The notes under the pieces were generated by a model. The model searched no databases and was not told the origin of the DNA. It saw only the letters and a list, made by a program, of their open reading frames with translations. A DNA stretch of 60,221 nucleotides, filler included. It is 4 parts of 4 records of this genome, joined end to end, with 100 filler letters (N's around TTAATTAATTAA, not from the genome) between each part and the next. Parts side by side here need not be neighbours in the genome. Positions count along the whole stretch, not along the records: positions 47,941 to 60,221 come from DRR723986_6998; 3 more parts are not named here. One strand, written 5' to 3'. Every line of letters begins with the position of its first letter. The first letter of the stretch is position 1. This document shows, in pieces, positions 1 through 60,221 of this stretch. The translations under genes were made by a program, and so were the position numbers.

Positions 1-1
1 G

Positions 2-283
2 AACTACTCGATCTCGAACACCGCCGAGTACGGCGAATACGTCTCCGGCCCGCGCGTTCTGCACTATGATGAAACCAAGGCGCGGATGAAGGGCATCCTG
101 ACCGATATCCAGACCGGCAAGTTCGTGCGCGACTTCATGCTGGAAAATCAGGCCGGTCAGCCGTTCTTCAAGGGCACCCGCCGCATGAACGACGCCCACC
201 AGATCGAAGAAGTGGGCGAAAAGCTGCGCGCCATGATGCCGTGGATTTCCGCAGGCAAGATGGTCGACAAAGCCAAGAACTGA
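2..283 (+). CDS. ilvC: Ketol-acid reductoisomerase, C-terminal part (5' truncated by window edge)
   Basis: Frame from nt 2 reads [13 protein letters not shown]...[15 protein letters not shown], the characteristic class I IlvC C-terminus; TGA at 281-283. Confidence 0.95.
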
Positions 284-308
284 TCCTGAGGGAATAGTCA
301 CGACACGC

Positions 309-346
309 AAAGGCGCGGGGTGGGCAACCACCCCGCGCTTTTCTTT
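309..346. terminator. Rho-independent terminator, probably bidirectional
   Basis: 11-bp stem GCGCGGGGTGG / GCAA loop / CCACCCCGCGC, followed by TTTTCTTT and preceded by AAA, between convergent genes. Confidence 0.85.
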
Positions 347-935
347 AGCCGCCTTGCATCATCCGTTCATGCACCGCCTGCATCCCCCGCGCAGCCATGT
401 CGCTGACCTCGGCGGCGTGGGTTTGCAACGCAGCAACCAGTTCGGGGTCGTCGGAGGTCTGGGTGACGATGATCCCCGCCTCGCTGATCTCGATGTCATT
501 CTCCAGCCCCTCGTAGCGGGCGAAGAAGATGTCGAGCGTCGGGCTCTGGATGAAGATCTGCGGATCGTCGCCTGCCTCGACCCGCCCGATCATCTGGGTG
601 ACATGGCGAATGAGTGCGTCCAGCACGTAGGGGTCGTCTGATCCCGTGACGGTACGGATGCCATCTGGCAGGTTTTCCACCTCTCGGGTCAGCGTATCGA
701 AGTGGTGGAACATCACCATCAGGTCGCGGCTTTCCTCGGGCGTGGCGTTGAGGCCGCGCAGTCCCGGCATCCCGACCTCGTCATGGCCGGTGCCGTCAGC
801 GCCGTGATGCATCATACCCTGCCCCGCACCATGCCCATGCCCGCCACCATGCATCTGCGCGGGGGCCGCCGTGGTCAGCGCGGCAAGCGCCAATGCAGCG
901 GCGGCAAGCCTTCCAGCAACTGGAATGATTGTCAT
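345..935 (-). CDS. Secreted His/Met-rich hypothetical protein
   Basis: ATG at 935 with AGGAGG RBS; signal peptide MTIIPVAGRLAAAALALAALTTAAPA followed by QMHGGGHGHGAGQGMMHH. Confidence 0.8.
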   Translation of the reverse strand: MTIIPVAGRLAAAALALAALTTAAPAQMHGGGHGHGAGQGMMHHGADGTGHDEVGMPGLRGLNATPEESRDLMVMFHHFDTLTREVENLPDGIRTVTGSDDPYVLDALIRHVTQMIGRVEAGDDPQIFIQSPTLDIFFARYEGLENDIEISEAGIIVTQTSDDPELVAALQTHAAEVSDMAARGMQAVHERMMQGG

Positions 936-1049
936 TGTCAATTCCTCCTGTCCAGACCCTACACGGAATTGCCACCTCTGCAATCGGGCCCTCTGCCTGT
1001 GCACGCGTGCGGATTGTCACGGTTGCGTGAGCCCCCCATCTGACCAGCC

Positions 1050-1613
1050 ATGACCCACCACATCAAGACACGGGACGGTCTTCCGCCTGAAATGCGGAGC
1101 CTCCTGCGGGACCTGCCACGCGATGGCTGGCAGGCGCATCCCGCTTTCGCCCGCTCGATCCAGAACTGGATGGGCGCCCATCAAATGTTTCGCCAGCTTG
1201 GCGAGATCGTGCAAGAAGACAGCGAGAGCTTTCTCGACAAGGGGTTGGAAACCGACCGCTATGCCGGGCGGCTAGCGCATTTCGGCAACCTGCTGGTGCG
1301 CAACCTGCATGGTCATCACACTTGGGAAGACCATGAATACTTCCCGGAACTGCACGCCGCCGACCCGCGCTTTGCGGATGGGCTGGAGATGCTGGAGGGC
1401 GACCACGTGGAACTGGATGCGCTGCTGGATCGCTTCACGCGTGGGGCCAACCGCGTGGTGCAACTGGCAACGCTGGACCCTGCCCAGATGGCGGGCGAAG
1501 CGGGCCCGGTGCGCGACATGGCCGAGCAGCTGAACGGGTTTCTCAACCGGCATCTGACGGATGAGGAGGATCTGGTCGTTCCGATCCTTTTGCATCACCG
1601 GTTGAGGGCCTGA
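1050..1613 (+). CDS. Hemerythrin/HHE domain protein
   Basis: Metal-ligand pattern H...LHGHHTWEDHEYFP...EGDHVEL...HLTDEEDLVVP. Confidence 0.85.
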   Translation: MTHHIKTRDGLPPEMRSLLRDLPRDGWQAHPAFARSIQNWMGAHQMFRQLGEIVQEDSESFLDKGLETDRYAGRLAHFGNLLVRNLHGHHTWEDHEYFPELHAADPRFADGLEMLEGDHVELDALLDRFTRGANRVVQLATLDPAQMAGEAGPVRDMAEQLNGFLNRHLTDEEDLVVPILLHHRLRA

Positions 1614-1695
1614 CATCAGGGTCCGGGCGCGATCTGCTTGCGCCCGGACCAAAGCTCTGGAACTGTCCCGGCGACAGAATGAGGAGCGTGAGACA

Positions 1696-3315
1696 ATGAC
1701 CGACGTGACCGGAGTGACCGCAGGGATGTACCTGACCCGCCTATTGGCGCTTTACGGTGTGGATACGGTCTTTGGCATCCCCGGCGTTCATACGGTGGAA
1801 CTGTATCGCGGTCTTCCCGGATCGGGCATTCGCCACGTCACGCCGCGACACGAACAGGGCGCGGGGTTCATGGCCGATGGCTATGCGCGGGTCAGTGGCA
1901 AGCCCGGTGTGTGCTTCATCATTTCCGGCCCCGGCATGACCAATATCGCAACGGCCATGGGTCAGGCCTATGGCGATTCCATCCCGATGCTGGTGATTTC
2001 GGCGGTCAATTCCCATGGCCGCATGGGGTCTGGCGAGGGCTGGCTGCATGAGCTGCCGAACCAGCAGGCGCTGGTGTCGGGCGTGTCGGCCTTCAGCCGC
2101 ACCATCCACACGGTCGAGGAACTGGCCCCGGCGCTGGCGCAGGCTTTTGCCGTGTTTGATGGCGGCAGACCCCGGCCCGTGCATCTGGAAATTCCCATCA
2201 ACATCATGACCGCGCCTGCCGATCATATGCCGCTGCCCTCTGCCCCCATGCGGATCGCGCGGGCTGCCCCGGATGCCACCGCCCTGAGGGACGCCGCCGA
2301 TCTGCTGAACGCCGCCGAAGCGCCGGTGATCCTTGCTGGCGGCGGGGCGCGCGCAGCGGTCAGCCTGCGGGCCTTGGCGGAGGCGCTGGACGCCCCGGTT
2401 GTCATGACTGCCAATGCCCGCGGTTTGTTGCCGCCAGACCATCCGCTTGGCGTGTCTTTGACCGCGTCGCAGCCGGAAACGCGGGCGCTGGTCGCCAATG
2501 CCGACGTGGTGCTGGCGCTTGGCACCGAGATGGGGCGCACGGATTACGACATGTATGAGGATGGCGGCTTTCGGATGCCAGGGCGCGTCATTCGCGTCGA
2601 TCTGGACCCGGTGCAGATGGCCCGCAGTGCTGCCCCCGAGATTGGGATCGTTGCAGATGCCGCCACCACCTCGGCCGCTTTGCTGGACCTGGCCAGGCCG
2701 GAACAGCAAAAGGACGGCGCCGCGCGCGCCATGGCGGCCAGCGCCGGGCGGCTGGTGCTGGATGACGCCATGCGGGGCGATCTGGCGATGCTGGACATGA
2801 TCCGCGATACGCTGCCGGATGTGGTGTTCATGGGCGACAGTTCGCAGGCTGTCTATGCGGGCAATCTGGCTTTTGCCAGCGCCAAACCCGGTCACTACCA
2901 CAGCTCCACCACCGGCTTCGGGACGCTTGGCTATGGCCTACCTGCGGGCATCGGGGCGCGGATTGCCAGTGGCGGGCCGGTCGTAGTGCTGGCGGGCGAT
3001 GGCGGCTTTCAGTTCTCATCCCCCGAGATGGCCAGCGCGGTCGAGGCCGAGGCCCCGGTGATCGCGATGCTGTACGACAATTCCGGCTATGGCGAGATCA
3101 AGAGCTACATGATCGCCAAGCAGATCGGCACGGTGGGCGTGGACCTGTACACCCCCGACCTGAAAGCGCAGGCAGAAGCCAGCGGATGGGCCGTCGCGCA
3201 TGTGGCGGACCCTGCGGAATTGCCGGGGGCGTTGACGCTGGCCGCCGCCGACAGCCGGCCCACGATGATCTATTACACCGACACGCTGCGGCAGGCGTTT
3301 CAGGCGGCGCTTTGA
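1696..3315 (+). CDS. ThDP-dependent enzyme, 5-guanidino-2-oxopentanoate decarboxylase (AruI)-like
   Basis: FGIPGVHTVELY, TPRHEQGAGFMADGYAR and the ThDP motif GDGG...N(S)GYGEI; GAGGAG RBS. Confidence 0.8.
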   Translation: MTDVTGVTAGMYLTRLLALYGVDTVFGIPGVHTVELYRGLPGSGIRHVTPRHEQGAGFMADGYARVSGKPGVCFIISGPGMTNIATAMGQAYGDSIPMLVISAVNSHGRMGSGEGWLHELPNQQALVSGVSAFSRTIHTVEELAPALAQAFAVFDGGRPRPVHLEIPINIMTAPADHMPLPSAPMRIARAAPDATALRDAADLLNAAEAPVILAGGGARAAVSLRALAEALDAPVVMTANARGLLPPDHPLGVSLTASQPETRALVANADVVLALGTEMGRTDYDMYEDGGFRMPGRVIRVDLDPVQMARSAAPEIGIVADAATTSAALLDLARPEQQKDGAARAMAASAGRLVLDDAMRGDLAMLDMIRDTLPDVVFMGDSSQAVYAGNLAFASAKPGHYHSSTTGFGTLGYGLPAGIGARIASGGPVVVLAGDGGFQFSSPEMASAVEAEAPVIAMLYDNSGYGEIKSYMIAKQIGTVGVDLYTPDLKAQAEASGWAVAHVADPAELPGALTLAAADSRPTMIYYTDTLRQAFQAAL

Positions 3316-4244
3316 CCGCGCCCATGCGGGGCCGTCCAGTCGATGACCGGTCCCGCAGGCACGATACCAAGCGGATTGCGCAGTTCAGAGGGTGAGAAAT
3401 AGCCCTGTTTGTAGATGTCGAAACGCACCGTATCGGCCACCCCCGGCATGGCATATATCTCGCGCGCATAGGCCCAGAGATTGGGGTAATCCATCAGCCG
3501 CCGGATGTTGCATTTGAAGGCGTAGTGATAGGCCACGTCGAAGCGGGCCAGTGTCGGGAACAGGCGGATATCCGCCTCGGTAAAGATCTCGCCCATCAGG
3601 TAGCGGTTCAACGCCAGATGCGCCTCGATCTCGTCGAGAAGGGCAAAAACCTGCGCCACCGCCTCGTCATAGGCGGCTTGCGTCTTGGCGAACCCGGCGC
3701 GATAGACGCCGTTGTTCAGGTCGCTGTAGATACGGGCGTTCCAGGCGTCGATGCCGTCCCGCAGGGCGGCGGCTGCGAAGTCGGGACCGGTGAAGGCGTC
3801 GTTCAGCATCCGCACGATATCGGCGCTTTCATTGGACACCGGCTGGCGTGTTTCGCGGTCCCACAGAAGCGGCACGGTAATGCGCCCGGTGAAGGGCTGC
3901 GGCGTGCGGGTATAGACCTGATGAAGGGCACTGACCCCAAGCTCGGGGTCCGCATACGCGCCCCCAGCGTCAAACACCCACCCCTCTGGCGTGCGACGCG
4001 GGCGGGCATAGGCAACGGATATCACCCTTTCCAACCCCTTCAGCGCCCGGATCAAAAGCGCCCGATGCGCCCAGGGGCAGTTCCACGCCGCATAAAGGTG
4101 ATAGCGCCTCGGATCGGGGGTAAAGGGGCCGTCTGGTGTGATCCAATGGCGGATCGTGGCCTTCTGGCGCTGAAACCGGCCATCCTCGGCCGTGTCGGGG
4201 CCGGGGTCTTCGGCATGGTATATCCCGTCAATCATCAGGCCCAT
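3300..4244 (-). CDS. Glutathionyl-hydroquinone reductase (omega/Xi-class GST, YqjG-like)
   Basis: RYHLYAAWNCPWAHR, TVPLLWD, NESADI, NNGVYRAGFA and RFDVAY motifs; true start MGLMIDG at 4244; 16-bp convergent overlap with the upstream gene. Confidence 0.9.
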   Translation of the reverse strand: MGLMIDGIYHAEDPGPDTAEDGRFQRQKATIRHWITPDGPFTPDPRRYHLYAAWNCPWAHRALLIRALKGLERVISVAYARPRRTPEGWVFDAGGAYADPELGVSALHQVYTRTPQPFTGRITVPLLWDRETRQPVSNESADIVRMLNDAFTGPDFAAAALRDGIDAWNARIYSDLNNGVYRAGFAKTQAAYDEAVAQVFALLDEIEAHLALNRYLMGEIFTEADIRLFPTLARFDVAYHYAFKCNIRRLMDYPNLWAYAREIYAMPGVADTVRFDIYKQGYFSPSELRNPLGIVPAGPVIDWTAPHGRGQSAA

Positions 4245-4430
4245 TGGTGTGCTCCCTCTTTCGGCCCACCCTACCGGCGACCCGCGCACGATCAAGCGCC
4301 GCCCCTGAACAGGCCCTGTGCACCCAGATGACGGCACGGAAGGGTATAGAAATGGCGCAATCTGCAAGTGACAACAGGCGGGGGCGTTCCTACCTATCCT
4401 GTAATCGCCCATGGGCAGATGAGGATGATC

Positions 4431-4892
4431 ATGCAGTTCACGGTTAACGGTGTCCGCCAAGAGGTGGATGTGGAAGGCGACATGCCCCTGTTGTGGGTTC
4501 TCAGGGATGAACTGGGAATCACCAGCGTCAAATACGGCTGTGGCATTGCCCAATGCGGGGCCTGCACCGTGCATGTGGACGGCATTGCCATGCGGTCCTG
4601 CCAACTGCCCGCCGACAGCCTTGAGGGCGCGGAAATCACCACATTGGAGGGTCTGGCGGAAGGCGAGGCCCTGCATGCGGTGCAAGAGGCATGGATCGCC
4701 CATCAGGTCGCGCAATGCGGCTATTGCCAGTCGGGGCAGATGATGCAGGCCGCCGATCTGCTGGCCGTGACGCCCGCGCCAACGGATGAGGATATCGACG
4801 CCGCCATGGGCGGTAACCTGTGCCGCTGCGGCACCTATCCACGCATCCGCGCCGCCATTCACGACGCCGCCGCGCGTCTGAGCGAGGGTTGA
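4431..4892 (+). CDS. iorA: (2Fe-2S) subunit of isoquinoline 1-oxidoreductase / aldehyde dehydrogenase family
   Basis: [20 protein letters not shown] and NLCRCGTY motifs. Confidence 0.9.
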
Positions 4893-4895
4893 GCC

Positions 4896-7130
4896 ATGTC
4901 GCGAGTTGGAACCATTGCCCGCCGTAGTTTCTTAATAGGCTCCGCCGCGCTGGCAGGTGGGGTGGCCTTCGGGGTCTACACCGTGCGCCGCCCGCATGAC
5001 AATCCGCTGGAGGCCGCGCTGGAACCCGGCGAGGTCACCTTCAACCCATGGGTTCTGATCGGGCCCGAGCGGATCACCCTGATCACCCCACACGCTGATC
5101 TTGGGCAAGGCGTTGCCCATATGCAGGCGCTGTTGCTGGCCGAGGAAATGCGGCTGGAACCGGGGCAGTTCGATATCAGCTTTGGCGATCCCTCGCCCGC
5201 CTATTGGAACACAGCCATGGGCGAGGAAGCCGCGCCGTTCCTGTCCAGCGATCAAAGTTTCACCGCCCGGACCGCTCGCACGGTAATGGGGGCGGCCCTA
5301 AAAGTGCTGGGGATGCAAGTGACGGGCGGGTCATCCTCCACCCCCGACAGTTTCGACAAGCTGCGGCAGGCGGGCGCGATAGCGCGCGAAACCTTGCGCC
5401 GCGCGGGCGAGGTCCGGACCTCGATCCCCTTGGATCAACTGCACTGCGAAGCGGGCGCGGTGGTGCTGCCAGACGGCACCCGCATTCCCTATACCGAGCT
5501 TGCCGCGCAGGCCGCAACGCTTGCCCCGGTCGAGGACGCGCCCCTGACGCCACGAGCCGAATGGCGGCTGATCGGGCAGGAGACGGAGCGGCTGGATATC
5601 GTGGCGAAATCCACAGGCCAACAGGTCTATGGGATCGACCTGAGCGTCGAGGGCATGGTCCATGCCGCCGTGCGGGTGAACCCGCGTCGGGGTGTGCTGA
5701 ACGGCTATGACGCCAGCGCCGCGCGGGCCATGCGCGGGGTGTCGGATGTGGTCGAGGTCACGAACGGCGTGGCCGCCATTGCCGACAACACCTGGCGCGC
5801 CTTTCAGGCCGTGAACGCGGTGGAGTGTGACTGGGGGCCGTCCCCCTACCCCGCCGATCAAGCCGACCATTGGGCCGAAGTGGCCGCCAGCTTCACCGAA
5901 GACAGGCTCGACCGTGAATGGCGCCATGACGGCGATGTGGACGCGGCGCTGACCGGCGAAGTCATCGACGCCGAATACCGCGCGCCTTACGTGGCGCATC
6001 AACCGTTGGAGCCGCTGAACGCCATCGTCCGCGTGACGGATACGGGCGTCGAGGTCTGGACCGGCCACCAGATGCCGCGTTTCCTGCAACAGATCGTGGC
6101 GGGGGTGACCGGGCATGACGCCGATCAGGTCACCTTCCACAACCAGTTCGCGGGTGGCAGCTTTGGGCATCGGCTGGAGTTCGAGCATGTGAAGCTGGCG
6201 ACCGAGATCGCCATGCAGATGCGGGGCGTGCCGGTCAAGCTGACCTTTCAGCGGGAAGAGGACTTTGCCCATGATTTCGCCCGCCAGATCGGCATGGCAC
6301 GCGGGCGGGGCGCGGTGGCGAATGGCCGGGTCGAGGCCGCCGATATCCAGATTGCGACGGTGTCCTCCTCTCGCAGTCAGATGGGCCGGATCGGGCAGAG
6401 CGTACCCGGCCCCGACAGCCAGATCCCGGCGGGCGTGTGGAATGCGCCCTATGCGATCCCGTCCTACCGGGTGCGCGCCTATGCGGTGCCGGAACTGGCC
6501 CCGACCTCGTCCTGGCGCTCTGTCGGGGCGTCTTCGGGTGGGTTCTTCGGGGAAAGCTTCCTTGACGAGCTGATCCACGCCGCCGGGGCCGACCCGCTGG
6601 CCGAGCGGCTGCGACTGGCAAATGACCCGCGCGCGGTTGCGGTGCTGGAGGCTGTGGGCGAAATGTCGGGCTGGGGCCGCAGCCTGCCTGAAAACCGGGG
6701 GCTTGGCATTGCAATGGTCGAAAGCTTCGGCGTGCCGAACGCCGAGGTCATCGAAGTCGAGGCCACCCCGCAAGGCATCCGCATCCACGATGTCTGGGTC
6801 GCGGCAGAGGTAGGCACCGTGGTCGATCCCAATGCCTTTGAAAACCAGGTGCAGGGCGGCGTGATCTGGGGCCTTGGCCACGCGATCAACTGCGAGATCA
6901 CCTATGCGGACGGCATGGCCGAACAGCTGAACTACGACTGGCACGAGGGCATGCGCATCTGGCAGGCCCCGCGCATCACGGTGCGTGGCGTCGAACTGGG
7001 CGGCCCCGTGCGCGGCATCGGCGAACCCCCGGTGCCCCCCGCAGCGCCCGCACTGGCAAACGCCATCTTCGCCGCCACCGGTCAGCGCCTGCGCGAAATG
7101 CCGTTCAACAGGTTCGTGGATTTCGTTTAG
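4896..7130 (+). CDS. iorB: Molybdopterin-binding subunit, isoquinoline 1-oxidoreductase beta family
   Basis: Tat-like ARRSFLIGS; GQG, TGGSSS, GGSFG, WRSVG, QVQGG and GIGEPPVPP motifs; 3 bp after iorA. Confidence 0.9.
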   Translation: MSRVGTIARRSFLIGSAALAGGVAFGVYTVRRPHDNPLEAALEPGEVTFNPWVLIGPERITLITPHADLGQGVAHMQALLLAEEMRLEPGQFDISFGDPSPAYWNTAMGEEAAPFLSSDQSFTARTARTVMGAALKVLGMQVTGGSSSTPDSFDKLRQAGAIARETLRRAGEVRTSIPLDQLHCEAGAVVLPDGTRIPYTELAAQAATLAPVEDAPLTPRAEWRLIGQETERLDIVAKSTGQQVYGIDLSVEGMVHAAVRVNPRRGVLNGYDASAARAMRGVSDVVEVTNGVAAIADNTWRAFQAVNAVECDWGPSPYPADQADHWAEVAASFTEDRLDREWRHDGDVDAALTGEVIDAEYRAPYVAHQPLEPLNAIVRVTDTGVEVWTGHQMPRFLQQIVAGVTGHDADQVTFHNQFAGGSFGHRLEFEHVKLATEIAMQMRGVPVKLTFQREEDFAHDFARQIGMARGRGAVANGRVEAADIQIATVSSSRSQMGRIGQSVPGPDSQIPAGVWNAPYAIPSYRVRAYAVPELAPTSSWRSVGASSGGFFGESFLDELIHAAGADPLAERLRLANDPRAVAVLEAVGEMSGWGRSLPENRGLGIAMVESFGVPNAEVIEVEATPQGIRIHDVWVAAEVGTVVDPNAFENQVQGGVIWGLGHAINCEITYADGMAEQLNYDWHEGMRIWQAPRITVRGVELGGPVRGIGEPPVPPAAPALANAIFAATGQRLREMPFNRFVDFV

Positions 7131-7262
7131 ATCCGGATGCTTGGGCTTCTGCGGCATCTGACAAGGTGCCCGGCTCTGGAATCCGAGAGACGACAAGCAT
7201 GGCCGTCAAAAGGGGGCAGTCATCTGATCTGTCAAATCATCGGCGACATGCGCGGGTCCACG

Positions 7263-7385
7263 CGCCGCACCTGAATCGAAATCATTATTGGCAAGCTCAA
7301 GGACACACGGCGCGCTTCGACCCGCTATGACCGCTGTCCCTGAATGGTCCTGTCTATCATCCAACGCGCGGCGACCGTCTTCTAA
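7263..7385 (+). pseudogene. Decayed IS5-family (IS427-like) transposase, C-terminal fragment
   Basis: Translates RRT*IEIIIGKLKDTRRASTRYDRCP*MVLSIIQRAATVF*, matching the recalled IS5 C-terminus RRNRIEIMFGRLKDWRRVATRYDRCP..FLSAI.LAATV; two internal stops. Confidence 0.75.
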
Positions 7386-7478
7386 AGATTGACATAGATC
7401 ATTTTTGTGATCCGCAATCAGTACAATGCTGTGATTGGTGTCCTGTGACGCCCCGCTATCAACTGGGAGGAGCAAATC

Positions 7479-7883
7479 ATGCCTACAAATATCGGACTGA
7501 GAGGTGTTTTGACGTTTGCAACCTGCGTTAGCTTGCAGGTCTTAGTTCCGTCTCTCGGCTATTCGGGGGAAGACGTCACAACTTCGCCGGATGCCGTCGT
7601 CGCCGAAGTGGATGATCTGAGGGCTCAAGCGGTGACTGCACTTCAAACGATCTCGGAGGTCGGAAACGCAGACTTGGCAGAATGCATCATCGCGTATTTC
7701 GAACGGAATATGTACGGAAGCCGCCTCGAAGATAAATTCCGCTATTTTGTCTGGGTAGGGCAACATGGTTGGCCAAACACGGGCGCCGAGAGAAGCGCCC
7801 TCGCTTCCGAAGGGGGTGTCAGCCGGACCGCCCAGAATGAGTCTGAATTCCACTTCGGTGTTGCATTGGAAATCTGCAGCTAG
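7479..7883 (+). CDS. Orphan hypothetical protein with probable signal peptide
   Basis: GGGAGGAG RBS before ATG; hydrophobic N-terminus; visibly more AT-rich codon use than flanking genes. Confidence 0.6.
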   Translation: MPTNIGLRGVLTFATCVSLQVLVPSLGYSGEDVTTSPDAVVAEVDDLRAQAVTALQTISEVGNADLAECIIAYFERNMYGSRLEDKFRYFVWVGQHGWPNTGAERSALASEGGVSRTAQNESEFHFGVALEICS

Positions 7884-7995
7884 GGTTAGGGCCCCTGATC
7901 TCTGGCCCATGGCATCTTTCAAGGCGCAAAGAACGCGCGGTGAATTGTCTGATCTGTTTTCGCCGAACAGCGCGCAAATGGCGCGTCTGTTGGCC
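7880..7995 (+). mobile_element. Decayed IS5-family left end plus transposase N-terminal fragment
   Basis: Begins CTAGGGTTAGG (CTAG target plus IR-like end); 7945-7995 translates LSDLFSPNSAQMARLLA, resembling the recalled IS5/IS427-group start MSDLFWLTDAQMARL. Confidence 0.65.
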
Positions 7996-8156
7996 AGTGA
8001 TCTTTCCATTCGCCGTTTCGCTGGCAGAACTGACCCAGCATTGGTGATGGAGATCCTGACCAGAGCAGGCCGTCCACCCTTCGGCGGAAAGCGAAGCGCC
8101 ACCCATTGACCTTCCCTGCGCGGCCCTGTCAGGTGCGCGGGGAAGGAGCCCCCGAT

Positions 8157-9062
8157 ATGACCCCCACCATCACCCGCGCCAGCTGGCTCATGATCCTCGT
8201 GCTTGGGCTGACATGGGGCGCGACGTTCATGGTGATCGAGATCGCGCTGCGCGGCATCACGCCCTTTTGGCTGGCCGCTGCGCGGATCGGTTTTGCGGCA
8301 GCGCTGATGACAGCGGTCTGGCTGGCACGCGGGGGTCGGTTGTTTCTGGAAGAGGCGAGGGACTGGCCCACCATGGTGGTGGTGGGCGCACTCAGTTCGG
8401 CTGTGCCGTTCATGTTGCTCAGTTGGGGGCAGCAATATACGACATCGGGCTTTGCCGGCGTATCTATGGCTGCCGTAGCGCTGATGGTGCTGCCGCTTGC
8501 ACATTTCCTGGTGCCGGGAGAGCGGATGACTCTGCGCCGGACCGCTGGCTTCGTGATCGGATTTGCGGGGGTCGTGGTGCTGATCGGAGGACAGGCGTTT
8601 TCCTCCACCGGGTCTTCGCTTGAACCGTTCGGCAGGCTTGCCTGTCTGGGGGTTGCGGGGTGCTATGCGCTCAGCTCGGTCTTGATGCGCCGCTTGCCCG
8701 CGATTGATCCGATCGGGCTGGCGACCGTGCTGCTGATCATCGGGGCGGTGCTGGTCATTCCCGCCGCCCTGATCGTCGAGGGGCCACCGCCATCCGTGGA
8801 CGGGCAGACATTGGCCGTGCTGGCGTTGCTTGGGCTGGTGCCGACAGCGGGTGCGAATATTCTGCGCGTTATGGTGATCCGCACGGCGGGGCCCACCTTC
8901 ATGAGCCTGACGAACTATATCGTGCCGGTCTGGTCGGTAATCCTGGGCGCACTGGTGCTGTCCGAACCGCTGCCGCCCTCGCTGCTTTGGGCGATGGCCC
9001 TGATCCTTGCAGGCGTCTTCCTGAGCCAGTGGGGGGCATTGCGGCGGCTTTTCGGGCGGTAA
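8157..9062 (+). CDS. DMT/EamA family transporter
   Basis: About 10 hydrophobic segments; LTWGATF, two EamA repeats, LSEPL; AAGGAG RBS. Confidence 0.9.
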   Translation: MTPTITRASWLMILVLGLTWGATFMVIEIALRGITPFWLAAARIGFAAALMTAVWLARGGRLFLEEARDWPTMVVVGALSSAVPFMLLSWGQQYTTSGFAGVSMAAVALMVLPLAHFLVPGERMTLRRTAGFVIGFAGVVVLIGGQAFSSTGSSLEPFGRLACLGVAGCYALSSVLMRRLPAIDPIGLATVLLIIGAVLVIPAALIVEGPPPSVDGQTLAVLALLGLVPTAGANILRVMVIRTAGPTFMSLTNYIVPVWSVILGALVLSEPLPPSLLWAMALILAGVFLSQWGALRRLFGR

Positions 9063-9133
9063 CTCGCGGCAGAGTCGCTTGAAACCCCTAATTCGTGCTA
9101 TAGTGGTTTCTTTAGCGCAAGGGAGGACGCGCC

Positions 9134-9766
9134 ATGGACCGTCGTCTGTTCACCGCCGGACTGGCTGCCGGGGCTGCCGCCGGGCTGGCTGGCCCCGCCT
9201 TTCCGGTTCCTTACCTTTTTCTCAACACGCTTGAGGATGAGAACACGCAGGATCTGTTGCAAGTTCCCAACCTGAGGCATTTGCGGACCCTGTTCCGAGA
9301 CGCCCCCCCGGTGCTGTCGCCCTCCGATCTGGCCGGAACCCGGCAGCCGGGCCTCAAGCTGATCCTGGCGCCGGATCTGAATACGCGGGACGGGTCCGTG
9401 CGGCTGAACGTGCGGGCAGAGATAAAGGACATCTCCCGCCCGCTTCTGACGATGGATGCCAACGCAGCCGGGGCGCCGCGCATGGACGATACGGGTCTGG
9501 AGTTTTCCGGGAATGTCTATGCCACCGGCGATCCGGGCCTGCTGGTGCGCAAGGTGCAGACCGGGGTCACGGTGCAGAACGGCGAAACCATCGTCATCGC
9601 CGGGCTGATGCACAATACGCCGGACCACGCCACCGAACGCAATGCAGCGCTGCCCTTTTTCGGCGATCTGCCGGTCATTGGCCGCGCCTTCCGGTCCTCG
9701 GTCGACACCGACCGTCACCGCGAATTGATCATCTTCGTCACAGCCCGGCTGGCGCAACCGGATTAA
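9134..9766 (+). CDS. Short secretin-domain protein with twin-arginine signal
   Basis: MDRRLFTAGL Tat motif; C-terminus VQTGVTVQNGETIVIAGL...LPFFGDLPVIGRAFR...RELIIFVTARL is the secretin signature; only 210 aa. Confidence 0.75.
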   Translation: MDRRLFTAGLAAGAAAGLAGPAFPVPYLFLNTLEDENTQDLLQVPNLRHLRTLFRDAPPVLSPSDLAGTRQPGLKLILAPDLNTRDGSVRLNVRAEIKDISRPLLTMDANAAGAPRMDDTGLEFSGNVYATGDPGLLVRKVQTGVTVQNGETIVIAGLMHNTPDHATERNAALPFFGDLPVIGRAFRSSVDTDRHRELIIFVTARLAQPD

Positions 9767-9769
9767 GGC

Positions 9770-11113
9770 TCAGACGGCAGCTTCGACCGCCGCCACGACC
9801 TCGCCCACGACGTTGCGCAACAGACCCTCGTCCTCGCATTCCGCCATCACGCGGATCAGCGGTTCCGTGCCCGACTTGCGGATCAGCAAGCGGCCGGATC
9901 CCTCCAGCCGCGCCTCGGCCTCGGCAATGGCCTGCTGTACCTGCGCCTCTTCAAGCGGCGTCTGCCCTGCCGCGAAACGAACGTTCTGCAACAGTTGCGG
10001 CACACGTTCGAAGCTGCGCGCCAGATCGCTTGCGCGTTTGCCGGTGCGGGTCATCTCGGCCAGGAATTGCAGCCCCGCTATCAGCCCGTCACCGGTGGTA
10101 GCATAGTCGGTCATCACGATATGGCCCGACTGCTCGCCCCCCAGGTTCAGCCCGTATTGACGCATCGCCTCGACCACGTAGCGGTCGCCAACCGGCGTCC
10201 GGTGCAGGTTGATCGCCCGGTCCGCCAGATAGCGTTCCAGCCCCAGGTTCGACATCACAGTTGCCGCCAGCGTGTGGCCCTTCAGGCGGCCTTCCTCGGC
10301 CCATCTATTAGCAAACAGCGCCATGATCTGGTCGCCATCGGCGACCTCTCCGTTTTCGTCGATGATCACCACCCGGTCGGCATCGCCATCAAGGCAGATG
10401 CCCAGATCGGCCCGCGTCTCGCGGATCAGGGCCTGCGCGGCGTCGGGCTTGGTCGAGCCCACGCCATCGTTGATGTTAAGCCCATTGGGCGTGACACCTA
10501 GCGGAATGACTTCGGCGCCCAGTTCCCAAAGCACCTCGGGCGCGGCCTTGTAGGCGGCACCGTTGGCGCAGTCGATCACCACCCGCAGCCCATCAAGGCT
10601 GAGACCTTGCGGAAAGGTGCCCTTGACCCGTTCCACATAGCGCGCGCGGCCGTCGTCGATACGCTTGGCACGCCCGATATTCTCGGCTTGTGCGGGCTGG
10701 ATGTCGGAAAACACCAGCCGCTCAATCTCCATCTCTGCCTCGTCCGACAGCTTGAACCCGTCGGGGCCAAAGAACTTGATGCCGTTGTCCGTCGCTGGAT
10801 TGTGGCTGGCGGAAATCATCACGCCCAGATCGGCACGCATGGAGGTGGTCAGAAGACCGACGGCGGGCGTCGGCACCGGGCCAAGCAGCAGCACATTCAT
10901 GCCCGTCGAGGTCAGCCCCGCGGTCAGAGCATTCTCGATCATGTAGCCCGACAGCCGTGTGTCCTTGCCGATCACCACCCGGTGGCCCGGGCTTTGGTCG
11001 CGCCGGAAATAGCGCCCCGCAGCGGCGCCCAGTTTCAGCGCCAGTTCCGCCGTCATCGGCGGTGTGTTGGCGCGGCCACGAACGCCGTCGGTGCCAAAGA
11101 GTTTGCGTGTCAT
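9770..11113 (-). CDS. glmM: Phosphoglucosamine mutase
   Basis: [33 protein letters not shown] and RKSGTEP motifs. Confidence 0.97.
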
Positions 11114-12126
11114 GCCTGTCCCTCTGCTGCCGCGCGCCACAGCGCGATCATTTGTCTATGCACCTGTGTATCATGAACCCGCAGCATCTGGACCCCCTGC
11201 CCAAGTGCCCATAGGCCGATTGCTGCCGATGCCGCCCCCCGGTCGTGAGGATCGGGGATATTGCCGATGCGCCCGATGCTGGCCTTGCGCGAGACACCAA
11301 GCAGGATCGGGCACCCTAGCGCATGGAACAGCGATATCCGCGCAATCAGCGCAAGGTTGTGCGGATCGCGTTTGCCGAAGCCGATGCCGGGATCGACGAG
11401 GATCCTTTCGCGCGGGATACCGGCGGTCTCGGCTGCGGCGACGGATGTTTCAAGGCTGTCATAAACGTCGAGCAGCGCATCCGCGTAATCGGGGTTGTCC
11501 TGCATGGTTTCGGGCAGGCCCTGCGCGTGCATCAGGCAAACCGGCGCGCCGGTTTCGGCGGCAAGGCCTGCCATGGCAGGGTCGAAGGCGAAGGCCGAGA
11601 CATCGTTGATCAGCCCCGCCCCCGCGGTCAGCGCGGCGCGGGCAACGGCGGATTTGCGGGTGTCGATGGAGATCGGCGTTGTGATCCCTGCGGCGCGGAT
11701 TGCCGCGATCACGGGTGCGGTGCGGGCAATTTCTTCGCTGACCGGCACTTCCGCCGCGCCGGGACGGGTGCTCTCGCCGCCAAGGTCAAGGATATGTGCG
11801 CCCTCGTCCAGCATCCGGGTTACCTGTGCCATGGCGGCGTCGGGATTGTTGAACTCTCCTCCGTCGGAAAAGCTGTCGGGTGTCAGGTTCAGGATGCCCA
11901 TGATGCGGGGGGTGTCCAGCGACAGGCCCGCAATCGGCGCGCGGGGGGTGGTCAGGCGGGCAAGCGCTTCGGATGGCACCGCATCGGCAGGGATCACGCG
12001 CGGCGCGCGGCCCCGTGCCAGTTCCTCCACATGGGTGAACCACGCCCAGGTGCCTGCCAGCGGCAGCGCAGCCGCAGGGCGGGCCGGGTCGGTCTGGGCG
12101 ATCGGGCGATAATAGAGCGTCATCAT
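11110..12126 (-). CDS. folP: Dihydropteroate synthase
   Basis: [36 protein letters not shown] and RVHD motifs; ATGA overlap with glmM. Confidence 0.95.
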
Positions 12127-12179
12127 TCGGTCCTCTGATTACCGGACCGGATAGCGCCACGGGGCCTTGCGGGCAAGGC

Positions 12180-13103
12180 TCAGAGCGCGGGCATCGCGTC
12201 ATGCTCCAGCACCGTCAGCGCGATATCGGCCTTGGGCGCGGTGCCGCCAAGAAACAGCATCCGTTCCGCTTCAAAGCTTTCGGCAAGCCAAAGCGCCAGC
12301 GCCTCGCCCGACCGGTCAGAGCTTTGCGGTCCATCGACACTGTCGAGCACAAGCTTCGACGGGGCCCAGACCGAAATGCGATCGTGCTTCATTGCCCAGT
12401 CCAGCTCGGTCCGGCTTTCGACAACGACGCAGCGGTCGTCATGGCTGGCCAGAATCCAGGCGTTCTGCTCAATCGCCAGCAGATCAATACGCCGCTGCGG
12501 CATGGCGTGATCGGCCACCGGCACGCCGGTGTCGGGACTGCCCACGCACAGGATCACCGGCGCGCCCTGATCCGCCAGCCGGTCCAGCAGCGCTGCAAGA
12601 TCGGGCCGCGCAATGGCGGCATTGGACAGGAACACCACCAACGGATGCGGCGCGCCGTCTTTCAGCAGGGACAGGCGCGGACGCTCGGGCGCGCTGCGGA
12701 CGATTTCCACGCCTAGCGCAAACGGCCCGCGATCCAGCTTTTCGATCCGCACGAAACAGCGCGCGGCAAGCGGATGGGCCAGGATGCGTTCAGCGATACG
12801 CGCCGCCAGCGTTTCCAGAAGGTTCAGGCGTTCGGCCTGCAATTCGTGGTCGATGGCCTCGGAAATCGTGTCATAGGACAGGATCCGGTCGACATCGTCG
12901 GCATCGGGGTCGGCGGCGGAGCGGACCTCGACCACCACGTTGAAGCGCACCCGCTGCAACAGCCCGCGTTCCTGCTGAAACGCGCCGATCTCGACCTCTC
13001 GTTCGTGATCAGCAAGGCTGATCCGGTCCAGCGGATCATTGCCAGCAGTGGCCTTGGCACGTTCGGACGGGTGCGCGAAGGCGAGGCGGGTTTCGTCGGA
13101 CAT
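12180..13103 (-). CDS. folB: Dihydroneopterin aldolase with C-terminal extension
   Basis: IGAFQQER...QRVRFNV, ILSYD, NLLETLA and VRIEKL FolB motifs, plus about 170 extra residues. Confidence 0.85.
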   Translation of the reverse strand: MSDETRLAFAHPSERAKATAGNDPLDRISLADHEREVEIGAFQQERGLLQRVRFNVVVEVRSAADPDADDVDRILSYDTISEAIDHELQAERLNLLETLAARIAERILAHPLAARCFVRIEKLDRGPFALGVEIVRSAPERPRLSLLKDGAPHPLVVFLSNAAIARPDLAALLDRLADQGAPVILCVGSPDTGVPVADHAMPQRRIDLLAIEQNAWILASHDDRCVVVESRTELDWAMKHDRISVWAPSKLVLDSVDGPQSSDRSGEALALWLAESFEAERMLFLGGTAPKADIALTVLEHDAMPAL

Positions 13104-13210
13104 GGGGCTTGGCCTCCGGGGCCGGTCAGGAAAGTCGCGCCCTTCTAACAGTCAAGCGCACGGGATGCACGACCCAGAGACGTCACTGTTGGCCGGGATT
13201 CCGACCTGGT

Positions 13211-13900
13211 TCAGCGACCCAGATAGAACAGATGCACACCGATCTCGGCGGTCTGGGGGAATTGCTGCGCCCAGGACGGGTTGACCCAGTTGGCGTGGTA
13301 ATGGGTAGCCCCACCGGTCAGGTTGCGCGGGCCGCCGTCGAGCATGATGCGGGAAATGCGGCCAAGCCGTTCATGGATCGCGTGATCGGTCACGGTTTCG
13401 GGGCGGCCGTCACAGGTATAGGTGAACTGGCAGGCAAAGCGCCGCCCGGTGCCCTGATTGACGACGTCGCAAACGGTATCTGGATAATTGGCGTGATCGA
13501 CGCGATTCAGAATGACCTCCGCCACCGCGAACTGGCCCGCCACACTTTCACCGCGCGCCTCGAAATAGAGCGCTTCGGTCAGGCATTGCCATTGCCGCCC
13601 GCCGCGGGCGCGACCCATGGAGTCAAGCTCTGCCGCTGTGTAGGGCGCGACGCTGCCGGTCTGGTCAAGCCCCTGCCCGGAATAGGGCGCGCCAAGCGCC
13701 GACAGGCGCAGCGGGCTGACAGCACGCATACCGCTGTGTTCCTGACCCATCACGGATGTGAAGAGAGAGCCGAGCGAATGTGTCGGGTCAGTGGAGGTGG
13801 AGGCCACGACATCCGCCTGCGCCAAACCGGCGCTGAGAATCAATGCGGTGGCAGCGGCCCTGAAGGCACGCAAGATCTTCGGCTGTCCCATTCTGGGCAT
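13211..13900 (-). CDS. Cell wall hydrolase, SleB/Hydrolase_2 family
   Basis: Signal peptide; CLTEALYFEARGE, AVAEVILNR, CQFTYTCDG, GATHYH and IGVHLFY motifs. Confidence 0.9.
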   Translation of the reverse strand: MPRMGQPKILRAFRAAATALILSAGLAQADVVASTSTDPTHSLGSLFTSVMGQEHSGMRAVSPLRLSALGAPYSGQGLDQTGSVAPYTAAELDSMGRARGGRQWQCLTEALYFEARGESVAGQFAVAEVILNRVDHANYPDTVCDVVNQGTGRRFACQFTYTCDGRPETVTDHAIHERLGRISRIMLDGGPRNLTGGATHYHANWVNPSWAQQFPQTAEIGVHLFYLGR

Positions 13901-14077
13901 CCCCCATTGACCGGTATTCCCGGCTCTGCTTCGACCTCATACTGTTACCGGAAAGGTCGCGGATCGACCAAACCAGAGCACAATCTAGTGACATCCCCTT
14001 AACAACACCCCAACGGATAGACTCCGGGGTGCAGAGAATCATTTGCATGCGTAGATAGTGGCCTGGAAACGCGCCGA

Positions 14078-16021
14078 TTATGTGTCAGCAATGGACAGTT
14101 GTGCGGCTGCAAGTTTGGCAACCGGAACCCGGAAAGGCGAGCAGGACACGTAGTCGAATCCGGCCGATCGGCTGAAGGCAATCGAATCGGGATCGCCGCC
14201 ATGTTCCCCGCAGATCGACAGGGTAATGCCCTGCCGCGCCGCGCGCCCCCGCTCTGCCCCAAGCAGCAGCAACTCGCCCACCCCGTCGCGGTCCAGCCGC
14301 TGGAACGGATCTTCGGGATAGACGCCCTGATTGACATAGGCCGACATGAAGCGCCCGGCATCGTCGCGCGACAAGCCATAGGTCATCTGGGTCAGGTCGT
14401 TGGTGCCGAAGGACAGGAAGGCAGCATGTTCGGCGATTTCGCCCGCCCGCAGCGCGGCGCGGGGCGTTTCCACCATGACGCCCAACCGGTAGGTAAAGTT
14501 CACGCCGGTTTCATTGCGCACGGCGGCGGCGACCGCGTCAACGCGGTCCTTGATCAGTTCGACCTCGCGCTTGGCACTGACAAGCGGAATCATGATCTCC
14601 GGCACCACCGGATCGCCACCCGCTGATGCAGCAACCGTCGCCTCGAAAATGGCGCGGGCCTGCATCTCGTAGATGCCCGGCACGGTGATGCCAAGCCGAA
14701 CGCCCCGCATCCCCAGCATCGGGTTGAATTCCTGAAGGTTTTCGATCCGGGCGGCGACACGGCTGACGGGCAGGTCCAGGGCCTCGGCCAGGGCGCGAAT
14801 GCCATCGCGGTCGCCGGGCAGGAATTCATGCAACGGCGGGTCGAACAGACGGATGCACACCGGCTGGCCCTGCATCAACTTGAAGAGTTCGATGAAATCG
14901 CCGCGTTGCATCGGCAGCAGCCGTTCCAGCGCCGCTTTGCGATCCGCCGGATCTTCGGTGAAGATCATCTCTCGCATCACGGTCAGGCGGATCGGGTCGA
15001 AGAACATGTGCTCGGTCCGGCACAGGCCGATACCATCGACGCCGAAGGTCTGCGCCAGCCGGGCATCCTCGGGCGTGTCGGCATTGGCGCGAATGCCGAT
15101 ATCGCGCGCCGCGTCGGCCCATTCCAGAAGCGTGGCAAACGCCCCGCCCATATCCGGTTCGGTCATCTCGACCGCGCCCACCAGAACCTGGCCGGAACTG
15201 CCGTCGATGGTGATGATGTCGCCCTCGTGAAAAACCTTTCGGCCCGGCACTGTGAGGGTCTTCTTGCGATGATCCAATTGCAGATCGGTGGCACCGGACA
15301 CGCAGGGCACACCCAGGCCACGGGCAATCACCGCCGCGTGGCTGGTCATGCCACCGCGTTCGGTCAGGATGCCTTCGGCGGCATGCATGCCCCGGATATC
15401 CTCGGGGCTGGTTTCGCGGCGCACAAGGATACAGGGTTCGTTCTGCGAATTGGCGGCCTGCGCGGCGGCGGCAGAAAACACGATCTTGCCGGTGGCCGCG
15501 CCGGGCGCGGCGGCAATTCCGCGGGTCAACACGTCGCGCGGGGCCTCCGGGTCAAGCTGGCGGTGCATCATCTGGTTCAGGGTAAAAGGCGCAATGCGCA
15601 TTAGCGCCTCTTCACGGGAAATGACCCCGTCTTCGGCCAGATCGACGGCGATGCGCACATCTGCCCTGGCCGAACGGGGCACCCGGACCGCGTCGAGAAT
15701 GGCCAGCCGTCCTTCCATCAGGGTAAACTCGATCTGCATTTCCTCGCGCAGCCGGGTGCGGATCAGATGGCCCGCATCGCGCAGCGCCGCGACGTGATCG
15801 GGGCAGCGATCCTCCAGCGCCGTACCGCGCGGGTCGGATTCGATGAACTGGGCGTCTGCCTCGCTCAGCGCCGCGCGGCCCTGGCTTTGCGGCAGATAAC
15901 GCCCGGTGATCTGCGGCTCTCCGGTATCGGTCGAGACAAACTGCACCACGCCCGCGCCGGTTTCCTCCTTGCCGATCGACAGCGCCATGCGCTGCACCAC
16001 CAGCCCCAGCCCCGCATCGGC
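14078..16021 (-). CDS. ppdK: Pyruvate phosphate dikinase-like PEP-utilising protein (5' truncated at contig edge)
   Basis: GGMTSHAAV phospho-His motif, GIGLCRTEHMFF, NPMLGMRG, SFGTNDLTQ and CGEHGG; ATP-grasp motifs degenerate. Confidence 0.85.
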   Translation of the reverse strand, partial: ADAGLGLVVQRMALSIGKEETGAGVVQFVSTDTGEPQITGRYLPQSQGRAALSEADAQFIESDPRGTALEDRCPDHVAALRDAGHLIRTRLREEMQIEFTLMEGRLAILDAVRVPRSARADVRIAVDLAEDGVISREEALMRIAPFTLNQMMHRQLDPEAPRDVLTRGIAAAPGAATGKIVFSAAAAQAANSQNEPCILVRRETSPEDIRGMHAAEGILTERGGMTSHAAVIARGLGVPCVSGATDLQLDHRKKTLTVPGRKVFHEGDIITIDGSSGQVLVGAVEMTEPDMGGAFATLLEWADAARDIGIRANADTPEDARLAQTFGVDGIGLCRTEHMFFDPIRLTVMREMIFTEDPADRKAALERLLPMQRGDFIELFKLMQGQPVCIRLFDPPLHEFLPGDRDGIRALAEALDLPVSRVAARIENLQEFNPMLGMRGVRLGITVPGIYEMQARAIFEATVAASAGGDPVVPEIMIPLVSAKREVELIKDRVDAVAAAVRNETGVNFTYRLGVMVETPRAALRAGEIAEHAAFLSFGTNDLTQMTYGLSRDDAGRFMSAYVNQGVYPEDPFQRLDRDGVGELLLLGAERGRAARQGITLSICGEHGGDPDSIAFSRSAGFDYVSCSPFRVPVAKLAAAQLSIADT

Positions 16022-16121
16022 NNNNNNNNNNNNNNNNNNNNNNNNNNNNNNNNNNNNNNNNNNNNTTAATTAATTAANNNNNNNNNNNNNNNNNNNNNNN
16101 NNNNNNNNNNNNNNNNNNNNN
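16022..16121. other. Artificial contig spacer
   Basis: 44 N + TTAATTAATTAA (stops in all six frames) + 44 N. Confidence 0.99.
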
Positions 16122-16159
16122 CTTGAGTTTTTCTTGCCAAATGAAGCAGGGTACGGCGT

Positions 16160-16906
16160 TTAAACGCCCGCCTTGCGCAGGATGTAGATGTCCATGATCC
16201 AGCCATGTTCGGCGCGGGCAGCGGCCCGCATTTCGATGATTTGCTCGGCCACTTCGGCCAGCGGCCCGGCGCAGAGGATCTGCTCTTTCATGCCAACATA
16301 TCCGCCCCACCAGATGTGAACACCTTCGGGCGGCAAAGACTGAAACGCGCAGGTGCCGTCCAGCATGATCGCCAATGTGTCGATGCCCTGAGGCCAGCCT
16401 TCGTCGCGCAGGCGGCGGCCGGTTGTGACCACGAAGGGCGCGCCGATTTCGTTGACGGGGATGGCGTGGGCGGCTGTCAGGGCTTGTAGGGAGGTGATGC
16501 CCGCGATCACTTCGATTTGCGGGGGCGGCGACAGTCGTGAGGCGATGCGCAGAGTGCTGTCGTAAAGTGACGGATCGCCCCAGACCAAAAGCGCGACCTT
16601 TTCCACCTTGGGATGCGCCGCGATTGCCTTTTGCCAACACTGCGCAATGGCATCGTGCCAGTCGTCCACCCGTTGCCGGTAATCCGCTGTCGCCTCATCC
16701 CGCACGGGCAGGTCAAAACCGGTGATTTGGGTCTGCGGGTTGGTCAGCACCTCATCACAGATTGCACGGCGCAATTCTGCGAGGTCGGCCTTTCCTTCGC
16801 CTTTGTGCGGGATCAGGATCAGATCTTGGGCATTGATGGCCCGGATGGCTTGCAAGGTCAGGTGTTCGGGATTGCCGGTGCCGATACCGATGAGGGTGAG
16901 TTTCAT
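16160..16906 (-). CDS. cobF: Precorrin-6A synthase (deacetylating)
   Basis: LIGIGTGNPEHLT, LVWGDPSLYDSTLRI and HGWIMDIY motifs. Confidence 0.93.
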   Translation of the reverse strand: MKLTLIGIGTGNPEHLTLQAIRAINAQDLILIPHKGEGKADLAELRRAICDEVLTNPQTQITGFDLPVRDEATADYRQRVDDWHDAIAQCWQKAIAAHPKVEKVALLVWGDPSLYDSTLRIASRLSPPPQIEVIAGITSLQALTAAHAIPVNEIGAPFVVTTGRRLRDEGWPQGIDTLAIMLDGTCAFQSLPPEGVHIWWGGYVGMKEQILCAGPLAEVAEQIIEMRAAARAEHGWIMDIYILRKAGV

Positions 16907-16914
16907 GCTTTGGA

Positions 16915-17229
16915 TTATCCCGGAATACGCGCGATGGCGCGGGTGCGCAGTTCGCCCAGCACGCGGGCATCGGCAAATGTGCCGTCCACGGAGGCGTCAT
17001 AGAGCCGCGCGAAGGTGCGCAATTCTTCGAAGTTGGCCTCGGTTATTTTGCCAAAGAGGTAAGCCACTTTTCCGGGGCTGCGAAAGGCGACGGTTTGGGC
17101 GCGGGTGCAGCCGGACATACAATCGACGCCGCGCACCTCAAGGTCTGGCAGGGCCTTTCTCGCCACGTCGACGAAACCGCCATCGGGACTACACGTCCGG
17201 CAAACAAGAAGTTGCACCGGCTCGCTCAT
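16915..17229 (-). CDS. DUF1636 family predicted metal-binding protein
   Basis: LLVCRTC...VDCMSGC...GKVAYLFG...ARIP. Confidence 0.8.
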   Translation of the reverse strand: MSEPVQLLVCRTCSPDGGFVDVARKALPDLEVRGVDCMSGCTRAQTVAFRSPGKVAYLFGKITEANFEELRTFARLYDASVDGTFADARVLGELRTRAIARIPG

Positions 17230-17951
17230 CCGTTCAGCTCCGCCAGCGGGCCATAGAAGATTAGCGCCGGTGTGGTGCTGCTGGTGCTGTCGAGATGTTC
17301 GGCCAGTGTTGCGATGGTAAAGCGGTGCAGCTTTTCGTCGGGGGTTGAGACAGCCTCGGCCAACATCGCCGGGGTATCGCCGGGCAGGCCGTGTTCGATC
17401 AGACGTGCGGCGAGGCCCGGAAAGGTACGCTTGCCCATGTAGATCACGGTTGTGGCCAGCGGATCGGCCAATGCCGCCATGTTCACATCAGGGGGCAAAG
17501 CGCCGGTGACATCAGCGCCGGTGATGAACTGCACGCGCCTTGCACTGAGCCGCCGTGTCAGTGGAATGCCCGCTGTTGCAGCGGCGGCAGAGGCAGAGGT
17601 CACGCCGGGGATGATCTCGAAGGGGATACCCGCCGCCTGGAGTGCGGTAATCTCTTCTTCGAGCCGTCCGAACATGCCGCTGTCGCCGGATTTGAGCCGC
17701 ACAACCCGCAGGCCTGCCTCGGCGTGATCTACCAATACGCGACTGACGTGATCTTGTTTGGGGGAGGCCCGCCCGGCGCGTTTGCCGACGCCAATCAGAT
17801 CTGCATCCGGTTGTGCATGTTCCAAGATCGGTCCGGCGCTGAGGTCGTCAAACAGGATCACCTCGGCCTTTTGCAGACGATCCACCGCCTTGACCGTCAG
17901 CAGATCAGGATCACCGGGGCCAGAGGACACAAAGGAGACAAAACCGGTCAT
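17226..17951 (-). CDS. cobA: Uroporphyrinogen-III C-methyltransferase
   Basis: GPGDPDLLTVKA, VVRLKSGD and IPLTRR motifs. Confidence 0.9.
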   Translation of the reverse strand: MTGFVSFVSSGPGDPDLLTVKAVDRLQKAEVILFDDLSAGPILEHAQPDADLIGVGKRAGRASPKQDHVSRVLVDHAEAGLRVVRLKSGDSGMFGRLEEEITALQAAGIPFEIIPGVTSASAAAATAGIPLTRRLSARRVQFITGADVTGALPPDVNMAALADPLATTVIYMGKRTFPGLAARLIEHGLPGDTPAMLAEAVSTPDEKLHRFTIATLAEHLDSTSSTTPALIFYGPLAELNG

Positions 17952-19273
17952 GTGGCCTCCGCGATCATGTGAAAGAACGTGCCTGTGGCAACGCCGCCGC
18001 CCTCAAAGGGGCGGACCGATCCGGTTTCTGGCACGGCCAGATCATTGCTGTCGCTGATCGCGGCGAGGGGTGCGTCAGGTTCGTCCAGAATGGTGGCATA
18101 GTGAAACTCATGCCCACGCAACTGGCTTCGGGCGCTATGGCCGGGGATCGCCGCGTTCAGATCCGCCTTGCGATAGCCAAGGTGGAACTTGCGTTTCTCA
18201 AAAGATGTCTCCAGACCCAAAAGTCCGGTCATCTGGTGGCGATTGCCCTCTTTATCCACCAGTCCCGCGCCCATGGCCATGTAGCCACCGCATTCGCCAT
18301 GCACGGGTTTGGTTTGGGCAAAAGCTTGCAGACCGGTGCGGAAAGTCTCCGCCGCTGCCAGCTTTCCAGCGTGCAATTCGGGATAACCGCCGGGCAACCA
18401 GCAAATATCTGCACTGGCGTCCGGTGCCTCATCGCGAAGCGGCGAGAATGGCAGAACCTCGGCCCCTGCCGCCCGCCAACCGGCCAGCAGATGCGGATAG
18501 ACAAAGGCAAAGGCATCATCGCGGGCCAGTGCAATGCGCTGACCAGGAGGCGTGATTCTTGTTGGTAGCGGCGCCTCCTTCATGGTGCCTGCCGCGGCTG
18601 CACGCAGGGCAGCCAGATCAACATGTTCGGCAACAAAGGTCGCCGCCTCGGCCAGAAGTTCAGGCAGGTTTTCCTGTTCACCCGCCTGTACCAGACCAAG
18701 GTGGCGTTCGGGCATTTCGATCTCTTTGCGGCGCGGCAGGGATCCCAGAACACGTACGCCCACCTGATCCATGCCGACCCGCACCAAAGTTTCGTGGCGC
18801 GGGGATGCAACACGGTTCAGCACCACTCCGGCCAAGGTCACATCAGGGCGCATCTGTTTGAAGCCAAGCGCCGTGGCCGCCACCGATTGCGCAGCGCCGG
18901 AGACATCCAGAACCAGAACAACAGGCCATCCCATCAGGGCCGCGGTATCCGCGCTGGCCCCGTTGCCGCAGGCGCCGGGCACAGCCACGCCATCGAACAG
19001 ACCCATGGACCCTTCAGCAAGGATAAGATCGGCACCATCGGCGTTGCCAACCAAACCGTCGATCATGGCACGGTCCATGGACCAGCTGTCGAGGTTAAAG
19101 GACGCGCGGCCAGAGGCAGCCGTGTGGAAAGCCGGATCAATATAATCCGGGCCGCTCTTGAAGGGTTGTACATTCACGCCCTGCCCGCGCAATGCGGCCA
19201 GGAGACCCAGCATAAGGGTGGTTTTTCCAGTGCCGGAGGACGGCGCAGATATCAGCAGGCCGGGGGGGATCAT
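17948..19273 (-). CDS. cobB: Hydrogenobyrinate a,c-diamide synthase
   Basis: [36 protein letters not shown] and GHEFHY motifs. Confidence 0.95.
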
Positions 19274-20055
19274 TCTGCGGTCTCCGGGAAGCGGGGGTCG
19301 GTGCCGACAGGGCGGAAACGGCGGTCATAATCGCCCGCGTAAAGGCGGCTTTCGCCAAAGTCTTCTGCACCGATGGCATGGCCGACGAGGATCAGCGCCG
19401 TGCGCTCCATCTCGGCGCCGATGGCGGTTTTCAGGGTGGCGAGGGTGGCTTTGACGATGCGCTGGTCCGGCCAACTGGCCCGCCAGACCACGGCGACAGG
19501 GCAATCGTCGCCATAATGGGGTGTCAGGTCTTCCACGACTTTGTCCAGCACATGCACTGACAAGTGGATGGCAAGGGTTGCACCGGTTTTGGCAAAGTTT
19601 TCCAAGGCTTCGGTTTCCGGCATCGCCGTGGCGCGGCCAGAGGTGCGGGTCAGGACAACCGATTGCACCACGCCCGGCAAGGTCAGTTCGGCATTCAGTG
19701 CAGCAGCGGCAGCAGCAAATGACGGCACCCCCGGCGTGACGTCATAGGGAATGTCCAGCGCCCGCAGACGGCGCAGCTGTTCCCCCATCGCGGACCAGAC
19801 CGACAGATCGCCCGAATGCAGCCGCGCAATATCCTGACCCTCTGCATGGGCGGCGGCGATTTCTTCCATGATTTCGTCCAGCGACATGCGAGCCGTGTTC
19901 ACGATCTTCGCCCCCTCGGGGCAGTGGCCCAGCAGCGCCTCCGGCACCAGCGATCCGGCATAGAGGCAGACCGGGCAAGCCGCGATCAGGTCGCGCCCGC
20001 GAAGGGTGATAAGATCCGGCGCGCCGGGGCCTGCACCAATGAAATGAACGGTCAT
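19270..20055 (-). CDS. cobM: Precorrin-4 C11-methyltransferase
   Basis: [26 protein letters not shown] and RLHSGDLS motifs. Confidence 0.95.
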
Positions 20056-20069
20056 GGGAAGTGATTCCT

Positions 20070-20438
20070 TTAGCTTTCGGCGATAGCGGCGGTGGCCATA
20101 CCATCGCCCGAGATAACACGCTGTACAACCAACTGCGCTTGTGGACCAGCGGCGGCAAGAGCGGCAGCTTCGGCCAGTGATCCGGTGCCAAAACGATCTT
20201 GGATGCGCTGAGATTGTGTCGGGGTGATCATCTGCTCCAGATCGGACTGGGTGACCCCCAAGCCGGGCAGTTGCAGCAGTTGCGCCAGTTCGCGAAATGC
20301 AGGTTCGCGGGATTTGGCCGCCTCGCTGACCAATGCGTCAAGCGTGCCGCCGCCCGCCGCATCCAAGGCGCGTTGCAGGGCGTCTTGCAGGCTGGCCAAA
20401 CCCGCCGCGCCGCGAAATCCGATACCGGCGACCCTCAT
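20070..20438 (-). CDS. cobE: CobE / CbiG C-terminal domain protein
   Basis: MRVAGIGFR...[11 protein letters not shown]...ATAAIA; ATGA overlap with cobL. Confidence 0.85.
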
Positions 20439-21616
20439 AGAACCACGCTCCATTGCAGGACGGGACGGGCGGCCTGCCAGCCGCGCATTCGGCCCAGAGG
20501 TTCGGGGCGGGATAGATCAATGCGCAGCAGATCACCGCCTGTGGCCGCATGCAGCCCCATCAAAAGCGTTTCTGTTTCCAGCGTGACGCCATTGGCAACC
20601 AGCCGTGTGCCTTTGGGCAGGATCTCAAACAAGCGATCAAATAGCGCCGCGGAACCGCCGCCACCCACAAACACCGCATCCGGGGTGGGCTGATCCGCGA
20701 TCTGGTCAAGGGATGCCCCTTCGATCACCTGCATCCGGTGATCGAGGCCAAAATCACGGATGTTCTGGCGGATGTTCTGGACACGGGCGGGCTTGATCTC
20801 AAACGCGGTGGCGTGTCCCCCCGCGAGGCACCATTCAACCGAGATGGAGCCTGATCCCGCACCGATGTCCCAAAGGGTATCGCCGGGGCGCGGGCCAAGT
20901 GCGGAAAGGGTCAAAGCCCGCACGGGCCGTTTGGTGATCTGGCCATCATGGGCAAAGCCGTCATCCGGCAGGCCAGAGGCGCGAGGCAAGCCAACGTTTT
21001 TGGGCAGCGCCACGGCAACCGCAACGGGGGCCGACACATCCTTGAGGTCGAACCCCTGCGCTGTGGTTTGGCGAACCCGCTGATCCGGCCCCCCCATCCG
21101 TTCGCAGACCCAAAGCCGGGCCTCTCCGGCACCCTGATCCGCCATCCATGCGGCCAGAAGCGCGGGGGCATGCCCATCCCGCAGCAAACAAATCATGCGG
21201 CCATTGGGCGAAAGCACTGGGCGTAGCCGGGCAAGCGGCGCGGCATGCAACCCGTGGCAGGTGATCTCTTCCATGCGCCAGCCCAGATGGCCCGCGATCA
21301 GGGCAAAGGTGGAGGGCGCAGGCAGCACCCGCCATTCTCCCGGCTTCAGATGGGCCGCAAGGCTGCCTCCGGCCCCGAACCAGAACGGATCACCCGAGGC
21401 AAGCACAACCACCTTTTGCCCGCGCAGGGCCAGCACAGGATCTATGGAAAACGGAACGGGCCAAGGTTGCCCGCGTTCTCCGGCCCCGACACGCTCCAAA
21501 TGGCGCGGCCCGCCAATGATGACATCCGCCGCATCTATCGCGGCACGGCTTGCAGAGGGCAGCGCCGCCGCGCTATCGTCTGTCATTCCGATGATATCAA
21601 GCCAGGGATCACCCAT
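20435..21616 (-). CDS. cobL: Precorrin-6Y C5,15-methyltransferase (CbiE/CbiT fusion)
   Basis: PWLDIIG, LASGDPFWFGAG, HDGQITKR, WDIGAGSGS and VFVGGG motifs; start at 21616 or 21619. Confidence 0.93.
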   Translation of the reverse strand: MGDPWLDIIGMTDDSAAALPSASRAAIDAADVIIGGPRHLERVGAGERGQPWPVPFSIDPVLALRGQKVVVLASGDPFWFGAGGSLAAHLKPGEWRVLPAPSTFALIAGHLGWRMEEITCHGLHAAPLARLRPVLSPNGRMICLLRDGHAPALLAAWMADQGAGEARLWVCERMGGPDQRVRQTTAQGFDLKDVSAPVAVAVALPKNVGLPRASGLPDDGFAHDGQITKRPVRALTLSALGPRPGDTLWDIGAGSGSISVEWCLAGGHATAFEIKPARVQNIRQNIRDFGLDHRMQVIEGASLDQIADQPTPDAVFVGGGGSAALFDRLFEILPKGTRLVANGVTLETETLLMGLHAATGGDLLRIDLSRPEPLGRMRGWQAARPVLQWSVVL

Positions 21617-21617
21617 C

Positions 21618-22370
21618 ATGCGCGTCCTTTTGTTGGGTGGCACCAGTGAAGCCAGCCAGATGGCCAAGGCCCTGTCCCAAGTCGCTGTAAACAGCGTGTT
21701 TTCCTATGCCGGGCGCACCAATGCCCCTGTGCCGCAACCCCTGCCGACACGGATCGGTGGCTTTGGCGGTGTGGCAGGAATGGCAGCCTATTTGCGCCGT
21801 GAGGCTATCACACATGTCATTGACGCCACACATCCTTTTGCGGCGGGGATGAGCCGCAATGCATATGCGGCCTGCACTGAGACCAGTACGCCATTGATCC
21901 GGTTGGAACGACCGGCATGGCAAGCGCAATCCGGGGACGACTGGACCTTTGTCCCGACGTTGGAAGATACTGTTGCTGCCCTGCCCGACGCACCGGCGCG
22001 GGTGTTTCTGGCGATTGGAAAACAACATATCGGTCTTTTTGCGACCAAGCCGCAGCATCATTACCTGCTGCGGCTTGTGGATGCGCCTGACCATGATCTG
22101 CCCTTGCCCAATGCCGCTGTCGTCATCGCCCGTGGCCCGTTTGACGTGGCGCAAGACCTTGCGCTGCTCCAAGATCACGACATCACCCATATCGTTGCCA
22201 AGAACGCGGGCGGGCGCGGGGCGGAGGCCAAGCTGACCGCCGCACGGCAATTGGGCCTGCCTGTCATCCTCGCGGATCGCCCCGCTTTGCCTGGGCAAAA
22301 CATCGCCGCCGACATCGGCGCGGTGATGGCGTGGCTTGGCCATGATCAGGTGGCGCTGCGCGGGGTGTAG
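21618..22370 (+). CDS. cobK: Precorrin-6A reductase
   Basis: MRVLLLGGTSEA, RIGGFGG, DATHPFA, RGPF and KNAGG motifs; opposite strand to the operon. Confidence 0.95.
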   Translation: MRVLLLGGTSEASQMAKALSQVAVNSVFSYAGRTNAPVPQPLPTRIGGFGGVAGMAAYLRREAITHVIDATHPFAAGMSRNAYAACTETSTPLIRLERPAWQAQSGDDWTFVPTLEDTVAALPDAPARVFLAIGKQHIGLFATKPQHHYLLRLVDAPDHDLPLPNAAVVIARGPFDVAQDLALLQDHDITHIVAKNAGGRGAEAKLTAARQLGLPVILADRPALPGQNIAADIGAVMAWLGHDQVALRGV

Positions 22371-23080
22371 ACATAGCGGCCAATGCGTTTGGTCGCGGCA
22401 TTGCCGACCAGAACAACCGTGCGCATATCCGCCATGTCCGGTGTCGCCTCGCCCAAGGGCACCGTTCTGATCGCCTCGTCCTTGGTGCTGACTGCGCGGG
22501 CAAAGATGATCAGGCGTTCTGGCCCGCATTCCTCCAGCAAGATCTCAAGCGTGCGTTCAAACTGATGCGGGCGGGATTTGGAGCGGGGGTTGTAAAACGC
22601 CATCGCAAAATCGCCCCGCGCCGCCATGCGCAGGCGGTGTTCGACCATATCCCAGGGTTTGAGATTATCGCTAAGGTTGATGGCGCAGAAATCATGACCC
22701 AAGGGCGCCCCGGCATGGGCGGCGGCGGCCAGCATTGCGGTGATGCCGGGCAGTACACGGATGTCCGTATCTTGATATTCGGGGTGTTTTTCCAGCGCCT
22801 CGAACACGGCAGAGGCCATTGCAAACACACCCGGATCACCCGAAGAGACCACAACCACCCGCGCCCCATCCGCCGCCAGTTGCAGCGCATGCAAAGCGCG
22901 ATCCAATTCAACGCGATTATCGGTCGGATGCAGGTTCAACCCCTCACGCGGCGCAACACGGGCAACGTAGGGAATATAGCCGATCACATCGGTGGCTTGG
23001 CCCAGAACATCGGTTACCTCAGGCGTGACCAAAGCCTCATCCCCCGGCCCCAAACCGGCGATGGCGATCCAGCCGCTCAT
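22346..23080 (-). CDS. cobJ: Precorrin-3B C17-methyltransferase
   Basis: GLGPG, DNRVELDRA, SSGDPGVFAMA, LGHDFC, LSDNLKPW and YTPR motifs. Confidence 0.95.
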   Translation of the reverse strand: MSGWIAIAGLGPGDEALVTPEVTDVLGQATDVIGYIPYVARVAPREGLNLHPTDNRVELDRALHALQLAADGARVVVVSSGDPGVFAMASAVFEALEKHPEYQDTDIRVLPGITAMLAAAAHAGAPLGHDFCAINLSDNLKPWDMVEHRLRMAARGDFAMAFYNPRSKSRPHQFERTLEILLEECGPERLIIFARAVSTKDEAIRTVPLGEATPDMADMRTVVLVGNAATKRIGRYVYTPRSAT

Positions 23081-23808
23081 GTGTCTGCCTCCGGTCGGCG
23101 GCCTTGGCCATGGACCAGAACAATCGCGAAATAGGGGCAATCATCCACATCCACATCGGCCAGTTTGGCCACGCGTTGACCAGGCATGGTGCCTTTCTCG
23201 ACCAGCCATGCATCATCCAGACGGCCCACCTGTTCCAATGCGGCGCGGACGCGCGGCATGTTGCGGCCGGTTTTCATCACGACCAATGCATCAGCGCGGT
23301 CCATATGCGCCACCAGTTCATCATCCGGCAGGGTCGCCATCAGGACGGTCATAACGTCATCGCCCCATGTGAAAGGCGTATCCAGCGCATTCCAGCATCC
23401 AACCATGCCGGGGATCGCGGGCAAAACCTCAACCTCGGCACGGCCTTGCAAACGGGTGTGCAGGTGCATGAAGGAGCCATAGAAAAACGGATCACCCTCG
23501 CACAGCACAACAACCTCGTGATCCTGTGCCAGATCGGCCAGCCGGTCCGCCCATTCGGCATAGAAATCGACCATCAGCTGGCGGTATTCATCACTGTCAA
23601 ATCGCAGCTCTGTGGTGACCGGATATTCCATTGGATATTCGATCACGTCCTCGCGCAGCATGTCTTTGACAATGGTCCGGGCCTGTCCGGCGCGGCCTTT
23701 CTTGCGGAAAAATGCCAGATGCTTTGCGCCGCGAATGGTGCGGTCTGATTTGACGCTCATCAAGTCCGGGTCGCCGGGGCCGAGGCCCGCGCAGATCACT
23801 TTGCCCAT
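23077..23808 (-). CDS. cobI: Precorrin-2 C20-methyltransferase
   Basis: GLGPGDPDL, YPVTTE, LCEGDPFFYGSF and PYFA motifs. Confidence 0.95.
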   Translation of the reverse strand: MGKVICAGLGPGDPDLMSVKSDRTIRGAKHLAFFRKKGRAGQARTIVKDMLREDVIEYPMEYPVTTELRFDSDEYRQLMVDFYAEWADRLADLAQDHEVVVLCEGDPFFYGSFMHLHTRLQGRAEVEVLPAIPGMVGCWNALDTPFTWGDDVMTVLMATLPDDELVAHMDRADALVVMKTGRNMPRVRAALEQVGRLDDAWLVEKGTMPGQRVAKLADVDVDDCPYFAIVLVHGQGRRPEADT

Positions 23809-23811
23809 GAT

Positions 23812-24441
23812 TTACTCCACCCGGCTGGCGAGGGCATTGACCGCCGCCACTGTGATGGCCGATCCGCCCAGCCGCCCTTGTACGATCATCGACGGCACCG
23901 GCAAATCCTGCATCAAGGCCTCTTTGCTTTCTGCCGCACCGATAAAGCCGACCGGGCAGCCGATGATGGCAGCGGGGCGTGGGCATTCCGGGTCTTCGAG
24001 CATGTTGAGAAGGTGAAACAAAGCCGTTGGCGCATTGCCGATGGCCACAACCGCACCGGCCAGATTCGGGCGCCACAATTCCAGCGCGGCGGCGGAGCGG
24101 GTGTTGGCCATTTCCTTGGCCATGCCCGGCACACGCTCATCGCGCAGGGTGCAGATCACCTCATTTTCGCGCGGCAGGCGTTTGCGGGTAATCCCCTCGC
24201 TGACCATATAGGCGTCACACAGGATTGGCGCGCCGTCTTCCAGCGCCGCGCGGGCAGCGATGGCCATGTCGGGGGAAAACTGCACATGCTGTTCCAGCCC
24301 GACCATGCCCGCAGCATGGATCATGCGCACGGTCACGATCTCTTCTTCAGGGGTAAAGCGGGCCAGATCCGCTTCGGCACGGATGGTGGCAAAGGACTGG
24401 CGGTAAATTTCCGCGCCGTCGGTGATGTAGGTATGGGGCAT
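23812..24441 (-). CDS. cobH: Precorrin-8X methylmutase
   Basis: IYRQSFATIRAE, IGNAPTAL, PVGFIGAAESK and GRLGGSA motifs. Confidence 0.96.
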   Translation of the reverse strand: MPHTYITDGAEIYRQSFATIRAEADLARFTPEEEIVTVRMIHAAGMVGLEQHVQFSPDMAIAARAALEDGAPILCDAYMVSEGITRKRLPRENEVICTLRDERVPGMAKEMANTRSAAALELWRPNLAGAVVAIGNAPTALFHLLNMLEDPECPRPAAIIGCPVGFIGAAESKEALMQDLPVPSMIVQGRLGGSAITVAAVNALASRVE

Positions 24442-25586
24442 CAGATCGCCTTGAGGATGGAGTGCGGGGAATGGCCGGTTTGCGCCGGATCATCCGAGGC
24501 GCGGCCATTGTGAATGAGGCTGAGACCCTGGGCGGTGCCCGTGATGGTCAAAGCGGCGGGTTTGGGGTGGGCGCAGCCCTTGGCACAGCCGGAGACATGC
24601 AGGGTTTGATCTGGCTGAAGCTGCCGCGCCAAGGCACGGGCCAGAGGGCGCGTTTCAATCAGGGCTTGCGGGCATCCGGGCGCACCCGTGCAAGCCGCGA
24701 CCTGCAACAACGGGTCATCCTGCGTTGCGATCAGATCCGGCAACTCCGGCATCTGTTCTGCGCCTTCGATCAGGACCATACGCCACGGCGTCATGCGCAA
24801 CGCGCCGTGTTTGGCGAGGCCAGCGAGCGTTTGCGCGGTGAGTTGGCCAAAGGCGAGGCCAGCCAGAACACCCTGTTCAGTAAGGCCGGGTGCGGGTTGA
24901 TAGGTCTGTGTCTGCATAGGCCCGGCGAACCCGCCTGGCAGTGGCTGCCCGGTGGCCAGCAGTTTGGCCATGCGTTTGTGTTCACCGCGATGAGCGACAA
25001 ACCAATGGGCCAGCTGCATCGCTTCGGCCACGGCGGTGTCCACGTCCACTTGTTTGCCCAGCGAAGCGCCATCCGGGCGCAGGGTCAAACCACCCTGCGC
25101 ATCGCGTTCCAGGCGGATGTCGGCAGAGGCGCTTTGCAGGACGGGCCGATCGCCGGTATCCACCGCAAAGCCGAATTTGACCGGCAGGTCAGGCGCGTTG
25201 GCTTTGGCCAGAGCATCGCCGAGCGCGGCGCTGAGGTATTCAGTTTCATCGCCCGCGGTCCAGAACGGTGCGATCAGGATGTTGCGGCGGCCTTCAACGT
25301 CGGCATTTGCATCCAGAAGGCCCAGCCCGCGCAGGCCCTCGATCAAAGCGTCAAAGCTGTCCTCGCGCACGCCGCGCAGTTGCAGATTGCCCCGGCTGGA
25401 CAGATCAATCAGACCGTTGCCATGTGCCGCCGCCAAGGACGCCAGACCATCCACCTGTGCGCGGCGCAATCGCCCGCCAAAGGGGCGCACCCGCACCACC
25501 AGACCATCGCCCGACAGCATCGGGCGCAGGGCACCGGGGCACCAACCTTTGATCAGTGGGTCATCGGGGCGGGCGGCGTTTGTCAT
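24441..25586 (-). CDS. cobG: Precorrin-3B synthase
   Basis: KGWCPGALRPMLSGDGL, RGNLQLRG and [4Fe-4S] Cys set ACTGAPGC...SGCAKGC. Confidence 0.9.
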   Translation of the reverse strand: MTNAARPDDPLIKGWCPGALRPMLSGDGLVVRVRPFGGRLRRAQVDGLASLAAAHGNGLIDLSSRGNLQLRGVREDSFDALIEGLRGLGLLDANADVEGRRNILIAPFWTAGDETEYLSAALGDALAKANAPDLPVKFGFAVDTGDRPVLQSASADIRLERDAQGGLTLRPDGASLGKQVDVDTAVAEAMQLAHWFVAHRGEHKRMAKLLATGQPLPGGFAGPMQTQTYQPAPGLTEQGVLAGLAFGQLTAQTLAGLAKHGALRMTPWRMVLIEGAEQMPELPDLIATQDDPLLQVAACTGAPGCPQALIETRPLARALARQLQPDQTLHVSGCAKGCAHPKPAALTITGTAQGLSLIHNGRASDDPAQTGHSPHSILKAI

Positions 25587-28500
25587 TCCACACCGTCCAT
25601 TTCAGCGTTGATCGAATTGCGGCGGGTCACCCAAAGCCCGGCATCGCGCAGGGCGGCAAAGCGGTTGCGCATCTCTTCAAGCGCGAGGGGGTTCTCGTCC
25701 TGCATAAAGGCCACAAGATCATCGCGGCCCAGCGTCGCGTCATAGTAAAGATCAAACAGATGCCCCGGCACGTCGCGGGTCAGATGTGCAAAAGCCGCCA
25801 GATTGTCGAGGGTCGCCGCGACCTCGGCTGCGCCTCTGAACCCGTGCCGCATCATACCGCTGGCCCAAGCCGGATTGGCAGCGCGGGCGCGGACAACGCG
25901 GGCAATCTCTTCGGGCATGGTGCGGGCTTTGGGCGCGTCCAGCCGGGTGCTGTCCACATGATACATCGCGGGCTTTGCCGCGCCCAGATGCGCCATCGCG
26001 GCGGCAAACCCGCCCTCGTGACTGGCATAGTCGGAGGCCAGCAAAACATCGCTTTCCAGCAGATCCTGCACATGGGCAAAACCGTCAGCTTTGTGCAAAC
26101 GCCGCTCCAGCGCGGCGCGGTCCTGATGGGCCTCCCCCTTGGCGTTGATCGCCCATTCCGAACCCTTCAGCCACGCCTGCCCGGCGGCGGTGCGTCCGCC
26201 ATCCGAATAGTCGTGCAGCGCGGCGTCCATGTTCATTCCGTAAAGCCCCGGCTTGGGGCCAAAAACACGCGGGCTGCGTTCCAGATAGGGGTTCATATCC
26301 GCCGCCTCTTCGCGTTCAGCCAAGGCGGCGGCACCGGATTCAAACAATTGCGACAGACCGGGAAAGATATCGCGGAACAGGCCGGACACGCGCAATGTCA
26401 CGTCAATACGCGGACGGTTCAGCAGCGCCAATGGCAGGATTTCAAAGCCGCTGACCCGTTCGCTGCCGGCATCCCATTTGGGTGACAGTCCGGCAAGGTG
26501 CAGCGCCATGGCAACCTCTTCACCAGCGGTGCGCATCGTGGCAGAGCCCCAAAGATCAATCACCAATCCTTTGGGATAATCCCCTTCGTCCTGCAAATGG
26601 CGGCGGATCAGCTCTTCGGCCAGTTTGACCCCCTGGGCATGGGCGGCGCGGCTGGGCACGCTGCGCGGGTCCACGGCATAAAGGTTTCGTCCGGTTGGCA
26701 AAACATCGGACCGCCCCCGATAGGGTGAGCCGGACGGGCCGGAGGTGACCCGTTTGCCATCAAGCGCGGTGAGAAGCCCGTCAAATTCGCCTTGCCCCGC
26801 GCCAAAGATATGCAGGCCATCGCCATATTGGCTTTCCTTGATGTCACAGACAAAGCGGTCAATGCGAGTAATCGCTTCGGCGGCGCTGGCATCATCATCC
26901 AGCCCCAGATCCTTTTCCACACCCGCCGCCTGCGCCTCGGACCGGATCGTATCAATCAGACGGTCGCGGCGGGCTGGATCAAGACCATCGGCGGTCGAGT
27001 ATTCATCCAGCAGCCGTTCCAATTGCAGCAAGCCATCAGGTGTTTCGCTGTCTTTCATCGGGGGCGGAAGGTGGCCCAATGTCACTGCGCCAATGCGGCG
27101 TTTGGCCTGCGCGGCCTCGCCTGGGTCGTTGACGATAAACGGATAGATCACCGGCAGATCACCGGTCAGCGCCTCGGGCCAACACTCATCAGACAGGGCG
27201 ACGGCCTTGCCCGGCAGCCATTCGAGGGTGCCATGTGCGCCGATATGCACCAGCGCCTGTTGGCCTTGCGCCCGCAGCCAGAGGTAAAACGCAACATAGG
27301 AATGGCGCGGCACCCGTTCGAGATCGTGATAGTCGCTGTCGCGGGCATCAATGCTGCCGCGCTCGGGCTGCAGCGCCACCAATGCATTGCCGCAGGCCCG
27401 CGCGGGGAAATGGAACGCACCGTCGCGGAACAGCGGATCATCCTGTGGATCACCCCATGCTGTTGCCAGATCATCGCGCAAGTTTTGCGGCAACTTGGCA
27501 AGTGCCCCGGCATATTCCGCCGCATCCCAAGCAAGCGTTTCCTGTGTCAGGATCTCACCAAAGCGCTCTGCCTGCGTCACACTGTAGCCAGCCTCCTCCA
27601 GCGCGGCCAGCGTTGCCTCGGTTGAGGCAAGCGCATCAAGGCCGACAGCATGGGCGATCTGATCGGCGCGTCCGGGGTAAGTGGACAACACCAGCGCAAG
27701 TTTGCGGTCTGACACCGGCGTGCGGGCCAACCGGTGCCAGCCTTCAAGACGGTCCACAACGGCCTCAATCCGATCCATCTCTGCCCTATGGGCAAAGCGG
27801 GAGTATTGCAGGTGTGGGTCTTTCTTGTCCGGCGCTTTGAAGCTGACAACACCGGTAAAGATGCGCCCGTCCACTTCGGGCAGCACCACATGCATGGCCA
27901 GATCGGCAGGGGACAACCCGCGTTCGGATGTGTCCCAATCCTTGCGCCGGGCAGTGGACAGCGCGACCTGAAACACCGGGCATCCGGTGCCATCAAGGGG
28001 CGAGGTGCCATCCCCGCCGCGCCCGGAAAACGCAGTGGCGTTGATGATGGCGGTGGGCCTCAGTTGGGCCAAGGCATCGTGTAAAAAGGCTCGGCCTGTT
28101 TCGTCCTTCAACGACGGTGCAAAAAGCCCCACAGCGGCAAAGCCCCGATCGCGGAGAGTTTGGATCAACCGGTCAATGGGCGCGGTATCCGCGGCTGTGA
28201 GATAGCTGCGGTAAAAGGTGACCGCCACCACATTCGCCGCCGGTTCGGGCAGGGGTATGACCCCTAAATCAGGATCATAGGCACCGCAGGGCGGAACGGT
28301 TTTGGTGCCTTTGACAGGACCGGCATAGAACCCAGCCGCGAGTGCCAGTTGCGCCAGTGCGGCCTGTGCCGCCACCGTCCCGCCGGTGTCGCACAGATGC
28401 TGCAATCGCCGCAGGGTGGACACGGGCAAGGTGGAGTGGGCATCAAGCGCCGGATCTTCGCGGCCATCGGCCGGCAGGATCGCCAAGGCAATGTCATTGC

Positions 28501-28825
28501 GGCGGGCAAAATCCTGCACCTGCATGATGCCATAGGGCCAATAGTTTTCGCCGCCAATCAGACGGATCAAAATGCCTTTGGCCCCTGTTAGGGTCTGTTC
28601 GACGTAATTGTCGACAGAGGCCGGATGCCGCAATGCCACCAGATTGCACAGGCGCAGCGTGGGCAGTTTGCCCTCAACGCCGCCGCCCCGGTGCCAGCCT
28701 GCCGCAAAAGCGCCTAGGTCACTGTCGGAAAACGAAAGCACCACCAGATCCGCAGGGGTTTGCCCCGGATCAAACGGAGTTTCGGTATCCTCCAGCCCAT
28801 GGCTTTCGCGGAAGACCACATGCAT
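25583..28825 (-). CDS. cobN: Cobaltochelatase large subunit
   Basis: LSFSDSDL, HGTLEWLPGK, NDPGEAAQAKRR, LPTGRN and RPRIDVTLRVSGLFRD motifs. Confidence 0.96.
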   Translation of the reverse strand: MHVVFRESHGLEDTETPFDPGQTPADLVVLSFSDSDLGAFAAGWHRGGGVEGKLPTLRLCNLVALRHPASVDNYVEQTLTGAKGILIRLIGGENYWPYGIMQVQDFARRNDIALAILPADGREDPALDAHSTLPVSTLRRLQHLCDTGGTVAAQAALAQLALAAGFYAGPVKGTKTVPPCGAYDPDLGVIPLPEPAANVVAVTFYRSYLTAADTAPIDRLIQTLRDRGFAAVGLFAPSLKDETGRAFLHDALAQLRPTAIINATAFSGRGGDGTSPLDGTGCPVFQVALSTARRKDWDTSERGLSPADLAMHVVLPEVDGRIFTGVVSFKAPDKKDPHLQYSRFAHRAEMDRIEAVVDRLEGWHRLARTPVSDRKLALVLSTYPGRADQIAHAVGLDALASTEATLAALEEAGYSVTQAERFGEILTQETLAWDAAEYAGALAKLPQNLRDDLATAWGDPQDDPLFRDGAFHFPARACGNALVALQPERGSIDARDSDYHDLERVPRHSYVAFYLWLRAQGQQALVHIGAHGTLEWLPGKAVALSDECWPEALTGDLPVIYPFIVNDPGEAAQAKRRIGAVTLGHLPPPMKDSETPDGLLQLERLLDEYSTADGLDPARRDRLIDTIRSEAQAAGVEKDLGLDDDASAAEAITRIDRFVCDIKESQYGDGLHIFGAGQGEFDGLLTALDGKRVTSGPSGSPYRGRSDVLPTGRNLYAVDPRSVPSRAAHAQGVKLAEELIRRHLQDEGDYPKGLVIDLWGSATMRTAGEEVAMALHLAGLSPKWDAGSERVSGFEILPLALLNRPRIDVTLRVSGLFRDIFPGLSQLFESGAAALAEREEAADMNPYLERSPRVFGPKPGLYGMNMDAALHDYSDGGRTAAGQAWLKGSEWAINAKGEAHQDRAALERRLHKADGFAHVQDLLESDVLLASDYASHEGGFAAAMAHLGAAKPAMYHVDSTRLDAPKARTMPEEIARVVRARAANPAWASGMMRHGFRGAAEVAATLDNLAAFAHLTRDVPGHLFDLYYDATLGRDDLVAFMQDENPLALEEMRNRFAALRDAGLWVTRRNSINAEMDGVE

Positions 28826-28828
28826 GGA

Positions 28829-29863
28829 TCAGGCTCCCAACACGCCGCGAATGGCTGCGGTGTCAATGTGATCGTGTTCCGCGATCACGACCAGATGGCC
28901 TTGCCGCGCATCACTGCCCCAAGGGCGGTCAAACTGTTGGCGCACCCGTGCGCCCACGGCCTGCACCAACAGGCGCATCGGTTTGCCAGTGACAGCGACA
29001 TAGCCTTTGACGCGCAGAATATGCTGTTCGTTGGCCAGCTTTTCGATGGCGGCAACCAAGGCATCGACATCGTCCACTTCGGGCATTGGCACAACGATGG
29101 TTTCGAAATCGTCATGTTCGTGATCATCATGACCATCGTGGTGCGATGGACGTGCGGCAAGATCGTCTTCGGCTTTGGCGTTCAGGCCGAGAACAACGTT
29201 CGGATCAATCACACCTTCGCTCATCGGCAGGATCGGGATCTGGCGCGGGCTTTCCGCTTCGATCACGCTGCGGGCTTTGGACAGGCCATCGTCACCCGCG
29301 AGGTCGGCCTTGGACATCAGGATAATGTCGGCGCAGGAAATCTGATCTTCGAACACCTCGGACAGCGGTGTTTCGTGATCCAGTGAATCGTCCGCCTTGC
29401 GTTGTTCATCCACCGCATGTTCGTCGGCGGCAAATCGGCCAGCCGCCACCGCTTCGGCGTCCGCCAGCGCGATCACCCCATCAACGGTGATCTTGGACCG
29501 GATCGCAGGCCAGTCGAACGCCTTGAGCAACGGCTTGGGCAGCGCCAGACCGGAGGTTTCGATCAAGATGTGATCAGGGCGCGTCGGCAGCTCCATCAGC
29601 GCCTCGATGGTCGGGATAAAATCGTCAGCCACGGTGCAGCAGATACAGCCATTTGCCAGCTCTACGATGTTTTCTTCCGGGCAATCAGGGATCGCGCAGG
29701 ATTTGAGAATATCGCCATCGACGCCAACGGTGCCGAACTCGTTGACCAACACCGCAAGGCGGCGACCGCCCGCATTGGTCATCAAGTGGCGGATCAGCGT
29801 GGTTTTGCCGGACCCGAGAAAGCCGGTGATCACAGTGACGGGAATTTTGGACAGGTCGTTCAT
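28829..29863 (-). CDS. cobW: Cobalamin biosynthesis metallochaperone GTPase
   Basis: TGFLGSGKTT, NEFG, GCICC, ETSGLALPKP and His-rich HHDGHDDHEHDD. Confidence 0.95.
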   Translation of the reverse strand: MNDLSKIPVTVITGFLGSGKTTLIRHLMTNAGGRRLAVLVNEFGTVGVDGDILKSCAIPDCPEENIVELANGCICCTVADDFIPTIEALMELPTRPDHILIETSGLALPKPLLKAFDWPAIRSKITVDGVIALADAEAVAAGRFAADEHAVDEQRKADDSLDHETPLSEVFEDQISCADIILMSKADLAGDDGLSKARSVIEAESPRQIPILPMSEGVIDPNVVLGLNAKAEDDLAARPSHHDGHDDHEHDDFETIVVPMPEVDDVDALVAAIEKLANEQHILRVKGYVAVTGKPMRLLVQAVGARVRQQFDRPWGSDARQGHLVVIAEHDHIDTAAIRGVLGA

Positions 29864-30234
29864 GTTTTTGGCTCCTCAGGGAGGGTCAGAGAGGGAATAC
29901 GCGCAAGGCTTTGCTTGCGGAAAATAACGGGGCGCTCGCGCCATGGCACAAGGCCATCATCGGTCGCGGCATAGGCGGCGGCACCGGCAAGGATGTCGTC
30001 CACATCCGCCTTGCTCAGACGGCCATAGACATAGCTCCATTTGCCGGGCTCGGACAGGGCAATCGCCGCGCCCTGGGAACAGGCAGACAGGCATTCAACG
30101 CCGATGATCTGCACGCCATCCGGCGCGCCGGTTTCGGTAAGGGCCGCATAGAGCTGCGCACCGGGGCGCGGGGCGTCTTCTTCGAGCACTTCACCGGCGC
30201 GGCAGGTGGTGCAAACATGCAATGTTGTGGTCAT
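29860..30234 (-). CDS. DUF1636 family predicted metal-binding protein
   Basis: LHVCTTC...VECLSAC...GKWSYVYG...GLVPWRERP...ARIP. Confidence 0.85.
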   Translation of the reverse strand: MTTTLHVCTTCRAGEVLEEDAPRPGAQLYAALTETGAPDGVQIIGVECLSACSQGAAIALSEPGKWSYVYGRLSKADVDDILAGAAAYAATDDGLVPWRERPVIFRKQSLARIPSLTLPEEPKT

Positions 30235-30253
30235 GGGTTTGACCTTTCAGATT

Positions 30254-30285
30254 TCGGCGGGCTGGCGCAGGGCCTAGCCCGCCGA
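30254..30285. repeat. Intergenic 10-bp stem hairpin without U-tract
   Basis: TCGGCGGGCT...AGCCCGCCGA between the His-rich gene and DUF1636. Confidence 0.55.
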
Positions 30286-30306
30286 TGTGATCGGGGCAAG
30301 CGGCCC

Positions 30307-30825
30307 CTAGTCCACCGTCAGCGTGGTGCTGGCGGAAATGGCGGTGCCGTTCACCGACAGGGGCCGGTGATCGTTGCTGTTCAATGTGACCTCGACCTTA
30401 ACCTCGCCCTTGGGCAGGCTGGCGATGTGCAGCCAAGGCCCATAGACGCGGCCCAGCTTTTCACCGTTGATATAGACATGCGCATGGCCTTCGCCCGGCG
30501 TGTGGGCAAGACTGGCTTGCTGCGGGGCATAGGCAAAGTTGCTGGTGATAATGTGCAGGTTGTGTCCTGCCATCGGATCGGCGGTCAACTCCACCGCAAC
30601 TGTCGGCGCATTTGCAGCCGGCAACTCGATGGGCGTGTCATGCATCATCTCGTGGTCAGCGCCACTGGTGTGACCCATCGCAGCATGATCCATCGCGCCA
30701 CCATGGGCGGATGGATCAGCATGGTCATGCCCATCAAATGTGACACCGTTCCCGGCGGCGATCGTGAAACCCAGACCGCCACCAAAAACCAGACCAATCA
30801 CAAAAAGAGACAGCGAGCGGCTCAT
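30307..30825 (-). CDS. His/Met-rich exported or membrane-anchored protein
   Basis: ATG 1 bp after the cbtA stop; N-terminal hydrophobic segment; DGHDHAD...MDHAAMGH...DHEMMHD, GEGHAHVYING and NSNDH. Confidence 0.85.
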   Translation of the reverse strand: MSRSLSLFVIGLVFGGGLGFTIAAGNGVTFDGHDHADPSAHGGAMDHAAMGHTSGADHEMMHDTPIELPAANAPTVAVELTADPMAGHNLHIITSNFAYAPQQASLAHTPGEGHAHVYINGEKLGRVYGPWLHIASLPKGEVKVEVTLNSNDHRPLSVNGTAISASTTLTVD

Positions 30826-30826
30826 A

Positions 30827-31504
30827 TCACTGTTGCCCTTCGCGTTGCCAGAAATAGGCCGCGAAGGCACCAAGCATGACCCAAGCAGCAAGGCCAACGC
30901 CAAAGGCGCGGGCGGCAAACAGGGCACCGATTTCAGTTGGGACAGGTCCGGCAAAGGTATCTGGTTCGGGCGCGCCGATCAGGTGGGGCGCGGCCAACAG
31001 AACGGCTGCGATCAGGATCATGATCGGCGACCGGCCAAAGGCGATCAGCCAGAGTGCCACAACCGCCGCCGCCACGGTGGCAAACCACCAGATTTGCCGG
31101 GCGGTCACGTCAGCGGCAGCAACACCCGGCACTTCGGGCGCAAGGGTAAATCCGGGGGCGAGGTGGAATGCAACAAACCCTGCAATCCCCCACAGGATAC
31201 CCCAGCGAGCGTTGATCGGCGTGCCGCGCTCTTCGGCAAAGCTCATGGCGCCGATGAGGATCAAGGCATAGCCCGTATACGTGAGCATGGTGAAAATCAC
31301 GCTGAGGCCATCGCGCATCAGGTCAAATCCGGGCAGTTCCGGGTGGGCGCTGACGGCTTCGGCACCAAAGTGGACAAGATCGCCGCCTTCGTAAAGCTCG
31401 GCGTGCAAGAGGACAGGTTGTACAAAAACAAGCTGCAGTAGACCGGTCAACAGACCAGCGGCGGCACCGGCAAAAACGGCGCTGATGATAAAACGGGACA
31501 ACAT
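30827..31504 (-). CDS. cbtA: Cobalt transporter subunit CbtA
   Basis: Multi-TM protein; PVLLHAELYE, LAPGFTLAPEVPG, RQIWW and APHLIGAP motifs. Confidence 0.9.
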   Translation of the reverse strand: MLSRFIISAVFAGAAAGLLTGLLQLVFVQPVLLHAELYEGGDLVHFGAEAVSAHPELPGFDLMRDGLSVIFTMLTYTGYALILIGAMSFAEERGTPINARWGILWGIAGFVAFHLAPGFTLAPEVPGVAAADVTARQIWWFATVAAAVVALWLIAFGRSPIMILIAAVLLAAPHLIGAPEPDTFAGPVPTEIGALFAARAFGVGLAAWVMLGAFAAYFWQREGQQ

Positions 31505-31711
31505 AGAACCCAAATCCTTGTGGTATTGCGCCCGGGGCGCATGAGGCGGGATTTAAAAAGCGGTTGCCATAAACGCAAAGAAAGCAGCCGATAACCGGCC
31601 GCCACTCCTAGCAATCAAATAACGGAAACGCCAAAAACCCCGCTGGGGGAAAATTACCTCACCGGAGCACACCCATCGGCGTGTCCAGAGAATAGCAGAA
31701 CGCAATCGCGT

Positions 31712-31882
31712 TTAGTGGCAGGGAAAGCCTGTAGCGTGGCGAACATCATGTGCCGCATCGTGCAGGGCTGCTGCCTGAACGTGGCCGGTCAGGGTGATCA
31801 GTGCCACACCCAGTGCCACTGCGAAAACCGCAGGAACAAAACGGGATGTGCTGATTGCGCTTGTCTTGGTTGTTGTCGTCAT
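31712..31882 (-). CDS. cbtB: Cobalt transporter subunit CbtB
   Basis: Single TM followed by LHDAAHDVRHATGFPCH; AAGGAG RBS. Confidence 0.92.
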   Translation of the reverse strand: MTTTTKTSAISTSRFVPAVFAVALGVALITLTGHVQAAALHDAAHDVRHATGFPCH

Positions 31883-31929
31883 CTTCTTTTTCTCCTTACC
31901 GTCACACCCGACGGCATATTGCGTTTCAT

Positions 31930-32125
31930 TTGCTTGGCAGGTCTCCTGGCTCGCGGGTCGTGGCCTTTGCCCGCCTTCCCCGTCCGAGGACGAGTGGCAT
32001 AGTGGGCGCAGGCTCACCGCTTACAGTCGCGGGGGCGGCTCCGGCTTCGGATCGCGGACGATCCTTACTGAATTCCCTGTTCGGTTCCACATCCAGGTTG
32101 GATGCGCTTCGGAACACCAAGCCCG
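31930..32125 (-). ncRNA. Cobalamin (AdoCbl) riboswitch
   Basis: Minus strand contains AACAGGGAA, GCCCCCGCGACTGTAA, GCCACT, GGGAAGG and the B12 box AGCCAGGAGACCTGCC, directly upstream of cbtB; ends approximate. Confidence 0.93.
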
Positions 32126-32280
32126 GCGAATGTCGCATTTGACCAGAATGTTGGCAAGGTTGTTTTGCGACAGGCAAAGCACCTAAAACGCATCTTTGCT
32201 GGCCTTATCTGAGGAATGTGCAGATAAATCTCTCCACGGGCACTGCGCCACGCGAATCGTGCCCGCCAGAACGGAGCCTT

Positions 32281-33177
32281 ATGCACCTCAGCCGAACGAC
32301 CCTAGCGATATGTTATTCATTGATCGCGCTTGTCCTTTTCGATTCCATGGGATTGATCATCAAATACCTGTCCGGCCCCTATGGCGCGGCGGAACTGTCG
32401 GCCTATCGCAATCTGTTTGGTCTGATCCCGGCCGCAATTGCGCTTTGGTCGTCGCGGGCTTGGCATCAGGCGGGACGGCGCTGGCATCTGCGGCAATGGA
32501 AGCTGGCATTGTTCCGCGGGTTCATCCTGACGTTTGCGCAATATTTCTTCTATCTTTCCCTTGGGTTGCTTAGCTTTGCCACCGCATCGACCATCACCTA
32601 TGCCAATGCATTGTTTATGGTCGCATTGGCGGCTGTTTTGTTGGGTGAAAAAGTTGGACCTGTGCGATGGGCGGCTGTTCTGGTCGGCTTTGTCGGGGTG
32701 ATCTTGGTGGTTGGTCCGGGGCGGGATACCTTTACCCCAGCGGCGCTTTTGCCCCTGGCGGCGGCGGCCTGCTATGCGCTGACCGGCGTGACCGCGCGGA
32801 TGATGGACGCCGAAGTGCCGACAGGTTTGATCAACCTCTATTCATCGGCCCTCGCAGCCATCGGAGCACTTTTGCTTGCCGTGCTGACAACGGGCTTTTC
32901 GCCGCTCAGAGACACCGGTGACCTGATCTGGATCGGCGGCATGGGCGCCTTTGGTGGCACCGCCGTTTTGTTGCTGATCGCCGCCTACCGCATGGCCGAA
33001 CAAAGCGATCTGGCCCCGTTCAGCTATTTCGGCATTCCAATCGCCTTTATCTTTGGCTGGGCGTTCTTTGATGAGGCCCCATGGGGCGAACTTTTCCCCG
33101 GTGCGTTACTGATCATCGTTGGCGGGTTGCTGATCATCTGGCGCGAACGTCGTTTGCGGCAGTCGGAAGAGGATTAG
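32281..33177 (+). CDS. DMT/EamA family transporter
   Basis: About 10 TM segments; LLGEKVGPVRW and LAPFSY motifs. Confidence 0.88.
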   Translation: MHLSRTTLAICYSLIALVLFDSMGLIIKYLSGPYGAAELSAYRNLFGLIPAAIALWSSRAWHQAGRRWHLRQWKLALFRGFILTFAQYFFYLSLGLLSFATASTITYANALFMVALAAVLLGEKVGPVRWAAVLVGFVGVILVVGPGRDTFTPAALLPLAAAACYALTGVTARMMDAEVPTGLINLYSSALAAIGALLLAVLTTGFSPLRDTGDLIWIGGMGAFGGTAVLLLIAAYRMAEQSDLAPFSYFGIPIAFIFGWAFFDEAPWGELFPGALLIIVGGLLIIWRERRLRQSEED

Positions 33178-34466
33178 ACCACCACATCCTCTGCCGCCTG
33201 ATCGCCAACGCCAAAGACGCGCTTGTACCGGTCGATCTGGTCTTGCGGCCCCATCGCCTTGTTCGGGTTGTCCGACAGTTTGACCGTAGGATGCCCGTTC
33301 GCCGACACCGCCTTGCAGACCAATGAGAATGGCGCAAGCGCGTCATTGGGCACCAGACCGCGAAAATCATTGGTCAGCAACGTACCCCAGCCAAAGGACA
33401 CTTTGACCTTGTCGGCAAATTGCGCGTGCAAGGTACGGATCTTTTCGACGTCCAAACCGTCCGAAAAGATCACCCGTTTCTCAAGCGGGTCTTCGCCGCG
33501 TGACTTCCACCAGTCAATCGCCGTTTGCGCACCGGTTGCCGGATCGCCGCTGTCGATGCGCATGCCGGTCCAACCCGCAAGCCAATCAGGCGCATTGTCG
33601 AGAAAACCCTTAGTGCCGTAGGTGTCAGGCAGAATGATGCGCAGGTTGCCTTCATGCTCATCATGCCAATCGGACAAAACGTCATAAGGCGCTTGGGCCA
33701 GCGCGGCGTCATCTTTGGCCAAGGCCGCGTAAACCATCGGCAGCTCGTGGGCATTGGTGCCGATCGCCTCAACCTCGCGGCTTTTGGCGATTTTGCAGTT
33801 TGACGTGCCGGTGAACGCATCTCCAAGACCTTCGTGCATGGCCTGCACACACCAATCCTGCCAGAGGTAAGAATGCCGCCGGCGCGTGCCAAAATCGGCA
33901 ATCGACAGGTCTGGGATATCACGCAGCACCTCGATCTTTTCCCAGACGCGGGTCATCGACCGTGCATAAAGCACCTGCAATTCAAAGCGGCCCATCTGGT
34001 CCAACACGGCACGGCCGCGCAGTTCCATCAGAATGGCAAGGGCGGGAATTTCCCACAGCATGACCTCATGCCATTTGCCCTCAAACGTCAGCTCATATTG
34101 ATCGCCGCGCCGTTCCAGTTGATAGGGCGGCAGGCGCAACCCCTCGAACCATTCCATAAATTCGGGGCTGAACATCTGGCGCTTGCCATAGAAGGTATTG
34201 CCGCGCAGCCAGGTGCTTTCCCCCCGGCTCAGCGACAGGGTGCGCACATGGTCCAATTGCTCGCGCAGCTCCGCCTCGTCAATCAGTTTGGCCAACGGCA
34301 CATGCTTGGACCGGTTGATCAGGCTAAAGGTGACCTGCGTGTCTGGTTTATTGCGGAAAATCGACTGGCACATCAACAGCTTGTAAAAATCAGTGTCGAT
34401 CAGGGACCGGACAATCGGGTCGATCTTCCATTTGTGGTTCCAGACGCGGGTTGCGATATCGACCAT
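33174..34466 (-). CDS. pncB: Nicotinate phosphoribosyltransferase
   Basis: DTDFYKLLM, DFGTRRR, GTNAHE, RIDSGD, FSDGL and KLSDN motifs. Confidence 0.96.
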   Translation of the reverse strand: MVDIATRVWNHKWKIDPIVRSLIDTDFYKLLMCQSIFRNKPDTQVTFSLINRSKHVPLAKLIDEAELREQLDHVRTLSLSRGESTWLRGNTFYGKRQMFSPEFMEWFEGLRLPPYQLERRGDQYELTFEGKWHEVMLWEIPALAILMELRGRAVLDQMGRFELQVLYARSMTRVWEKIEVLRDIPDLSIADFGTRRRHSYLWQDWCVQAMHEGLGDAFTGTSNCKIAKSREVEAIGTNAHELPMVYAALAKDDAALAQAPYDVLSDWHDEHEGNLRIILPDTYGTKGFLDNAPDWLAGWTGMRIDSGDPATGAQTAIDWWKSRGEDPLEKRVIFSDGLDVEKIRTLHAQFADKVKVSFGWGTLLTNDFRGLVPNDALAPFSLVCKAVSANGHPTVKLSDNPNKAMGPQDQIDRYKRVFGVGDQAAEDVVV

Positions 34467-34692
34467 GAGAGGCTCCGGCAATTAGGTTCGTCGGTTAAAG
34501 CAAAGCCGGGCGGCACTGGCAAGCAGGCTGAACGTTGTCGGCGCGGGCCAAAATCGGGCGCGAAGGCTCAAGATCTTTGCGGCAGCCATTGCACTTTTTC
34601 AACTCACGGTGATAGGCCTGCCATAATCTTCCCCCATTGATCCGGCAGAATGCGGATACCAAAAGCGCGGTCGCATTCTGAAAGGCAGATTT

Positions 34693-35349
34693 ATGGATCA
34701 GTTTGATGTTATCCGGCTTGGCACTGTTGTACTGGCGTTTGTCGGCTATTTCGCCTGCCTTGCCCGCTTTGGCTTGATCACCCTGATTTTGACGGCGCTG
34801 TTCGGCGCGTATCTGTCCCAATTTTTTCCGCTGACCGGGATCCATCAGCCCTATTGGATCGGAGCAGCCCTGTTTGTGCTGATCCTCGCCCTTGGCGCGC
34901 GGCTGGGCAAATCCCGCCCTCCGGTGCAAAACCCGCCCGCGCCGCAGGATCCACAGTCTGACAGCAAGGAGATCGTCATCGACGGCACAAATGTTCTGTA
35001 TTGGGATGGCGAACAGGCCGAACTGTCGACATTGTGTATCGTTGTCGATGACCTGCGCCGCCGCGGCTATGCGCCGTTTGTGTTTCTCGACGCCTCGTCG
35101 CGGCACCATTTGAACGACACAACCCTGACCGAAAAGAGCTTTGCCAAGGCCCTCGGCCTGCCGCAGGCCCGCGTGCGGGTTTGCCCGGCCAAAACCGAAG
35201 CCGATGCATTTATTCTGAAATTCGCACGCGATCAGTCCTTACCCGTGGTATCGAACGACCGCTTTGGCGATCGCCACCAACAAACCCGCGGTCTCAAACT
35301 GGTGAAAGGGATCATTGCGCGGGGCAAGCCTATCTTTGACGGGCTTTAG
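34693..35349 (+). CDS. Membrane-anchored NYN/PIN-like (Zc3h12a-type) nuclease domain protein
   Basis: Three N-terminal hydrophobic helices, then IVIDGTNVLYW...FLDAS...TEADAFIL...VVSNDRFGD acidic PIN pattern. Confidence 0.75.
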   Translation: MDQFDVIRLGTVVLAFVGYFACLARFGLITLILTALFGAYLSQFFPLTGIHQPYWIGAALFVLILALGARLGKSRPPVQNPPAPQDPQSDSKEIVIDGTNVLYWDGEQAELSTLCIVVDDLRRRGYAPFVFLDASSRHHLNDTTLTEKSFAKALGLPQARVRVCPAKTEADAFILKFARDQSLPVVSNDRFGDRHQQTRGLKLVKGIIARGKPIFDGL

Positions 35350-35939
35350 GCCAGCATCACCCCGGCCTTTTCCATGCCTTCAAGCGCGGCAGCCAAAGAG
35401 CCATCCAGATCAATCGCGCGGCACAGATCGCGGCGCACTGTCACGTCAAACCCCAGATTGGCGGCGTCCACCGCTGAAAAGTTCACACAAAAATCCAGCG
35501 CAAGACCCACCATCGTCAGCTCCGCAATGCCCCGCGTGCGCAGATAGCCTTCGAGACCCGTTGCGGTCTTGTGATCGTTCTCGAAAAACGCGGAATAGCT
35601 GTCAATGGCTGGGTTATAGCCTTTGCGAATGATCAGATCGGCGCGGTCTTGTTGCAATTCCATGTGGAACTTCGCGCCCATGCTGCCCTGAATGCAATGA
35701 TCCGGCCAAAGCACTTGCGGCCCGTAAGGCATGTCGATCACGTCATAAGGGCTCTTGCCATCGTGGCTGGAGGCAAAGGAGGAATGCCCCGCCGGGTGCC
35801 AATCCTGCGTGAGAATCACCGCGCCGAATTCCGGCATCAAGGCATTGATCCCCTGCACGATCTGGTCCCCTTCTGGCACGGCAAGGGCGCCGCCAGGGCA
35901 AAAATCGTTTTGCTGGTCGATCACGATCAGGGCTTTCAT
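35346..35939 (-). CDS. pncA: Nicotinamidase/pyrazinamidase
   Basis: IDQQNDFCPGGAL, TQDWHP, WPDHC, DSYSAF and GLALDFCV motifs. Confidence 0.95.
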   Translation of the reverse strand: MKALIVIDQQNDFCPGGALAVPEGDQIVQGINALMPEFGAVILTQDWHPAGHSSFASSHDGKSPYDVIDMPYGPQVLWPDHCIQGSMGAKFHMELQQDRADLIIRKGYNPAIDSYSAFFENDHKTATGLEGYLRTRGIAELTMVGLALDFCVNFSAVDAANLGFDVTVRRDLCRAIDLDGSLAAALEGMEKAGVMLA

Positions 35940-36029
35940 GGCGAATTCCTTTGTTTTTGGGCCGTGCTCAAGGGAAACTAGCCCAGCCCCCTCTTGCAGA
36001 ACAGCCCCCCAAAGCCGTAATTGCAGGCC

Positions 36030-36422
36030 ATGTATATTATCGCTGCACTCTACCATTTCACCCGGTTCGATGATCCGGCTGCCTTGAAACCTGCTTTGCT
36101 GGAGCTGTGCCTCGCGCAGGGCGTGTCAGGCTCATTGTTGTTGGCCCGTGAGGGCGTGAACGGCACCATCGCAGGCCCGCGTGCAGGCATTGATGCAGTG
36201 CTTGCCCATCTCAAGGCCCTGCCGGGATGCGCCGATCTGGAGTGGAAAGAGGCAACCAGCGATCGCGCACCCTTTGGCAAAATGAAGGTGCGGTTGAAAA
36301 AAGAGATCGTGACAATGGGCCAACCCGATGTCGATCCGCGGGCAAGTGTCGGCCATTATGTCGATCCGCAAGACTGGAACGCCTTGATCCAAAGCCCCGA
36401 CGTCGCCGTGATCGACACCCGC
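36030..36422 (+). CDS. trhO: Rhodanese-related tRNA uridine(34) hydroxylase, UPF0176 (3' truncated)
   Basis: ALYHF, LLAREGVNGT, KVRLKKEIVTMG and VIDTR motifs. Confidence 0.88.
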
Positions 36423-36522
36423 NNNNNNNNNNNNNNNNNNNNNNNNNNNNNNNNNNNNNNNNNNNNTTAATTAATTAANNNNNNNNNNNNNNNNNNNNNN
36501 NNNNNNNNNNNNNNNNNNNNNN
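36423..36522. other. Artificial contig spacer
   Basis: 44 N + TTAATTAATTAA + 44 N. Confidence 0.99.
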
Positions 36523-37673
<1,151 letters not shown>

Positions 37674-37725
37674 TTAGGAGATTCTAACAGGACGGGAATC
37701 GAGCGGTGTGACGCGGCGCGGAAAT

Positions 37726-37752
37726 AAAAAAAGGGCCGGAAAAACCGGCCCT
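37726..37752 (-). terminator. Rho-independent terminator
   Basis: Minus strand AGGGCCGG-TTTTT-CCGGCCC followed by seven T. Confidence 0.85.
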
Positions 37753-37899
37753 CAAATGACGAATGAAACAAGGAAAGTTCGTAAGAACTACAACCTCAAA
37801 AGTCATCCCTTACGCTTTGAAGTATTACCCAGGGCTGCGGAGGGTTCAGTTGTGGTTGTGTAGAGCTTTGTTACATCAGGTGAGGTACCGAGCACTGGT

Positions 37900-39471
37900 T
37901 CACAAATCCGCGTCTGCGGGCTTCAGGCGCGGCCAGACCAGGCTGAACCGGGCTCCACCCAGAGCTTCACTGCGGCCAACGAACGCCTGCCCCCCGTGCC
38001 AGTACAGAATCCTGCGAACAATGGACAGGCCCAGCCCATAGCCGCCCGATGTGCGGGTCCGGCTATCATCAAGCCGGGCAAAGGCGGTGAATACCTTCTC
38101 CCAATCCTGTCCCGGAATGCCCGGGCCATCGTCTTCCACATCAATCCGGCAATTATCTTCATCCAGGTGGCAACTCACCCGCACACGGCCTGCGGCATAG
38201 CGCGCGGCATTACCGACCAGGTTCTGGACCGCCCGATGAATGTAACGAGGCTCCATATCGGCCAGCGCCCAGCGCTCCGAGGCTTCGTCAATCTGACACT
38301 CAATGTCGACTCCCTCCCGGATCAGCCGCTGTTCGGAGACAACCTGCCTGACTATATCCGTGACCGAGCCCTCCCGGAGACTGAACACCGGCCCGCCCTG
38401 CTCCAGCCGGGCATAGGTCAGAATCTCGTCAATCAGTTCGTCGAGCTCCTGGATGTCGCCATCAATGCCCTCAAGCTGCTTTTCAAGCACTTCCTGGGTA
38501 CTACCGGATTCAATCATCTGGACGCCGAACCGGATACGGGCCACCGGCGTTCTCAGTTCGTGGGAAACCGCGTGAATCATTTCCCGCTGCACCTGCACCA
38601 GGCGCTGGATATGTTCCGCCATTCCATTGAACGAAGTCCCCAGCCGGGACACGAGCGTGCCCTGCTCGGATTCCACCCGGGCTCCCATCTCACCCCGGGC
38701 AATACGAATCGCTACCGACTCAACCTTGCGCAGATGACTCTCTACAAAACGCAACGCAAGAAACAGGGCCACTGCCAGCACGCCACCGACAACAGCGGTC
38801 AGCAGCAAGATAATCGGCCAGCCCCAGGGATTGAAGGGGGGAGGCAATGTCACCACAACCAACGCGCCTTCCGACAAACGAACCAGCGCCCTGGCACGGT
38901 TATCACCGTGTTCAAAAATCGCCAGCCCGGTGTCGCCAAGCCGCTCAAGCGCCTGCTGATCCGGCAGATCCTCGGCCTTCTGAACCAGACGGATATCGAG
39001 ATTCAGAGACTCTGCCAATTGCTGCGCCACATCCGCACGCTGAGCCGCAGGGCTGGTATCCAGATGCCAACGCACCATCAACGAGATTGCCCGGGCCAGA
39101 TCCCGGTAGGGTTGCTCCAGATGTATGCCGAGCACCTCGCCCCCGAGACCAAGGACATAATAGCCATACCCGCTATCGGTTGACTGCGCCACCACCTGGC
39201 CATAGCCCAGGCGCTCAAGCGCAACCCGGGAAAGCCCGAAGTCGGCCGCAACGCCACTGTGCAGACCAAACATCGGGGCCATCCAGTGATACTGACTGAG
39301 CGGATCCGGGGCCGCTGCCAGCCAACGCATAACCGGTGTCATGGCCTGCTCATGCCAGTATTGTTCGCGAACGGAGTTGATGCCGTTAAACAGCAGGACG
39401 CACACCAGCACGACCGCCGCCGCAATGGCAGCAATACGAGCGTAGGCTTTCAGGAAAAATTTCAGGGACAT
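37900..39471 (-). CDS. Sensor histidine kinase, RstB/BfmS-like
   Basis: Two TMs, HAMP, VSHELRTP, NLVGNA, VEDDGPGI and GGYGLGL motifs. Confidence 0.9.
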   Translation of the reverse strand: MSLKFFLKAYARIAAIAAAVVLVCVLLFNGINSVREQYWHEQAMTPVMRWLAAAPDPLSQYHWMAPMFGLHSGVAADFGLSRVALERLGYGQVVAQSTDSGYGYYVLGLGGEVLGIHLEQPYRDLARAISLMVRWHLDTSPAAQRADVAQQLAESLNLDIRLVQKAEDLPDQQALERLGDTGLAIFEHGDNRARALVRLSEGALVVVTLPPPFNPWGWPIILLLTAVVGGVLAVALFLALRFVESHLRKVESVAIRIARGEMGARVESEQGTLVSRLGTSFNGMAEHIQRLVQVQREMIHAVSHELRTPVARIRFGVQMIESGSTQEVLEKQLEGIDGDIQELDELIDEILTYARLEQGGPVFSLREGSVTDIVRQVVSEQRLIREGVDIECQIDEASERWALADMEPRYIHRAVQNLVGNAARYAAGRVRVSCHLDEDNCRIDVEDDGPGIPGQDWEKVFTAFARLDDSRTRTSGGYGLGLSIVRRILYWHGGQAFVGRSEALGGARFSLVWPRLKPADADL

Positions 39472-39529
39472 CGGGCCAACCCTGGTAACCGGCGTTGCCA
39501 CCTTCGGGGCGGCAACGCCTCAGGCGCGA

Positions 39530-40264
39530 TCAGGCTTCCTTGACGAACAGGTAGCCCTTGCTGCGAACGGTTTTGATACGGCGCGGGTGGATGGGATCGT
39601 CACCGATTTTCGGGCGGATCCTGGACACGCGAACGTCAATGGAACGATCCTGCCCATCGTACTCGATGCCCCGGAGTGCGGTGAAAATCTCTTCCCTGCT
39701 CAGCACCCGCCCGGCATTACTGGCCAGCAGCCAGAGCAGGTCGAACTCAGCACTGGTGAGGTCGATACTTTCGTCACTTAACCAGGCTTCACGCATGGAA
39801 CGATCGACCACGAGGTCGTTGAACTGCAAACGCACCGGCTCCTCCCCGGACGTCTCCTGCCCGCTAACGGGCGAGGTTTCTACCCGGCGCAGCATGGCAC
39901 GGATGCGGGCGAGCAGAACGCGCGGTTGGACCGGTTTGCCAATGTAGTCATCCGCGCCCATTTCCAGGCCCAGGACCTGGTCCAGGTCGTCTGTCCGGGC
40001 GGTGAGCATAATAATGGGGCCATTGAAGAACGGCCGTACCCGCCGGCAGATGGACAAACCATCTTCGCCAGGCAGCATCAGATCCAGAACCACAAGATCA
40101 GGCTGCTCGTTGCGGATCCGCTCAACAGCGGCTCCCCCGTGGGTTTCCAACGACACTGTCAGGCCATTGTTCTCAAGGTACTCGCGGGTCAGATCCGCAA
40201 GCCGCTCATCGTCCTCTACGATCAGGATTCGCCAACTCTCGTTTGTTTGTTCCACGCCATCCAT
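39530..40264 (-). CDS. OmpR-family response regulator, RstA/BfmR-like
   Basis: ILIVEDD, DLMLPG, GLEMGADDY, DRSIDVRVSRIR and IKTVRSKGY motifs; alternative GTG start at 40255. Confidence 0.93.
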   Translation of the reverse strand: MDGVEQTNESWRILIVEDDERLADLTREYLENNGLTVSLETHGGAAVERIRNEQPDLVVLDLMLPGEDGLSICRRVRPFFNGPIIMLTARTDDLDQVLGLEMGADDYIGKPVQPRVLLARIRAMLRRVETSPVSGQETSGEEPVRLQFNDLVVDRSMREAWLSDESIDLTSAEFDLLWLLASNAGRVLSREEIFTALRGIEYDGQDRSIDVRVSRIRPKIGDDPIHPRRIKTVRSKGYLFVKEA

Positions 40265-40419
40265 CTCTGATTATTTTATTCCGGTTTCAGGGTTGTACAC
40301 CCGACGATACAGGCAACGTTCAGTTACAGCAATTATACATGCTATTCAGAAATATACATGGAACCGCCAAAGGGTTACAGCCTGTGACACATATCTGTTT
40401 TCCTGAAAACGGTCTCGCA

Positions 40420-40470
40420 CTGTCACAGAGACGTCACCCCGGCGTCACCCATCTGTCATACCCGCTTCAT
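40420..40470 (+). promoter_or_regulatory. Extended Pho box (five 11-bp half-sites)
   Basis: GTCAC at 40422, 40433 and 40444, GTCAT at 40455, TTCAT at 40466: an exact 11-bp period ending 36 bp before olsB. Confidence 0.8.
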
Positions 40471-40506
40471 AGCCTTGACCTGAAACAGAAACACAGAGGC
40501 CAAGCC

Positions 40507-41268
40507 ATGACTGCAACCACCGCGAGCCTTCAACCCCGCCGGGGCCGTAACCTGAGCACCGAACTGACCCGTGACCCGGAGCTCATAGAAGCGGCGCAGC
40601 GCCTGCGTTACCGGGTATTCTCCGAGGAGTATGGCAGCGATCTCGGCGCCACAATCCCGGGTATTGATGCCGATGCCTACGATGCGGCATGCGATCACCT
40701 GATCGTCACCGACGCAGACACCGGTGAACTGGTGGCCACCACCCGCATACTTCACCAGGACGATACGGCTTCCGTTGGCGGCTTCTACTCCCGAGGCGAG
40801 TTTGATCTCGCGGCTCTGGAAGCCCTGCCCGGAACACTGGCTGAACTCGGCCGCACCTGCGTGCACCCGGACTACCGCAATGGCGGCACCATCACGCTGC
40901 TGTGGTCAGCGGTGGCGGAGTACCTGGTGCAGCGCAACGTTACCCATCTGATCGGCTGCGCCAGTATCAGCATGGCCGACGGCGGGGCGAAAGCCTGGCA
41001 TGTGGCCCGGCTTCTGCAACAACAGCATCTGTCTGAGCCGCATTGCCGGGTAACGCCAAAGCGCCAACTGCCACATCTTGCCCATCCGGAATCAGAACGC
41101 TCTGTGGACATACCGCCCCTGATCAAGGCGTACATGCGCCTGGGCGCAAGGGTCTGTGGCGAGCCTTGCTGGGATCCTGAATTCCGCTGTGCCGACATGC
41201 TGGTGCTGCTGGAGGTCAGTAACCTGGCCGGCCGCTACAGCCGGCACTTCCTGCGTCGCCCCGCCTGA
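40507..41268 (+). CDS. olsB: Ornithine N-acyltransferase (lyso-ornithine lipid synthase, GNAT)
   Basis: AQRLRYRVF, ELGRTCVHPDYRNG, LIGCAS and PPLIKAYMRLGARVCGEPCWDPEF motifs. Confidence 0.9.
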   Translation: MTATTASLQPRRGRNLSTELTRDPELIEAAQRLRYRVFSEEYGSDLGATIPGIDADAYDAACDHLIVTDADTGELVATTRILHQDDTASVGGFYSRGEFDLAALEALPGTLAELGRTCVHPDYRNGGTITLLWSAVAEYLVQRNVTHLIGCASISMADGGAKAWHVARLLQQQHLSEPHCRVTPKRQLPHLAHPESERSVDIPPLIKAYMRLGARVCGEPCWDPEFRCADMLVLLEVSNLAGRYSRHFLRRPA

Positions 41269-41283
41269 TTCGGAGGATTGCCG

Positions 41284-42102
41284 ATGAGCTGGCTTCGACT
41301 GAGCTTTCGCTTAGCAATGTTTGCAGGCTTCCTTGTCGGAGCCTGCGCGCTGGCGGCTTTGCTCCGGATCTCCGATCTGGCCAGGACCAGACCGGTGGAC
41401 AGGAATCCCTGGGCCACAATCTGTTTTCGGAAGGCATGTCAGTGCCTGGGCTGGCAGGTTCAGGTTTATGGCCAGCCCTGCCCGGAAAACGCCCTGTTTG
41501 TCGCCAACCACATCAGTTGGTCAGACATCCCGGTTCTTGGCAGCATCACGCCCATGCGGTTTCTGTCAAAAGCGGAAGTAGGTCAATGGCCGGTGATCGG
41601 CTGGCTGGCCCGGCAGGCCGGCACGCTGTTCATCAAACGTGGCGGCGGTCAGGCCAGAGCTATCAAAGCCAGTATCGCGCAATGCCTGCAGGCTGGAGAA
41701 TCGGTGATGGTCTATCCAGAGGGAACCACCAGCACCGGGGTAGCCGTATTACCCATGCACGGACTGTTGATGAGCGCCGCCCGGGACAGCAACACGGCCA
41801 TACAGCCAGTGTCCATCGGTTATCGGCGAGAACGGCGCCCTGACTCACTGGCGCCCTTTGTGGGCGATGACAGTTTCCACTGTCATCTGTTCAGGCTGCT
41901 GCGACAGCCACCGGGGCAGATCATCGTAATACTGCATCCGCCCCTTGGACCGGATCCGGATCTATCCCTGAATGAGCTGACCGGGTGCATACACCAGCAG
42001 ATCAGCCAGGGCCTCGCCCGCATTCACTCGGGCGAGTTCGACCAGGTACCCGAACGCCCTCTCAGAACAGCGGGCGACCCTGAGCTACCTCGTCTTCAGT
42101 AG
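41284..42102 (+). CDS. olsA: Lyso-ornithine lipid O-acyltransferase (PlsC family)
   Basis: NHISWSD, FLSKAEV and YPEGTT motifs; 15 bp after olsB. Confidence 0.85.
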   Translation: MSWLRLSFRLAMFAGFLVGACALAALLRISDLARTRPVDRNPWATICFRKACQCLGWQVQVYGQPCPENALFVANHISWSDIPVLGSITPMRFLSKAEVGQWPVIGWLARQAGTLFIKRGGGQARAIKASIAQCLQAGESVMVYPEGTTSTGVAVLPMHGLLMSAARDSNTAIQPVSIGYRRERRPDSLAPFVGDDSFHCHLFRLLRQPPGQIIVILHPPLGPDPDLSLNELTGCIHQQISQGLARIHSGEFDQVPERPLRTAGDPELPRLQ

Positions 42103-42538
42103 CCTCGCGACGACCCACGATTTCCAGATCAAAATAGAGAGTGAAACCGGCCAGAGGGTGATTGGCATCCACTTTGACCAGGTTGCCGTCGATCGCCACC
42201 ACCTGCACCACCTGGGCCTGATCACCGGAGTTAGTCTGGAATTTCATGCCCACATCCAGGTTTTCAACGCCCTCAAAGAGGGAACGGGGCACCTTGCGCA
42301 CCAGGTCCTCGCGGTATTCGCCGTAGGCCATCTCCGGTGGCACGGTCACTTCCAGGCAATCACCTACGTTTCGGTCTTTCACCGCCTCCTGAATGCCGGC
42401 AATGATCTCGGGGCTGCCGTAGATAAAGTGCAGAGGCTCGCTGCCTTCAGACGTATCCACCAGCTCACCGATGCGGTTCTTGAGCACGTAATGGACGGTA
42501 AAAACATCCGGCCGGGTGTTCGGGTTATCGGCTTGCAT
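42062..42538 (-). CDS. FKBP-type peptidyl-prolyl isomerase, SlyD-like
   Basis: VPPEMAYG, GMKFQ and VDANHPLAG motifs. Confidence 0.9.
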   Translation of the reverse strand: MQADNPNTRPDVFTVHYVLKNRIGELVDTSEGSEPLHFIYGSPEIIAGIQEAVKDRNVGDCLEVTVPPEMAYGEYREDLVRKVPRSLFEGVENLDVGMKFQTNSGDQAQVVQVVAIDGNLVKVDANHPLAGFTLYFDLEIVGRREATEDEVAQGRPLF

Positions 42539-44751
42539 CAGCTGTTTTCGCTTCCTGTCTTTGTCGCGGGTTCAAGTTGCTGCAGGCCATGTATCACCAG
42601 TTTGCGATCCAGCTTCTCCCGAATGCCTGAGGGGTTGTTCAACCCCATGCGTTCGAGCAGCACCGCGTACTGGCCAGTATCGTCTTCAGCCCGGATGGCC
42701 TGCCAAAGGGTCGCCAGTTTACCACGGGGAGTGGCGGTTGCGGCTTTCAGTCCTTTAAGGGCTTTCCCCAGGGTCAGCTCCTCATCGGTGAAATCCCGGC
42801 CGAACGGGAACGCCGTGAACCAGTCGCCCTTACCGGGTACAGCCAAAGCCTGGCGAACCGACGCCGGCGTATTGTTCTGCCAGTCCGCAGGCAAGCGGAA
42901 ATCGTCACGGACCTTGCCCGCCTTCTGGGCCTGTTTCAGCAAATCCGCCTGGAAACGGGAATCGGCAATACGGATCAGCGCCAGGAACACATCTTCGTCG
43001 GACCGCCCCCGCAAATCGGCAATGCCGTACTCCGTGATCACAATGTCCCTGAGATGTCTTGGAATGGTGCAATGGGCATAGTTGAATACAATGTTGGACA
43101 CTACCTGCCCACCCGACATGCGGGTGGCTCTGAGAGCCAGGATGGAGCGCGCCCCGGGCAACTCATGGGCCATCGAAACAAAGTTGTACTGCCCCCCCAC
43201 ACCACTGACCACGCGACCATCATCCAGCCCATCTGACACTGCCGCTCCATTGAGGGTGTACATCATCGCAGAGTTGATAAACCGACCGTGCAAACGCTGG
43301 GCGGCTTTGAGCTTCTGATCTCCGAAACGGTGATCGTAAAGGTGGTTGATGAAATTGACACTGGTCATGCAGATCTTGTCACGCTGCTCTGGCGACAGAT
43401 CTCTCAGAGCCTGGTAGAAGGCCTCCGGCCCCACGTAGAAGCCACCGTGCATGGCAATACCACCGGTGAGCCTTGAACCAAGACCCAGGGCCGCCAGCGC
43501 CTCACGGGTCTGATCCTGGCTGAGGTCTGCTTCTACAGCGTGATCTTCACTCAGGCGCAGGCGTCCGCCACGGAATTCCACTGTGTCCCGCAGAATGCCG
43601 TACTGAATCAGCCAGTTGACATCCCGCGCCCGCAATGGCGAGTCGATCAGCCCTTCCAGGACCAGCACATCCAGCATGTCGAGCGACGGCGTCAGGGTAA
43701 TCTCGCCCCGGTTGATCAGAGTCTGCAAACCGGCATGATCAAATACTTCCCGCTTCAGGATGCCCTCCTGCATCAGATACAGGAAGCCATCCACCATCAT
43801 TTCACTACAGCCATACAGGCCGGTCTCGAACGTACCGGTACCGCCGCAGCTGTCAACCACAGGGAACCTGGATCCCACATCCAGGTGGTCATAAACTGCG
43901 CGCCAGGCATCATTGTGCTTGTGGCGCAGAATGGCGTTGTGAACCAGCGAGGCTCCCAGTGAACCGATGCCAACCTGAAGGGTTCCGCCATCCTTCAACA
44001 GGCAGCTGGCGTAGAATCCGATGAGGTGATCAGACGGACTGATGGCCATCTGAGGAGCCGAGAATAACGGATAGTCTGTCGATGGATGACTGAAGAGAAG
44101 ATCAAACTGCTGTTCCTCGACGGCTGCATGATGGCCAAACCAGGGCAGGTACTGATTGATTTCAGCCACCATGGCCACCGGTACGCCCTGCTGTTCACGC
44201 TCCCGCAGCAGCGGCAGGATATCGAGTGACAGGTCCGGGTTACAGCTAAAGCTCACCTGGCCCGGAAAGCCATTGGGCTCGCCTGGGGAAACCATCTGCC
44301 CCACCACATTCACACCCTGCGCCATCAGATCGCGAACGGCATGGGTGTAGTTGGTGCATACATAGTTTCGCTGCTGGTTGCGATTGTTCAGGTAGCTGCC
44401 AGCTTTGAAGAAAAATTCAGACACCTGGACATTGCTTGGCAAGCGGTTATTGGCGACATCACGGGCATAGGCCAGTTCCGGAATATCGCCAAACAGGCGC
44501 TTGGCGAAGGGCCCCATGAAACGTTTTTCCAGTGAAGAACTGCCCTCAGGCGCTAACAGGGAGAGCGCGGTCACAATATGCAGCTCAATGTCCGGATCAA
44601 CCTTGGCACGCTGATAGAGCGCATTCACAAACCTCACCGGCTTGCCAAGACCAAGCGGCAAGCCCAGGGTAATGCGCTTGCCAACCCGTTCAATTACCCG
44701 ATCAACACACCGTTCTGCGTCGTCGCAATAGACTCCGTTCTCTGCTGCCAT
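42538..44751 (-). CDS. Acetyl-CoA hydrolase/transferase family protein
   Basis: DGGTLQVGIGSL, VSGVGGQYNF and VITEYGIADLRG motifs; start chosen after a GAGGAG RBS. Confidence 0.85.
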   Translation of the reverse strand: MAAENGVYCDDAERCVDRVIERVGKRITLGLPLGLGKPVRFVNALYQRAKVDPDIELHIVTALSLLAPEGSSSLEKRFMGPFAKRLFGDIPELAYARDVANNRLPSNVQVSEFFFKAGSYLNNRNQQRNYVCTNYTHAVRDLMAQGVNVVGQMVSPGEPNGFPGQVSFSCNPDLSLDILPLLREREQQGVPVAMVAEINQYLPWFGHHAAVEEQQFDLLFSHPSTDYPLFSAPQMAISPSDHLIGFYASCLLKDGGTLQVGIGSLGASLVHNAILRHKHNDAWRAVYDHLDVGSRFPVVDSCGGTGTFETGLYGCSEMMVDGFLYLMQEGILKREVFDHAGLQTLINRGEITLTPSLDMLDVLVLEGLIDSPLRARDVNWLIQYGILRDTVEFRGGRLRLSEDHAVEADLSQDQTREALAALGLGSRLTGGIAMHGGFYVGPEAFYQALRDLSPEQRDKICMTSVNFINHLYDHRFGDQKLKAAQRLHGRFINSAMMYTLNGAAVSDGLDDGRVVSGVGGQYNFVSMAHELPGARSILALRATRMSGGQVVSNIVFNYAHCTIPRHLRDIVITEYGIADLRGRSDEDVFLALIRIADSRFQADLLKQAQKAGKVRDDFRLPADWQNNTPASVRQALAVPGKGDWFTAFPFGRDFTDEELTLGKALKGLKAATATPRGKLATLWQAIRAEDDTGQYAVLLERMGLNNPSGIREKLDRKLVIHGLQQLEPATKTGSENS

Positions 44752-44891
44752 TACCGGCTCCTCGTCACTTGAGAATCTCAATTAAGGTGGATGATCACAC
44801 GGCAGATTCAAGCTGACAATGCGTCAGGTCATGACATTTTGACAAAGCGGAAGGTCGGGAGAAAGATGGCGGGCACGCCAAGGAACAGCGG

Positions 44892-45245
44892 TCAGAACTT
44901 CCAGCGCAGGTTCAGGCAGGCACCTTCGTTAAACAGGGCGATGCCGTGGTCAGGCTGAGCCGGATCGGAAGCATAGGTCTTTTCAGCAGTGCGGGAGCGG
45001 CTGAGGCTCAGGCTGAGCAGACGGGAGCCGATAGCGGTAAGTGCATCGCTGCGGTCGTCTTCATAATCGCCGGACATCCATTCCTGAAGTTCGTAAACAT
45101 CCTCCGCCGTCGTCATTTCGTCGCGCTCGGCCATCATGCGCTCGGAAAGCATCGGTTCCGACAACATGGGCTGCGCAGCGTCAGCCCGCATCGCAAAGGC
45201 GACGCTATTCAGGGCTAGAAGGACGACGAACAGGCGAAGAATCAT
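44892..45245 (-). CDS. Small secreted hypothetical protein with C-terminal aromatic beta-signal-like tail
   Basis: Signal peptide MILRLFVVLLALNSVAFA; ends CLNLRWKF. Confidence 0.6.
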   Translation of the reverse strand: MILRLFVVLLALNSVAFAMRADAAQPMLSEPMLSERMMAERDEMTTAEDVYELQEWMSGDYEDDRSDALTAIGSRLLSLSLSRSRTAEKTYASDPAQPDHGIALFNEGACLNLRWKF

Positions 45246-45478
45246 GGCAACAGGAAATCCGGTATCGACATTGGCTTTATTTAATTCACAGTACCAAAGT
45301 CTAATGATTGCGACGAAGATTGGTGTGATTTTGCACACAATTTCGCCAGCGTTCCGTCGCCTGGCACCAGCTTTTTTGTCAATAAATGATCACTTATATT
45401 GCAGTATGTAACGATCCTGCCGCTGGTCGGAGCGGCAGGATCGCACCTGGCTACTGCAAGCCCTTATGCATACAGTCT

Positions 45479-46516
45479 TCAAGGGCAGGGATAGGTGAAC
45501 TCGGCATGGATCGCCTCGATGGCGGACACGAGGTCGGGGCTCAGAGTCACACTGGCTGCCCCGATGTTCTCCCTGAGCTGCTCCATGGTGGTTGCGCCAA
45601 TGATGTTACTGGTTACGAACTCCCGACTGTTCACCCAGGCCAGTGCCAGTTGGGCCGGCGTGAGACCATGCTGGTGAGCCAGCTCAACATAGGCCCTCGT
45701 GGCGTCCGCCGCCCGGTCATTGGTATAGCGACTGAACCGCTCGTACAGAGTCAGCCGGGCCTTTTCCGGCCATTTTCCCCCCAGGTATTTGCCGGTCAGC
45801 ATGCCAAAGGCCAGTGGTGAATAGGCCAGCAGGCCGGTGCCTTCACGATGGGCGAACTCCGCCAGGCCTGCTTCAAAGGAACGGTTCAACAGGTTGTAGG
45901 GGTTCTGGATAGAGACCACCCGGGGCCAGCCACGCTGCTCCGCCAGGCGCAGGTACTGCATCGTGCCCCACGGTGTCTCGTTGGAAAGCCCGATGTGTCT
46001 GACCTTTCCTTCACGCACCAGTTCATCCAGCGCTTCCAGTGTTTCCTCAATGGGCGTCATCTGCTCATCGGGATTGCGGTCATAACCAAGCTTGCCAAAA
46101 AAATTGGCGCTCCGGTCCGGCCAGTGCACCTGATAAAGATCGATGTAATCCGTCTGCAGGCGCTTAAGGCTGCCCTCACAGGCAGAGCGGATATGCTCCC
46201 GGGTCAGCCTCGGGCCACCGCGCAAATACCCGAGGCCATTACCCGGCCCGGCCACCTTGCTGGCGATCACCAGGTCATCACGCTGGCTACGGCGGGCCAG
46301 CCAGTTGCCCAGATACTGCTCGGTCAGGCCCTGGGTTTCTGCCCTGGGTGGCACTGGATACATTTCAGCGGCGTCGATGAAATTGATGCCCTGCTCCATG
46401 GCATAGTCGAGCTGCTGAAAGGCTTCCTGCTCGCTGTTCTGCTCGCCCCAGGTCATGGTTCCCAGGCAGATCAGGCTGACCTCGATATCTGTAAAGCCAA
46501 GTTTTCGCGTTTGCAT
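45479..46516 (-). CDS. tas: NADP(H)-dependent aldo-keto reductase, Tas-like
   Basis: LGTMTWGEQN, DAAEMYPVPP, DLYQVHWP, GLSNETPWG and IQNPYNLL motifs. Confidence 0.92.
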   Translation of the reverse strand: MQTRKLGFTDIEVSLICLGTMTWGEQNSEQEAFQQLDYAMEQGINFIDAAEMYPVPPRAETQGLTEQYLGNWLARRSQRDDLVIASKVAGPGNGLGYLRGGPRLTREHIRSACEGSLKRLQTDYIDLYQVHWPDRSANFFGKLGYDRNPDEQMTPIEETLEALDELVREGKVRHIGLSNETPWGTMQYLRLAEQRGWPRVVSIQNPYNLLNRSFEAGLAEFAHREGTGLLAYSPLAFGMLTGKYLGGKWPEKARLTLYERFSRYTNDRAADATRAYVELAHQHGLTPAQLALAWVNSREFVTSNIIGATTMEQLRENIGAASVTLSPDLVSAIEAIHAEFTYPCP

Positions 46517-46569
46517 GGAATCTCCTTGCAATAGGTCGATAAGAGACGGGGTATAAACACGTAAACGGA

Positions 46570-46598
46570 ATGTCACGGAGTTGTCGCATTTCTGTCAT
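46570..46598 (+). promoter_or_regulatory. Pho box (three half-sites)
   Basis: ATGTCAC-ggag-TTGTCGC-attt-CTGTCAT with an 11-bp period, upstream of the GT4 gene. Confidence 0.7.
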
Positions 46599-46620
46599 GA
46601 CGTCTTTCCATAGTAAAGGC

Positions 46621-47840
46621 ATGACAGCAGAACCTTCAGGAACCCCCGTGACCGAAGCCCAGTTGACCGAACGGCGACCGCAACACATTACCATTGTTTC
46701 CGAGACGTTTCCGCCGGAAATCAATGGTGTTGCCAACACCATGCGGCACCTGTGTCAGGGGCTGATGCAACGGGGCCACCATGTAACCGTGGTGCGCCCC
46801 CGGCAGCCCCACGAACAGAAAGGACTGTTTGAGAGTACCGGGAGCGGGTTGTTTTCCACCGAACTGGTGGTTAATGGCTTGCCTCTTCCCGGCTACGCAG
46901 ATCTGCGCTTCGGTACCGCCCGCCCCTCGAGCCTGAAAAAGCTCTGGCAGAAACAGCGGCCCGACGGCATCTATGTGGCAACCCAGGGGCCACTCGGCGT
47001 GGCGGCCGTGAACGCGGCTCGCAGCCTCGCCCTGCCTGTCAGTTCCGGGTTCCATACCAACTTCCATCAGTACTCTCGCTATTACGGAGCGGGCCTGCTC
47101 GAACGGTTACTGTGTGCCTACGGTCGCTGGTTCCATAACAGAACAGCCATCACCCTGGTGCCTACCGGTCGCATGCAGCGGGTGACCCGGGACATGGGGA
47201 TCACCTGCACCGGCCTCTGGAGCCGGGGCGTGGATTGCCAGCGCTTCACCCCCCACAAACGCGACCAATCCCTGCGTCGGCAATGGGGGCTGCACGACAA
47301 CGAACGTGCCGTACTCTATGTCGGGCGCCTGGCTGCGGAAAAAAACCTGCGCATGGCTGTTGCCTGCTTCGAGCGTATCCGCGGCCTGCATCCTAATGCC
47401 CGCTTCGTGCTGGTAGGGGATGGCCCCATGCGCCGCTCCCTGGAAGACCGGCACCCGGACTACATATTCTGTGGCACACGACGGGGCGAAGATCTGGCCC
47501 GGCACTATGCCTCCGGTGACCTGTTCCTGTTTCCCAGTAAAACCGACACCTTCGGCAACGTGGTGCTGGAAGCCATGGCCAGCGGACTGGGCATCGTCGC
47601 CTTCGACGATGCTGCAGCCGCAGAACATATCCGACATGACGAAAACGGCATGAAGGCTGAACTGACAGACGACGAAGCCTTCGTCAATCACGCCCTGAGA
47701 CTGGCCGACCAGCCCTCATTGTTGAACCGAGTCCGCGCCCAGGCTCGCCTGGACGCTCTTGAATTGAATTGGAGCAGCCAGATCGACCAGTTTGAACAGC
47801 TGGTTTTAAACCAAACTGCACAGGCCCGATACCATGGCAT
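46621..47840 (+). CDS. GT4 glycosyltransferase, Agt/SQD2-like glycolipid synthase candidate (3' end at contig edge)
   Basis: ETFPPEINGVA, FHTNFHQY, YVGRLAAEKN and DTFGNVVLEAMASG motifs; alternative GTG start at 46648 behind AGGA. Confidence 0.85.
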
Positions 47841-47940
47841 NNNNNNNNNNNNNNNNNNNNNNNNNNNNNNNNNNNNNNNNNNNNTTAATTAATTAANNNN
47901 NNNNNNNNNNNNNNNNNNNNNNNNNNNNNNNNNNNNNNNN
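47841..47940. other. Artificial contig spacer
   Basis: 44 N + TTAATTAATTAA + 44 N. Confidence 0.99.
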
Positions 47941-49054
47941 CCCAGCGGCGCATCTGGGTCAGGTACCAGACGGCGTCGGAATAGTAGGGATAGGTGGCGA
48001 AGTAGCGGTAGAAGACGTTGAAGTCGGGAACGTCTCGCTTGTCGCCCTTCTCATATTCGAAGGTGCCGGTCATGGAGTTGGCGATCACTTCAGCGTCCGC
48101 ACCGACATACTCCGAGCGGGACAGGATCTCGACGGCTTCCATACGATTGGCGTTGTCGTTCTCGTCCAGCCACTTGGCCGCGCGGATCAACGCCTTGGTA
48201 AGCGCAAGCGTGGTGTTAGGATATTCTTCGGTAAATTCCTGCGTCAGACCGAAGACCTTCTCCGGATTGTTCTTCCAGATCTCGTAATCGGTGATGACCG
48301 GAACGCCGATCCCCTTGAAGACTGCCTGCTGGTTCCAGGGTTCGCCGACGCAATAGCCATAGATGGTGCCTGCTTCCAGCGTTGAAGGCATCTGCGGAGG
48401 CGGAGTGACCGACAGCAGAGCGTCTGCCTGGATCTGGCCGGAGATATCCGAACTGGAATAGAAGCCCGGGTTGATATCACCGGATGCCAGCCAGTAGCGC
48501 AGTTCGTAGTTATGGGTGGAGACGGGGAAGACCATGCCCATGTTGAACGGCTTGCCTTCGGACTTGAACTTGTCGACGACCGGCTTCAAGGCGGTTGCCT
48601 TGATCGGGTGAACCGGCTTGCCGTCGTCCTGCATTTCCAGGTGCGGCTTCATCATCTCGAAGATCTCGTTGGAAACGGTGATGCCGTTGCCGTTGAGATC
48701 CATGGAGAACGGCGTCACGATGTGTGCCTTCGTGCCGAAACCGATGGTGGCCGCCAGCGGCTGTCCGGCCAGCATGTGCGCCCCATCCAGTTCGCCCGTG
48801 ATGACCCGGTCGAGCAGAACCTTCCAGTTGGCCTGCGGCTCCAGGGTTACGAAAAGGCCTTCTTCCTCGAAATAGCCGAGCTCATAGGCAACCGCGAGCG
48901 GAGCCATGTCCGTCAGCTTGATGAAGCCGAAGGTGAGTTCGTCCTTTTCGACATCCAGCATCTCGGCATAGGCGCTGGAAGCGGACACAAGTGCCGTGGC
49001 TGCCATCAGGGCGCCAAATGCGGTCCGGCGGGTGATATTCAGGGTCTTTTTCAT
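47941..49054 (-). CDS. nrtA: Nitrate/nitrite ABC transporter substrate-binding protein (3' truncated)
   Basis: Tat-like [40 protein letters not shown] and PEKV motifs. Confidence 0.92.
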
Positions 49055-49111
49055 TGTCGCGTCCTGTCCCTCGTTCGTCCTGCGCCCTCTTCAGCCGAGC
49101 ACAGGAGCAAT

Positions 49112-49225
49112 AAAAAAGCCGCCGACCGAACCGCATGACGGGAGGAATTCCCATGCGGTTCAGATCGGCGGCTTTGCCTGTGCACCCGGCAGTGGGTGCG
49201 ATATCTGGTAGGCCAGCGTCGGCCT
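49112..49225 (-). promoter_or_regulatory. ANTAR (NasT) antitermination leader: hexaloop hairpins plus intrinsic terminator
   Basis: Hairpins AGGCC-GACGCT-GGCCT, GCACCC-ACTGCC-GGGTGC and GGC-AAAGCC-GCC; the last overlaps the 5' arm of a long terminator ending GGCGGCTTTTTT. Confidence 0.85.
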
Positions 49226-49237
49226 CACCTGCTTAAA

Positions 49238-49254
49238 AGCACGAACTGTGCCAA
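49238..49254 (-). promoter_or_regulatory. Sigma54 -24/-12 promoter
   Basis: TTGGCAC-AGTTC-GTGCT with correct GG-N10-GC spacing, just upstream of the leader. Confidence 0.8.
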
Positions 49255-49419
49255 TTTGAAAAAATTGGCTTTTCTCTTTATTTACAGATACTTACTCTTT
49301 GTAAAAATTTTGACCATATGCTCAAGCTGCATATTTGATCATCGAAGCTTGCAGGCAACTGAACGAATTTTGTGCAACGCAACCAGACTGCCGCGGCGCC
49401 AAACGTGCTGTCTCGGAAG

Positions 49420-50529
49420 TCAAAAACGGGCGCCGTCAAACATTTCGATGGTCATGTCTGTCGCTTCTCCGGTCAGCTCCAGAGCCTCCAGATAAGCGGT
49501 CGGAGAAAAGACCTTTTCAACTTCGCTTTCCGCCTCTCGCGAACGCTCCACTTGCCCCCAGCGAACCATCTGCTCGTAGAACCATTTGCCGTGAACCGGC
49601 ATTGGCGCCGCCTTGAGCCCACCCGAGAAGGTCAGGAAGTCCGGAACGTCCTTCACCGAGACCGGGCCCAGCCTGATGCGGCCCGATAGCGCTGCAAGGC
49701 AGATTTCAGCGGGGCAAGCCAGAAGGTCCGGCCTTGCGAGCATGTCGGCCAGCTCGGCATTGTTCTTCGGATCGGCGCACCAGTCGGCGGCTGCCGAAAA
49801 GGCACGCATCAGCGCGGCCAGCGTTTCCGAGTTGGCTTCGGCCCATTTGCGCGTCACGCCCAGCACTTTTTCCGGACTGTCCGGCCAGATGGCCTGTTTG
49901 TAGGTTGCAATGCGCCCCGTTCCCGCGTCGACCGCAGCCGTGTTCCAGGGTTCGCCAACGCAATATCCATCGAGCTGGCCGGCGGCCAGGGCATCCGCCA
50001 TGACCTGCGGCGCCAGTACGGTAATCTCGACATCCCGGTCCGGATCAATTCCGGCGGCGGCGAGCCAATAGCGCAATTCATAGGCATGGCCTGAAAACGG
50101 GTGCACAACCCCGAAATGAAGCAGCGGCGCATCCGCCTCCTGCTGGTTGGCAATCACCCGCGCGAGCGCCGCACCGGTCGACGTCGGGTCGCCTTCCGGA
50201 TCGGCTCCGACAGCCGACATGTCCGCCCAGAGTGCGTTGGAAACCGTAATTGCGTTGCCACCTAGCCCCAGAAGCATGGGCGCCAGCATGGGCACGGCAA
50301 GACTGGTCAGGTTGAGGCTGGATGCAATCGGCATCGGGGCGAGCATATGCGCCACGTCAAAATGACCGACCGAAATTCTGTCTCGAATATTGGCCCAGGA
50401 TGTTTCGCGGATAAGCTTAAGCGCGATGCCTTCCTGCTCGGCAAAACCGAGTTCGGCAGCCGCCACGACAACGGCACTGTCCAGAAGCGGAATAAAACCC
50501 GCAATGACAGGCTTCAAATTCGTATCCAT
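49420..50529 (-). CDS. nasS: Cytoplasmic nitrate sensor NasS
   Basis: NrtA-like ([36 protein letters not shown]) but no signal peptide; follows nasT. Confidence 0.88.
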   Translation of the reverse strand: MDTNLKPVIAGFIPLLDSAVVVAAAELGFAEQEGIALKLIRETSWANIRDRISVGHFDVAHMLAPMPIASSLNLTSLAVPMLAPMLLGLGGNAITVSNALWADMSAVGADPEGDPTSTGAALARVIANQQEADAPLLHFGVVHPFSGHAYELRYWLAAAGIDPDRDVEITVLAPQVMADALAAGQLDGYCVGEPWNTAAVDAGTGRIATYKQAIWPDSPEKVLGVTRKWAEANSETLAALMRAFSAAADWCADPKNNAELADMLARPDLLACPAEICLAALSGRIRLGPVSVKDVPDFLTFSGGLKAAPMPVHGKWFYEQMVRWGQVERSREAESEVEKVFSPTAYLEALELTGEATDMTIEMFDGARF

Positions 50530-50589
50530 GATCCTCCAGTCCCCTGGTTGGCCGCTTCTCCCCACTCGGTGTCTTTTGTTGTCATCGCG

Positions 50590-51177
50590 TCAGTCTCCCA
50601 GAAGTCCGCTGGCGATCACCAGGCTCTGCGCCACATCAATGATCTTCCGGCTCTGGTTCATGGCCGTACGACGCAACAGGTCATAAGCCTCCTGCTCGCT
50701 GAGCCCCTTCGATTTCATCAGGATGCCCTTGGCCCGATCGATTGTTTTCCGGTCTGCAAGTTCAGAGCGCACTTCCTCCAGCTCCTCTGTCAGCCTGGAA
50801 AACGCACGAAAGCGGCTGATCGCCATGTCTAGGATCGATTTGACCCGCTCCCGCTTGAGCCCGTCGACGATATAGGCTGACACCCCCGCGTCGACGGCCG
50901 CCTCGATGGAATGGCTGTCCGACTTGTCGACGAACATGGCAATCGGTCGCCGCACCGCGCGAGACACCTGAAACATGTGTTCCAGCTGGTCGCGATTCGG
51001 GTTCTCCAGATCGATGACAATCACATCCGGATTGATATCGGCGATCTGACGAACCAGTCCTTCCATCTGGTGAACAAGAATGACCCTATCGTGCCCGGCA
51101 TCGTGCAATCCCTGCTCGATGATCGAGGCACGGATCTTGTTGTCATCTATAACCAGAATGGAAAGCCCGCCGCTCAT
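50590..51177 (-). CDS. nasT: ANTAR response regulator NasT
   Basis: Pseudo-receiver domain plus ANTAR (LADRKTIDRAKGILM...EAYDLLRRTAM). Confidence 0.92.
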   Translation of the reverse strand: MSGGLSILVIDDNKIRASIIEQGLHDAGHDRVILVHQMEGLVRQIADINPDVIVIDLENPNRDQLEHMFQVSRAVRRPIAMFVDKSDSHSIEAAVDAGVSAYIVDGLKRERVKSILDMAISRFRAFSRLTEELEEVRSELADRKTIDRAKGILMKSKGLSEQEAYDLLRRTAMNQSRKIIDVAQSLVIASGLLGD

Positions 51178-51383
51178 GCCGCCATTATGCGCAGGGCTAT
51201 TTTTTATGCAACAAAAATGCTGCGCCGCAACAACGCTGTCCTGTGAAGACATTCTGAAGTCACCCTGGAGCGCTTGAAACCGGACTTGCGAAAGGCGGGA
51301 ATCAAAAGAAGATTTCTCCTCTGGACAGAACCCCACAGCCTTAGAATGATGCACCGGGAAAATTCAGGATGAAGGAAAGCGGG

Positions 51384-51569
51384 ATGGCGGACACGTTTGA
51401 GCCGAAGGCGCATGTGGCCCACATGGAAAAGATGTTGGGGCTGACGATCGAAGAAGATTGGCGACCTGTTGTGGAAATGCATATCACCGCGATCGAGAAA
51501 GCTGCCGAAGCCGTCCTGGATTTCCCACTGGAAGACCACGCCGAAGCCGCACCGGTCTTTGTTCCATGA
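51384..51569 (+). CDS. Small AtzG/HpxX-like (DUF4089) amidase partner
   Basis: LGLTIEEDWRPVV...FPL...EAAPVFVP; ATGA-coupled to the amidase. Confidence 0.8.
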   Translation: MADTFEPKAHVAHMEKMLGLTIEEDWRPVVEMHITAIEKAAEAVLDFPLEDHAEAAPVFVP

Positions 51570-52978
51570 GCCAGGACAACAGCAAACTGTACACCCGCTC
51601 CGCGGCTCAGACGGCCACAGCCGTCAACAGCGGCGACATCAAGGCTCTGGAAGTTGCCTACGCATCTCTCGAGACCATTGAACGTCTCAATCCGACGGTC
51701 AACGCCTTTACCGACGTTCTGGGGGAGCGTGCACTTCTTGAAGCGCGCGCTGTCGATGACGCGATTACAGAGGGCCGAACACTGCCACTCGCCGGTGTCC
51801 CATATGCGGTCAAGAACCTGTATGATGTCGAAGGCCTGACAACCCGCGCCGGCGCGAAGATCAATCGCGAAAACCCGCCTGCTTCTGCCGATGCGACTTT
51901 GGTCCGCAAGCTGAAGGACGCTGGCGCAGTTCTGGTCGGCGCGACCCACATGGGCGAATACGCCTATGATTTTACCGGCGAGAGCGCACACGACGGCATC
52001 TGCCGCAATCCTCATGATACGGGTCATATGACCGGGGGGTCTTCCTCCGGATCTGCCGCGGCAACGGCTGCCGGCATGGTGCCGCTGGCAATGGGCTCCG
52101 ATACCAATGGCTCCATCCGCGTGCCGGCCTCGTTCTGCGGCCTGTTCGGCTTGAAGCCGACCTATGGACGTCTCAGCCGCGCCGGCACCTATCCCTTTGT
52201 CAGCAGCCTCGATCACCTCGGTCCGCTGACACGTTCGGCAGAAGATCTTGCCCTGATCTTTGACGTCCTGCAGGGCCACGACCCAGCGGACCCGGCCCAG
52301 GCAAACCATCCGGAAATCGAGACCCATAACCGGCTGCAGGAAGATATCGGCCCGCTGCGCATTGCCGTGGCAGGTGGCTATTTCCGCGACAAGGCCCTGC
52401 CGGATGCCCTGAATGCGGTAGACCTTGTCGCCAAGGCGCTTGGGGCAAGCCTTGAGATTGACATTCCGGAAGCTGCACGGGCCCGCGCCGCTGCCTATGT
52501 CATTACGGCGGCCGAAGGCTCTACCCTGCATCTCGGCCGTATCCTGGAACGGCCGCAGGACTTTGACCCGGAAACGCGTGACCGCTTCCTGGCGGGAACC
52601 ATGGTACCGGCAATCTGGGTCCAGCAGGCCCAGCGCTTCCGGAGCTGGTTTCGCGACCTCTTCCGCAAGATTTTCGAGAATGTCGATGTTCTTCTGGCCC
52701 CGGCCACCCCCTTCCCGGCCCTGCCGTCAGGTACCAAAACTTTCACGATCGGCGGTGAAACCATGCCGGCCCGTCCCAACATCGGCCTGTTTACCCAGCC
52801 AATCTCCTTCATCGGCCTTCCCGCGGTGACGGTACCAGTCTGGCTGGAAGGGGCGACATTGCCGATCGGTGTTCAGGTGATCGCCCCTGCCTGGCGCGAG
52901 GATCTGGCGCTTCGTGTCGCTCACCACCTGGAACAGACAGGTATCTGCCGCGCTCCCGTCGCCAATTTGACGGCCTGA
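51566..52978 (+). CDS. AtzE-family amidase (Ser-cisSer-Lys)
   Basis: AVKNLYD, GEYAYDFTGE, GGSSSGS, GSDTNGSIRVPAS and FTQPISFIGLP motifs. Confidence 0.88.
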   Translation: MSQDNSKLYTRSAAQTATAVNSGDIKALEVAYASLETIERLNPTVNAFTDVLGERALLEARAVDDAITEGRTLPLAGVPYAVKNLYDVEGLTTRAGAKINRENPPASADATLVRKLKDAGAVLVGATHMGEYAYDFTGESAHDGICRNPHDTGHMTGGSSSGSAAATAAGMVPLAMGSDTNGSIRVPASFCGLFGLKPTYGRLSRAGTYPFVSSLDHLGPLTRSAEDLALIFDVLQGHDPADPAQANHPEIETHNRLQEDIGPLRIAVAGGYFRDKALPDALNAVDLVAKALGASLEIDIPEAARARAAAYVITAAEGSTLHLGRILERPQDFDPETRDRFLAGTMVPAIWVQQAQRFRSWFRDLFRKIFENVDVLLAPATPFPALPSGTKTFTIGGETMPARPNIGLFTQPISFIGLPAVTVPVWLEGATLPIGVQVIAPAWREDLALRVAHHLEQTGICRAPVANLTA

Positions 52979-52984
52979 AGCCCG

Positions 52985-53878
52985 GTGAAAAGGGAACAGG
53001 CCCGCACCACAGGAAATCTCAGCCTGGCGCAACTGCGAGCGCTGGAAGCTGTCGTGCGCACCGGAAGCTTCACAGATGCAGCGAAGGAAATCGGCATCTC
53101 CCAACCCTCCATCTCCAATCACATTCAAGGTCTGGAAAGCCGCTTCAAGACAAAACTGCTGGTAAAGTCCGGATATTCCGTTTCAGCGACCCCGGCTCTG
53201 GTCTCTCTATTGCCCCGCATCAGGGCCTTGCTGGCATTGGCAGGCGATCTGGAAACCGAGCTGTCTCACCACCGCGCCCTGGCGGCTGGTGAACTCAGGA
53301 TTGGCTATTCAACCTATCAGCTCGCCATCCCGATCATCTCGTCCTTCATGGCGAAACACCCGACCATCTCGATCGAGGCACGCGCCCTTGCAAGCCAGGA
53401 CATCATCAACCTGATCGAAACAGGCTCTCTCGATATCGGCTTCATTACCGGACGCGAAATTCCGGCAGGTCTCGAAGGCGAACTGATCCTGAAGACACGA
53501 ATTGTCCTCGCGGTTCCTCCCGAACACCCGCTGGCGAAAAAGGACAGCGCTTCCTGGAAAGACGTCGCCGAGCTCCCACTTCTCCAACGCGAAGGAAGTT
53601 CCGGTACCCGCAGACTGTTCGAAGCCGCTGCCACGCTTGCCGGGACAAGACCCAAGACCGCGCTCGCTCTTGGCTCCTGGGGGTCAATCGCAACGCTGGT
53701 CAGATCCGGCTCGGGTATCGGTGTCGCGCTGGAAGCGGAAATCACCGAGCGCGACGGTTGTGTCGGTGTCAGGATCGAAGACGCGAACCTCAACGCAAAC
53801 CACTTTGCAGTCTGGCAAAAAGACATGGGTACAGTGGCCGCCATAGAGGCATTTCGAGCCGGTATGCCCGCTTCATGA
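52985..53878 (+). CDS. LysR-family transcriptional regulator
   Basis: LAQLRAL...GSFTDAA...SQPSIS HTH and REGSSGTR; GTG start. Confidence 0.92.
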   Translation: MKREQARTTGNLSLAQLRALEAVVRTGSFTDAAKEIGISQPSISNHIQGLESRFKTKLLVKSGYSVSATPALVSLLPRIRALLALAGDLETELSHHRALAAGELRIGYSTYQLAIPIISSFMAKHPTISIEARALASQDIINLIETGSLDIGFITGREIPAGLEGELILKTRIVLAVPPEHPLAKKDSASWKDVAELPLLQREGSSGTRRLFEAAATLAGTRPKTALALGSWGSIATLVRSGSGIGVALEAEITERDGCVGVRIEDANLNANHFAVWQKDMGTVAAIEAFRAGMPAS

Positions 53879-53901
53879 CAAATTGAAGTCGCCAGCCATT
53901 T

Positions 53902-53918
53902 TATAATTAAAACCTATA
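53902..53918. promoter_or_regulatory. Putative LysR recognition site
   Basis: TATA-ATTAAAACC-TATA, containing a T-N11-A core, about 150 bp upstream of the oxidase. Confidence 0.5.
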
Positions 53919-54069
53919 CATTTCGATCTTTGATAGACCGAAATAAACTTCCGTGATTACTGGCGTCTGACGCTTTCAAAACCACTGCACCAGAGTCGAT
54001 TTCATCGCCCACGACAAAAGCGTGATACTGACTTTGAACGGCTCCAGCACAATTCCAGAGACCGCCTGA

Positions 54070-55197
54070 ATGAAACAGAGATCTTATGACCTTGCGATCG
54101 TCGGTGCCGGGATCGTGGGACTTGCGCACGCCCTCGCAGCAGTCAGGCGCGGCAAGAAAGTTGTCGTCATTGATCGCGACTTCCAGGCAAATGGCGCATC
54201 GATCCGCAACTTCGGTTTTGTGACCGTCACCGGCCAACAGGCAGGCGACTGCTGGCAGAAAGCATCGCGCAGCCGACAGGTGTGGGCCGAAGTTGCGACA
54301 GCCGCCCGCATACCGCTGCTGCACGAAGGTCTGACCATGACCGCAAGGCTCCCGGAGTCCGAAGCTGTTATCGACGCGTTTCTGAAGACAGAAATGGGTG
54401 CGGAGTGTCAGCGCCTGACACCCGCTGAGGCCGCCCACAAGGTTCCCTGTTTGCGACAGGAGAAAATTACCCGCGCGCTCTATTCACCGCTTGAAGTGCG
54501 TGTGGAATCGAAAGACGCCCTGCCCCGGATCGCCAATTGGCTGAAAGAAGCCCATGCAGTCGACTTCCTCTGGCAGACAAGCGTCAATTCTGTCGAGGCG
54601 CCGAAGCTTCAAACCTCGCGCGGGACGGTGCACGCGGAGACCGTGATCATCTGCCCCGGCGACGATGGCACGACGCTTTTTGCTGACCGGATTGCCACTT
54701 ACGAAGTCACGCGCTGCAAACTGCAGATGTTGCGCGTCGCCCCTCGCAATCGTATCGACCTTGGCACCGCAGTCATGTCTGACCTCGGCCTTGCGCGATA
54801 TCTTGGCTATGCCGAACTCCCCGAAGCAGAGCCTTTGAAAGCCCGGCTGGATCGGGAGATGGCTGTTCACCGGGAAAACGGCATTCACCTGATCGTTGTC
54901 CAGTCCGAAGACGGCAGTCTCGTTGTCGGCGACAGCCATCATTACAGCTCGACACCCGATCCGTTCATCGACAAGACCGTGAACGACCTGATCCTGGGCG
55001 AGATGGAGACGATCCTCGATCTTGGCCCCTATGACATTTCTGAAACCTGGATCGGCACCTACGCCTCTGCCCCGGACCGCTGGCGCTTCACCGATGCGCC
55101 GGACGATAGTACCCGCATTGTCGTCGTCACGGCCGGCTGCGGTGCCTCCACCGCCTTCGCCATCGGCGAGGAAACCATTGCCGATCTCTATGCATGA
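54070..55197 (+). CDS. FAD-dependent oxidoreductase, phosphonate-associated TIGR03364-like (Pbf-type aminoalkylphosphonate oxidase candidate)
   Basis: VGAGIVGLAHA, GASIRNFG, CKLQMLR, HLIVVQ...GDSH and GCGASTAFA motifs; directly upstream of phnX. Confidence 0.85.
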   Translation: MKQRSYDLAIVGAGIVGLAHALAAVRRGKKVVVIDRDFQANGASIRNFGFVTVTGQQAGDCWQKASRSRQVWAEVATAARIPLLHEGLTMTARLPESEAVIDAFLKTEMGAECQRLTPAEAAHKVPCLRQEKITRALYSPLEVRVESKDALPRIANWLKEAHAVDFLWQTSVNSVEAPKLQTSRGTVHAETVIICPGDDGTTLFADRIATYEVTRCKLQMLRVAPRNRIDLGTAVMSDLGLARYLGYAELPEAEPLKARLDREMAVHRENGIHLIVVQSEDGSLVVGDSHHYSSTPDPFIDKTVNDLILGEMETILDLGPYDISETWIGTYASAPDRWRFTDAPDDSTRIVVVTAGCGASTAFAIGEETIADLYA

Positions 55198-55206
55198 GGA
55201 AACAAG

Positions 55207-55989
55207 ATGAGCAAATTCAAAGCCGTGGTCTTCGACTGGGCCGGCACCATGATCGACTTCGGTTCCTTTGCCCCGATGGGTGTCTTCGTAAAGGCCTTCG
55301 ATACCTTCGGCATTACCGCAACCATCGACCAGGCACGCGGCCCGATGGGCAAACCGAAGTGGGACCACATCCGCTCCATGATGGATGATCCGGACATCTG
55401 CGCCCAATGGATCGCCAAATACGGCCAAGCACCAACTGATGCCGATGTGGACAAGGTCTACAAGGTCTTCGTTCCAATGAACGAGGAAGTCGTCGCCGAT
55501 TTCTCCGATCTCGTTCCAGGTGCTGCCGAGGTTGTCAGATTGCTTCGCGCCAAGGGCATGAAAATCGGCTCGACCACCGGCTATACCCGCTCGATCATGG
55601 AACGCGTGCTGCCGAAAGCTGCCGAACAGGGTTATGAACCGGACAATCTCATCTGTGCCGACGACCTGCCGGAAGGCCGTCCCGGTCCGCTCGGCATGTA
55701 TCAGTGCTTCGTCGATCTGGTGGCCTACCCGCCGAGCGCGGTCATCAAGGTGGACGACACTGAACCGGGCATTGCCGAGGGTGTTGCAGCCGGCTGCCTG
55801 ACTGTTGGTCTTGCGCTGTCAGGCAACTATGCAGGCAAGACACCGGAGGAACTCGCTGCACTTTCGAAAGATCAGGTTGACGTCCTGCGCCAGCATGCAA
55901 CGGTAGAGCTGAAAAAAGCCGGCGCCGACTACGTCATTGATACGGTCGCGGATCTGCCAGCCCTGATCGAGAAACTGGAAGCGGAATGA
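55207..55989 (+). CDS. phnX: Phosphonoacetaldehyde hydrolase (phosphonatase)
   Basis: VFDWAGTMIDFGSFAP, PMGKPKWDHIR (Schiff-base Lys), GSTTGY and KVDDT motifs. Confidence 0.95.
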   Translation: MSKFKAVVFDWAGTMIDFGSFAPMGVFVKAFDTFGITATIDQARGPMGKPKWDHIRSMMDDPDICAQWIAKYGQAPTDADVDKVYKVFVPMNEEVVADFSDLVPGAAEVVRLLRAKGMKIGSTTGYTRSIMERVLPKAAEQGYEPDNLICADDLPEGRPGPLGMYQCFVDLVAYPPSAVIKVDDTEPGIAEGVAAGCLTVGLALSGNYAGKTPEELAALSKDQVDVLRQHATVELKKAGADYVIDTVADLPALIEKLEAE

Positions 55990-57482
55990 CACGTCCGAAT
56001 ATCCTGCTGATCACCGCTGACCAGTGGCGGGGCGATTGTCTCGGCACAGTTGGACACCCTGTTGTCAGGACGCCGAACCTTGATGCCTTCGCCGCAACGG
56101 CAACAGTTTTCGAGCAGCATTATGCGGCAACGGCTCCGTGCTCTCCTGCACGGGCCTCGCTCTATACCGGACTTTACCAGATGAACCACCGGGTCGTGTG
56201 GAATGGCGCACCACTCGATGATCGGTTCGACAATATCGCCCGTGCTGCCCGCCGGGCCGGATATACGCCAACGTTGTTCGGCTACACCGATACCTCACCC
56301 GATCCGCGCCTGCATCACCCGAACGACCCCGTCCTGACTTCCTATGAAGGTGTTCTGCCCGGCTTCTGGGTACGCCAGCCGCTTGCCGAGGACGAAAAGC
56401 AGTGGCTTTCCTGGATGGTTTCACGCGGTCACGATCCCGCAGGTTTGCCTACCATCCATCACGTGGAACCCGAAGAAGGTGAAAAAGTCAGCCTCAAGGC
56501 AGCCAGGTATTCGAAGGACGAAACCCAGACAGCCTTCATGACGGATGCCTTCCTCACCTGGCTTGGAGAACAGGATGAAGACCGGCCATGGATGGCGCAT
56601 GTTTCCTTCCTGCGACCGCATCCGCCGATTGCCGCTCCTGCCCCCTATAACACCCTCTACAATCCCGATGACGGGCCGGGTTTCTCCGGGGCACCAACTG
56701 CGGCGGAGGAAGCTGCGTTTCACCCCTTCATGGAAGCCCTGCAGGATTATCAGCAGCTGGCCTCCCATCTACCGGGGACCACTGACTTCGTTCGTGATCT
56801 GACGGAGCGCGATCTCAGGCGGTTGCGAGCACTTTATTACGGCATGATCACCGAAGTTGACGCACAGCTCGGCCGGATCTTCGAGGCGCTGGAACCACTC
56901 GAAAACACGTTGGTTGTTTTCACCTCCGATCATGCGGAGATGATGGGCGATCACTGGATGCTCGGCAAAAGCGGGTTCTACCGCGAGAGCTACCACATCC
57001 CCCTCATGATACGGGCACCGGGTGGCGGTGCAGCGAACCGGGTCTCCGCCTTCACGTCCTCGACCGATATCTTCCCGACACTCCTGGATCTGCTGGATAT
57101 CGAACCCGAGCATGCCCCGGACGGAGCCAGCCTGCTGCCGTACCTCAGCGGACAAACGCCTCTGTCCTGGCGAGATGCTGCTCTCTGGGAGTTCGATTAC
57201 CGGCAATTTCTGAAAAAATGGCCGGAGAAGTTCCCGGCATCTGCCCATGAAGGATCCTCCGCAGCACTTTGCCGCCTCGGGCCGGAATGGCAGTTCGTGC
57301 ATTTCTCCGGAATGCCGAACATTCTGATGAAGGCCGCCTGCACGTCCACCGCGCCGGTCAACGAGGCGGCCAGTCACCCGGACCTGGTGATCGCCAACCT
57401 TGATGCCCTTGTGGCAACCCGGATGCGCCACAACGACGAGACCCTGGCCCGCACCCTGGTCTGGGACTACTATCGGGAATAG
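55986..57482 (+). CDS. Phosphonate monoester hydrolase / phosphodiesterase (formylglycine sulfatase superfamily)
   Basis: NILLITADQWR, CSPARASLYTG (CxPxR), PMH-type MNHR and GYTDTSPDPR, RPHPP and TSDHAEMMGDH motifs; ATGA-coupled to phnX. Confidence 0.85.
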   Translation: MTRPNILLITADQWRGDCLGTVGHPVVRTPNLDAFAATATVFEQHYAATAPCSPARASLYTGLYQMNHRVVWNGAPLDDRFDNIARAARRAGYTPTLFGYTDTSPDPRLHHPNDPVLTSYEGVLPGFWVRQPLAEDEKQWLSWMVSRGHDPAGLPTIHHVEPEEGEKVSLKAARYSKDETQTAFMTDAFLTWLGEQDEDRPWMAHVSFLRPHPPIAAPAPYNTLYNPDDGPGFSGAPTAAEEAAFHPFMEALQDYQQLASHLPGTTDFVRDLTERDLRRLRALYYGMITEVDAQLGRIFEALEPLENTLVVFTSDHAEMMGDHWMLGKSGFYRESYHIPLMIRAPGGGAANRVSAFTSSTDIFPTLLDLLDIEPEHAPDGASLLPYLSGQTPLSWRDAALWEFDYRQFLKKWPEKFPASAHEGSSAALCRLGPEWQFVHFSGMPNILMKAACTSTAPVNEAASHPDLVIANLDALVATRMRHNDETLARTLVWDYYRE

Positions 57483-57560
57483 CGAGGACTTTCGCAGGTC
57501 CGCTTAGCGTCACGTTAAGCGTCGAACGACAGAATGAACCCTCCAATGGGACTCTGAAGA

Positions 57561-58388
57561 ATGCGTCAGACTTTGCGGAAAAATCGGCTATTCACCGGGA
57601 TTGGACGGAGTGTCCTCCGGACCATGGGGCTGGCTCTCGTCGCACTGTTCTCGCACCAGCATGTGTCCGCGGCCCCGATTGAGCTCAAGGTCATTGACTC
57701 GGTCGATCCCCCCTGGCCGTCCATAGGACGGGTAAACGTTGCCGGCTTCAGGTCGACTGCCATGTGTACCGGCACCTTGATCGCACCCGATATCGTGCTC
57801 ACAGCCGCCCATTGCCTCTACAACAAGACGACCCGCAAGCCCTTTCCGATCGAAGACCTTCTGTTCATGGCCGGTGTTCGGCGGGACGAATACTCCGCCC
57901 GCTTGGAACCTGCATGCACCATCACCGCTGCAGGATACGAGCCACGGCAGAAACCCAGGTTGCGGGAGGTACACAAGGATGTCGGGATCATTCTGCTGAA
58001 GGAACCCAGCACATTACCGCCCGTTCCGGTGCTTTCGCTGGATGAGGCAACAGTTCTGACCAAGGACACACGGTTTCAATCCGCAGGCTATCGCCGCAGC
58101 CGCCGTTTTCTGCCAACCGTCGTGCCCGCGTGCAGGGTCATGGGAACCGCCGAGGACAGCTGGGTAACGGATTGCGCATCGGAAGCCGGCGCATCGGGCG
58201 GTCCGCTCCTGGTGGAAACGCCGAACGGGCTCCGTGTTGCCGGCATCATGTCGGCCAAGATCGACGCCGTCCGCTCAGCCATCGTGCCTTTCCTGGAATG
58301 GCAGGACCTTTTGGCCAATCCGCGCTGCAGCGGTGACAGTGCTCCGGCAACCCCGCCACTCCGGTCATCGCTTGATACGGACAACTGA
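57561..58388 (+). CDS. Trypsin-like (V8-type) serine protease, exported
   Basis: CTGTLI, LTAAHC, D and GASGGP catalytic motifs; the start could instead be the Met at 57624. Confidence 0.85.
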
Positions 58389-58554
58389 CGACAATTCAGC
58401 CGACGGGCATAATCTGAACCGAAAGACAAATTTTCTCTGCACCAACGCCGGTTGCCCGGTTATGGTGCTATTCCCTGAATTCGGCCCGGAGCAGCTTCGC
58501 AACGCGTGCAGCTTTTTGGCCGGCAGACTGCCAGACGCAAAGACCCCTTGGCTC

Positions 58555-59364
58555 ATGTACCAATCTGCGCCTCCTTCCAGTGCCGAACACTTCCGGCCGG
58601 TTTCCACCGACAAGCTCGCCTTTGTCGCCAGCGACACGGAGGAAGCACTCAAGGCTCAGGAAGACCTGTCCGCCCGCTACGGCAATGTTCCAGTGGCTGA
58701 AGCCGATGTCATCGTGGCTCTCGGCGGCGATGGCCTGATGCTGCAGACCCTTCACAAGCACATGGGCAGCAACAAGCCGATCTACGGCATGAACCGTGGT
58801 TCGGTCGGCTTCCTGATGAACGAATACCGGGAAAACGACCTGAAGGACCGGCTAGCGCTGGCCGACATTACGACGATCCGGCCTTTGGAAATGACGGCAA
58901 CGACCTCTGAAGGCATCCATCACGCCCTTGCCATCAACGAGGTGTCACTCCTGCGCCAGACATCGCAGGCCGCCCGTTTGCGCATCTCAGTCGATGGACG
59001 CGTCCGGTTGGAAGAACTTGTGTGCGACGGCATCATTGTCGCGACACCGGCGGGGAGCACTGCCTACAATCTATCTGCGCATGGCCCGATCCTGCCAATC
59101 ACCGCACAGCTGCTCGCGCTGACCCCCATCAGCGCCTTCCGGCCACGGCGCTGGCGCGGCGCGATCCTGCCAAATGGCGCAAAGGTCGATATCGAGATAC
59201 TGGATCCCGGCAAACGTCCTGTCAGCGCGTCAGCCGACCACACTGAAATCCGTCACGTCACCCATGTTGCAGTCCGGGAGGCGGCCGAAGCGGAAGGCGT
59301 GATCATGTTTGATTCCGATCACGGCTGGGACGAACGCATCCTCACTGAAATGTTCCGCTATTAG
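58555..59364 (+). CDS. nadK: NAD kinase
   Basis: LGGDG, GSVGFL, NEV and [15 protein letters not shown] motifs. Confidence 0.92.
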
Positions 59365-59508
59365 TTTCGAAACATCCCGGCGGAAACACCCTGTTAAGTA
59401 TGATTGCCGATACTGCCAGCCACAGGCTCCGGCCGAATGCCCGAAGGCTTTGCCCTCGAGGTGTTCTGAAGTCAGGACCGAGCGAGGATAACGAGGACAT
59501 TTGCCGTC

Positions 59509-60033
59509 ATGGCCGACACTGCCAAGGACCAGGAATATGAAATCTTGTCCCCGCCTTCGGACCTGCGCAGCAAGGTGCGGGAACTGACACCTCGCGAGGC
59601 CAAGAAATTCGATCCGGTCAAGGCGGCTGAAGCAGCACTCGAACGCTTGTCCTCCCATTTCGGAACCTGGATGAACAACGAGAGCGCCACCCTGCTCCAC
59701 GCCTGGGAAGCTGTTCGCGCACAGGGATTGAACGACGACACCCTCGCCGCCCTGTTTCAGGCTGCACACAATATCAAGGGACAGGCCCTGACACTTGGTT
59801 TTCCATTGGTTGGCGAAGTCGCCGCCAGCTTCTGTCACCTGATCGAAACCGTGCCGTCTCCCGACAAGTTGCCCCTGTCCCTCGTCGAACGCTACGTCGA
59901 AGCCATTCGCGCAATGGTCGCCGAAGGTGCAAAAGACGAAGCGAACAAGACCGGCGTCGAACTTCTGAAAACCCTGCAAGGCGTGACGGAAGAATATCTG
60001 GCACAATTTCCGCCGAAACCTGATGACGTCTGA
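59509..60033 (+). CDS. Hpt-domain phosphotransfer protein
   Basis: LFQAAHNIKGQALTLGFP His-phosphotransfer helix; GAGGA RBS. Confidence 0.8.
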   Translation: MADTAKDQEYEILSPPSDLRSKVRELTPREAKKFDPVKAAEAALERLSSHFGTWMNNESATLLHAWEAVRAQGLNDDTLAALFQAAHNIKGQALTLGFPLVGEVAASFCHLIETVPSPDKLPLSLVERYVEAIRAMVAEGAKDEANKTGVELLKTLQGVTEEYLAQFPPKPDDV

Positions 60034-60140
60034 CGGACCAGTAGACCAATTGCCAACAAGGTTTATGCCGCAACGTCAAAGAGTTGATTGACTCAGGTTT
60101 CAAGCGCGCATAGCATTCGGCCTATTCATGGAGAATGGCC

Positions 60141-60221
60141 GTGAAACATTTTTTTTGTTTCTTTTTTCTTTTATTGCTGTCTTTGACTTCCGCACATGCC
60201 GAACGAAGGGTAGCTCTCGTA
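60141..60221 (+). CDS. N-terminus of a secreted caspase-like (peptidase C14) protein, truncated by window end
   Basis: GTG after GGAGA; MKHFFCFFFLLLLSLTSAHA-ERRVALV is a signal peptide plus the typical R-V-A-L-V-(IGN) start. Confidence 0.55.
   Translation, partial: MKHFFCFFFLLLLSLTSAHAERRVALV

Follow-up and report, generated by a model that had tools for sequence, protein, structure and literature searches.

In the 60,221-nucleotide stretch of DNA analyzed here (the window), a gene for a phosphonate monoester hydrolase (PMH) family member is translationally coupled to phnX, and this coupling is conserved in relatives. On balance, we lean slightly toward the view that the surrounding genes, which are presumably co-transcribed, form a LysR-controlled, phosphate-independent operon for aminoethylphosphonate (AEP)-type compounds, in which the PMH is a conserved accessory enzyme that acts first, on an imported O-ester. 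In nature, much phosphonate is bound to glycans and lipids as esters, and we know of no enzymes that free it. PMHs are textbook cases of enzyme promiscuity, and our literature searches found no paper establishing a natural substrate for them. The recurring pairing of PMH genes with AEP operons makes this natural role testable, and the coupled PMH genes, along with an importer linked to them in culturable relatives such as Roseibium aggregatum IAM 12614, provide concrete substrates, genes, and strains. If the proposal is true, an entry step is added to marine phosphonate cycling.

Gene arrangement

The host is a marine bacterium, and its chromosome appears to be Roseibium/Stappia-like. Four intact open reading frames make up the cluster, all on the plus strand, to which the coordinates below refer: lysR (52985..53878), encoding an AepR-like regulator of the LysR family (PF00126 and PF03466); pbfD (54070..55197), encoding a FAD-dependent aminophosphonate oxidase; phnX (55207..55989), encoding phosphonoacetaldehyde hydrolase; and pmh (55986..57482), encoding a formylglycine-type member of the PMH family. 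An AtzE-family amidase gene ends 6 nt before the GTG start of lysR, and the 191-bp gap between lysR and pbfD (53879..54069) is the putative operon promoter. Only 9 bp separate pbfD from phnX, and the ATG of pmh overlaps the TGA of phnX by 4 nt (ATGA, 55986..55989). Open reading frames and family profiles bear out the first-pass annotation of this DNA, which had listed a LysR gene, a FAD oxidase, phnX 9 bp further on, and a CxPxR gene with the ATGA overlap.

Across the whole 60-kb window, tblastn at E ≤ 1e-3 gave no match to PhnW, PbfA, GDPD, or the ABC-importer proteins of relatives. The phnW transaminase gene, by which the classical PhnW–PhnX pathway is recognized, is thus missing not only nearby, as had been remarked earlier, but from the entire window. 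The companion remark that there is no transporter holds for the window but fails for the nearest relative, in which a five-gene ABC importer lies between lysR and pbfD. A Pfam scan of the other open reading frames in the window revealed no phosphonate gene and no transporter adjoining the cluster, and no gene for phosphonate biosynthesis was noted.

Contigs from four RNA libraries cover positions 52700–57800 at 90–99% likeness, although contigs cannot show transcription, its starts, or co-transcription. In library X1 one contig stops at 53953 and the next spans 53983 through pmh and beyond, in X7 there is a contig break at about 53990–54015, and in X5 and X18 the contigs run across the region.

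Oxidase and phosphonatase

The oxidase (PF01266) scores 468.6 bits against TIGR03364, well above the cut-off of 285.1 bits, and this score together with the clustering with phnX places it in PbfD. According to Zangelmi et al. (2023, PMC10590968), enzymes of this type, PbfD2 among them, yield phosphonoacetaldehyde by oxidizing N-methyl-AEP as well as AEP. Orthologues with 44–91% identity directly precede phnX in 12 genome loci as well as in loci L104–L107, and no PhnW above the cut-off occurs anywhere in the four pbfD-type relatives' genomes searched; both this absence and the published chemistry agree with the earlier suggestion that the oxidase replaces phnW. PhnX matches the phosphonatase equivalog TIGR01422 with 333.4 bits, compared to a cut-off of 220 bits.

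The hydrolase

The product of pmh contains a Pfam Sulfatase domain (PF00884), and its best NCBIfam match is PehA (NF045661), at 413.3 bits and below the cut-off of 900 bits, which suggests that it belongs to the same family as the PehA equivalog but to a different subfamily. Searches of the PDB with phmmer returned 553 bits for 4uph, 314 for 2vqr, 307 for 4upk, and 304 for 2w8s, versus 155 and 147 bits for the sulfatases 4upi and 4upl and at most 114 bits for choline sulfatases. The CxPxR motif is C52-S-P54-A-R56, and its cysteine and arginine are invariant in the alignment of homologues, both in the marine clade (32/32 rows) and in its Rhizobiaceae sister clade (43/43). All PMH catalytic residues are kept in the alignment, that is, C52xPxR56 together with D12, Q13, D315, H316, N73, Y100, H212, and K328; the latter eight align with D12, Q13, D324, H325, N78, Y105, H218, and K337 of RlPMH, respectively. 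Because the metal ligand D12 lies at residue 12, there is no room for a signal peptide, and the enzyme is predicted to be cytoplasmic. The metal ligands of PMHs are Asp, Asp, and His, whereas classical arylsulfatases have Asn in place of His, and a Gln follows the first Asp (PMC12421950); both the PMH-type His ligand and Gln13 are present here. Bit scores and residues thus support the placement of the hydrolase in the PMH group rather than among true sulfatases, in line with the motifs that had been recognized at first reading. Matches to PF03781, a domain of formylglycine-generating enzymes that also occurs in other enzymes, are found in all five relatives' genomes searched.

The fold, the formylglycine motif, the Asp/Asp/His ligands, Q13, and the Asn, Tyr, His, and Lys residues are common to the window enzyme and the four solved PMHs: ArPMH (4uph, identified from PMC12421950 and from the agreement between its aligned N-terminal stretch and locus L038), RlPMH (2vqr), BcPMH/PehA (2w8s), and SpPMH (4upk). 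The window hydrolase is ~53% identical to the ArPMH lineage and 37–40% identical to RlPMH and SpPMH, and its D102 corresponds to T107 of RlPMH. Its orthologue in R. aggregatum IAM 12614 is 88% identical. Clade-specific residues that might bind the AEP amine were considered and rejected. Only four positions (G20/S, Y225/F, L272/W, and V492/L) distinguish the enzymes linked to phnX from those of the sister clade in Rhizobiaceae and, since none of them involves a change of charge, the sequence offers no signature of specificity for AEP.

Linkage of PMH and phnX genes

Among 80 genome loci, phnX adjoins the PMH gene in 28, of which 12 contain pbfD, 14 contain phnW, and two contain neither. In a well-supported marine clade of PMH homologues (SH-aLRT 99), phnX lies directly upstream in 27/32 rows, accompanied by either pbfD or phnW, compared to 0/43 in the sister Rhizobiaceae clade. 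Where the two genes share a strand, a 4-nt ATGA or GTGA overlap is present in 21/27 genome loci. An even sampling of 401 Alphaproteobacteria genomes yielded PhnX in 37, the PMH family in 67, and the two together in 21 (odds ratio 9.1, p 4e-9, without correction for kinship), and the genes are no more than 2 kb apart in 7 of the 21 genomes that have both. All five same-strand cases in this sample have the order pbfD-phnX-PMH, four of them with a PMH only 37–40% identical to that of the window; divergent triads were thus recovered independently. Since the pairing recurs in relatives, the linkage is beyond chance, and the survey bears out the conserved linkage and co-occurrence that had been expected from the single locus.

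The association is not universal. Of 80 metagenome PMH loci, many of which lie on short contigs, only three have phnX adjacent. PMH occurs without phnX at loci L017–L020, and four of the five genomes of this kind (those of L017–L019 and L048) lack PhnX altogether, the PMH gene being kept at the same chromosomal place. Because PMH is retained in these four PhnX-less genomes, and because most of the distant PMH-family genes are unlinked to phnX, the enzyme is not exclusively part of the AEP pathway. PhnJ is present in all five relatives searched, and a glycerophosphodiesterase gene adjoins PMH in three loci (L109, L144, and L154).

Regulator and promoter

The best NCBIfam match of the regulator is TIGR03339 (phn_lysR), at 169.2 bits and below the curated cut-off of 341.1 bits. 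In other genera, orthologues that are 46–91% identical precede clusters of both the phnW and the pbfD type, and there the amidase gene is absent. This phn linkage in several genera, together with the conserved T-N11-A site described below, supports a role like that of the AEP-associated LysR regulators (TIGR03339/AepR).

Alignment of the window-type loci with the lysR–SBP junction of genomes G001 and G003 shows conservation over the ~60 nt that directly follow the lysR stop; the promoter segment that precedes pbfD in the window thus precedes the five importer genes in the nearest relative. Within this segment lies a predicted LysR-box-like site, ATA-N9-TAT (T-N11-A; ATAATTAAAACCTAT, 53903..53917). 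In all 12 of the regions downstream of lysR that were examined, the motif occurs exactly once, irrespective of whether pbfD, phnW, or the gene for the binding protein follows. A TGTCA-N6-TGTCA scan found no convincing Pho box before pbfD: the only matches near it, at 53865 and 54012 on the minus strand, carry two mismatches each, and matches overall are at chance level (39 observed versus 37.8 expected). Tandem TGTCA arrays resembling Pho boxes occur elsewhere in the window, at 40421–40469 and 46560–46597. The missing Pho box had been pointed out before, and control by LysR rather than PhoB, suggested at the same time, is supported by this absence and by the conserved promoter segment and site. 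A sigma-70 consensus scan of the plus strand between 52700 and 57800 gave no match, with counts at the level of shuffled sequence.

ABC importer

In G001, the five genes between lysR and pbfD encode a 684-residue SBP_bac_5 protein, two permeases, and two ATPases; the gene for the SBP_bac_5 protein is located at L102:8646–10700. Importer orthologues with 72–100% identity adjoin the cluster in 10 of the 28 phnX-linked loci, and homologues with at least 43% identity are found near PMH genes in 10/80 metagenome loci, which also include PMH and importer modules without phnX. Proteins of known structure that most resemble the binding protein have pectin, alpha-galactosides, or chitin oligosaccharides as ligands; it thus looks like a carbohydrate-type protein, which would make a sugar ester derived from phosphonoglycans a better candidate than a lipid head group. 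The ABC system beside RlPMH was considered as the same importer and rejected, as it is not orthologous: its ATPases are 42–46% identical, and there is no match to the binding protein.

The five ABC genes of G001 and G003 are absent from the window, and G002 and G004, which share its arrangement, have no importer orthologue genome-wide (best identity 31–32%). Because the orthologue is absent in all three, the route by which an ester would enter is missing in the window. Three lineages (the window, L002, and L016) retain the importer-less arrangement. As for known AEP binding proteins, the relatives have only sub-threshold PhnS2/PhnS-like matches, the best at 342 bits compared to a cut-off of 392.75 bits.

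Discussion

In the model that we propose, the starting compound would be an O-ester of AEP or N-methyl-AEP brought in from outside, which the PMH would most likely split first, in the cytoplasm, into free phosphonate and an alcohol. PbfD, taking the place of PhnW, would then oxidatively deaminate AEP or N-methyl-AEP to phosphonoacetaldehyde, the C–P bond of which would be cleaved by PhnX. In the fuller form of the operon, as in the nearest relative, the ester may enter through the five-gene ABC importer, and the window carries a reduced form that lacks it. The route through esterified aminophosphonates put forward in the first-pass annotation is thus plausible and supported in part. A narrower version, which we regard as possible but tentative, is that the physiological role of the PMH family is to de-esterify, in the cytoplasm, imported phosphonate-decorated sugars (AEP or N-methyl-AEP phosphonoglycan fragments) and that the 684-residue SBP_bac_5 system is a new class of phosphonate-conjugate importer. 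Together with PbfD or PhnW and with PhnX, these would make up a complete route by which marine phosphonate esters are turned into phosphate, induced through LysR and independent of phosphate supply; the window would be an importer-less variant.

Instead of providing a dedicated AEP-ester step, the PMH could act broadly and promiscuously, scavenging both phosphodiesters and phosphonate esters. Its gene would then belong to a variable organophosphorus island, and the enzyme would feed several routes, such as C–P lyase and phosphatases. Its retention without phnX, mostly in PhnX-less genomes, the presence of PhnJ in all five relatives, and the metagenomic PMH–importer modules without phnX all fit this idea, as does the in vitro activity of the family towards phosphodiesters, sulfates, and sulfonates (PMC3693508, PMC12421950), and a role of this kind, the release of phosphonate from dissolved organic matter, was postulated in 2017 (PMC5649143). 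We nevertheless consider it unlikely, given the overlap with phnX in most same-strand loci, the recurrence of the triad in divergent lineages, and control that is apparently by LysR and not by the Pho regulon, which would be unusual for a general phosphorus scavenger. Still less probable is action on another P–O bond of AEP metabolism, such as a CMP-AEP type anhydride or a glycerophospho-type diester, by which an intermediate would be recycled or detoxified. PMHs do cleave diesters as well as phosphonate monoesters, glycerophosphodiesterase genes are neighbors in three loci, and the window lacks an importer, but relatives tie the PMH gene to one, and the window shows no phosphonate biosynthesis gene.

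The missing ABC genes, which have no orthologue elsewhere in G002 and G004, could also mean that the cluster is a decaying remnant whose three enzymes have ceased to function together as a pathway. This seems improbable, as all four reading frames are intact, with scores above the cut-off or conserved catalytic residues, the reduced arrangement persists in three lineages, and the sub-threshold PhnS2-like binding proteins elsewhere in relatives may still admit free AEP. That the hydrolase is a true sulfatase merely hitch-hiking beside phnX is the least credible reading of all, and we give it very little weight: the Sulfatase domain, the CxPxR motif, and the kinetic classification of the close dimeric relatives SpAS1 and SpAS2 as sulfatases (table in PMC12421950) are outweighed by the far higher scores to four solved PMHs, the His ligand with Gln13, and the conserved coupling to phnX.

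The proposed PMH–PbfD–PhnX operon can be compared with several known systems. RlPMH, SpPMH, and the Rhizobiaceae homologues lack phn neighbors, whereas the clade of the window enzyme is phnX-linked; no phnX lies within 8 kb of L038, the ArPMH-like homologue of R. rhizogenes, and phn genes are likewise absent beside the related plasmid locus of Rhizobium sp. NLR16a. The pbfD-phnX clusters described by Zangelmi et al. (PMC10590968) are also close, with a TIGR03364-type oxidase gene directly before phnX and no phnW, as in the window; according to that paper, pbfD genes other than those of the PbfD1 subgroup occur mainly with phnX alone. What sets the window apart is the translational coupling of phnX to a PMH gene, and the words "sulfatase" and "monoester" do not appear in the main text of that paper, although its supplement may list such neighbors. 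Gene orders phnW-phnX-pmh and phnWYA-pmh-lysR, with pmh beside AEP degradation genes in marine Alphaproteobacteria as here, were reported for dinoflagellate-associated isolates (PMC13608971, 2026); that paper describes adjacency only, does not mention pbfD, and neither proposes nor tests a role. In the related marine alphaproteobacterium Stappia stellulata, a LysR regulator (AepR) is encoded upstream of the AEP operon, AEP catabolism is phosphate-insensitive, and substrate induction has been proposed (Murphy et al. 2021, PMC8316502). That system comprises AepXVW and PhnWAY, whereas here we find PbfD, PhnX, and PMH, with an Opp/Dpp (SBP_bac_5) type importer in relatives. As far as these sources go, pbfD-phnX without phnW, LysR/AepR control, and pmh beside phnWX are therefore already in print (PMC10590968, PMC8316502, and PMC13608971, respectively), and what is new is the pbfD form of the pmh cluster, the overlap, the linked importer, and the promoter site.

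Organization of the phosphonate cluster

The cluster opens with lysR (52985–53878, GTG start), 6 nt past the stop of an AtzE-family amidase gene (51458–52978; NF006631, 682 bits), and continues after a 191-bp gap with the FAD oxidase gene pbfD (54070–55197), phnX nine bases later (55207–55989), and a sulfatase-fold gene, pmh (55986–57482), whose ATG overlaps the phnX stop (ATGA, 55986–55989). These positions confirm those of the first-pass annotation, and its oxidase and phnX calls hold, both products scoring above the curated cut-offs (468.6 against 285.1 bits for TIGR03364; 333.4 against 220 for TIGR01422). The top curated model for the regulator is TIGR03339, 'aminoethylphosphonate catabolism associated LysR' (169 bits, 341 needed), and for the hydrolase PehA (413 bits, 900 needed). 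The window (60.7% G+C) otherwise carries cobalamin, folate, and housekeeping genes, and a tblastn search of it was negative for PhnW, PbfA, ABC-importer, and glycerophosphodiesterase homologues.

Upstream of lysR, the block at 47885–52978 comprises two genes for NMT1_2 binding proteins, one for an ANTAR response regulator (50590–51354, minus strand), and the amidase gene; its synteny is kept in Roseibium relatives, including those whose phn genes are different or absent. A secreted trypsin-like protease gene (57561–58388) follows on the same strand 78 nt 3' of pmh, with no terminator predicted between the two; its synteny with pmh holds in Roseibium loci, phnX-less ones included. In Stappiaceae loci (L001–L026), the slot between the NMT1/ANTAR and trypsin-like/NAD kinase genes, corresponding to 52985–57482, is a variable island that takes at least five forms: lysR-ABC-pbfD-phnX-pmh, lysR-pbfD-phnX-pmh, lysR-phnW-phnX-pmh, ABC-phnW-phnX-pmh, and a lone pmh.

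The PhnW model reaches at most 85 bits (cut-off 400.8) in the genomes of four pbfD-type relatives and 452.7 bits in a phnW-type relative, where the gene lies inside the cluster. The lack of phnW noted at first reading extends from the window to 4/4 such genomes, and phnW is truly replaced in these relatives. PhnJ was found in all five relatives' genomes searched, so C-P lyase is present in each. According to the available text of PMC10590968, PbfD enzymes convert N-methyl-AEP and AEP (aminoethylphosphonate) to phosphonoacetaldehyde, and pbfD is commonly paired with phnX alone.

The hydrolase as a member of the phosphonate monoester hydrolase group

Among all solved structures, the hydrolase is closest to four phosphonate monoester hydrolases (PMHs), namely 4uph (553 bits), 2vqr (RlPMH, 314), 4upk (SpPMH, 307), and 2w8s (PehA, 304), versus 155 and 147 bits for the dimeric arylsulfatases 4upi and 4upl and at most 114 for choline sulfatases. 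Aligned with RlPMH from plasmid pRL9 (locus L081), with the RlPMH residues numbered as in the literature, it conserves D12, Q13, C52-x-P-x-R56, N73, Y100, H212, D315, H316, and K328. The available text of PMC12421950 gives a His metal ligand plus Gln as the PMH-type signature and names 4uph ArPMH. Compared by eye, the aligned N-terminal stretch of 4uph equals that of Rhizobium rhizogenes (L038), except at the nucleophile position. D102 stands at RlPMH T107, and is likewise D in SpPMH and in 75/75 close homologues. The structure matches, kept residues, and sub-cut-off PehA score place it in the PMH group, though not as a PehA equivalog, in keeping with the earlier reading of PMH motifs. The metal ligand at residue 12 precludes a signal peptide, and the enzyme is accordingly predicted to be cytoplasmic.

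Conservation of the phnX-pmh linkage

A scan of species-representative genomes yielded 80 loci, the nearest being Roseibium aggregatum IAM 12614 (88%) and Stappia sp. BW2 (87%). phnX lies beside the PMH gene in 28 (12 with pbfD, 14 with phnW, and 2 with neither), and 21 of the 27 same-strand genome loci retain the 4-nt ATGA/GTGA overlap. We built a quick maximum-likelihood tree from 78 full-length homologues, leaving out 6 partial rows. In it, a marine clade of 32 rows from Stappiaceae, Paracoccaceae, and Cohaesibacter is distinct (SH-aLRT 99), the ArPMH lineage falls in the sister clade, made up of 43 Rhizobiaceae rows, and RlPMH lies far outside both. phnX is upstream in 27/32 marine and 0/43 Rhizobiaceae rows, and neither RlPMH nor SpPMH has phn neighbours.

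Of 401 evenly drawn alphaproteobacterial genomes, searched as an independent sample, 37 encode PhnX and 67 a PMH-family protein (E<=1e-50); 21 encode both (odds ratio 9.1, p = 4e-9, kinship ignored). The two genes are at most 2 kb apart in 7 of these 21, and all five same-strand close pairs are pbfD-phnX-PMH, four of the triads being deeply divergent (PMH 37–40% and PhnX 41–71% identical to those of the window). Both surveys bear out the proposed PMH-phnX linkage. What counts against a strict PMH-phnX link is that five marine-clade members have no adjacent phnX, four of their genomes lacking any PhnX, and that phnX adjoins the PMH gene in only 3 of 80 metagenome loci (the 80 best among 522 relatives, with many of the contigs short).

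Regulation

About 60 nt past the lysR stop are conserved before pbfD (window, L002, L016) and before the binding-protein gene of importer-bearing relatives (G001, G003). All 12 lysR-downstream regions examined, phnW-type clusters from other genera included, hold exactly one ATA-N9-TAT site of the T-N11-A LysR-box type, a putative LysR box at 53903–53917 in the window. As noted at first reading, there is no convincing Pho box upstream of pbfD, though such sites are recognisable in window DNA, since phased TGTCA arrays occur at 40421–40469 and 46560–46597, ahead of lipid-remodelling-type genes. For Stappia stellulata, the available text of PMC8316502 describes AEP use that is insensitive to phosphate and under the control of LysR (AepR).

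The array at 40421–40469 has four overlapping TGTCA-N6-TGTCA matches in 11-bp phase and is Pho-box-like. It is flanked on one side by a divergent response-regulator/histidine-kinase pair (39530–40264 and 37900–39501, minus strand) and on the other by GNAT (Acetyltransf_5) and acyltransferase genes (about 40243–41268 and 41278–42102), a pair resembling OlsB/OlsA for ornithine lipid; these genes may serve Pho-regulated lipid remodelling. At 46560–46597, three TGTCA-like repeats in 11-bp phase lie where a glycosyltransferase family 4/1 gene (46570–47892) begins; it is possibly another Pho-regulated membrane glycolipid gene.

An importer linked to the cluster in relatives

R. aggregatum IAM 12614 shares the order of the window (NMT1-type genes, AtzE amidase, lysR, pbfD-phnX-pmh, trypsin-like gene, NAD kinase), but with five genes inserted between lysR and pbfD, encoding a binding protein (SBP_bac_5, 684 aa), a pair of permeases, and two oligo_HPY-domain ATPases. 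The earlier statement that no transporter lies nearby therefore stands for the window and fails for this relative. Ten of the 28 phnX-linked loci, carrying pbfD or phnW and found in Roseibium, Cohaesibacter, and Aliiroseovarius, have orthologues of the importer (72–100% identical) adjoining the cluster; two searched genomes with the window's arrangement lack one genome-wide (best 31–32% identity). Of 80 metagenome loci with PMH-family genes (best 80 of 522), 10 have importer homologues (at least 43% identity) nearby, mostly without phnX. Together, these linkages make the importer and PMH look like a unit for uptake and hydrolysis, with AEP genes attached to it in marine lineages.

Accessory genes vary. 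An Aliiroseovarius MAG (L062, lysR-phnW-phnX-pmh-pbfA-ABC) carries pbfA (9473–10750), for (R)-1-hydroxy-2-AEP ammonia-lyase (NF049939, 592 bits), directly after pmh and before the same importer. In one metagenome contig (L115), GNAT acetyltransferase and methyltransferase genes (3849–5098) separate an ABC ATPase gene from pbfD-phnX-pmh and may be additional accessory genes, acting on N-modified aminophosphonates.

Proposed pathway and relation to known systems

In our model, an O-ester of AEP or N-methyl-AEP would enter the cytoplasm, via the SBP_bac_5 importer where present, and be cleaved by PMH; PbfD would then form phosphonoacetaldehyde and PhnX phosphate and acetaldehyde, both assigned at family level, with the operon presumably induced by LysR. 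As to the ester, a sugar is favoured by the carbohydrate-like binding protein, whose nearest solved relative is SPH1118 (248 bits), pectin-binding according to the available text of PMC9314435. Next come 5ipw, an uncharacterised putative oligopeptide-binding protein (243 bits), and alpha-galactoside- and chitin-oligosaccharide-binding proteins, with lower scores for characterised peptide-binding proteins. A glycerol ester is also in play as a candidate, through the glycerophosphodiesterase gene found 3' of the PMH gene in three loci.

In the literature searched, we found no description of the pbfD-phnX-pmh triad, the conserved overlap, the linked importer, or the shared promoter site. Already published are pbfD-phnX clusters, AepR-type control, and, in the available text of PMC13608971, the mere presence of pmh beside phnWX and phnWYA. 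That PMH-like enzymes free esterified phosphonates was postulated in 2017 (PMC5649143), and our search found no experimental test of that role. The interest of the present cluster is that it opens the natural function of PMHs to direct testing.
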